From assembly GCA_040954595.2 (NCBI GenBank), contig CM082578.2:8355519-8419518 (forward strand): a DNA stretch of 64,000 nt, in the 5' to 3' direction. Shown here piece after piece: positions 1 through 64,000 of this stretch; the first letter of the stretch is position 1; each line of letters begins with the position of its first letter. The notes beneath the pieces are model-generated. The model worked only from the letters and a program-made list of their open reading frames with translations. It made no database searches and was not told where the DNA came from. The DNA is from Balanoglossus misakiensis (lineage: Eukaryota; Animalia; Hemichordata). Made by a program: the position numbers and the translations under genes.

Positions 1-8
1 AAATGTAA

Positions 9-212
9 TACTGTAAAACAGGTAATTTTTTTACGAAAGATAAAACTACGCAAGAGCCAAAAAATGCGAAAATAACAAATTCGCGTAAAAAATGTTTTTA
101 GGAGATAACAATGCAGTGTAATACGAGAACAGGAAAATTAATAGTTGCGTAACAGTTGCCTCCTTTGATATCGCGAAAATTTCCTGTTGTGAAAATGTCC
201 CGTTTTACAGTA
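9..212. mobile_element. MITE-like element with TA-flanked terminal inverted repeats, in a synapsin intron
   Basis: Begins TACTGTAAAAC (9) and ends GTTTTACAGTA (212); no coding capacity. Confidence 0.55.
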
Positions 213-324
213 TAAGTAAGAGAAATAACAGTTAATAATTCAATTCATGTCTTCATGAATGCCAGCTTGTAAGATTTTCTGCCTCATTGCATCGAAAACT
301 TTGTTCTTTCGTCTACGCACACAG

Positions 325-1879
325 GTCAGAGTTCAAAACCACCACGATTTCCAAGACATCGCCAGCGTTGTGGCCATCACAGATTGCTATGCCACCACGG
401 AGCCTTACATTGACACCAAGTATGACATACGAATACAGAAAATTGGGTCGAACTACAAGGCATTCATGTAAGTGTGTGGCTTCTTGCGGTGTGTTTAGCG
501 TGGGTTTCTCTGGGAAATCACACTTTTTTTTCAAATTCAATGTGCCTACGCACTCCATTTCAACTGAATACTTTTTGCATTTACCTGTGTGAGAAATGCT
601 CATTTAGCATATTTTTCCCTTTCCAGGAGGACCTCTATATCCGGAAACTGGAAAGCCAATACTGGGTCATCAGTATTAGAACAGATAGCAGTAACAGAAA
701 GGTATAAACTGCTGAATATTGTTATTAATCAAACTTTTTACAAGAAAGTTCCCCTTTCTTTCATTATGAATGTGTAGCATCTGGAGATCCAGTGATCTCG
801 ATCTGTTTTTATTGTAATTTGATTGTTGCGACTGATTCACCCTCAGTAAAGAACAGGAACACAGGACAGGTGTTGACAAATGTCTTGTTGGTGTTCTGTT
901 ACGCAGGTTTAAATTCTGGGTGGATGAGTGCAGTGAAATCTTTGGTGGCTTGGATGTGGTTGCCGTGGAGGCCATACATGGAAAAGATGGCAAGGATTAC
1001 ATCATTGAGGTGAGAAGTTCGTCTGAAAGATGATCTGAGTTCTTCACATCACTATATACCACCCTACATTGTCCTGTGAGTACTATAAAGTTTGAAGAAA
1101 AATTCTCTTTTCTCGCTGTTTTTTAAAATCTTGGTTTTTATTTTGGCATGTAGGTGAATGACTGTGCTATGACGTTGCTGGGTGAAAATCAAGAAGAAGA
1201 TCGCCGACAGATTGGAGAACTGGTCTCCCTGAAGATGAACCATCTTGTCAAATCCACCCCACCCTCAATGCGGTAAGCATCTCCCCTCTTTGAAGAAAAA
1301 CAGGGGAATATGGAACATAGTTTTCAACTGCATAGAGGGCGCCCTCCAAACAGAAAAAATCGCAGGGCGCCGTTTCAGCTCAGAAGAATGAGATATGTGC
1401 CCCAATGATGTCATAGGTTCCCAGGGGGCAATGTGTAAATAAATAGCTCAAAAAGTTCAACCGCATTTGACCGTAGCATCACTTACTAACATGTGGCTGT
1501 ATTTTGTCAGACTATTTGGATATGGTCTTTGCACTTACTGGTACTTATATTCTTTTTTTTGCATCGGCACAGCAAGACTCTCTCTGGCCAACAACTTTTA
1601 GCCAGTTCACAAGGCAGCTCACCTACGGCCAGCGGTGCGGGCACACCCAAGAACATCCCCGGTGCCCAGTCTCCAAGCCCACCCAAAGGAGCTACACCGT
1701 CAGCCAGCCCACAGAAACCTTCAACCGCCTCATCGCCCGCCTCCTCCCAGAGGAGTACCCCGTCGTCGACTCAAAGGACTCTGCCAAACCCTCCGCCGAA
1801 GGTTACCCCTCCGGAAGAGGACGACACCTTCAGAAATCTGAAGAGGACCTTTGCCAACATCTTTGGCGACATCAATTGA
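325..1879 (+). CDS. SYN: Synapsin, last five coding exons (5' part lies upstream of the window)
   Basis: GT-AG exons 325-467, 627-701, 907-1009, 1154-1272, 1573-1879 join in frame. They give [95 protein letters not shown] (synapsin C domain), a Pro/Ser-rich linker, and the E-domain-like tail [21 protein letters not shown]. Confidence 0.95.
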
Positions 1880-4800
1880 ACGCCACCTCCCTCCCCCTCC
1901 AAAATAATGGTACATGCCAGGTGTGCTTTGTCCTGGAATTGGCCAGATTTCAAAAGTAGTAGTTATTGGTTTAGTCCAGCTTTGGAGGATGCCAGGTGAT
2001 ACACACAGTATTTTGACTGCAGTGCTAGAAATGTTTTTCAGAAGGAGTAGAAACAGTAAAAAATGTCGTACATGTATTAAAATATAGCCAGGTTCCCAAT
2101 TGTCTCAGTGTCAGTGAGAAGCCATGGAAATTTTTTTCAGAGAAATGTGTTTGTGAATATTTGTGAATAGAAATGAAAATGTCACACCGTATCTCTCTGG
2201 CGACCAATGATGGTTGTCTACCTATAAATATGAAACCAATAGCTGTCACCCCCCTCTTATGTGACATGGGCCCAACCATGCCATTGTGAACTATGAGACT
2301 ATACCAAATAATGGAAGGGTTCATCCTTTCAAGAGGATTTGGCTGTCTCACCGCGATCACAAAATCAGTTCACTGGAATCGTTTTCAGAGCCACTGTGAA
2401 GTTGCCTTAAGCCTACAACATTCCAAAAGTCTCAGATTGCTCACAGTAATTGCGAAATTTTAAATCACAAAACGGAAGAATGATTTCCATCTGTAAATTC
2501 ACAGACAGCCAAAAAGTTCAGCTTAGGGTTCAAAGGGCAAAGCTCAGACAGGTCACCACATTGGACAGTTGATAACTACGGTGCATTCTGGGATACCAGG
2601 TGGCTCTTTTAATACAGATAAAGCAGAATGTAGATTAGTCTGAATTATCGAAAGATTGGAATTTGTAAATAAATCATTTAGCTGTAGAGTAGCTCTTCCC
2701 CTTTTTTAAAATCAATAAGAGATGTAAATGTACCGTAGTTCATTGTGATGTGTAGGCACCATTTATAGTACAAGTGGGATGATGGTTTGCTTGTTTGTCA
2801 GTTGGTGCCATTTTGAATATTTTTGAATGTTGGTGTGTAGTGGTCCTTGTTGGAGTTACAGGACAACATCATTCCAGAGATAAAATCCCACATCAATCAT
2901 AGATTTTTCTTGTGAGTTGGAAGACATCCAAAAAGGTAGATAAGTTAGAGATATTTATTGATAAATAAATTGAATTGGGAGTGAATTATGAAAAGGAGAT
3001 CGTGAAATGTTGCACTTGGTGCCATACATACAAAGTCATTGATTATGCGTGCTTTGTATGTGAAAGAAAGTTGTAAAAAAAAGGTGTGCTCATAAGGTGT
3101 TTAACTTGTGCCTATGAAGAATGCCTCAAATTCTGTATTAATTCTGTTCAGTGGGGCTCACGAAATACAACCCAAATTCTGTCAGTTGGGTTTCTCAGTC
3201 TAGGGTTGTCTTCGTATAAAGGAAGAGCAACCGACAAGTATTACTGTAAACTGTACGGTATTTATGTTAGTGTACAACGAGAGGGTCGTCCAACTTCACA
3301 ATATGTTCAGCATGGAAGCAAACATGCTATAAAAGATGACGAGCATTCAGGTGTGTGGGCTTGTAGTGTGCGCGAGATGATTTAATGAATTGTTTATTGA
3401 ACGTGACAAGTATACTAGCAAGCCTGTTCATTTACCGGCCTTCAATAATTGTGTATAGTTATTTGAATTTTGTAAATATTTCATGTATAGATGCTGAAAA
3501 TAGGCGGTACAGCTATGCACAGCGTTTTATCTGCTTTTGCGCTTGGTTGAGTTTATCAAATATTGCTTCATTTTGTGTGTGCATTAGCTTCATCAACAAG
3601 GTCTTTGGGGGAGAGAGGTCTACAGACTGAGATGCTCAAGGAATACGCTGACTTCTCTAACTTTCATTAACCAAAAAGAGATCTTTGTTTCCTTCTGTCT
3701 CATCAACTATACTCCGTACACTCTCAATGGAGATGCAGTATTTTGAAATGTTTGCATGCAATGCCAAAGTTCAGTGAGCTTCATGGCTTACATTGCGCAT
3801 CATTTACCTCTGACATATACACTGCAATAATTTTTTAAAAGACGAGATAAATTTGACTCCTGCAGTTGAACCTTCATTTTATTTTCCCACTAGATTATTC
3901 GAAAGTTAAGTGGAAATCCAAAACTCGGGAGATCTGGATTTTTGACATTCATAAGATGCCACACATCCAGTGGCGACCTTTCAAGAGCTCAGACACCATC
4001 TGGCCTACCTTTGATAACTTGTTTGTTGAGAATAGAGTAATAGCTTGGCCAAAAGCAATATAGTTACTCAGTGTTGCTGCATTCACAGGCCCCGGTGCGA
4101 CTACCCAGTTTACACATTGCAGTGTTCATAACAGCAATGAACTCCAGAATAAATTAGCTGGGAAAGTCTTCGAAATGAAAATTGGGAAGCAGCCTTTTGC
4201 TTGGTATGTTTGTGTACGTGGCGTATTTCCCTATCAGAGTGTTAGTGATGATAATAGAGAAATTGTCCAGAGTTTCTTTGCCTTCAAGCAACTGACATCA
4301 AAATGCATAGCTTCCTTTCTGTTGATAGGTTTTATTTCCAGATAAACAAAGAAAATATACATACTTGTGTAAAACTTAGAACACTGTCATTCTGTGGTAG
4401 TTAAACAACATACATAGAAGTTGCATTCGTTTTAAAAGTAGAAATATTAGGTTTTTTGGATACACAGACACATGAATACATTCACACAGATAAAACATTT
4501 CCTCGTCAAGTTTACGTTTACAAAAGTTTAATAGCCAGTCAGGAAATGAGACTGAAGATAGACTGTCACAACATCAACAAAAATAAATATGTTGGGTGAT
4601 TTCTGAAATTATAAAAACCTGACATTAATATGCAATAATTTAGACTCCTCGTCAAATATTACTTTCACATTCTAACTAGCAGCTGTGTATTCTTTTGTGT
4701 CGGTTTTAGTTATGACGATGTCAGTGATTTCCAGAATCTTTTTTTTCTCTCCATCAAATCTGCTAGCGACATTCATTTTAAAGAATTACTTTAACTGGAT

Positions 4801-6018
4801 GTATGTTTATATTTCTTGGATTTTATTTGTATATATAGTGTTGTATCGAAAAAAAATGTAGACATTCAAGTACCTAGGAATATTAAACTCAAGATGATTC
4901 AGCCAAAACTTATGTCTATTTCAAGTCAATGTGCAGTATTTCCCAAATTTCGACGTAGATACGGTAATCATACCCGACAATCCTGATGCATACTTGTGCG
5001 CATGTGCATATCATCGTATAACTAGATAAAAACAAAAGGCCTTGTCTGCAGTAAATGTTGAGGGCGCTACAATATGGTTCCAGCACACCAAATGTCTATG
5101 ACTGGCGGAACCACCGACTACCCTATCACAATTTACCGAAATACTATACGAATTTTGCCGAGAAATGTCATATTATTACGTACAAAAATGTCTAAGCTTT
5201 CACGTTTCTGGTAACAATCATAGGACCCTGCACCCACGATTGAGAGATTGAGAATACCACAGATGTAGGCCTACCACTTTCCAATGCGATCGGATAATGT
5301 CTCAGTGTTGTGTCTTCATCGACAGACCCGTATAGCTTTTTCTGGAAGTCCATCCCATTTTCAACCTACACTTTCATTTTTGGGGGCGCAGCTGCGATGT
5401 TTTCATCATGTGTATGTACATATTTATTTGCCTTGCTTATACTTGTTTCATCCGAACTGATATACGTGTTCGTGCACGCCGTCGTACGGCGCGCCTAAAA
5501 CGATTTTCGGGTGATGCAACAAAAACACCCGAGCAATTCCGAATGCACATATACGCATTTTGCCGATGAGACTGATGGCAGGCCACAAGGTAGCCGATAT
5601 TTCATTTTCGCGACCATACAGCTTTAATAATTACAAATTATCTACATCCATGATAACCATCACTTGTAATGTGGGTTATTTAAGGCGATATAAAGTGGGT
5701 TTTGGAGCGATAAGGAAGTTCAAAGTGATATCATTTTTTTCATGATTCACCGAGCAACTTGTGCACAGCTCTCTTCTGTTAATATTTTGCCATTCTATCT
5801 GACAGGGTAATTTGTAATGATGAGTGTGTAACAGTGTTCATAAGTTCAGTTGCGATCATCCACCCCCCACACGCTCATTCTCGTTCGCTGAGGCAGTACA
5901 TTGCAGACAACGGATGCGTTGAAGTTCGTCTACAACAGCTGTCGTTCGCAGAAAAGTATTTGTCTTTGAACTAAATCATAGAAAATCCTGCATATAAGCC
6001 AAAGTCAAAATAATCATC

Positions 6019-9000
6019 ATGGATGAAAAAGCAGCGGTAGCGGCAGGCACCGAGCTGAGACACCGGTACGAAAACGACGCCATGGAAAGCAAAAGCGACG
6101 ACGGGAAGAGCGTGCAGCTCGCCACCGATTCGGAGGGAGTTGCTATGAAACAGAGCATAAACTTCGTACGGGCATCATCTATGATCGTGGGCTGCATCAT
6201 CGGTTCGGGAATCTTCATCTCTCCGGCGGGAGTTCTGGAGTACAGCGGCTCTACGGGTACGGCTCTCATAGTCTGGGCGTTGTGCGGCGTGGTGGCTTTC
6301 CTCGGCGGGCTGTGCTACGCCGAGCTGGGCTGCGCGATCACCAAGTCCGGCGGGGAGTACACCTACCTGAAGGTGGCCTTTGGTCCTTTTCTGGCTTTCC
6401 TGATGTTGTGGATCAACTTTCTGATCGTCGCGCCCGGCAACGTCGCCATCATTTCGCAGACGTTTGCAATTTATTGCGTGGTGCCGTTCTACGGAGATTG
6501 CTACCCGCCGGACTGGGCAGTCATCCTCATTTCAGAAGCGTGTATTAGTGAGTAAACTATTTATTCATTCTATTTATTTTATTTGGGTAGTTGGTTCGTT
6601 AAATTAAATCATAAATCTTGTCACCGTATATATTGGTACGAGGCCTTGAAACTGACAACAATGTTATAATGACGACGACAGGTAGGATAGGTCAGTCAAA
6701 AATTTTAAACCAAAATTTAAAAAAACACTACACTAACTGCCCTCAAAACCAAATAAGTTAAAGACAGCTATATCAGATCCCGTTAGGAAATACGATGGCA
6801 TCGGGGTTTAAAATGCAGATGCGCAACGACGACGCGTGTCCTCAAAAACACTCCGTTGCATCATCTTCTTCTTCCGCCATGCCGGCAAGTCGTTAACACC
6901 CAAAACGATGCATGTGTCTGTTTGAAAACAGAGAAGTCAAACATTGGCGATGACTCACATACCCATCGGTCTAACCAGTGCCCATGGTGATGTATACATG
7001 CTGCGGCAGTTCACGTGGCGTGTGTGTATAAGATGTCCGTGTAGTCTATTACTAGTATTTAGTCGGGCCACAGTGTGTGTAGTGACTGTGGTCAGACATT
7101 CTGAAATGACATTCTTCATTCTGTCTTTGCCTATAAGATTGGACAGAATGTCTTGCATCAGCTCTCTGTTGTCTGAAAGAGCCCTTTCGATGGCTGGTGA
7201 CGTGTGACATGGGGGAAGCGAAGCCAAAAGTCCTTCAAATTGTAGGAGAATTGAATCGCATCGTATTGTGCGCGCTTGATGTATACGAAATTTCGTCTTA
7301 AGTAATATTATCGCCTTGTTCGTGAGAAGCATGATTTTGAAATCCGCATTGAGATCCGCATTCCATTGGTGATTGGGCCAAGTCGTTTCAGGACACGTGT
7401 GATGGGGCAAACTTTTTGCTGGTTAAGATGAGACGAAGAACAACATTTCGGGCAGTAATAAGAGGAGCATTTTAAACATTAGTTGGCAAAGAAGAAAACG
7501 AATAGGGTGTCATACAGGGTTAATACAGTTGCTTTGAATTGAGGGATGAGCTTTTATTTAGACACTGAACTATTGACGTACCCTTACACCCTGTTGGTGT
7601 TTGCCAAATACAGATCCAGCTATCGAAAAGTTAAAAAAAATGCATATGATAAACAATATGATTTGTGACGCATATGAAATAGACAATTGTAAACACGGGG
7701 AACAAATAGACAGGTGTGACAACACCTGTTTTCACGCGCATGTGACAAATCATCCGATTACAGATATCGTCTTCAGAATTTGTCTGCTTCCAAAGAGGGT
7801 TTTTTTAATAGAAACTTGAAGCCGGTGAAACTAGATCAGCAAACTGTATCAATTAAACAACAATATTGAACACGGTGAAACTGTGATTGGTTGTGCAGGA
7901 AAACCTTTCTGTTACGTATGAATAACAATAATCGATATTATAAAATGTGTATTTGATGAATGATAAAGATAAGGAGCACACGTGCGCAGGATTGTATTTT
8001 GGCACCTCGCTCCATTCTTATTAGTTATATTAGTTTAGTGGAATTATGTATCTCCGAGCTCAATGTTTACCTGTCACTGACAAACCATTCCACTATCCCA
8101 TCTTGCCTTTCTAATCTACGAGACAACTGAGGCAGAATGAATTACGAACATTTAGAGATATCGTCGCATTTCTGAATAAGAAGCGCGCAAAGATCACACG
8201 ATTAATACGAGAGCGAGATCATTTTTCGCACCCGAATTTTGATGATTAGCATGTAAATTTGATTATTGTTTGACAGTTTCTGGTCAGTAGAATTTATCGG
8301 TAATTGTGCGATGTCACAGTGGAATGTCCGAGGATTTTTCTTCTTCAGAATTCAACCCTTTTAACATCCGAGCATGTCGTCATACTGTATGGGTGACGTA
8401 ATAATGCCTGTGCTCAAATAGAAGAGGTTTGAGATCCAACTTATGTCGCTGGTATTCAATGTGTGGAGAATTCAAACATTGCCAACCATTATAGCACGGA
8501 AGTAAAAAGCTGCAAATGAAGATGTACAACTCACTTATTAACAATTTATTAGTGGTGAGACATTATTTGTAAACATGCCTTGATAATACGGGATGGTATC
8601 ACCGCGTGGGTGTTATTTGGGTCACAGTGACACAGATTGATAAATGAAGGTAATTAAACCAATGGACCGGGACTTTGATTAGCGGTAGATATAGGTCGAG
8701 GTTCACGATTTCATCATACTATATGTGATGAGAATTAAATCTAAAAACAACGCAGGGTGCTGAAAATAATTAACAGGTCGCAGTTCGAGGAGGAATGGCT
8801 TACCCTTTGGTCGCGTTAACCAACTGTTGTGTTTTTAAAAAGTAATATGCCATAAAACATGACAATTTCGAGATTCTATAATCTAAACTAATCTACAATC
8901 TTCTCCGAAAGGTCAGTGTTGATGTGATAATCAGAATCAGGCGATAAACTCAGGGGGTAGGCTACTCGCTCATAGACGGTAATGAACCGTTCGTTTTTCG

Positions 9001-12000
9001 CTTAAAAAAACCCAAAGTGCGTGCCGTTAACATATCAAATGTTCCAGTGCTTTTGAAAATGCAACAAAACAACGGTAAATGACATCAAAATATCAATTTT
9101 TAATAGAAATCCCTAACGATTGGTCAGTTTTTGTGGAGTATACATGTTTTGAACTTGGCCACGCCCCCCTCGTAGGATAATAGTGGGAGTACCCCCGGGG
9201 GTAAACCCTTCACCATGCATTGACTGGACTTGGCCATGCCACCGGTACTGAACCATGACATACATTGCCATTGCATCATCCAACTCCATTTGACGACAGA
9301 GAAAAAAAAATGCTACAACAAACATCATGTGGAACATCAGTACCACATCGGTTATTTTATGTAAGCTTATATCTAATTTTCATCAAAGTAAAGTTCATAT
9401 ACTCAGCTTAATGAAATTCATGGTACTTGTATTTGGGGTTTCCACAGATTGTCCTCCTGCAAGATCGTGGCTTTGGGGGAAAATAAACCTTGCAGGCAAA
9501 ACATACAATGCCACCTCAGGTTATATTTAACCGAAGCAAAACCAAACATAAACACGTCTGGCCACTGGCCAGTAATTGGCATTTTATCTTGAGGACTCGG
9601 ACACTCCAGAATCTCTAGGTGTGACGTATGTCGCACGTGGATGGCGCATACGCGTAAGATCATCTCTGGCCGCTCAGTAGAAAGAAATCACCAGTTTGTA
9701 TAGACAACACAGCGCAGCAAGGGGAGAATCTCGACTATGCCACGAAGTAGACACCGCCCGATACCTATCACGATCACTAAAGAAGTGCCGGCAATATAGA
9801 TACAAGGGATTCAGTGCCCCCAAATGCATGCCCTCTGTATCATGACCTCTGTAGCATCTCACGTGAAGTGATATTCTGTTCTATCACGATAATTCAAACT
9901 ACAGCACACATCACCAAGAATGTTATCTTTACAACGATGATTTCTGAACCAACAAAACAATTTAATTAGCAGTTGGAGCACTCAAAGTTGAAATCAAAAC
10001 AACGTAGACTATGATGGCGTACAGTTTTTATCAAGTTTATTTGCCTTCAGGAATTAAAGTCTGTAAATATTATTTCTATTTTTTTTATTAAACCTGCTTC
10101 CAATTTGTCGTCGATCAACGCGGATATAGTCATTAATCAATACTATATGATAAGCGTTATCTCTTGGCAGGCATATCAGTTTAGTAAACATGCCTTGTAT
10201 TTGACATAATTACAGCTCCGATGCACAAAACTTTTTGCATTTTTTACCTCAAAACATCATCCAATAATTAGCATGATTTTCATTGGTGACGGTCCGGTGT
10301 TTACAACGGGATTCGTTCTCAAAACACACATTGTTGATCTCAATGACGCATTCCAATGTGCATCGCAGATAACCATGCGCCCTCAAAACATCGCCTTCAT
10401 GTGAACCGAACACATACTGCGTCATGTGGACATGCGCAAGACAAAGCACACTTTATCTTTGGGCGGGACAGTTTTGTTCGAACTATTTTCAAACTAACTT
10501 TTTTGCCTCCTTGAACTAAAAAAACAAAACCATGACGTCAAATTGAAATTGGAACGTGAAGAAGCAACCCTATGAGTAAAAGTGCCACTGACTGATGGAA
10601 CTAAATGAGTTAATCCGAATCCTATAGTAAAAATTTATCATATACCATTTACTTTTTCTTTTCTTTTCACAGTTCTGATATTCGCCTATAACTGTTGCAC
10701 CGTAGTGGGCGCTGCATGGGTACAGGTTGTGTGTACCATCGCCAAAGTGGCCGGTCTGCTGATTATTATCATCGCTGGTATCGTTCTGCTCATTCAAGGT
10801 TGGTATATATAAATTGATAAGATTTCAGCTACATGATGATACCACTGTCTGGATCATCGATAAATAAGTCCATACCCTCCCAGTGAGAGTGTATTCATCT
10901 GTTGGCACTTTACAAGAATGTTCAGCTTGTATTCAGCTATGATTTATGACTTTCAATACAGGTAACACGGAATATTTGAATTTCAACGGACCCGGTACCA
11001 ACGTTGTACGTATTTCCATCGCATTTTACAACGGTCTTTTCTCATATGCAGGATGGTAAGAATTCACATATTCAGTCTTATAATAATAAAACAATGGGTC
11101 GTTCTACAGGTACAATTGCGCATAGTATCTCAACCTTGAAATTTCGACTTCAAAATATACTTTTTAAAAAGCTTAGCTAAAATCAGTAAGATACCTTCTT
11201 CAAACTGAATTACAATGTCCTTTACATTTGAACAAAAATTGGCCGATAAACATCCAAATTTTAAGCTATACTGTACAATGAAGGTTCCACGAAACGTCTC
11301 CAAGTAATGTCTACACAGTCTTAGTCACTGTTTTCATTGCCCAATCTCAATAGTTAAAGAAAAACTAAAGTTTGCCACTCGTATTATTTGCAGGTCATGT
11401 CTAAACGCCATTACAGAAGAAATGAATAACCCCAAAAGGTTGGTTTGGTTTGTTTGTCCGAACTTTCCGGTTGGTGTACTAATTTGCATATTCATGAGAA
11501 AATGTGACGTCATTTGCGATCAACGCTATTCCAAGCAATGCTATAATAGTATTGCTCACACAGAATAGTAGAATATGCATTCCCATTAATGTGCTGGCGA
11601 TATTCTTTTTGAACAGAGACTTCCCAATCTCCCTGTCGGGATCCATGATCGCCATCACCGTTATCTACGTACTCACCAACATCGCCTACTTCGCTGCGAT
11701 GTCTCCGTTAGAAATGCTGGCGTCGCCTGCTGTAGCTGTGGTAAGAGAAATCATCATAACATTATTCACTAAAATCAGGACCATCAGGCTTTCCTATTAT
11801 TCTGAATTCAGGGTTGGTTTTCTCGTTATCATCATTAAACTTTATTGTCCCTAAAATTGGAAACTTGTCTTGCAACGGCACAAAACATGAAGAAGAATGA
11901 AAGTGGCCGTGGACTGGCCTTCTTCTAAAACTCTGACACCACTCCACCGTGTTTGATCGCATCGCTGAACAAACTTAATATACATATATTGTAGCCAGGA

Positions 12001-14134
12001 ATTGATTTAGAACATCTCTTGCAGACATTTGGTGATAAAGTACTTGGCAACTGGGCGTGGTTGATGCCTGTGGCTGTGGCGTTGTCAACCTTTGGAGCTG
12101 CCAATGGCCAGGCTCTAGGATTGTCAAGGTAAAGAAATTTATTGATAAAACTTAAAATGGCCCCGTGGGCTACAAATGTGATACAAAATTAATACAAATA
12201 GAACAGAAAACTCTACAAATCAACCATTATTAAAATCTACAATGTACACATCGCTATTAAAGTTCTTCAGCGAATGTTGTAATATACGAATACATGGTCT
12301 TGATTTCTTGTCTTTGCGATCGACAGGCTGAACTTTGTTGGAGCGCGTGACGGCCTCTTCCCAGATCTCCTCGGTATGGTTCACATCAAGTTCTTAACAC
12401 CCATGCCAGCTTTAATATCAATGGTCAGTTCACTTATATTTTTTTTTATATTCTTCTTTCTCTTCTTTGTTCCAATGCGCCTTTCAAATCTAAGATGGGA
12501 GAGTCGTATTAATATAGCATGATCGATTACCATTCAATCCGGGTAGTTTTGCACTCGGCACGTGACAGTATGTTCATTATACGCAGAGTTTGCATCGAAA
12601 AAAGTTTCGACGTCAACCTGTCCCAGGTTTCAACCGGCGAACTAGAAACCAGCACTGTATGTGAAAGACTTTTTTCGGGTCCGCCAGCACGCTATCAATT
12701 TTGAGGTAGACCGTCCGTGGCTTTCGTCGCAATAATATAGGATTACTGTTTACCAATCCAAAAGCTATTACCCATTGTAAAAAGAAGCGTTACTTTTGAA
12801 TCGCAGGGCATACTCTCCATGTTGTACGGGTTGTACCCGGATGTGGGTACCCTAATTAACTACACCAGTTTTACGTATTGGCTGTTTGTTGCCCTGGTGA
12901 CAACAGGTTTGATCACCATGCGTTGGACGCACAAGGATTTGGAACGCCCATTTAAGGTATGTGATTGCATGGACAAGCTGATTCAAGATGATAATTGGCT
13001 GTGTGTGATATCTGTGTTATTCAAAGGAATTGTTCATCGGCTTCTCACATGTGTATAGTACAGAAACTGGTGCCATCGGAAAATTTCACGTGTACAAACA
13101 GACTGACCAGCCAATTCACCAAGCAGAAAAAGTCTTCAAATGCTAAAAGCGTTATATTCTTCATTTTCCTATTGTTTGCAATTCCTGACCATTGATGGCG
13201 TTGCACCTGTTCGGTAAGGATATGTAAATAACGCTCAATTATGCACCAACCAACATATTTCTTGACGTGGACATTTCTATGCAAAACACATGCCCCTTTC
13301 ACTTTGATGGTGCAAAATGCCCTGCTATTATTCCCAGTACTTTGGTATACATGTATATTGTCTTTTTACCAAATAACATATAAATATACATCGTGTGTTT
13401 CATTCACAGTGTCCACTTGGGATAGCCATCTTTTTTGCCATTTTCTGCTACTTCATCGTGTTTGTCTCCATCTTCTCCGCAACCATGGAAGCTGTCATCG
13501 GTACAATTATCATTCTGACCGGTATACCTGTTTATTTCTACGCCGTCAAGTGGGTAAACAAACCCAAGTGGCTGGTGAAAATACTAAGTATGTTTTAGAT
13601 CGATTATTTATAATAATTATGATATCACGTTAGATGTTAGACATTTTACTACTTGAAGGGAATATACATTAGAATTTATATACAAACGTTTTTGAAATTA
13701 TCACATCAATCAAAAAGGGTTATTCAGTTTTCATAACTCGTTGACATGTATACAATCAATATCCTCTTGTCACACATTTCGTAGGAAAACCGAATGTAAC
13801 CTTGAACCCGTGTTCTTAATTTTGTGATTTGCTCATCGGTTACCAAAGGGCTATTGAATGTGGTTTTTATATCATATTTCTTGCAGACAAGCAGCGATTT
13901 CACTTTCTGAGAAAAGTCAAATATCAATACATTTTATAGTTGGCGCGTCGATCTTATAACAATAGTGTTCGAAGGCAACTATATCATGCAAGAGACACGC
14001 ATACATTCGTTGCTTTGTATCGCCAGTGTTACTCTCATATTATCATTTTCTTTTTCATTATTCCTACAGATGGTGGTCTCCATTTCTCTCAGAAGTACAT
14101 GCTGGTTGTGATGCAGGAAAAAGACACGTTTTAA
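6019..14134 (+). CDS. SLC7 L-type (heteromeric) amino-acid transporter light chain, gene A, 10 coding exons, about 503 aa
   Basis: Exons 6019-6547, 10673-10798, 10962-11055, 11394-11438, 11617-11740, 12025-12128, 12327-12423, 12807-12956, 13410-13587, 14070-14134 total 1512 nt with an open frame. Motifs: [10 protein letters not shown] (TM1), LCYAELG..KSGGEY, GDCYPP (heavy-chain disulfide Cys), GLFSYAGW (TM6), [22 protein letters not shown]. Orthology to a specific vertebrate SLC7A member cannot be assigned by eye. Confidence 0.95.
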
Positions 14135-14532
14135 TGCAAGGGTGTTCTGTTGCCGAAATCTTGTCGAGGCACCGCCATTTAAAGTTTGGGCTATTTCCAA
14201 ACCGGGCTGTACATATTTGTATCTCTCTATTTGGCTGAACAAGTCTTGGGTGCATCTGTGTATAATTCTACGGTAGTCCCACTTGTTATGGTTGGTTGGC
14301 CGGTAATCGCAAACACCTTAAAGGGAATTTGAGAATTGTGGGGTACTATGAACGGTTAAATTGTAAGAGTGGGCTACCAATGTTTATGTAAACTAATCAG
14401 AGAGACAGCAAGACAGAACTTCCACTATTTTCAATGACTTTTGTTTTGCTTGTTTCAAGTCGTGTTTTAAATAGAGTAGAAACTTATGAACTTATTTCGA
14501 AAACAGGGCATCATTTTCAACATCATAATCGT

Positions 14533-14698
14533 AGACTGTAGAGTAAGGCGCCGCTTTTACTTTTGCTGGTCGGATTCTTGGCTGTTCTGTTTGGAAGGGG
14601 CCCACCCGCCCTACGCGTACGCCCGAGAACAGCCAGGACAGAGAACAGAACAGCCCAAACTATCACCAGCGCCTGACTCCACATTTGAATTTAATCAG
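14533..14698. repeat. Interspersed repeat (MITE-like), copy 1
   Basis: Shares the core ATTCTTGGC.GTTCTGTTTGGAAGGGGCCC..CAGCCA.GACAGAGAACAGAACAGCC..AACTATCACCAG.GCCT with 46244-46448. Boundaries are approximate. Confidence 0.65.
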
Positions 14699-17600
14699 AT
14701 TGGGTAAACATTTTTTTCTTCACTCCAATAGTCGACATCTCCAACTCTCATTTTGTTCTCCGGGATTCTCAAGTCCCCTCTCCTTCTGCCGTTCACTACT
14801 GCCATTAAAGTTCCTGTCGAGGCGTCTTTACTTTTAATGGTTTCAGTTTCAAACTAAGATTATGCAGCGTTGTTTTGCTCACTAAAAGATGTGCAGGTGC
14901 TTTTTTCTCCGCTTTCAAAAGTAAATAGAAGAATTTGGGCGTTCAAGATATATCATCTAGGGATTGGGTCCAAAATATACCGCCAGTGTACACAGCTTCG
15001 TCTGGAAAGTGGAATACTAGTATTAAGTACATTTTAAGTCATTACGATAAGACAAATACATGATGATAACCTAATCCGTTTGTTTTCACAAACACTTCAG
15101 TATGAAAAGTTGAATCCAAAAACTGGATATTTTGTGAAAACATAAAAGTGAATCAGCTGGTCAGTACGCAGGTTAGAGTATTTTAGGGCATTACCACGGC
15201 AACTGTACGCCGATCAAGTGTATCCAATACGATAGAGAATAAATTATGGAAGCTAGACACATGTCAGCTTCAACACAAAATTCTGTCTACATTTACATAT
15301 ATGTCCCAGGAATCATAGTACGCCTATACTCGCACGTCAATATGATCACCGCTAAATGCAGACATACACACAATTTCACTTTTTCAGATCAAGGCATATT
15401 AATTAGCATCAAATGCACGCATCCATTGTGTTAGACACCACCCATTTTGAAGTTTATTTTAAATTTCAAACTTAATGTATAATTTAATAGTACAGGTGAT
15501 TAACAAGATTTGTTGCTTTGTTGTTGGTTTTCAATTATGAATAATCATATTTGGGCTTCGTTGCATCTTTCCTCGAGAAAAATAAACGAAGCATTCTTAG
15601 TAACTAGATGTATTGTGTGCTACTTTTATTCTAAGACAGAAGTCAAGCCGAAGACAGTTCTCGTGGAGTTCAATATGCGAACGTTTGCACGACATGAGTA
15701 CATTATCCGGATTACAACACATAGCATTATGACAACATCTGTGATCTTTGTATGCTAAACAACTTCGTCAACCAATCACAAGCTTCACAAAATGCACCTG
15801 GTGAATGACGTATTTCGATTGGATAGTTGTCAGCTAGCGCATTTGGCAGATGGTCAGCGTGGTGCCACTTCCATCATTCGAAACTCGACCTTTGACGTGC
15901 TAACATCATGGCTGAAAGTAGCGACGAGAACGACCTGTTCATTACCCGGAGCAATTTCCGACACCCGAGTGAAAGTGAAGGCGATGACTGTGACGATATG
16001 GACTGGATTTTCCAAGATTTGAAGAGAGTGTACATAAACCACCGGTCATGGAAAGTGACTTGACGAAAATCGAGCTCCTGGCTGGCAGCCCACATTGCGC
16101 ACGTCCTGTTCTGTAAGTAACAATTTTCTGTCGTGTTTTCTAGAAACTTACAAATTTAAAGTTATTGTATTGATTAGGAATTTTCGATTGTGCGTCAGCA
16201 AGGTACTAGTACTTCAAGGAATTTCTGGTTCGTCAAAAAAATGAAACTTTCAGGGGAAACCATGTGCGAGGTAGAAATGAAACCCTAACCAAAGGTCGAG
16301 TCCAGCGTATGCAATTTAGCATAATGTCCCACGAGAACAAAAGGTCTGGGCGCGTGTTGGTGTTGTAAGACCCCCACGTTTCATCACAGGCCTTACAAAA
16401 TACGTCACGGTTACTCGACCAATCGGCGAGTTCGCGAGATCTGGTCCTTGGCATTGCGACGCATTGTTATCTTGAAAGTTCGACGCGCCGCGACCAAAAT
16501 TCCATATCAGAAAAACACAAATACATGTACACACACTGACTATAAATGTTTACCAAAATCAGTTTCTTTAATTTCATTTCATGAAAATAGTACAATCAAA
16601 GAGACAGTGGGAAAGATTTACAAAATGTAACCCCCCTCCCCCGCCGCAATACTTGAATATATAACCGCATTTGTTTCCAAACATGTAGGTCGATACCGGT
16701 ACAATAATGTACGTGTAGTCTAGTATTTGTTATTAAAATATTTTGTTTTTCGAGTCATTCCATCTAATATTGGCGAAAATAGATTATTCCCTTAAAAATT
16801 ATTTAGATACACACATAATACAGTTCTGTGGAAGAGAGTATGGTTTGTCTGGCAAATAAGGTTGAGGATGAATTTAATTTCTTCCGGTAACGTCCCCTTT
16901 GTTGGTTTTTGTTCAGCCAAACGTAAGTTCTATCGTCTTTTACGTTCAAACTAAATTTTAAACGTTATGCACATATATTTACGCGTTTCAGACACGTGGA
17001 ATGAAACTCCTCCTACATAAGGGCCGAAGTTCCAAGAATGCAATAATCTAATCACTTTTGGTCTTCAGACACGGGTTATATTGAGGCAGTGAAGGGCAAC
17101 ACTGGATGGTGCAAAAGAAGCAAAAGTATCGTGAAGTTGCCGCTGTTTGGGTTCTAAAGCCCTTGCTTTGACAGCCTTTACGCCGAATCATAAGAACGTG
17201 GTAAATAAAAAGCGGCCTACAGCAGTTCGAGCTATATTGGACATAAAGATCACACGAGGGAAATTTATGTGACGCAATTAAAACAAACCTGATACAGGAC
17301 TTTGTATACCGTTTGAAATTTGAAAACAATAGGACGAGCGGAATCTGAGATGCTTTTTAAAAGTTTTTTTAAAGTCAAAAATCGCAAAATTTGTCTAAAA
17401 TGTAACATTGCAGGTTTTGTCTTACTTAATCTTTAAGTGAGAAAAAATAGTCCAATATCATAGATTTTATCAAATTGTGTTTTTGTTTTCAAATATGTTT
17501 AAGATTGTCCCTGTACGCTGAACATGCTTCTGGGAAGAAATCGGTTGTTGACGGACGGACAACGGCATATAATCAACTTCTCAGATAAGCGCCGCTACGT

Positions 17601-18024
17601 AGTACAGATGGGTTGAAAGGGAAATTCAATTTTCTGACAACAGTTAATACATTGCCGGTTTGGTATTGTATGACAGATACTCCATGTCGATGTGGATGAT
17701 AATAAAATTTTGCGTGTTTGCAATCGCTTTGGTAGTGGTATAGGGAAATATTCGACACGTTATGCGTATCAGTCACATCAAATCAAATACGCGTGAATAC
17801 CACAGCAATCTGTCCATCCGCTCAAACGAAGAGGCGAAGTCGGCGAATTTGATGCCAACGACGTCTACATTTACATGTAAAGCCAGAAAGTCATTTCAGA
17901 CAGCGCACAGCAAACTGAGTCCGTCCATAACATAATTATCGAGATATAACACCCTAACCATTCGCATTTCCAGCTTTCAATGAGTGTTAACTTGCACTGC
18001 GTAGTAAAGGTAGGATTGGTTAGT

Positions 18025-21000
18025 CTAAAAGGTATCTCCTTCTTGCATCACAACTAGCATAAGCTTTTGAAAGAAACTGAGACCGCCGTCTGTGGGATAA
18101 AGAAAGAAAGAAAGAAAGAAAGAAAGAAAATAGCGTCAGTGACAATGAGCGCCCGATGCATCTGAACACTTTAACGAAAAAATTCCAAAACTTTGATTAA
18201 TATGCAAAAAAAATTAAAAATCCGTGAATCATACTTAGGATGTTGACCAGCCAGGTAGGTTTGCTTTTCCATTTGACGGCGTAGAAATAAACCGGCACAC
18301 CGGTGAGAATGATGATTGTACCGATGACGGCCTCCATGGTGGCGGCAAAGATGGAGACAAACACGATGAAGTAGCAGAAGAGACCGAAAATGACGGCTAT
18401 CCAGATTGGACACTATGGAGACAAGAAAATTTAGTAAAAATGAGTGTCAAAGATACAGGATCAGCCTCTTCTCTAAACTACTTGGCATAAATATTTGTCT
18501 GAAAATAGCAAGGGGACACGGATGCGACACAAAATGAACTTTCACTGTATGTTAAATATTGGAATCTCGATAATTACCATCAATGTACCTTAAACGGGCG
18601 TTCCATGTCTTTGTGTGTAAAGCGCATGGTAACCAGACCTGTTGTCACTAGGGCGACAAACAACCAATATGTAAAACTGGTATAGTTGATGAGGGTACCT
18701 ACATCCGGGTACAACCCATACAGCACAGACAAAATACCCTGGGATAGTAAAGAAAGAAGAATAGTGATATTAATATTGTTATAATGTATTGTAGTGTGAT
18801 GCTTAAAGTGTTTGAGGTGTAATACGAAATATGCATTTCGATTTTTATCCATGGAGCAGTACTACTGTAAACCTGTTATATTTGGTATTTTTTATAAATA
18901 TTGATAATACTTCTGAGGTCTTGGTCTAGTCAAACTCACATTAGCCTCAGTCTATATAAATGAACACTGACTATTTTGATTGCATGTTAATCAACATTAA
19001 ATGTACTGACCATTGATATTAAGGCTGGCATGGGTGTTAAAAACTTGACGTGGACCATCCCAAGCAGGTCCGGGAAGAGGCCGTCACGTGCTCCAACGAA
19101 TATTAACCTGTAAATCACACGACAGCCCAATAATTATAATGACATAGTTTATGTTAGAAGAGTATGATAATGTGGGTTTCTGCGTCATCTATGACGGGCG
19201 AAAATATATTTTCCACGAAGTCAGCCCTCGACGTAAGATGAAGCGCTTTTAACCACCAAACTCGATCGACTGTCCGTGACGAAGGGAAGTGGAGGTCATT
19301 TTTATGTGTCGACAACAGAGAATAAGAGAGTTTGTTATTTATTTTACTACCGCGGTATCTATAGGTACAAATATTTTACCTCGATAATGCCAAGGTTTGA
19401 CCGTTTGCAGCACCAAAGGTTGACAACGCCACGGCTACCGGCATCAACCAGGCCCAGTTGCCAAGCACTTTATCGCCGAAAGTCTGCAAAAAATGTTTCT
19501 AGTATTATTCAATCCGCTCCAACGAGCGCGTGTACGTTGCATTATAGATATTGACATAATATATGAGATAACGGATGAATAAATCTGAGAATTAACGGGG
19601 AAATTCTCTTGGGACATAGCTTTGCAGGCTAACATCCAAAGCAATTGGGAACATACATTTCAACGGACATGTATATAGTAGACAGACAGACAGACAGACA
19701 GGCAGACAGGCAGGCAGGCAAGCAAACAAACAAACAGGAAAATTGAACCCTGGTATATACATGTAAATGTACTGATAAAGGAGGTTGATCAACCAACTCG
19801 GTCCACAGTCCCTCTATCACATAATATAGATGGACTGTCCAGGCGACTTGAATGTTCACTCCCCCCCCCCCGATTGTAAACAGTAAACTTACCACGGCCA
19901 CCGCAGGGGACGCTAACATTTCTTGGGGGGACATCGCAGTGAAGTAGGCGATGTTGGTGAGTACGTAGATAACGGTGATGGCGATCATTGACCCCGACAG
20001 GGAGATTGGGAAGTCTCTGTTCAAAAAGAAAATAAGGCAGTTTGGAATCTGATCTTTCGGGTAGAAATTCACAAGGAATGCAGTGTTGTGTTGCGTTGTG
20101 TTGTGATTTTGTTACAATTATATCGTAACGTTAACGGTGCTGTCATAATGCATTTTCAATCGATCCTGAGGATATCCTTCCCTTTATTGTTTATTCACTA
20201 TAGCCAGTGGAGCCCGCGCTATGGCTTAGAAATATAGAAAGATAGCTTGACGAATCAAACTAACCTTTTCGGGTTGTTCATTTCTTCTGTTATGGCGTTT
20301 AGACATGACCTGTGAAAGTTGTCAGGAAAGAGAAGAGTTTAAATGTCAGTATTTAAATCACGGAACAGACAAAATGACAGTCATGCACAGCCAAAGATCG
20401 GATATAATATGAAGACAGGCGGAGAGATTGACACATTGAAGGATAGTAGAGACACAACTACGAAAGTAATCTTTTTAATTTCCCAATTCAGATAAATCAC
20501 GTCGTTATTCATCGCCAAAGATTATATTTTTGACCAAAGTAAATGGACAAGGATTCTTATTGGTCCATTTTCTATCTGGGCCCTTTGTTTGCTTTATTGT
20601 ACTCCGTTGATTTTTCATTTTGGACAACAATGACCCGAAAAATGTCTGTCCCAGGCCTTCTGAGCTGCAGAATGATTACATCTTTAACAAACACGAACAC
20701 TTACCATCCTGCATATGCAAAGAGACCATTGTAGAATGCCAGTGACAGGCGCGCGACGTTGGTGCCTGGACCATCGAAATTTAAATATTCCGTATTACCT
20801 GTATGAAAAAAGTCAGAAAATATCGGTGATTCAAGAGACGAAGGGCCCAACTTTCGTAGTCTTCACTTTAAAGTGATCGCATATATTTTTGAAAGGACGC
20901 AGTCTTTTTATCCGTAAGAGGCGTGTATATTTTGCAGATCAGCGCAATGTTTTCGGATTGCGTAGATAAATGTAGGCTACACCCGAATATTATTAAGACG

Positions 21001-21286
21001 AAATATGAAGTTGTTTCAATTTAAAATAATCCTAACTCAAAATGTCGGAACATTAAATGCCAATTGGTGTTCTCAACACGCGGGGGGAAAAACTCGTGGC
21101 TTTATCACCACTTCTGGTAAAAACCGTGTTACGTGAGGAATGGACACAAGCGGTTCCTACCTTGGATGAGCAGAACGATACCCGCAATGATAATAATCAA
21201 CAGGCCGATCACTTTGGCGATGGTACACACAACCTGTACCCATGCAGCGCCCGCTACGGTGCAACAGTTGTAGAAGAATATCAGAA
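18025..21286 (-). CDS. SLC7 light chain gene B, constant region (coding exons 2-10)
   Basis: Minus-strand exons 21286-21161, 20798-20705, 20309-20265, 20016-19893, 19483-19380, 19107-19011, 18738-18589, 18412-18235, 18089-18025. Lengths (126, 94, 45, 124, 104, 97, 150, 178, 65) are identical to gene A exons 2-10. All are GT-AG; the protein ends VVMQEGDTF*. Confidence 0.95.
18100..18129. repeat. (GAAA)n microsatellite forming the polypyrimidine tract of the last gene B intron
   Basis: Run of about 7 GAAA units next to the exon 10 acceptor on the minus strand. Confidence 0.85.
19680..19736. repeat. Compound tetranucleotide microsatellite (GACA/GGCA/AAAC)
   Basis: Visible tandem units. Confidence 0.85.
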
Positions 21287-23397
21287 CTGTGAAAAGAAAA
21301 GAACAAAAATGACTGTAGTAACTGTTAGTGGGATATTAGTAAGTTAACATTTATTGACGACAATGCTAGTGGTTGAAGGTAGCTGGCGAGTCTGAATGCA
21401 GTAAACAAACCCGCTAAAAAGTGTAGGACGCAAAGCATCTACCACCCTAGGCAGGCTATAAGCACATAGAGGGACATCGCATTCATCCAATGAGTGGTCT
21501 TCATTCAACAACATGCCGACTGCGCCGATAACATGATTTATTTTAGTTTGGAAGCATCTCAGCAATTAATCCCTAAAGGTCACGCTGTTACATCAAAACC
21601 TAGACACCCCCCCTCTATTCGACAGTCAGGGACTATGCCCCATACTGTTATCTATAGTTGATTGGTGAATGGTGTATATAAAGCACCATCTACTTCTAAC
21701 ATGTCAACCCTAGCTGTCTCTTTAATGCCCTCGTCATCACGTTTAGCATATTAATGTGTACATTCAGAATTGTGTGGTGCTGAAACACGCTGTCTGGTTG
21801 TTAGGTAATTCATTACGAATTTTATCTTAAAGTAAATGTTTGTTACGATTCCATGGTAAGATATAGAGCCAAGATGACCCCCGATTTGCCGTAACCACGC
21901 AGCCGTGAGTCAAATCTCAACCAAGCAAAGCTGTGCGTGACGAAAAACGTTCGTAGAGTTTATTTGTTAATGAAGCACATTGATTGATCCGTACAAGTTC
22001 GAATCCCTCAACGACAGCGTATAAATATATGCTTGATAGCGACTGATGGGTCAATGATACAGAAACTGAACAGACCATAGATAACGGCGACCCTTGAAAT
22101 GGGCGATATCGCTATTTTTTACATCTTATTTTATTCCAGTCGATAAATTTTCAGGGTTTCCAGCTATACTGGAATTTGCCGCATGTTACATCGTGGGTTA
22201 GGCCTATCAGAGGATCATAAATATCAAGGTGGATGGAGGAAACTGAAGGCATATATGTTGATACGTTAACTAATAGAACGACGACTGACACACTAATATC
22301 ATCCTGACGATTGTAAAAGTTAGAATTTTAGCGAGTTTGGTTTCCTCTCTTCTGTGACAAACGCAAGTAGGATCGATCGGATTCCGACGTTAGGTGTACA
22401 TGTATATCACTGTACATGTAAGACCAACAAAATCGGCAAGACGGTACACTTTGATTGTTCGGAGATAGGTTTTTGTTTCGGGTGTCGCGCGAAAACAGAT
22501 GATGCAATCACCGGCGGTAGTGTCAGATTTGGTTCAAGCATATACAGTAGTCTACTGCCTATAGTTCAAGGCAAATCAGTCATAATAATGGGACAGTATG
22601 TAGTTATTACTTAACACTCACGTGCGGCATTTTGTTGACCTATTTTGCCGACAGGTGTGGATTTTAGCCTTTGAAACCCTCTGATTCATTACCCATTCGT
22701 TTTACATGGCCTGATTAATAGAGAATGATGCAATGTAGTCATCCTGACAAACTTCGGATGTCAATCAGAATCATAATCAGAAACAATCGTTCATAGTTCA
22801 TACGATAACGGTTCGCCCTTCAATGTACCGAATCTGATTAAATGTCGTCGGGTTTTGTTTAAGAGAGCGCTCAGTGATTACGGGAAGGGAGGGCAGGACG
22901 AATAAAAAGGGTCGCGTTTCACAGCCGTTGGTCACGGAAGAATCAAATGTTAAATTTGTAACTGCAAAGAATGCGTGATGTCGCGTCAAAAGATATTTAC
23001 TTAAAATTCATAAATAGTTTTCTACCAATTAAGTAATTGACTCAAGTGATATTGTATCAACGAAGTGACAATACGACAATGTATAATTTCGTCTGCTCAA
23101 AAAGTTATATTTAATTAGAATATCTAGCAACCAGAAGCGTTCACTCTTGTCAACCCGAACCGTTCAAGTTCAATTTTCACGGGAGAACTTTCAATTCGAA
23201 TGCAACTGAACTGCAACGTGTATGGATTGTGGTATTGATCAGAATTTCGGAAACTTCCCTTGCCGAGAGAGGCTATCTGTGTGTAACGGGTCGCCGCCGG
23301 ACGAGACAGGGTACAGTGACTCAAGGTTCAACTTCAAAGGTCAATTCCTATGAAGATGGTGGGATAATGCTATCGGAACGGTCTGTTTGTTTTCTAC

Positions 23398-23518
23398 ACA
23401 CGCCTTTTGCAAAATGGTGCGTGTAAGTTTGAAACCTACAACACGCTTGTCGATATCGGCCGCAAGGTGCGTGGAGGTTTCCCTGCACACGCCTTTTGCA
23501 AAATGGTGCATGTAAGTT
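23398..23518. repeat. Spaced direct repeat of about 32 bp
   Basis: CACGCCTTTTGCAAAATGGTGC(G/A)TGTAAGTTT occurs at about 23399 and about 23487. Confidence 0.7.
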
Positions 23519-24002
23519 TTTATCAAATCACTTGCTAGGCAAGATCGTTCACACACTGTGGCGTTCATGTGTTCTTTCCTGTTCACAAATGCATTGTCTT
23601 GGATAAATGGTGTCAAGCGATGGCTAGCTACATGTACATGATTGACACTGGTATGCGCGACCACTTTATAAGGGGTGACCCATTTAATATTGGGGGGTAT
23701 TTGCATAAACTGGTCGAAACGACTTGCCCCACTTTGCACGAGTATATTTTCCGGCATTACCTGAACATGGTTAGGTTAGAGGGTTTCCTAAAAATAATCT
23801 CAAGAAGAATAAAATCTGGTTGCGAACCTTTTAGACACAACAACTCTGACTTAGTTAAGGAACCCTGGGATGTGTTGAAAATTTATCAGTGAAGGATTCT
23901 GCACTATGTAGATATATCATGTTGTACTCTGATTTTGGTTGGCCATACAGAAATATTGAAATGTCAACATAATTTTACTGATGATATTAGTGCAATACTT
24001 AC

Positions 24003-24438
24003 AAATACACGCCTCACTAATCAACAAGACGGCCAAATGCGGAGGATCACAGTCTCCGGTGAAAAGCACCACCACATAGACGGCGAAAGTGTCCGTCATT
24101 ACAACGACGCACGCAGGCGAAATCAGGAATTTCACCCACAACACCAGAAACGCCAAGAAGGGACCAAAGGCCTCGCTCACGTACGTCATCTCCCCGCCGG
24201 ATTTCGGGATGGCGCATCCCAGTTCGGCGTAACACAACGCGCCAAGAAAAGCGACCAGGCCACTGAGCGCCCAGACTATGAGAGCAGCGCCGACCGAACC
24301 GCTGTAGTCCAAGACCCCCTTTGGCGATATGAAGATTCCCGAGCCGATGATCGATCCCACGATGACAGATATAGCATACGTCAAAGAAATCGGTTGTTTC
24401 GCGACCACTTGTTTGCTGGCACACCGTTTGTATTTCAT
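24003..24438 (-). CDS. SLC7 gene B variable coding exon 1, copy V1 (predicted isoform about 472 aa)
   Basis: [70 protein letters not shown]; 436 nt; donor T|GTAAGT, phase 1. Confidence 0.85.
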
Positions 24439-25098
24439 AGTGCCTGCTTTGACTGTTGCTTGAGGAAAGTGTCTCTGGTTTGACGCGAACCCAGAGGAAC
24501 ATTAGTAGAAGAAGGCGTTAATGGGCTGCCGCCCCTCCCCCAAAATATTCTTTTATTATAAGAAAGCACCTCACACATGAGTCTTTGACGCTTATTAATT
24601 ATGCAAGAAGACTTCACACGGCGTGTAATCTTTTATCAGAAATATACTGTTAACAGTCAGAATATGACACGCCAAAGCCACCACAAGAAAGAAGCCCAAG
24701 AAAGACCGTCTTTCTTGAGGGACTGTGTTTTAAAGCTACAACGTCTCCTACGTTGTTGAGGGAAGTAAGTTTACATTATATTAGTATTAACTTCAGATGA
24801 CCGAACATTACGCATAAAAGAAGAGTTGAAACTGAGAATGAGCCCTTCTCTCACAAATAGAAGTCATCAGACAGTTATTTCCCAACTCTGCCATTGTAAT
24901 GGAACCCTGGGATATGTCGGGGAGAAAAAGTTATGTGTGGGCCTAGTTGCCAAACTTCGGTTTTGGTCCATCTTACAAGAAATGTTGACCGCTCGGATAA
25001 TTTGTGAAGTGACGGTCAAATATAATAACTTTAGCAGACCTTATAAAATGCAATTAGAAATTGGGCTTCATTGCTGCAACGTCCACTGTAATACTCAC

Positions 25099-25567
25099 TT
25101 ATACACGCCTCACAAATCAGCGTGACTGCCCAATACGGGGGATCACAGTCCCCGGTGAAAGGCACCACCACATAGACGGCGAAGGTCTGTGTTATGATAG
25201 CCACGCTTCCAGGTACGACAATCAGGAATTTCACCCACAACACCAGAAACGCCAAGAAGGGACCAAAGGCCTCGCTCACGTACGTCATCTCCCCGCCGGA
25301 TTTCGGGATGGCGCATCCCAGTTCGGCGTAACACAACGCGCCAAGAAAAGCGACCAGGCCACTGAGCGCCCAGACTATGAGAGCAGCGCCGACCGAACCG
25401 CTGTATTCCAAGACCCCCTTTGGCGATATGAAGATTCCCGAGCCGATGATCGATCCCACGATGACAGATATTGCATACGTCAAAGAAATCGTTTGTTTCA
25501 TGACGACATGGTCGCTGGAGTTCGTGTCTTTTCCATTTCGCAGCTTCCTCGCCTTAGAAGCCGTCAT
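25099..25567 (-). CDS. SLC7 gene B variable coding exon 1, copy V2 (predicted isoform about 483 aa)
   Basis: [57 protein letters not shown]; 469 nt; donor A|GTGAGT, phase 1. Confidence 0.88.
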
Positions 25568-26309
25568 CTTGAACCTCCAGGGGCTCTCGAACGCCTCTAC
25601 TCAGGAATTTAGACTTCCCGCTCCGATATCTGGCCCCGGGGAACAGAATACACAGTCTAGGCCACAGCAGCACACTCGAAAACAACTGAGAATAACCACC
25701 AGACGTAGTCAGCCACAGAATGTAATCACCAACTCTCCGTCACTCTCCAAGCCATAGACGGTCGCGTACTGTAATCGACTTCAAGGAAGCTCCATGTGAC
25801 GTAACGTTTCCCCACAATATTTTTTGTCGGAAATGCGTACGTGTAGTTACTGTGATTTCGAGTTAACGGGACCGAAATGGCCAGCAGAGACTCTATACCA
25901 GAACGGTACAATCCGCACTCTGAATTTGTGACAACTCAGGCTACCGACACGTTCACACCACGACGGGATCACTTGTCTTAGCCCCGTGCCTGTCACCTGG
26001 AAGACGTAACTCTTATATCCGCCCTTGCGATTGCTTATCACTACCAACCGTCACCACAATCTCCGACATGCAGAGAGGACATGCTAAAGATGCTACCATG
26101 CGCCCCAACAACAATAGGGAAAGATACGCTGTCGGGTGTTCCAAGGGAATTTTACTGATAGCAAATGATAAAAATTGTCTTTTCGTTTCTGCACAGTCAT
26201 ACAGCACAAATGGTTCAACTTTTGCTCATTTCTTTATTTTGGCCCAGAAAGCATCACCCCAACAGTAATTAGTATACTTCGAATGAATCCCGCGCTTCAC
26301 AGCAATACA

Positions 26310-27137
26310 ACTAATAAATACCAGTGTAGCCTATATATTTAATAGCAAATGTCACGTGACTAAGGTCGCATCAAGTTCATTTTGTGCAAAAAAGGTTTTA
26401 AAGGGACAAGTGGTATTTTAAAAGGGGCAAACACCATACTCTTTGTATGTATTCTGTAGCTGTCTATTAGCAGCAAAATAGCATAGTGTGAGATGCACAG
26501 ACAAGCTGTGCACCAACAATCTCGGACAGTGTGACCTTTTGCACCCGAACGGATTAAAAAGAGATAGCAAATTAGGTAAATTAAAGATAACACCTATCTC
26601 AACAGCTGATTTTTTAAAGAATCTCTCTCCCCTCCCTCTCTCCCCCCTCTCTCGCTTGCTCCCCTCTCTCTCCCCGTGTCTCTCTCTGTCTCTCCCTCTC
26701 TCTGTCTGTCTCCCTCTGTTTCTGTCAGTCATCGAAACCTCAGGAGAGGCTAATCAGATTTGAATCAAATTCAGTTCAATTTTTGTGCGACAAGAACTAA
26801 GCAGTTTTGGTGGGCGTGGCATTTTAAAGGGGCAATGACCTTTCTTGGTGAATTTTGTGTACAAAACCAGACAGTGTGGGTCATGTGTGTCTGTGTGTGC
26901 TCCTACCTCTATTGGCTACTAAATTGACCAATCGGAGTGCGCCATACAGGAAATTGACTGCTCACGTCGCCGGTAAAGGCTCGAAAAAGTTCAGTTTTTT
27001 TAAAAGAAATATGATCACAGAAACAAAAAATGATCACAAATTTTGCCATGTTACCATGGAACATATGTTGCTAATTAATGCTAATTATTTTTCAACTATT
27101 AGCAACGCCCGGGTCATTGCTCTGGCCAATCAGTAAT
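26310..27137 (+). mobile_element. Possible non-autonomous Helitron-like insertion containing a CT-rich microsatellite (26623-26727)
   Basis: Non-coding block with an internal microsatellite and a subterminal GCAACGCCCGGGTCATTGC hairpin-like motif near 27101-27120. A canonical CTAG end is not seen and the boundaries are uncertain. Confidence 0.3.
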
Positions 27138-27359
27138 GTGTCGCGTACGGTGATTGACTTGAACGACGTCAGAGTCAAAACCATGTGGTGACCTCGTTGC
27201 CGTGACATATCGCATTTTGAGTTCTATTGACATGCAGATCTGAAAAATGGAAGGTAGTTGACTGTGTGGCCAGACCCTTGTGTGTGAGTCTATCTAAAAT
27301 ACACTGGGTATGGTGACCAGGCTTGTATCATGACACAAGGCATACCCATTGATCGGTAT

Positions 27360-27409
27360 CTCTGTCTGCCTGTCTGATTGACTGACTGACTGTGTGTGTG
27401 TGTGTGTGG
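27360..27409. repeat. (TCTG/TGAC)n-(TG)n microsatellite
   Basis: Visible tandem units. Confidence 0.8.
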
Positions 27410-27507
27410 TGAGGTGACCCCAGTTTCCCGTTGAAATTTTTCCGAATTTGAAGATGGAATTCAAGTTCATGGTCGTTTGAGTTTCCAATATCGAACATGG
27501 TGAGTAG

Positions 27508-27575
27508 TAGTCTAGTAATCTGGCCGTATTTTGTCCGCTTTGCTTGGAACAAAATACGGCTAGATTACTAGACTA
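27508..27575. mobile_element. 68-bp palindromic MITE with TAG..CTA termini and a 9-bp target-site duplication
   Basis: 27-bp arms with 1 mismatch (TAGTCTAGTAATCTGGCCGTATTTTGT / ACAAAATACGGCTAGATTACTAGACTA), flanked by GGTGAGTAG at 27499-27507 and 27576-27584. Confidence 0.85.
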
Positions 27576-27699
27576 GGTGAGTAGCAGACTTGCGACAGTT
27601 CCCCCGCACCCCCGATAATGATTGAACGCTCCCTAAACTTAAGACATATTATACCATGAGCGCGATGGCAAATGTGTGGGTTACCGCCGTGTTACTTAC

Positions 27700-28207
27700 T
27701 GAGGCAGGCCTCACAGATCAGTATGACAGCCCACACTGGGGGTGTGCAGTCGTCGTAGAACGGCACAATAATGTAGACAGCAAATGTCTGGGCGATGATG
27801 GCGATGCTTCCTGGCGCAACAATCAGAAAGTTGATCCACAGCATCAGGAAAGCCAGGAAAGGTCCAAAGGCCTCGCTCAAATAGGTGTACTCGCCTCCCG
27901 ACTTGGGGATGGCGCAGCCTAACTCGGCATAACACAGTCCGCCGAGAAAAGCGACCAGACCACAGACCGCCCAGACTATGAGGGCCAAGCCGACGGAGCC
28001 GCTGTATTCCAAAACCCCCTTCGGTGATATGAAAATACCCGAGCCAATGATGGACCCGATAATGACCGCGGTTGCCGATACCAAGGTGATGTGCTTCCCA
28101 AGGACGATGCCACTACGACTGTCCGATACCACGGAGGACTTTTCATCTTCCTCCGGGGACTCGATGTGATTCCTCTCTCGCAACTCTGTCGCACCGTGGT
28201 TCTCCAT
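27700..28207 (-). CDS. SLC7 gene B variable coding exon 1, copy V3 (predicted isoform about 496 aa)
   Basis: [58 protein letters not shown]; 508 nt; donor A|GTAAGT, phase 1. Confidence 0.88.
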
Positions 28208-28407
28208 CTCATCACTGATTGAGATTCAACGGACACAGTTCTACTTCGACGCGACGAACTCCAACCCAAAACGCCAACCGGCAACAGATTGAAGGAAAAC
28301 TCACAGACTTTGAAACATGTCACACCACGCGCTTTTGATGCCTGCAAAGAACAGAGCTCGGGCGCTCGTGTTGCCCACATTTCATTGGACACAGCGTCAT
28401 GATTTAA

Positions 28408-28423
28408 ATTTGCATATGCAAAT
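28408..28423. promoter_or_regulatory. Palindromic double octamer (POU-type) motif upstream of V3
   Basis: ATTTGCATATGCAAAT, two back-to-back ATGCAAAT octamers about 200 bp 5' of the V3 ATG. Confidence 0.35.
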
Positions 28424-31400
28424 CGCACAACGGGAGCAGGCGAAATGTGATGTTTCCAGGATCATATTTGTAGAGACACCAGCAAAAGGGAAGAAATACA
28501 TGAACAACACTTAACAGTTAGGCGAATTTGCAAATCGCGTACGGTATCTAGGTACGAATTCATTTTGATATTGATGTGTGAAATTCAAAAGTCAGTAGCC
28601 GTGAATGCTGCAAAGAATTTGGGAACTGCGACGACAGGATAGGATGAATCTGATTTATGTCGGACGCCATGACATTTGAACTGAGACGTCGAATAATATA
28701 AAGAATGACTGCCATAACACCTGTTGATTCAGTCCTATTTCAGATCCACACTGACATTTATAATTATTTACCATCATGTATGTAAACACTCGTCTTCAAG
28801 GACGAAACAGCCTGAGGGCAGATCTAAATGTAGGTCATAGAATCTCTAGATTTTGCAAATTCCGGCTCGAGGTACAAATCCGAAATAATCGAAATATTCG
28901 AACAAGCATGTTCGAATGTCAAGGAGAGATTCCAAAAACAAGCGTTGTCCGGTTTATATTGTCACTGAGTGAGAACTGAAGCACCGTCATGAAAATCATC
29001 ACATGACGTCACGGCCTGTTTGCCGGGCTAAATGTAGTAAGCCCAGCTACCGCGTCACAGTCACATGATTTAGAAGTAAATACGAAAGACATGTCCCGTA
29101 AGTTGAAGGCCAAATTGCATGATTATGCTTTTAAACCTTTCAAACAAACTTGCTGACGCACTATACAACCGAACTTAAAAGAGCCAACCTATACAATATG
29201 TGGAAACAACCAATGGCGATGATTTTGACCGAATCTAGAGTGAATACAATGATATAGTTTGCTGACGTATTTGATCAATTCGATTATTGAGACATGGTCA
29301 ATATAAAGTAAACAGTTTGTGATGTCTGTTCTGTTGTCTACGATTTTTTCTAGCTTTGTCGTCGGATAGGACCAATAACTGATTTCTCACAGGTTTTACG
29401 GTAAAAACGGGTGCTCTCATTAACTTTGCTCCAGTTCCTTATCAACATGTACTGCGAACTTGGGAGCATTCCTGGTGTGTCATCAATTCAATAATTTACG
29501 GGGTGTTTTTGTCTGTTACTGATTATCTGAATGTAGACACAAATGAAATCGCGACCTCCTATACCAACAGTCTCAGTAATTACTGTACACACGAACAAAA
29601 AACGAGCTCTCCATAAACGCGTGATTGAAAATGGTTGGCAAACCATCGGCTTTACGTTGGCTTCCCAAACATTATCTTGCGCAATGGAGGAATAGAATCG
29701 TTTTTTAGAAAATGGGATGTTTTTGTTTTAAAATCCAACCAAGGTAACTACCAACAAACTTACAAAACAACACGTGTTATGGTCCTAAGCCCCACCCACC
29801 ACGAGTGTATACGTTCAAATATGACCGGTCAATTGTTTCGCCATCCTATCCCTCGCAATTACTAGGAGTTCGTGACCGTATAATCACAACGGACAATGCC
29901 ATGAATATGGTTCATAAATGTAAATTAATGAGATGATCGACATTAATCGTGAGATACTTGTGCAGTTTCCATGCGCATTTAGTTTCGATCGGTTACTATA
30001 AGTGAGGTACCTTGCCCAGATCCGCATCTTCAAAATAAAATGATATACACTTGGAATATATATAATAGATCTGTATTCAGTACTAGAAAGTGAACCAGAA
30101 CTTGAATAATTATGTGTTTATTTGCCGACATAAAAGACTACAATCTCTTCATCATGTTATGATGAAAAATTTAGATGGTGCTCGACTTCGCTTTAATGGG
30201 CGTTACCAACCCCAAATCTTATAGGGCATAGTTGTTCCCTTTAACATTATTTTAGTTAGTTATTTTAATGTCTTTTGATTGGTTAGAAGCTGCATTGTTT
30301 CCTGAAACGTGCATAATTACTGATTGTCACATATCAACTTAGCCCGTTTGGAACCAGAATGGTGATGGTCGGATCATCGCTAAGAAATAATAACATATTT
30401 CCGACCATGGTCCGATAGGTCCGATGCATGTAGGCTTTGTATTTCAAGTATTGCGCGAAAAGAAATGTTCATAGCAACCTTGTTATGTGACGATAGCGCT
30501 CTAACGCATGTCATGTCCAGTACTTGTCTGTCATTGGTCGATATCATCTACATGGGCTTGACTCATTTGGTAATAGGTTTTTAGTTATGGATTTTACCCC
30601 AGATAACATGACGATTCGATAAATTATTGTCCACATGCGTTAAAATGGAATTGATTCGCGCGTTGTATTTTTTTTCTTTGTTCCATACGGCATCATATGA
30701 ACGCATCATATTCAAGAGATCAGAAAAATGTACTATTCGTCACAAGCATTGGGGTCAAAGGTCACGCACCTGCCGACTGAAGCGGGCAAATACCATCATT
30801 CACGTGCATCGTTTGCGTTACTCCCATTGTAAACAAAGGGATATCTCTATGATAAAACCAGACATTTGGTTTGTCAGGGCCAGTACGAAGGTGGTTTGAG
30901 GGGAAGGTCGCGACCCCCGGTGTATACCCTGTTTATATTTGAGTGATATCTTTTAATTAACGCCATCATGCATTATTCGCCACCATTTCCTATTACAAAT
31001 AGTACCATGAGCGAGTGCCCATATTTCGCGACACTTTAAAGACTTGATTGTTGTTTATAAATTTAAAATAATGTTTAAAATTTAACGTGTCAAACGAAGG
31101 GTGTATTATTGTCAATTCAACATTGTGTGTGTACAGCATCGCGTTCGGGTGATCTAGAGGGTGCTCGTTGTTTGTGTCACGCCCATACAATGGGCAATTC
31201 TCCAACTCCACTGCCATGCCATTTGGCATGGATTTTAAACATCACTCAGGATGTTCCACTGAGCTGATCATTGATATAGACTGGGATAACTGAATATTTT
31301 TTGTTAATCAATATACGAATAAATTCCTCATTTGCCAGCGATACATGCAGTTGTAAATAAACGCACAATGAAAAGGGGACCCACACCAGGTACCGTACAG

Positions 31401-32272
31401 TAGAGCACCTGGCATGCATGCAGGCGGTCGGTCTGCTAGCCACGCCTTTCCTCCGCACGTTTGTCATAATCTGCCGGAATTTTCTCACCACACGTGTTAG
31501 AATTTTAATGCAATCGTATAGAAAGGCCTCGAATGACACGATTGTATGCATTGACACCAGAGTCTGGTAGAAATAGATGCTAACATGCGTTGGGGTTGCG
31601 TTTGTAGACAGTCGATATACGCGATGACCGTGCGGTACAACACATGTCATTTAAAGTAGCCCATCAAGGTTACAGAATGTCGAATGTGGAATTTGTGTAA
31701 AAACGGATGATGATAACCGGAGTCTGTTACATGTTTGAGCGTGTTCCGGTGCAATACCGCCCTCTCCGCTCAAATCACCAACTCATTTCGTCTCATTTGT
31801 TCAAGGAGCCGACGAACACGAACTAACAAGAACTAGGTTATATGTAACGGTCACAATTTTAACAAACATCGGACATTACCATGGTTATTGTAATTTTTAC
31901 AGCGGAAGGCAGTAAAACACAAGTCATGATCAAAGTGGAACAGAAAGTCAATCTTTGTCCGCGTTTACACTGAAACATAACCCTGATCTCTGGGTCTGTC
32001 TGCTTTTCAGTTGAATGTTGGTTACTATGCCAACCGCCAAAATAGTGAAAGTAAGATTCTAATGTGCGGGGGGGGGGGGGTCATCACCCCAGCGTATCGC
32101 CTCCCTTCAACGCTTCCAATGTTATGAAACGTAAAAACACGTCTTTCTTTCTCCTAAAGTCACATAACATTTAAAATGGGCAACTAGAAAGCGTGCAATT
32201 GTTTATGATTTTGACATACTATCATGGTAAAACAAATGGCGAGTGTTCTCGCGTATTGTGTATCATACTTAC

Positions 32273-32780
32273 TAGTACATGCCACGCAAATCATTGTGAC
32301 CGCCCAGACGGGAGGGTCACAGCCCCCGTAGAACGGCACCACGACGTAGACGGCGAAAGTTTGCGTTATGATGGCCACGCTTGCCGGTGCGACGATGAGA
32401 AAGTTGATCCACAACATCAGGAAGGCCAGGAAAGAGCCAAAGGCTTCGTTCAAATAGGTGTACTCGCCTCCCGACTTGGGGATGGCACAGCCCAACTCGG
32501 CGTAGCACAGCCCGCCGAGAAAAGCGGCTAGGCCGCTAAGCGCCCAGACTATCAGAGACATGCCGACCGAACCGCTGTAGTCCAGAACCTCCTTCGGGGA
32601 GATGAAGATTCCCGATCCAATAATCGAGCCGATAATAATAGCGCAGGCCGCCGTTAAAGATATGGATTTCTTCATGATGATGGCTCCAGTCATGTCGTCT
32701 GACTTCTCAGACGCCATTGCGTCTCGCGGCTCCATGCCACTACTCCTTCGTCGCACTTCCTTCACCTCGACTGATTCCAT
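32273..32780 (-). CDS. SLC7 gene B variable coding exon 1, copy V4 (predicted isoform about 496 aa)
   Basis: [58 protein letters not shown]; 508 nt; donor A|GTAAGT, phase 1. Confidence 0.88.
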
Positions 32781-34301
32781 CTCTCCGATGTCGACGAAGA
32801 CACGCCAGAAATTGAACTAGGAAACGCTCTTGCTTTGACAAATGCCAGCAAGTTACAAAACGCGGTAAAAAATCCCAGAAAGTTTCCGAAGTTCTGAAAC
32901 TCACGGCCAATGAAAACAAATTCACTCGATGCTCACAGCAGTGTGCTTCTTAGAGTTCAGGTGCACGCCTATCAAACTTTGAACTTTTATCTCACGGTTA
33001 CGAAACGTGTAGTTACATTATGATTACCGGTACATTTATACACACCAAGCAGGTTTGGCCATGTCCACGGCCACTCCTAATAAAAGACGTCCGCGCAACA
33101 AAGCAAATACTCGTGTGATCCGCTGCGCGCTTTTAATATCTTCTATCGACATCGATAGGTCACACGCACTGTCTGGAGTTATCTTTAAGTTTTCTTCGAT
33201 TAGATTCGTTTGAATACTTAATTACAATAACAATATACTACAACAGCCAGAAGACTGAAATATCTTTCTTTAAATCCGTCCCCCCTAAAATGACCCCCGA
33301 AGAAAAAGTATTGGTCTGTGACAAAACTGTATTGTCTATAAAGCAAAGTAGCATGTGGGTGAAAGGTCAATCAGCAATTTCCATGATCATGATTATGATT
33401 ATGACAAGGCCTATATACGTGAGATTTCAATCAATACACGCCCATAACGGAGATGGCAAGCGAGACTTCAACCACGTAATCTGTAATGTCCCTGGAGTTT
33501 GATAACTGCAGCGACGATGTAATACACAAAATTATATACACTTTTGGCGTGTAAAAGTGGGTTGTGATGTAGGCCTATAACAGAGTAAAAACAAAGAAAT
33601 CACTTCAGACGATATTTTACTTCGATAAACCACATATCAGTCATATCTAACCACCACAACAACAAAATGTATTACAAGCCTCGGGTACACTGTTCCGAAA
33701 ACAAGCCAGTTGCTGAGTTTGCCGACCAAACACAAGACTCCATACTCGGAATAGATACGCGCGCGTGTGTGTGCAAAGCTCGTTCGTCATACGAGGGCAC
33801 TTTCCATAACCCAGCTGGTATGAGTAGGAAGGGAAGTTGCGCTATCACCTCAACCAGACCCTACCACTTCCAGCGCCCACTGCAAGAAAATTCCCTCAAG
33901 TTTCACCACTTTGTTGCACATATATTAATGGGGAAGGTATAGTTCAAAGCCAATCTGGTGTGCAAAACTGATACTGTCCGAAATTTACGAAATACGCCTT
34001 AATAGCCAGTTTTTGAAAATTGCTCCAAACTTCACTATTATAGTATTTTCGCTATTATTGTGCGCATTATAATGAGGATCTGATGTTGAAAATTAAAAGC
34101 TAACGTAGAATTAGACATGCAGGCTTTCACTTGATGCCAGCTGACCATGGGTCTGACCCAATCTGATTGAAATCACACTCGACTTCAACAACACATCTGA
34201 GATTTCTTTACATATTTATTTTTTATTCCTTGTTAATGATACAATAATTTTTGTGAACACGCAGGTTGTAGGAAAGGTCGCAATCTCATGATGAACCCTG
34301 C

Positions 34302-37049
34302 CTAGTTGGCCCATACTCGTACATAGTTGACCTGCATGGCGGCATCGTCGCCGTTCCACGTTGGATACCAGTCGTCACGAGCCTCCCAGAAGTCAAGAGA
34401 CGCCGTCGGTGATTGGTTGCTCCATGGTTTAGGGTAAGGTGCGTTTATGAAGTCGTCACTGAAGTAGTTGGTGCCGCCAACGGCCACGTTCATTATGATG
34501 TAGAACTAGAACAGATAAAGTAGATCTTTTTTTACTAAACGAAAACATTAATAACAAATTCACTGTAGTTGAAATAAAATGTGTTCTCACCACGAAAGAT
34601 GGGCTCCAAGAAAAAGAACCTAGTTCATAAATTATTAAAACATACAGTTATTTCCTCAAAGTCGCATCTATCATACTATACATTGATACAATTATTTGAT
34701 GCGTCTGAATTATCAGAAAACTCAAGAATCAGGGATCAATGTTTAGTCTATTTACCTCTTGATCAAAGGGTGCAAGTTTTGTCGCTCCTTCCCATGGATT
34801 GTCAGCGTAGGGGGCGTCGTTGTGAAAGTTGCCGTATTCCCAGAATCCATTCATTCCCGGATCGACGTGAAGTATTTCTTCGCCATCCAATAAAAATCTG
34901 TCAACACACAATAATAATTTAAGGTCATCTGAGATACGTGATTTTAATCTGAGAGGCATTCGACCCAATCTAAGAGTTTATTTCACAAACACTTAAGTCT
35001 ACACTGTAAAAATTCACAGACAGTTTCTACTGTCTATACAAAGATATCATGATGGAATTGATGTGTTTCTGTCATTTCTTCATGTCTATTTCATAAACTG
35101 AAAAAGGTTCAATTTCAACAGAGCGGCTAAGCTTACTTGATAGAGTCCTCAGTCCAGGTCAGGCCATATTTGTGGAATCCTGAACCAAATGTTCCGTTAT
35201 TGGCATATCTACAACAAAACAAAGAAAAACATCACAATAAACAGCTATAGATCAAGTCAAGTACACATCGCTCCCGGATATTAAATTGGGGAGCGAAGAG
35301 AGAAGGATCATTCTTAAAATTCAAACACTGATGCGGGGCCTAAGCACCCTGGTGACTAGCCCAATATGTATAGTGTAATTGTCACGTCTAAAACGTGTTT
35401 TAAACACACACTACCCGAAATTCAGTGGAGTTACTCGTGTTTACCTGGTTGCGTGTGTCTTGTACCACCCGTTAAACGGCCAATAAGGACCCCAGTGCAT
35501 TGTGGATCCCATTTGGTCAATACCTACGGAATTTCCGTAGCTGTCGTGCAGCTGTCTGTTGCCTGCAATTGCGCAAATAAGAAAAAAAACAATTATCATA
35601 CGATCCCTTTGATTGTACAAGTTAGGTGCAATTTTGACAGATTACATACTTGTATGTAAGCAAGCACTCATTCCTTTAAAGCATCAATAGCCCAATAGTC
35701 CATTTGGTATCTTACCTCTTGCTTCAACGATGTCAATTTCACCGGATGCCGGCCAACCACCGTAAGCGTTATATTTTGGTAGCAACCAAATGGCTGTGGA
35801 ATATATGAAACGGTTCTTTGTCACTCACATACATATGCACGTACATATATCAATTAGTTTTTCTGTCTTGCTGTAAATGTCGCTACTTGGCAATACTTTA
35901 TCAACAAAGAAGATGAAACGTCGACAGATTGCATTCGGGGTACCTTTGAGATATCCAGGTACTAATAGTACAAATTTCGAAAAGAACAGACTATTACCTG
36001 GCCATATCCAGTCGCCGGTTGGCATTTTAGCTTCGATCTCCACTGTACCGTATTTGAAACTAAAGGTGTTGACAGTACGTAGCCTAGCGGATTGGATGGG
36101 ATTCAGAATGTTAGTTCTGGATCCTGACCTTTCGCAACCCCAGTCCTTGTTGCCAGTGCACAGATCGGCAGGAGAACTACCTGTAAATAAATCAGAACGA
36201 TGTGAAAGAGTTAGTATTTTTTGTCAAAGTCTTACCATACACCTGGTATTTTCGCTTCATTCAAATACGTGCAAACAGTTACCGTAAGCAATTTTGAAAT
36301 GAAGTTTACTTCAGTCTTACCCCATAAATCCAGTCTGCCAGATGTTAGGAAACTTTCCCCGAAGTCTTCGGCTGTTAGAGTCTACGGTCATCGAAGGAAA
36401 GAAGACAACGTAAATTAAGAGTAAAAGCACCCTGTCAGTTCCTTAAACATGTATGTAAATGCGACTTATTTTGAAGTGTAAAATGTGTTGTACAACGCCA
36501 CTCATATTTGTACTTCGGTGATAGTATATAATTATCTTACTGGTTTGATGTAAAGAACGCCGTCCTTGACGAAGCTGTTACTTCGGTTGTTATGGTAATA
36601 TTGAAATTCCCAGTTCTAGAAAAAGAAGTCATGGTACACTTATCATATATTGGAATAACCGTGACTAAAAACATATACTTAAACATTTCCAGCTTTGCAC
36701 GTTGTGGTAATGTCACTTCTTTAGTCTTTTTTTCCAACATTGTCTCTGTAACACTACAACTTTCGATGGCCTAGAGTCTAGCAACATTATTACAACGATC
36801 AACGTAAAAGACAAGACGATCTCAATTTACGGAGAATGCATAAATTGCCTTTGTTGTATTATTGTGTGTATTTTATAACACGAAACACAGAACGTCACTC
36901 ACCCCACCGCCGCCCGCAGTGATTTCATGCTCCCATTTGGAGAAATCGAACACATCAAAAGTGTCTTCGAAGATCAACGTACCAGTTGCCGCATGAACAT
37001 GGCTGGAAACAGCGGCAAAGAAAACCAACGCCGATGCTAGAGTTATCAT
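34302..37049 (-). CDS. Secreted GH16 beta-1,3-glucanase / beta-glucan-binding protein (LGBP-like), 9 exons, about 359 aa
   Basis: Exons 37049-36903, 36615-36541, 36381-36321, 36180-35998, 35793-35716, 35562-35445, 35208-35137, 34897-34756, 34505-34302 total 1080 nt. Signal peptide MITLASALVFFAAVSSHVHA; motifs WEHEITAGGGGNWEFQYY, NPIQSARLRT, MPTGDWIWPAIWLLP, catalytic WPASGEIDIVE, APFDQEFYIIMNVAVGGTN, MQVNYVRVW. Confidence 0.95.
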
Positions 37050-37110
37050 GGTGACTGCAGTCTTCGCACTCGGGCAAAATACGTAGACTAAATAGACAAC
37101 AAGAAAACAC

Positions 37111-37120
37111 CCTTATATAA
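37111..37120 (-). promoter_or_regulatory. Putative TATA box of the GH16 gene
   Basis: Minus strand TTATATAAGG about 65 bp upstream of the ATG at 37049. Confidence 0.5.
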
Positions 37121-38772
37121 AGGAAAAGACACCCCTCCAATTAGACCTTTTAGAGTATAATCTATGCATTATTGAAGATGTATCTGATTAGACAAGAGTG
37201 TAATCGCGCTGTATTAATATTTTCATTTTAAATATTATGTATGTATTTTCTTAGGGGTTGACTTTTTGATACACGAGAGGGGCCATAATTATCATAATTC
37301 TTTTGGTCATTTAGATTTGAGTAGAAATTATGAAATAATCTCAGCTCTTCGTTTTATTGAATGTGCATTATTTGGGGTGTTATCCCAGAGGCAAGGAAAC
37401 CCCCAACAGACTTTTTGAAATTGCTGCAAGTTTTAATTCGCCCAATAGGTGCTGAAATTTACCAAGGTTCCAACGATTTTTGTCTTTTGAGATTGTTTAG
37501 CTTTATTGGAATGTAATCAAAGATCAGTGATATTGCTCATGTCTACAAATTGAGATCTGCTTGATTCTGTTGGATTGTTTGAGTGAGGCATTGATTTTAC
37601 AAGGCATATGCAGTCTCGCAATACTTTTGGTTCAAGGGAACATTTTGGAAACGCTGTCGCCACAATGGTCGAAAAATGTGCCCAGTAATACCCACATCCT
37701 CCACCCCTCGAAAATATCAACTTGGTAAACCCTAGCTATTTGTGTTGCCATTTGAGAACGCTTCAGGGACAAACTGTGGAAGTGAGATATGAGGATAAGA
37801 CGGATTAGGAATGTGTAAATTTACATTTTGTCTGTAATTAGCTCAGTATGGAGTGTTACAGGTGCGCTTATTCTCAGCTACTCCAGGGCGCACAAAAATG
37901 ACCCCCAAACATTCATGAAAGTCTGCTGTAAGGTTATTCTTGTGATCTCTTCATCATAACATGATCAAGCAAACCGCGTTTTATTGGTGTGCATTACCAA
38001 TTGAAAACGTAACTATGGACAGCGTATAGCTAGACGATCCATGCATATATTGACATCACGAGGGATTATACATATCATAAGGATATGTTGTCAATTGAGA
38101 ATTTGCCACCTGTCAGCGTGCAAGATTTTATTTAACATCCCGATATCGCGACACTGTTAAGGTTGACCCTATATGGAGGACTTCGCATCATCAATATCAC
38201 TGAGTGCATTTCAATCAAATGCTTCGAGCCAATCGGCGAAAGGGGGAAATGTAGTCCCAGGCCTATATCTTTGATATAGCCTAAATGTATTTACAAGGGC
38301 CAAAACATACCGAAGGCTATGCGTAAGGCGGGCTGCGCCCAACTCTTCAGGGCTTTTCACAACTGTATACACACCGTGATAGGCTTTAGAATGGGCCTGG
38401 CCCTATACATAGGCCTAGACATCACAAGAAAAAACCCGCCCTAGGCGCATATGAAATGCTGATTTGCTGTTACGACCATGTTATTGTATGGCATAGGCAG
38501 TAGACGCATAGACGGTGGAAAGAGATTTTTCTACTGTCTATGGTGTAGATGTTGCGATGGACTTTTATGTTTCCACTGCACTGCACTGCCCCTGATGGTT
38601 CGTTCTCGCCTGCTCGTCTACCCGTCATACACTTCGCCTGCCGGTGTACGTATGATATGCGTCTGCGCAATGACGTGGATGACATCATTCAAATAGACGA
38701 CGCAAGTTGACGAAACAGACGGTACACCGGACATATTTTATACGAATTTCATCGAAACAACAACATTTTGGC

Positions 38773-41700
38773 ATGTCTTCTTACGGCCAACTTGAGACGG
38801 ACGATTCCTTTGACTTTCTTTTCAAAATAGTTCTCATAGGAGACGCGGGAGTAGGCAAAACATGTGTAGTGCAACGTTTCAAATCGGGGACATTCCTTGA
38901 AAAACAGCACAGTACGATCGGCGTTGATTTTACGATGAAGACATTACATATAGACGGGAAAAGAGTCAAGGTAAGGAAGGTTTTCACGTTTACTTCAGTG
39001 TAGTCTTCATCTTGAGTCCCCAGCTGATTGATTAATTCCTGGGAATAACATGACATGACACTGGAGTTAATAACAGTGGAGAACCCGGAAGTAATTGTCA
39101 CGCGTCTATTACTAATAACAGATAAATCATTTACGTGTTAATTTCGAAATTATTGGGTTTTCATGTCCAATAATAGCAGACTAACACTAGTTCATTCGGG
39201 GTCTTGGGGAGATTTTCAACGGTGTTTAAGAAACAAACAAACAAACTCCTTAAAATTGACGTATGTATTCTCAATGCTAGTAGTACAGGTGACGTGGTTG
39301 AATGTCTTTCTCGTAAAACCATGGACGTCCGGTCCATGGTGAAATGTGGGAACACAGGAAGTTCAGATGGTGGTGGTGTGTGTGTGATGTGCGTTACTTT
39401 ACAAATATCCGTTTTCAGATGAAGTCTCGATTTGACTGAAACTGCTCAGGCAAAACACATTCTTCCTGGTGACTTATGTTGTTCCCATTTCACATAGCAC
39501 TGGCTGGGTGACACACAAAGCTAAATGTAATCCACTCACTGCTAGCATGGGTTATTCAATGATTAGGTAAATTGGTTGAACAGCTGATACCGTGCCATGT
39601 TTCATGGCAGAGTTGTATTGATGGTGAATTTCTCAGGGTCATTCACTAAAAAACGCATGTATGATAAATGTGTCCTTTGTAAATCATACTCTGTCACTCA
39701 TAATTGACCACTTGACCCAGGGAAATGAAGGCCTTTTGCTTGTAATCTTTGGATCTGTCCTTGTGCCAAGTTCATGTACATCAAATTTCCTGGACAAGGT
39801 TGCTGTAATTGTAAATGTATCATAGATAATGTCAGTCATACATCTTGAACTGTCAGGAAATCCCACAAGGAACTCATCCTATTTAATGTACGTTTTATTC
39901 TTGCAAGCTGCTTATAGTTCTAGTGCTGGAGATGGCTCAGATGGCTTCAAGCAAACTGTGTTTGAATTGTTTTTTGTTTTTTTTCACTTTAGTGGCAGGT
40001 CATGTTTTTGACTGGGTTCAAGCCTGTGAGGATCATTGATACAGTGTTTGGACTGTGCAGTTTCACACATATCTAATATCCCATTTTGTTTGATTGGAAA
40101 CTGTTTGAATTTGATAGATGCAAGTGAAATGTGATACAGTGGAGTTTGCATAGTGCGGCTGGACATGATAACATTTAACTTCCTTCGTCCGATATCCTGG
40201 CAAACAGTTTCACATTGAACACAAAAGTGACAAAATCAATGAAAAATGTCTTGCACAGGAAATTCTGAGGCACCAGTAGGATCTAGAAAGTGTCTCTGTG
40301 TTCCTGTTGTCGTTTATAAAATACTAATGCAGCTTACATAAGAGAGAAACACATGCTCTCTGCAATGGATGTAACAGGGATGTTGATTGGCTCAGCTGTG
40401 GTCTTATAGGTACATGCATGTCTGCATACCAGTAACAAAGATTATATAATTATGTCACTAATTACTGTCCCTTTCCAGTCATTATGGCAGTCCAGTAACA
40501 GAAACAAACCTTGGGGAATTAATTAGCGTACACCCACATGCATCAGTAGCAATATCACAAATCTGATGATTTTGTGAGGAGCTAGTTTTTCTCTGTAATA
40601 AGGAAAACAAATACAAATTGTTTTTAAAAATGCTATTCACTTTGTCCATATGTTTAGCAACAATTATAAAAATGCCTGCAGGAACAGTCATTAGCCTTTG
40701 AAAGTGTTGGTGATTTCTGCCAGTATTTGTTTTGTTGGCTTTTGCAAATTAATATATAAACATGTTTACTTTGAATACAACCTGTGAAAACCAGCTTGTC
40801 ACCACTAACCCCCAACAATATTGACTTTTTTGTTTGCTGCAGCTACAAGTGTGGGACACAGCTGGACAAGAAAGGTTCCGCACGATAACACAGAGCTACT
40901 ACCGCAGTGCAAACGGTGTGATTATAGCGTACGACATAACCAAGAAAGAATCCTTCAACAATGTGCCGAGGTGGATGGAAGACGTGAAAAAATATGCGGG
41001 GGGAAATGTCATACAGATGTTAATAGGTGAGATTGTTTTGCGTTGAACTCTTCTGAGGATAAGCAAGGTTGCCTTGTTTTGATCAGAATTGTGGTTGATG
41101 TGTTTATTCGGGTATAAGTGTACACATTGATGTGTTTACAACTGCGTGTATCTCAATATTTCTCTTCCTATCCTGTGTACTTATTGTGCCAGTACAAGCA
41201 AGATAAAATTTGTTTTCTACCCAGCAGACATTTCATGTTTTGTTTAATGGGAAATATAAACAAAAAATTATGTATGATAATATAAGGTTATTCACAAAAT
41301 ACCGGGATTTATGTCTGAGTACATCGTGCAGCGCAGGTATTGTCCGAGACGCGCAGCGTCGAGGACAATACCGAAGCGTACGATGTACGAGGACATAAAT
41401 CCCGGTATTTTGTGAATAACCTTATTATTATACACCTTTTCCGGACGTCCTTGATGAACGATAAAGAATAAATAGGCCGCTATCGGACTTTCTAGTTTTC
41501 AGACGCAGCCATGATGTAATTTGCATATCGAACGCGCCTTCACCTCGCGCATCAGGTGATGCTAGTGTAGAGCTGCCTGTCTCGCGCGCGACGTTCTACG
41601 CTGCTGCTTGCGCTGAGCTCGTTCTGGAACTTGAAATGAACGCGCTCGCCTGTTCGTTCACAGATTGCTTCGACTGAAATTTCAGCGTGGATTTTGACTT

Positions 41701-42452
41701 ATTTCGCATCTTGGGTCACCAATAACTTTGTTTAATAACGGCTGTGTAATTTTTATATAAATTTTCGTCAGAGTAGGGTTAATATCATCATTGTTTACAT
41801 TGATCACCAGTCCGAGGACGCGGAGTCCCGTAACCCTGTGGGTTATGGGACTCCGCGTCCTCATTTGAATAATTATTGTACGGTGATACCGCGAATTATT
41901 GTATTACGGAACTCCATAGGTTACAGCAGTAGGTGTATAATAATAGCATTTATGTTTAGAATTATCGTCATGACATCCAATTGTCATTGAAATAAATCCT
42001 TGATTTCATTCTCTAGGATTAGGATGATCATGTTATACATGTACGTACATGTAGTCCTTCCATTGTGGAAGGACTGCGAGTTACATGTGTCTGAAAACAG
42101 CAGTAACATTAAAATGAAGGTTTATAATGTGAGAGGGGTGAGACAAGTGAATAAGGTAAACATCACTTTTATGTTCTTGCTATTTTTTCCCTCAGGTAAT
42201 AAATGTGATCTATCAGAACTTCGAGAAGTCCACTTTTCCGACGCCAAGGCCCTTGCGACGCACCATGCTATGTTGGAGTGCTTAGAGACGTCTGCCAAAG
42301 ATGCCAGCAATGTGGAAGAGGCATTTGTGAAAATGGCTAAAGAACTCAAGAAGAGGCACGGGGGCGGCAATTCGCTAGAAACAGGCAGCGATTCGCCCAA
42401 AATTTCACTAGATTCAAAAAGGGTCGATGGCAACTGGGGGTGCTGTAGTTAG
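38773..42452 (+). CDS. RAB43: Ras-related protein Rab-43 (Rab19/43 subfamily), 3 exons, 212 aa
   Basis: Exons 38773-38970, 40843-41026, 42196-42452. Motifs: [67 protein letters not shown], and C-terminal WGCCS prenylation motif. Confidence 0.93.
41282..41945. mobile_element. Non-autonomous DNA element with a long terminal hairpin and asymmetric inverted repeats, in Rab43 intron 2
   Basis: Perfect 34-bp arms at 41282-41315 and 41392-41425 with nested inner stems. TATTATTATACACCT (41423-41437) is the reverse complement of AGGTGTATAATAATA (41931-41945). A second hairpin lies at 41814-41862. Confidence 0.7.
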
Positions 42453-45400
42453 TTTAGAAGCATTGTGTCAGTCTGCGTTCACCTCTGCGGTACCTGCTAC
42501 CCCCCTGGATTTTGGATCAGCCCTGTATAATGAACTTTATTCCCCCAGTGGGCTGATTCATTTTACAGGGGGGAGGGTTAGGATTCAGAGGTGATGAACT
42601 GTGGTGACGTTTTGAAGGTTATCTTGGGGTGCTGGCTTTGTATAGAGGGGATGGGTTAACACAGGATGTCAGTCATAGAGTTGTATTGGGTGCAATTAAG
42701 TATCTGAAACGAAAAGTGTACAGTATTTGGGGGGAAACTGCAATTGAAGAATGGGAATCAGAATAAAATTCTTCACATTCGTGAACAAGTAACAGGGTTT
42801 TAAAATTCAAATCTTTTGCTGAATAAAGAACATGAATTGTCAATCATGATCTTGCAGATAATCCCAAAACATTATACCTTTTTTTGTCTATAATGGTCTC
42901 ATACCTCATCATATACATGAAATTCTTACTTTACTAACTCATTCTGTGGTACATCCACTGATCTCACCCACATAGTGACATTCAGTCGTCACATTATTTA
43001 TTCAGAAACAAAAATATATATGCCTTCAAAATCACACCATGTATGACTCTTTCACTTCAGTGTAATAATACTGTATGAATTCAATCTTTATATACTGTCC
43101 ACACAAAAAAGACAACACAGCAGAATAGTTTTAATGTCTGTTGAAGTGACGATGCTCATTGAAGTTTGAAGACTCTTAATACACAGAGTGGAGTTTGATC
43201 TTTTATTAATGGGGAAAAACAACATTTTCAATTTCCCTTTCACTCTTCCTCTATCGAATCAACAAGTTTCTTGTCCTGAAGGCAGTTATCAACACATTGT
43301 AAGGGTTAAACACACAGCCTTTGTATGTAGCCAACGCTGTGGACATTTACACTCATCCTATGGACGATATTGAAAAGCCAAATACTTTAGCATTTGAACA
43401 TGCAGTAGGGAGTGGAACAAGATGTGGTTGATGCACGCCACATATTATGTCAAACTAGTGCTATTTAACATGACGCACAGTATCTGGATGAAATTTTCTT
43501 ATATTAAATTAATCTTATTATTAATTGCCAGCATTACAAAATCAGTCGACATGTTGTGATTCGGATACAAGTGCAATGTTCAGCTGCTCTAATCTGCAGT
43601 TTCAGATAAAGAGAGCAAAAAGCATTGTTCAAGTAGGGGGGTCTAACTCCATTGTATATAAGGTCCATTATTATTATTTAACCCTTTCACCCTAGTTTCC
43701 CTCTTAAGAGGTCCAACTTTACTATAAAAACAATGGAGTTGGATCAAGGGTTAAAAGTCCTATATATCTCGATGAGAAAATGATATCCATATGTGTCTCT
43801 GTGTCAAATTATTGACAAATGTCAGCGCACTTTTTGTGTGGATACATGTACTCTTTACCACAACACAAAGAAGGCAAAAAAGCAAGGGTAAAAGTACATT
43901 GGCTTCAACTTTTGGTGGGAGTTTCAATGTTTTTTTTCTGTGTGTAAGTAATTATTTCATTTGCTTATCATGTTGGCCTATGGCCATACTTAGCATACAG
44001 TCAGTAAAGTGTATGTTGAGGTAATAATGTCAAGTTCACAAATGTAAAATTCAAGAATTGTACATATTTTGTAAACATCCCTATTGGCCGTAGGCACTGC
44101 ACAATGTAATGGTAGTTCTGTTGAGCCAGGCTATAGCAATTTACATGGAAGCAAAACTTACACAGCTAGTGTTACCGTATACACAACAAAAAATACTGAA
44201 AATTTGCCACGCAGTACGAGTTGCAGTGAGTGGGTTTCATAAGTGGAAAGGTCATTTACAGAACAAAGTTTTCATGAAGTCGCAGAGTTACGGTGAAATG
44301 ACAAGTGCAGTGTTTGTCATCCTCACTTTTGTCGTTGATCATTATTCTCTCGGACTGAAGTGATCAAGAAACACAGCTGCCATTCTATGCGAGACATAAT
44401 TGCCATGTACATAATTGTGTGTGTGTGGGTATATTGTATGTAAATTGGGAGAAGAAAAAGAAATTTGCTTGTGGAAGTTCCCTTGGTTTGAAGGTACAGG
44501 ATTTTATTTCAACAAGTTGGAATGGGATATAGCATACATGATCTGGGAGGTGTTTATACTTTTAGCAGTGTTGATGCGGACCATTTTCTTTCTTTTTAAT
44601 GACTGCTGCAGTGGTGGTAAATTTATGATGATTATTTATTTCACAGAAAAGTTTGCTTGTACACACTCAAACTTACTCCACGTATTGCTTTCAACATTGT
44701 GTTTATTATTTGTAGTTAGACTACTACAGAGAAGGCTGCCATCTTGGAATTATATTGCATCATGGGATATTAGACTAAACCATATTTGGGTTGTGTGCAA
44801 AAGTAACAAAGAGGTGCAGGAAATCTTGTCCATGCCTGCTGAAGCCCAGTATGTCTGTTTTGCATCACAATTTTCTGTTTATTTTATGTGATATATGTAT
44901 ATTTGTGTGTTCACGTTGTAAAGAGGGATTTATACCCCCACAGCAATGTCAGGGGTGCTGGCTTCACTCAAACTTCTTAAATCCAGACTGCGGTACAATA
45001 CAAATCCAAGATGGCGACACTTCTCTTTTTTTGTTACATTTTTAGCATACATGTATATTTTATTCAAATTTGTGTTCTTCTCAAGCCTTTTTGTTCCTTT
45101 CAAAATTGTGAATAAAGTTACATTGTCTTAATTTTTTATTGATGTATTTTTTCAGCGATGAGAATTGATCTGTTGTTGAAAGTAATTGAGAAAAAACACT
45201 ATAATTATTGAACTTTCTTTTTAGCTGTGAAGTGATGAATGCTGCCCTCTCCCTATCACATATTAGAATACGCCAGCAAACCTCACGCTTCGTCACTGGG
45301 TGGCGCTGTTTACCATGACGTGAAAAATAAGAACCAAGACAACCTTATTGTACAAGATAAATACATTTATTAAGAACGTCACATACATTCAATGTGAATG

Positions 45401-46243
45401 CACAGGTAGAATTTCAGGTTGAACTCGCACATACACTACCAGTGTCTTTGCATAAATGAAAATCTGTGAGATTGCACAAGACCTACTGAGACCTCGTTAG
45501 TTCCCAAGTCGAGGAGAGCACTATAATGAATATTTTTTTTCACAAAATGATCGACACTCCGGGGGTTCCTGAGTGAAGACCTTACATTGAATTCAGGACT
45601 GAGACACGCACTTATAATGCTGCACGTGCCACATTTCCAATCACAAAAAGTCAAAGTACGACATGGAAAAAATTCTCTTTTCTTTGAAGTCAGTTTGAGC
45701 TGACATGCCCATTGTTAATTAATACTAAATTAATTCTAATTTCTGAAAATTATGTTTACTTGTGATTTAGCGAGTTTTCCTATATTCCCATATTCCTATA
45801 CTCCAGTTCCAATTTCCCTTTCACAAGGGTACCAGCCCTTCACACTACAGAACCAATGTTGGTTAAAAATTACAATCGCAAACATTAACACGTGATGCAA
45901 CCACACTCTCATTCTACACCTGTGGCACTCTTTTAAGACACAAACATTAATATGTTTACTTTATTACCTAGCAATGATTTCAGAATTTTGGCAGCTCATT
46001 TTTGCAATATTTGCTAACATCACAGTATTCAAATGAGTAACAACACCCTGAGGCACAAGTACACAGTTTAAATTCTATCACAGGCCATAAGCCTTTTCAC
46101 TTGTCTTGAAGAAATTAACTTAATATGCCCAGAACACTATACTGAATGCCCATTGATGGTATTGAACACCTAATGCCAGATGTCCTGCATCATCATGATA
46201 CAAACATGTAATACCCACATATGATAAAAACTGATACAAACTC

Positions 46244-46448
46244 ATTAAAATTAGATGTAGCGTTAGGCGGTGCTTTTACATTTGCTCATTCTTGGCCGTT
46301 CTGTTTGGAAGGGGCCCGCACGCCCGAAATCAGCCAAGACAGAGAACAGAACAGCCAATACAAAGCCAAGAGGACATAACAGCCAAAGCCCTGAGAACAG
46401 AATAGCCACAACTATCACCAGTGCCTAATTCTACATCTGATTTTAATC
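46244..46448. repeat. Interspersed repeat (MITE-like), copy 2, with imperfect terminal inverted repeats
   Basis: ATTAAAATTAGATGTAG.. / ..CTACATCTGATTTTAAT termini; core homologous to 14533-14698. Confidence 0.65.
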
Positions 46449-48028
46449 AGACTGAAAAAACCTGACCAACCCATAAATTTTAGTACATTCATGTACTTGT
46501 GAATTTCAATTAATCAAAAAATTCTTTACATTTATACGTGTCCAAGCAAGTATTACTGGATATAGTCTATGTAAGCTGAAGAATGCTGAAATTTCAGATT
46601 TTGCAAATCAATTGTTCTAAGTATTATTTACATGGAAGTGATTGAACTACCACAGATTTATCGTAATGACTTTATACTTACACGGGTCAACATATTTGTT
46701 GGAATGTACCTCTTAGTAAAAGCACCCTGAATTTCAAAGAAAAAATGTTTGCCTTCACATAAATTATTGCTATGATGAACATGTGTTCATTACAAAATAC
46801 TACATCACATTGTAGGAATTTATGGTTTGACACCCCCCCCCCCCCCAATGACAATTCAACTGACATATATGAAGGAGACAACACCTGGCTGTTTGCATAA
46901 GCACTATAAAGTGAACTTTGACCGAGATCAAAGGTCACACAGCTGGCAAACAGCACATTCGCTTTCCTCCATTCGATTACAATGCCCGGCTACAAATTGG
47001 CAGGTATGTTACAATATTGTACTTCAATATTTCAGATTACAACCACAGAAATGGGTTAACATTACATGTGACGAATTTCAAACAAACCAACAAGCCGCTG
47101 ACATGCAGACCATGCAGTGCTGCTTTCCAAATGTCAAGCCATTCCTTTTCACAAATATCAATAGACGTGTAATGTTGAAGATGCCCTCAGTTATAATAGC
47201 ATGAGTGAAAGTCAAATGAAATTTACTGCCCTGAGCTATAACAAGTTATATCTACCAGTACATGTATTTCTATTCAGTGCACATGTGTGACACGTACCAC
47301 TACTCTGTGGGACTTTACACACTCACTGTACAAAAGAGTGTTTTTATGTCACCAGGCTTCTCCCACTGCTAGTGTAATCTATCACCAACTTGAGGTATAC
47401 ATAATGCATAAGCATATAAAATGCAACTCTTTTCAACAAATTATGTTCATGTAATTAATGAACACTCACAATTCCCATCCACATCTACCCACGCACTTCT
47501 TACATATTTTCTTGTGCCCTTTCACATCATTTACATTATATAGATTCAAATTTATCAGTTAAAACAATGAGATGAGAGATTAAAATAGGATTCACATCCT
47601 CGTGAGAACTGCAGGAGACAATCAGGCTTGAGATGAGAATGATCATATTTGTTTTTCATTGGGTGCCCACTCACCCATTTCACCCCTCCCACCCTGCACA
47701 TGGATGCAACCACAGAAATGAAAATAACGGGATGTACCACTAAAATGGGGGTACGAAGGATTAAACACGTTCTCTGCATTGACTGCCTATTGTGATAAAA
47801 ACATGGACCCCACACATGACCCATACAGCTCTGCCATCATCATACTCATAATTTACTACATGTACATGAGAAATAAATAAAAAATACAACAGATGAAATT
47901 TCTACATTGGTAAAATGTCACTGTGAGTACCTATCTAAAAACCTGCCGTTGACCGCTGGATAAAAACTTTCTCACACCTGAAGAGTTCGATGAAACTAGA
48001 TCTAGGAAACCTATGTTTAAAAAATACA

Positions 48029-55645
<7,617 letters not shown>

Positions 55646-56559
55646 TGCATCGGCCGCTCTGTCTGATCACCGGCAGAATCTCGACACGAAAGCAAATGAC
55701 CGGTGTATGAACGGTCGGCGAATCGGGGTGGGCGTGACCAATCAGCCAGCAGCAAATAATCACGTGGTATAATTTGAATAAATTAGCGACCATCTCCTGC
55801 ACGTACGTCGAGTCAGCTGATCAGATGTAAACATATCACCGGTACCGGCAGGATCTCATGCATGTGTACGAGCCCTTGTAAACAAGAGCGTTTTCAATCG
55901 TGAAGAACATAAAAGAAACAAGTTTACACGTAAAATCTCGAGATGAGCAGTGATAATAAATATAGCCTAATAAAAAATAAAAATAGCAGGCCAATCAGTC
56001 TTTTGGGGGAATGATTTACAATGCCACTTAGAAATAGAAATCCGGGTTGTGACATTGTGTTTTTATTGCACGATATGTTCCTTCTTGGCGTTTCCTCAGC
56101 ATCCCACCGTGTATGGTGGACGATAACAACGTTGAGGATGTGAAAAATAGTTCCGGATCCAACAATCCGGATTTTCACGTTTGGCCCACCCCATCTCGCC
56201 TATAATTGCTGCAGTAAATGGGAAACTGAGGAGGGGGGGGGGGGGGGGGTCTCTTCATATTCTCTCCACCTTTTCCAGATATAAATGGGTCGACCACCCC
56301 TAGAGAAAGTTAATTAACGATTGACTGGTAGTGCTTATTGTCACTGTTGCTTAGTTATGAGATAAACCACTGGGAATAAATAATTTAGTCTGCAGTAGAA
56401 TGAAATTTATAGTTCCTAGCTACATGTCCAATTGTTTCAAATCAGCACTGGACACTGCAGCGCAACAGATATCAGGACCAAAGTCCAATCTCACGTGACT
56501 ATTAACTATCCATCATTGATAGACTGGACAGATATGATAACAAGAGCAGGGGCTGGGCA

Positions 56560-56619
56560 GCTGTGATATATATAGTCATCATTGCCACGGCTGTGATATA
56601 TATAGTCATCATTGCCACG
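56560..56619. repeat. Perfect 30-bp tandem duplication
   Basis: GCTGTGATATATATAGTCATCATTGCCACG x2. Confidence 0.9.
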
Positions 56620-57895
56620 TGGTGACAAATAAAATAATAGTTACCACATACAGAAAGAAATAAATAGTTGATAATATGCAAATACACAAGTTACATTGCC
56701 TGTATGACCTAGCAGAGGTAGGTACAGCTGCACGGACAAGGGCTCACACACGCTGCGCGACACATAAATTTTAATGTCTGCCAATATATTTATAATGCAT
56801 AAGACTTAATCTTTTGTCAATGTTTGATCAAAACATTCTCATTAAAATTGGAACTTTGAATATTTCTAATACACAATACATGTCAGGAAGTATCAGAGCG
56901 GTAAAGTTCAGGCGAAACAATGACTCAATAATTGTGTAGAAACAATACTTTATTTAAGAAAAATCTTCATTAAGAAAAATCTACAAAGGCAAAAAAGAAG
57001 AAAACTATTTCAAAATATAAAATAACTCCATATACAATTACATTATATGAACAGATATTCAGTTTTAACTCTTCTTCTTTGAATTCATATCACAATTTGT
57101 AGTGTCAAATGAGATCTTACTTCTCAGTATCATACATGGCAATGCCTGAACGCTTGAAAAGTTATGTTGATAGAAATATGATCTATCCTGCATACAGTAA
57201 AGGGTAACTTTGAATCTCATGTCACCATGCCAATACAGTGCGGACCTGTTCCCAACTAATCCCATAATGCATTGTACAGAAATTTCAAAGTGTTTAATAA
57301 AAACATTGGATTGTACTGTGCAACATTTTGTTTCACATGATCATGTTTACAATATTTAATGATATCCAAATGCCTTATGTATTTTACATCAATTGGCAAT
57401 GAAATTGTATTATTTGGCTCCGCTGTGTATTGTATTATTCTTCTGTGAGTAGCCAGTAGGCATCACAATTAACTATTGAATTTGTATTTTACAAAATGTA
57501 TTTTCCGTTTGTTGGAGAAAACAGCCATTGCAATAGCAGCATACATGTATTCCTTGGAATGCTGATCGCTGATAGAAATATGAAACAAATTATGGCAGCC
57601 TAGATACACACTGCATTTATTTCTTTTCATGTACGAAATCATGATTCAGTGTTGTTAGACATCATTTGCAGCGTTAATGACTGCATGATACATCACACCA
57701 AAGCAGGAGTCCCTCTATTCTGTTGCTGGCAATGCTGTTATAATTAAATCTGGAACATTATTCAGAGATGACAAAGTGTCCGGATATGGCAGTGAGTGTG
57801 GAATATGAGACCACCTGTTTCCTGTCTTCTCTCATGACTTTGCTGATTGTTCAATATCACTCTGCACACAGAACCAGGTACATGTCACACAGTCA

Positions 57896-60800
57896 CTAAA
57901 GTCCCATCAGTGTCTTTGCTTCGTCGCTTTGCTGTATGAGTGATTCGCTGGCGTACTTTCCGAGCAACTCCATCTTCTTTCTCCGAAGAAGGGCCTCTTC
58001 AACCTGAGAACACATTAAGACAAAAGTCAATAATGAGAAATACCACAACGAGGACTATTTTAAATTTAGAACCTTCTGCCCACTCCAAATGGTAGCTACA
58101 CCTCTGCATTATAATTGGCAGTACCGGTACTTGACATGTTATCAGCATAGGACTAATCTCTGGCAATAAATGCTGATAATTGTCTTTCACATGCCTGTGT
58201 CTCTAAGTCTATGTGTGTACCTATCCACATCGCTCCAGAATCTACATGTATTTTATAGACAACAGCCATAAAATCACTCACATACATGAGCTACCGGTAA
58301 ATAAAATACACACACAAGATAACATGCTGATTGTAATACCTAGACTGGCCTCTGGCTGTGGTTTTGGACACCCGATGAAGCAAGTGCAACAACACTGCAT
58401 TGATACGATCGGAAAACCACACCCATGTCTTATCTGCAAACTTTGTCTCTTTGAGATGACTGAGCAAAATTGCCAAAACTCAGCATAACTTACCTCCTTC
58501 TGTGAAGGCACCGGTACATGTGCCACATATCTCGGCTGGCCTTCATCAATATCAACTTTTCTCCCTTCTTCATCCTCAGACTGCAAATAATGACAGTGAT
58601 TGGAGAAAAAATGTGAAGACCTGGGTTTCAATAAATGTTGGTGGATCATATGAAGGCATCTTCTCAAGCATCCCCCCCCCCTCCGGTTGACAAAAGGCTA
58701 AGCAAAAAGTGTGCCATACAGTCATTTGAAGACTTAGACCATTTTAACCATATATGGGCATATGTAAATTAGAGGTGATTCGATTGTATCCCTTCAAGAG
58801 CGTAGTCACACTCACATCTGGTTCTGGCTCCACTGCATAGATATCTTCTTCCTCTTCATCTTTCATTGTTGTATCTCCTGACATTGTGGCTTCTTTGTGC
58901 TCCTTCCATTCAGCAACTCTCTCCGAAATCACTGAGGCAAAAGGTAGTGAGAAAGTATATCAATGAGAAGTTCGAAGTTCACAATGCTTATTGTGTAGAA
59001 TGGGACATGAATTCCGATATCTGGATTTGGTGGGCACAAAAAGAAAGGGGTGGTTTTGCTGTTACAACTTTGTGCGTCAGAGAGCTTACTCCAATTATGA
59101 TACTTCTTACATTGCTTTTCATAATCCAATTCCAGTGGCACTAACAAACCGTCATCTTCGTCCCTGTAGCCATAGTAATCTGCATCTATGTTCTTCATCA
59201 GTTCTCCCCTCGTTTTCCTTGGTGGCGCTGGTGCTGAATGAGAAACACAAGACAAAGAAACGGTTGATTGCATACAGCAGCAACTAACTCTCCATCCATC
59301 TTAACAGTAATAACCACCAGTTTCAATGTAAGTAATTCATGCATACCTGAGAAATGATGAAAGACTTGCCAAAAATGACAGAATTTGGTACACCATTTAC
59401 CCATACCATGCAGTACTGTATAGCCATATCATGGCCATCATTCCTAGTATATTAAAACTTGCACTTCACAACTAACAGAACTCCAAATTAACGATAAACT
59501 TACGTTCTTGTTCAAAAAGTTCTCTAACACCCGGTAAATCTCTTGCTGCTCCAAAATATTTGTAGCCTCTGTTTCCTGGTACTTCTTTTCCTTCATGATC
59601 TAACATTTTAGGTCCAATTTTCTATGCCGGAAAGTCAAACGATATCGGTGTTACAGATTAGCTGGTGGACATGCACAGTTTTTACTTCATGAAAACCACA
59701 CGCAGTCACACAGAGATTGCCTAAATCTTCACTTTCCACCATAACCATGGTCACTTAACATAGGTGACTTTAAGAGGGGCCACTGAAAACAGAATACCAG
59801 GTAGTTCTGACACAGAAAAGACATGCAACAGTATGTCATAATGTTGACGTAGAGGGCGCATTTCTGACAAGAACTTGAAGATACTTACCGAGTAGTCTGG
59901 TCCACCAAGTTCAACTATCCTGATCTCCCAGTGACCCTTCTCTCGCAGCAATTTATTGATTTCATCATTCATATCCCTGATTTTAAACTCACCAAGTCCA
60001 GCTGTTTTAAATGAGAGTGTTGAAGAGGTTAATAACTAAAATAAATCACAATTAATATATCACCATGTGTATTTGGATTTCTTTGAAGAAAATATCTAAG
60101 GGTGTTTAACTCTCAAGAAATAATATAAAAATGACTATATGATATTCTTAAGAACAGGTCAGTACACCTCAAGAAACACACTAATTACTGAGTTTAAGAT
60201 GAGATCTCTGAGCTGACATTATTTACCATTCTGGATCTGAGCAACTTTTCTAGAAACTTCTCCAATAATTTGTCTTCGCCATTTCTCCGCTTTGTAAAGT
60301 TCGTCACATTCTGATGCTAGGTACGGTCTTCGCTCTCTTACTTTTCCTTCTGCCACTTGTGCTGCACGGAAACGTGCCAAAGTGGTCCTGTATTTTGGAT
60401 GACAAAGAAAATCAGAACCGTACTAGTTTTGCTGAAATTTAAAGGTGGTTTACAACATCAAGGAAAGGATCCATGGTGCATTTACAACTTGCAATACTTC
60501 AGGCAATAAAATTTGTTCCTGTAAGACAAAGACATTTGATACAAAATGAAATGAAGTCTCATGAAGTTGATAAATCTGTCAAAACACATTACCAACCCAA
60601 ATCAATCAATCAATCAGACTAACAAACAAACAAACAAACAAACAAACAAAAGTAAATAAAGCAATTAATTGTCCGGTACTTACATCGCCTTCTCTGCATT
60701 TCTTGCCTGGAATGAAAATAATGAAACGAAAGATTCAACAAACGCTGCAGACCAAATAGCACAATCGCACTCCCCTCTTCCATGACCATGGATCATTGGA

Positions 60801-61097
60801 TATATCTAGATACGTTTCTGTCGCCAGCAATTCTTCCCCGCGAGGTGTATGCCAGGGAAAGGTCCCTTTGAGCCTATTCTCTCTGGACAAATAGTTGGAG
60901 GGGTGAGAACTTGGGCACTTTGGTACATGATGTAGGTACAATGTCACTGTGTCACAATCTATTTCCACATGATCATAGAAGTTTTACACGTCAAACGGGC
61001 AATTCATGCTTAAGCGCAGCGTGGTAACTATCGTTACGATATATATTGAATGTTGTGACCATCGTCAGTATGACATGAGCAGTATACTACTTACCAT
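57896..61097 (-). CDS. ISY1: Pre-mRNA splicing factor ISY1, 9 coding exons, about 283 aa
   Basis: Exons 61097-61095 (ATG only), 60706-60684, 60387-60227, 60001-59889, 59621-59504, 59233-59111, 58931-58816, 58580-58494, 58003-57896. They give [118 protein letters not shown]. Confidence 0.95.
60600..60650. repeat. (AATC)n-(CAAA)n microsatellite
   Basis: Visible tandem units in ISY1 intron 2. Confidence 0.8.
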
Positions 61098-61295
61098 CTT
61101 GAAATGTTTTGGTAAAATCACACTAAAAAACACACACACTACGACGACTACGATAGCATGACGATTTTGGAGAGGACTCATGCAAGCCCGCTTATTATTC
61201 GTCAAAATTGACCCCAAGTAGGATAATTTCTCCAATCAGACTTCGGTTTACATAACCGGGTCATCGCGCAGCCGCATGGTGAAATAACTAACAAG
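61098..61295. promoter_or_regulatory. Bidirectional promoter shared by ISY1 and IMP4
   Basis: Only 198 bp separate the two divergent start codons. Confidence 0.75.
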
Positions 61296-61750
61296 ATGGT
61301 GAGTACATGTGCGATTTTATTTTCCGTAGTCAATAAATGCAATGCGTTTATTGTGGACCATGGAATATACCACAGATGTGTGGACATTGTCTGGAACTTT
61401 ACCCTCCACTGAGTTGCACATATTTATGACTGGCTATTGCTGTTGTACCCTTAGCCACAGTCACCCTACTCGTTCGTTCCCGTTGCATTAGCTCTGCGTG
61501 GCAGGGCTGTGTTGTTACGGCGAGACCTCCACCCAGGTGGAGGTCTCGCCGTAACAACACAGCCCTGCCACGCAGAGCTACCGTTGCATGTGCATGTGGC
61601 TGATGTTGTTTACAATATGAACTGTTGCAACGAATCAATGATGCAGATAGATAAAGCTCTTGACTTTGGTGAAAGGCACATAACTTCTTTGAAGCCTAAT
61701 CTTTTGGTGTCTTAGATTGTCTTGTTGATATTTTTGAAAAGTACAACAAA

Positions 61751-61808
<58 letters not shown>

Positions 61809-63786
61809 CCATGTGTAAACCTACTGGATCGTAAGCATTGGACTTTACATATTGATGATACATGTACTGCCAAAGCTAATAGCAAACTTTGTATCATTTA
61901 AGCTGCGAAGACAGGCTAGACTCAGGCGGGAATACCTGTACAGAAAATCACTTGAAGATCAAGAGAGACAGACTGCTGAAAGGAAACGAAAAATCAAAGA
62001 AGCACTTGATGGTAAGTGGTATGGAATTGTACAACTGTATCAGCCCATACATGGATAATTTCCGGCTATAGATGAAGAAATTCACTGTCCACCAATCATA
62101 GAAAAATTAGAAAATTGTGCCACAGGCCTGTAACCAATTTTCCGTTCCCATAATCTAACTAGGTGTACACCACTTTTCTTGTTTTTTAACTTCCAGCTGA
62201 TAAACCCCTTCCGACAAATTTGAGGAAAGAAGCACTGAGTCTACAGAAATCACTGGAATATGATGACGAAGGAGGAGAAGGCAGTAAGTGATCATTGATT
62301 TGGTAGTATGAAGCACTGTCTGTATGTTGAGAAAGTGGCAAGATGTAGCTGAAAGTATTACCAGTATGAATTCAACATCGCTTGTATTGAATAAATGCAT
62401 ACAGAGATACCAGTATCAAACTTGCATGGCACAGCTACCTTCAGTAAAAAATATTCCAAGTGGAGTAGGCCTTTCAACATTCTTATGAAGCTTCAGAAAA
62501 AAAGTACAGCACCGGTATTGAAACAAAGTGACTTATTTACTTTTGGTGTGTTTTGTGTTGCTGTTCTAGTCACATCACATATTGATGATGAGTACAGATG
62601 GGCTGGAGTGGAAGATCCAAAAATTATGTTGACAACGTCTCGAGACCCAAGTTCCAAACTCAAACAGTTTGCAAAGGTAGGGGAGACTTGTAACATTGGC
62701 ATGATTTCAGTTTTAGTAGAATCTCACAAATCTCACATAGGTTTTACATGTGTCATGCACATAAAACTTTGTTGAGTGGGTCCATATCCTGGTGGAACTA
62801 TAAAAAAGAATGAAAATTGGAAAAGCAAGTTTCATGTATATATGTGAGATAATCTAGCCTTCTGGGGCAATCTTTTTATCTCCCTTATCAGGAAATGAAA
62901 CTGATATTTCCCAATGCACAGAGAATGAACAGAGGTAACTATGAAATGACACAGATCATACAGGCATGTCGTGCCAATGATGTGACGGACGTAATGATAT
63001 TCCATGAACACAGGGGAGAACCAGGTAATGCCATAAAGTGCTACTTTTCATTGAATTGAATGCAAGTTATGAATATAGATTGATCTATTATGATGTTTGT
63101 CTGATGGGCCCAGTGTAATCAGAAACGTATTTTAATTTTAGTTTCATGAGCAAACATCAACACATGTACTACCCTGCTAGTAGTTCCTGCTGTTTTGGGG
63201 CGCATGCTGCACAGTCCACTGCGTACATCTTTTAACATGTTAGATAGGGCTTAACAAAGGGTTACTAAAAGTAGACCTGTCCCTGATTAACATAGGCAAT
63301 GAACACTTAGGTGCCATGCAGTTCAGTGATCAGGAAAGGCACCTATATGCCAGCAGTATTGAACTCTTCAGCTAAAAATAAATGGGTCTTTCTTCAATCA
63401 TGGGAAAACCATGATGGATACTGCCCTCTTGTGGCAATGACTTGAAATCTGATTTCCATTCCTTCTGCATGTTGTATACAACTAAGGATAATGTCTCACT
63501 TCAGTGAAATGAAAACCACTTTTGATAAATGGAAAATGTGACTTCTTCGTACTGTTATGGTATCTATCAAATGTTTAATAAACTAATTTGCAAACATTAA
63601 TCTAATAAATTATTTTTTTTCTCTATTTTAGATGGAATGATCGTGTGTCATTTACCGTATGGTCCCACAGCGTATTTTACATTGTCCGGTACTGTGATGA
63701 GGCATGATATTCCTGATGTAGGAACAATGTCAGAGGCCTATCCACATCTTATATTTCATAATTTCAAGTCAAAACTTGGAGAGAGG
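61296..63786 (+). CDS. IMP4: U3 snoRNP protein IMP4, first six coding exons (continues beyond the window)
   Basis: Exons 61296-61298 (ATG only), 61903-62011, 62197-62283, 62570-62676, 62892-63024, 63632-63786. They give [116 protein letters not shown]. Confidence 0.95.
61489..61580. mobile_element. 92-bp palindromic MITE with TAG..CTA termini and a 9-bp target-site duplication, in IMP4 intron 1
   Basis: Perfect 45-bp arms (61489-61533 and 61536-61580) with a 2-nt loop, flanked by CCGTTGCAT at 61480-61488 and 61581-61589. Confidence 0.88.
61752..61808. repeat. (TGAT)n microsatellite
   Basis: About 14 tandem units. Confidence 0.9.
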
Positions 63787-64000
63787 GTGAGTTGTTTTCT
63801 ATACGTGATGAATTAGAGGCATAGTGTCAGGTGAAGATTTTTGGATTATCTTAAATTGTCTTTTACGAGATATATCATTTTCATGTTTCTCAGTCTTTTG
63901 CATTACAAATGTAGTATTGCCAGCTTCCCTGTTCTGGTTAGTCACGGGCTGTGATTTCTGCTTTTTACCCTTTTTAACCGTTTAATATTGTACTATTCCA

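Follow-up and report, generated by a model that had tools for sequence, protein, structure and literature searches.

Clusters in which tandem variable first exons are joined to one set of constant exons are described for the vertebrate UGT1, UGT2A, GCNT2 and Pcdh alpha/gamma loci (PMC1885805). Among SLC7 transporters, the homologous duplicated exons of SLC7A2 are reported to yield the CAT-2A and CAT-2B isoforms of different affinity (PMC12839458), and SLC7A2 accounts for all SLC7 occurrences (5 of 5) in the supplement of a catalogue of human homologous exon swaps (PMC8373072). The same supplement lists ASIC1, ASIC2, CLDN10 and CLDN18 as membrane proteins with N-terminal homologous swaps.

Here we report the analysis of a 64,000-nt stretch of the Balanoglossus misakiensis genome (the window), in which four intact paralogous first exons of an SLC7 gene, all on the minus strand, precede a single set of exons 2-10. 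The variable exons V4 (32273..32780, 508 nt), V3 (27700..28207, 508 nt), V2 (25099..25567, 469 nt) and V1 (24003..24438, 436 nt) each have an ATG, an open frame ending in phase 1 and a GTAAGT or GTGAGT donor directly 3' of the exon (GTAAGT for V4); V4, with 169 codons plus 1 nt, encodes the N-tail, TM1-TM3 and half of TM4. Constant exon 2 (21161..21286) is preceded by a pyrimidine tract and AG in a frame compatible with V1-V4, and is followed by exons 3 (20705..20798), 4 (20265..20309), 5 (19893..20016), 6 (19380..19483), 7 (19011..19107), 8 (18589..18738) and 9 (18235..18412), all bounded by AG and GT, and by exon 10 up to the stop codon (18025..18089), for a total of 983 nt. The V1-V4 products spliced in silico contain 472, 483, 496 and 496 aa and no internal stops. 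An earlier sequence-only reading of the locus had given the same four exons with their starts, frames, donors and phase, the single 983-nt constant coding region and a V2-V1 gap of about 660 nt (660 nt as measured), and all of this was verified. Its placement of the junction in early TM4 has to be corrected to mid-TM4, as TM4 spans residues 162-182 in the model of the Ptychodera flava relative and the junction falls after residue 173.

The whole window was searched with DNA profiles of exons 2-10, each of which had exactly two matches at E<1e-3, in the array gene and in a paralog, B; the remaining matches were at E>=0.13. The first-exon profile had exactly five matches, V1-V4 and exon 1 of paralog B. 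The search thus revealed no copy or relic of a constant exon between the V exons, as had been proposed from the sequence, so that a V exon would make a full transporter only via exon 2, the inferred common acceptor for V1-V4. The array is limited upstream by a same-strand gene ending with a stop at 34301 and AATAAA at 34227/34220. Paralog B, a complete gene absent from the earlier reading, lies on the plus strand (6019..14134), convergent to the array gene, with exon 1 at 6019-6547 and its own exons 2-10 at 10673-14134; it encodes 504 aa, and its constant part is 90% identical to that of the array gene. The profile search found no additional last exon between the two genes. Elsewhere in the window, two glucanase-like exon pieces and the segment 62395-62775 had no match in Pfam.

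All four V exons match PF13520 (AA_permease_2) above the cut-off (E 8.9e-23 for V3, 3.7e-19 for V4 and 3.8e-18 for V2), the top PDB sequence matches are LAT2, Asc-1 and y+LAT2, and identity to human LAT1, LAT2, Asc-1 and y+LAT1 is about 45%. The P. flava X3 model (pLDDT 85.5), which serves as a proxy for the window proteins, has TM-scores of 0.86-0.89 to Asc-1, LAT1 and y+LAT1, and of 0.85-0.89 over the four human transporters LAT1, LAT2, Asc-1 and y+LAT1. By its sequence, the array gene encodes an SLC7 light chain and falls in a clade restricted to acorn worms (100/100 both in the tree of first exons and in that of constant regions, whose rows do not include vertebrate LAT1, xCT and b0,+AT); it is not a one-to-one orthologue of LAT1, LAT2, y+LAT or Asc-1. 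Pocket residues were mapped with the help of PMC7653941. The Gly-Ser-Gly motif of TM1 corresponds to G55/S56/G57 in V1-V4, and the equivalents of TM5 K194 and of the gate residue F243 in TM6 are present in the constant part. V1-V4 and paralog B have a Cys at the LAT2 154 position, between TM3 and TM4, which we take to be the heavy-chain disulfide residue of SLC7 light chains. The substrate-binding motif of TM1 lies in the swapped part, together with TM3 and the Cys154 equivalent, and TM6, TM8 and TM10 are common to all products. Exchange of neutral amino acids is predicted for these products, because the pocket they share lacks acidic residues at the dibasic-specificity sites and carries Trp/Val/Phe as in LAT1.

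Pairwise comparisons of V2, V3 and V4 gave dS of 1.03-1.36, dN of 0.13-0.16 and dN/dS of 0.12 (p<1e-17), a ratio that is an average over history and says nothing on present use. With these values, and with flank homology among them completely lost, the three exons are old copies maintained by purifying selection. The N-tails are the most divergent portion of the V exons. The sequence-only reading had left room for neutral evolution, which does not apply to V2-V4, whereas dN/dS of V1 to V2 is 0.48 (p 0.08). V1 is a mosaic: it differs from V2 at 3 positions over the first 276 nt (99% identity) and at 26 over the final 117 nt (p 0.0005 by permutation), with a sharp boundary between the two parts. 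The 5' part of V1 is likely a conversion tract from V2; the two exons also have a 57-nt intron relic in common, and the spacers are otherwise unique.

The closest counterparts found for the array are RefSeq isoforms, which are computed models. In P. flava, a paralogous first exon is all that sets XP_070558674.1 apart from XP_070558675.1, the 331 terminal residues being identical; a chimeric gene model is possible there, because additional partial copies and more than one 3' end occur in the region. The first exon of P. flava X3 is 71% identical to V3 and clusters with V1-V4 in two trees (support 99/92 and 87/92), exon 1 of paralog B clusters with the X1/X2 first exon, and the V/B split is older than the separation of Balanoglossus and P. 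flava (AU p 0.009 and 0.017). Homologue searches with the window exons found nothing above 69% identity to V3 among the best 120 matches each. A first-exon swap on an identical tail was found in 5 of the 18 species compared, the other 13 being without it. The pattern is present in Biomphalaria glabrata (XP_055896056.1/057.1), Dermatophagoides farinae (XP_046911056.1/057.1), D. pteronyssinus (XP_027199445.1/446.1) and Lepeophtheirus salmonis (XP_040583713.1/716.1), with identical tails of 328-332 residues, and four fused gene models (P0001, P0126, P0405, P0002) combine a pair of exon-1 domains with a single constant region. Several candidates were excluded: rotifer, nematode, fish and tunicate proteins that carry two TM1 motifs are whole-gene fusions and not exon-1 arrays, P0169/P0170 are short internal repeats, and Daphnia, thrips, damselfly, leafhopper and ant isoforms have the same first coding domain and differ in the last exon or an N-terminal extension. 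AU tests reject a single ancient origin of the protostome second exons, although the test groups were named after inspection of the first-exon tree and conversion can erase old splits; the two-exon protostome forms likely arose separately. The sequence-only reading knew of no such arrangement in SLC7. The literature searched indeed contains no description of one, but two-exon RefSeq isoforms exist in five species, so the array locus is not unique but the largest example seen of a design that recurs.

The most probable reading, to which we assign a probability of about 0.75, is one SLC7 light-chain gene with four tandem first exons and nine shared exons, in which V2-V4, and less surely V1, are each transcribed from their own promoter and spliced to exon 2. 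For V2-V4, the variable/constant architecture is well supported by purifying selection, the lack of hidden constant exons and of a good upstream acceptor, and the likeness to the P. flava RefSeq models. The resulting transporters would differ in the N-tail and TM1-TM4 and be alike in the rest. Exon 1 was likely duplicated several times together with its promoter as the array expanded, so that each version would have its own expression pattern, with kinetics possibly tuned via TM3. It is unlikely that V1-V4 are instead mutually exclusive internal exons served by one promoter and one shared non-coding leader exon. The approximately 1.4 kb between the AATAAA of the upstream gene and V4 would leave room for a leader, and an acceptor-like site scoring 6.3 is present upstream of V1, at 24646. 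However, by a simple matrix built from 18 local acceptors, the best scores within 400 nt upstream of V2, V3 and V4 are 3.4, 4.8 and 2.9, lower than the background median of 5.75 and than any of the 18 true acceptors (4.9-20.1), contrary to what internal exons of the SLC7A2 or SLC12A1 type would require. Human N-terminal homologous swaps are also reported to come from alternative promoters (PMC8373072), and consensus matches to TATA-like, CCAAT or octamer motifs occur upstream of V2, V3 and V4, such as a double octamer at 216-208 nt and a CCAAT at 181 nt upstream of V3. No upstream motif is common to the V exons, since 8 upstream comparisons and 3 additional downstream ones did no better than shuffles except for the V1/V2 relic, and CpG observed/expected, which is near 1 over the whole locus and therefore uninformative on promoters, does not mark the V upstream regions. 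Separate promoters that serve one constant region, on the pattern of UGT1/GCNT2, are inferred as the best reading. Use of a single V exon, with the others being orphan duplicates that are silent or encode short three-helix products, appears very improbable: databases contain many gene models made up of exon 1 alone, some of which their source calls 'MLAS' (in human, MLAS is a duplicate of LAT1 exon 1), and each V-V gap has one AATAAA, but dN/dS is 0.12 at dS above 1, the donors are conserved, the gene models of relatives join both exons to the tail, and one AATAAA per 0.7-4 kb is by our estimate no more than chance at the local base content. An assembly artefact, with alleles or collapsed tandem genes behind the array, could account for the near-identity of V1 and V2 over 276 nt and is hardly credible, as V2-V4 are near synonymous saturation and so not alleles, the spacers are unique apart from the relic, the window is without N, the neighbours are intact single genes, and P. 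flava has the same design.

Two alternatives accept the architecture and concern its output. The sequence-only reading had proposed four transporters, and the four lengths stand, but V1 seems relaxed or decaying. That V1 is decaying, with its 5' part held intact by conversion from V2, leaving three working transporters, is a serious possibility, if one we would not bet on. Besides the mosaic boundary, it is favored by the V1/V2 residue changes (9 derived in V1, none in V2, 6 unclear) against synonymous changes that divide 5 to 5, by a TM3 with one codon deleted and Gln changed to Asp, and by the loss of a conserved Pro and Trp. V1 also has a short N-tail and a fast-changing 3' third. On the other hand, the ATG, frame and donor of V1 are undamaged, the deletion preserves the frame, and the changes are concentrated in TM3 near the substrate site, where positive selection could yield the same picture. 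Close to an even chance has to be given to the idea that the exons serve expression and trafficking only, through separate promoters and different N-tails on one substrate range. V2-V4 are the same at TM1 positions 51-58, at 86 and at the Asn134 equivalent (Ser), so this last residue gives no sign of a specificity difference among them; the N-tails diverge most and most of the pocket (TM6, TM8, TM10) is constant. Against this idea, the V exons differ in TM3 at 122, 126, 131, 133, 135 and 139, V1 has Cys at 134, and the LAT2 Asn134 column, a substrate contact, is the sole one of 127 to differ within the exon pairs of all four other lineages, at a site where none of the 18 comparison orthologues varies. 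We tentatively propose, at odds clearly short of even, at least four separate origins of the design in SLC7 (acorn worms, gastropods, mites and copepods), each with a change at this TM3 contact residue (LAT2 Asn134/LAT1 Ser). Jointly with these origins, and just as tentatively, promoter choice would pick half of the substrate pocket, and the array would offer up to four half-pockets on one body.

The first-exon array is of a known kind, represented by the UGT1/GCNT2/Pcdh clusters and the two-exon SLC7 RefSeq isoforms. It would carry the variable/constant gene design over from enzymes and adhesion proteins to a solute carrier of 12 helices with the swap point inside a membrane helix. The role of TM1-TM3 in substrate choice has been studied in human LAT1 and LAT2 through point mutants. 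The isoforms, as natural chimeras with the same TM5-TM12 and different TM1-TM4, would allow a direct test of the share of TM1-TM3 in that choice. Recurrence in a snail, mites and a copepod, with the same pocket residue changed in parallel, would make a clear example of gene architecture that evolved convergently. Such loci also call for caution in annotation, where they show up as fused double-domain or exon-1-only models.

Like UGT1, UGT2A, GCNT2 and the Pcdh clusters as described in PMC1885805, the array has tandem paralogous first coding exons of one phase ahead of a single constant set; it further resembles these clusters in a variable exon that carries part of the substrate site and, as in Pcdh, in likely gene conversion between neighbours (PMC1885805). 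Unlike these, it encodes a transporter of 12 helices whose junction is inside TM4, which requires the variable helices to pack against the constant ones, and, compared with UGT1, it shows no conserved upstream motif in our comparisons, and its promoters and junctions are putative. SLC7A2, a cationic transporter, swaps an internal mutually exclusive exon of 42 residues, whereas the array has first exons of 145-169 residues. In ASIC1, ASIC2, CLDN10 and CLDN18, the swapped first exons contain membrane helices and the swap alters selectivity. These likewise exchange a duplicated first exon on a common remainder, but they are channels and junction proteins that come in two variants, and none is a solute carrier. 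Human LAT1, LAT2, Asc-1 and y+LAT1 share with the window genes the fold (by the P. flava model), the TM1 motif and the Cys154, Lys194 and Phe243 equivalents, and differ by their position outside the acorn-worm clade at about 45% identity. In the SLC7 RefSeq pairs of five species, the corresponding exon is swapped at the same junction on an identical tail; each has two first exons seen, compared with four in the array gene, the protostome genes belong to another SLC7 subfamily, and P. flava has Asn- and Ser-type exons on one tail, whereas the Asn-type exon of the window heads gene B.

Four tandem paralogous first exons, V1 to V4 (minus strand, 24003-24438, 25099-25567, 27700-28207, and 32273-32780), and one constant set, exons 2-10 (18025-21286, minus strand), form a real feature of this SLC7 light-chain amino-acid transporter locus, which most likely works as a UGT1-type variable/constant locus (a probability of about three in four), with V1 doubtful. 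As the sequence-only reading had proposed, each V exon has an ATG, an open frame, and a GT(A/G)AGT donor; each has a length of 1 modulo 3. The nine constant exons have AG/GT ends and total 983 nt, and the products are 472, 483, 496, and 496 aa long with no internal stops. Its further claim that copies of exons 2-10 are lacking between the V exons was upheld by tblastn, self-blastn, and per-exon DNA profiles, by which each constant exon has exactly two copies in the window, one in the array gene and one in paralog B, a complete convergent SLC7 gene of 504 aa (6019-14134, plus strand). A first-exon profile search of the window identified five copies, V1-V4 and the first exon of B (B1), and no relics beyond these. 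A secreted glucanase-like gene on the same strand as the array (34301-37049, minus) ends 1.5 kb above V4, so that the array is complete at four; two exon pieces of this gene had no Pfam match, and by its motifs we take it to be of the GH16/beta-glucan-binding type. An inverted repeat of 27 nt (27508-27575, 96% complementary, 14-nt loop) lies 125 nt below the V3 donor. The other neighbours are the 3' end of a synapsin gene (902-1879, plus strand, Pfam Synapsin_C) and genes for a Rab GTPase, a HAD hydrolase, and Isy1 within 38700-62800; ISY1 beside RAB43 is the human gene order too.

Pairwise comparison of V2, V3, and V4 gave dS of 1.03-1.36, which is near saturation, dN of 0.13-0.16, and dN/dS of 0.12 (Nei-Gojobori, 131-132 core codons). 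In 10 of 11 comparisons, homology between the flanks of the V exons was no better than in shuffled sequences; the eleventh picked up a 57-nt intron relic common to V1 and V2. V2-V4 are old copies whose flanks have eroded but whose frames and donors are intact, and they lack their own constant exons; splicing to exon 2 is the best explanation for them. V1 and V2 differ at three positions over the first 276 nt and at 26 over the last 117 nt (p 0.0005 by permutation, the minimum that 2000 shuffles allow), a pattern that points to conversion. Nine of their 15 residue differences are V1-derived, none is V2-derived, and six are of unclear direction, while synonymous changes split 5, 5, and 2; V1 is either decaying or specialising in TM3.

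The 400 nt above each V exon were scanned with an acceptor matrix built from 18 local acceptors, whose own scores are 4.9-20.1. The best acceptor-like sites score 3.4, 4.8, and 2.9 above V2, V3, and V4, and 6.3 above V1, against a background median of 5.75. TATA-like and CCAAT motifs and one double octamer motif occur above V2-V4 as consensus matches only, no motif common to the upstream regions was found by comparison within the window, and CpG around the V exons is uninformative as a promoter mark. Separate promoters are favoured for the V exons. The double octamer motif, overlapping and palindromic (28408-28424, minus strand), lies upstream of V3, with a CCAAT box some 30 nt further down.

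All four V exons match PF13520 and the solved LAT2, Asc-1, and y+LAT2 proteins. Among the matches listed, acorn-worm proteins come nearest (Ptychodera flava, 69%, Glandiceps, and Saccoglossus). Trees were built from the first-exon core (76 rows, 133 columns) and from the constant part (32 rows, 333 columns); in both, the window's genes fall in an acorn-worm-only clade (100/100), nearest to P. flava, a placement that suggests an enteropneust related closely to Ptychodera as the probable source. The protein model of the P. flava isoform X3 (XP_070558675.1) has TM3 at 120-155, TM4 at 162-182, and the exon junction after residue 173, with TM-scores of 0.86-0.89 to Asc-1, LAT1, and y+LAT1. V3 numbering coincides with that of human LAT2 from about residue 22, and therefore Gly55/Gly57, the Asn134 site, and Cys154 all fall in the variable exon. 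The constant part contains Phe243 and Trp/Val/Phe at 396/399/430, and lacks an acid at 246/249. LAT1 has Trp/Val/Phe at these pocket sites, where acidic residues are tied to dibasic transport (PMC7653941); neutral amino-acid exchange is thus predicted for the array products. Substrate side chains point towards TM3, TM6, TM8, and TM10 (PMC8399266).

The P. flava isoforms X2 (XP_070558674.1) and X3 have 331 terminal residues in common and differ solely in a paralogous first exon, with 123 of 175 residues identical. In the 76-row tree, the X3 exon groups with V1-V4 (99/92) and the X2 exon with B1 (100/83), as in a smaller 19-row tree (87/92 and 80/80). A clade of all five window first exons was rejected (AU p 0.009), as was a clade of the two P. 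flava first exons (AU p 0.017), whereas a V1-V4 clade was not (AU p 0.18). On these groupings and rejections, the V/B split is judged to predate the divergence of B. misakiensis and P. flava. The constant parts of B and the array gene differ with dS of 0.70 and dN/dS of 0.09. The P. flava models carry both exon types on one tail; in the window, B is an inverted gene of its own and V is multiplied. The P. flava two-exon model may itself be a chimera, as that region contains an extra partial copy and alternative 3' ends.

Two fused models among the matches listed, one from a mite and one from a copepod, join a pair of exon-1 domains to a single constant region. We compared same-gene SLC7 isoform sets (RefSeq computed annotations) across 18 species, in clusters with members at 90% identity only, so that misses are possible. 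In five of them the entire first domain is exchanged for a paralogous one and the tail is identical: P. flava (331 residues), Biomphalaria glabrata (328), Dermatophagoides farinae and D. pteronyssinus (331), and Lepeophtheirus salmonis (332); the sets of the remaining 13 (four Daphnia, Caligus, Brevipalpus, and seven insects) lack this exchange. In both the first-exon-core and constant-part trees, the protostome genes belong to a subfamily other than the acorn-worm clade. The protostome second exons fall inside the snail, mite, and copepod groups. A 30-row tree rejected a single clade of protostome second exons (p 0.0006 for nine rows) and a mite plus copepod clade (p 0.009), in tests with few columns and with groups named after the 76-row tree was seen. 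An old single duplication may be hidden by conversion between neighbouring exons, of the kind indicated in the window for V1/V2.

Other isoform differences were observed in the same family. Homologous last exons are swapped too in P. flava, Daphnia, Lepeophtheirus, and insects, and Lepeophtheirus and Caligus also swap a 19-residue internal exon, giving a combinatorial isoform set. In Sitophilus oryzae, isoforms carry different but homologous versions of a short N-terminal stretch (27/31 identical), which may reflect the duplication of a small first exon in the minidiscs-type gene. Three pairs of exon-1-only models, the two members of each pair lying on contigs of the same length (5029 nt in one pair), suggest that Plakobranchus and two further animals have additional tandem first exons.

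Only one of 127 columns, the site matching LAT2 Asn134, differs within the pairs of all four lineages with first-exon pairs (acorn worms, gastropods, mites, and copepods), the residues being Asn/Ser, Ser/Thr, Ser/Asn, and Ser/Thr; 0.28 such columns are expected under uniform chance, and the site was picked by eye ahead of column counting. It is Ser in 18/18 comparison orthologues; with the count restricted to the 58 invariant columns, 0.057 such columns would be expected for the three protostome pairs and 0.003 for all four pairs. LAT2 Asn134 hydrogen-bonds the substrate, its N134Q variant retains about 15-20% activity, and the residue is Ser in LAT1 and Asc-1 (PMC7653941). In the window, V1 has Cys and B1 Asn at this site, and V2-V4 all have Ser, which would count against over-reading the change here; V2-V4 differ at other TM3 positions. 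B1 has Cys at 52, as do the snail and mite second exons.

The variable/constant gene design is textbook, and chelicerate Dscam reportedly has 5' cassettes. The sequence-only reading knew of no such description for SLC7; we likewise found none of variable first exons in this family in the open-licence literature, but two-exon SLC7 versions already appear among RefSeq models. The same literature yielded no account of a transporter array with four first exons, of its apparent repeated origin, or of the parallel change in the pocket. The human catalogue of homologous exon swaps has 39 N-terminal cases, and within its five SLC7A places and N-terminal rows 3-30 of 39 the only SLC7 entry is an internal SLC7A2 event (PMC8373072). 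CAT-2A and CAT-2B have different affinity (PMC12839458). In PMC1885805, where the words 'transporter' and 'invertebrate' have no occurrences, UGT1, UGT2A, GCNT2, and Pcdh are described as having variable first exons with their own promoters, spliced to constant exons.
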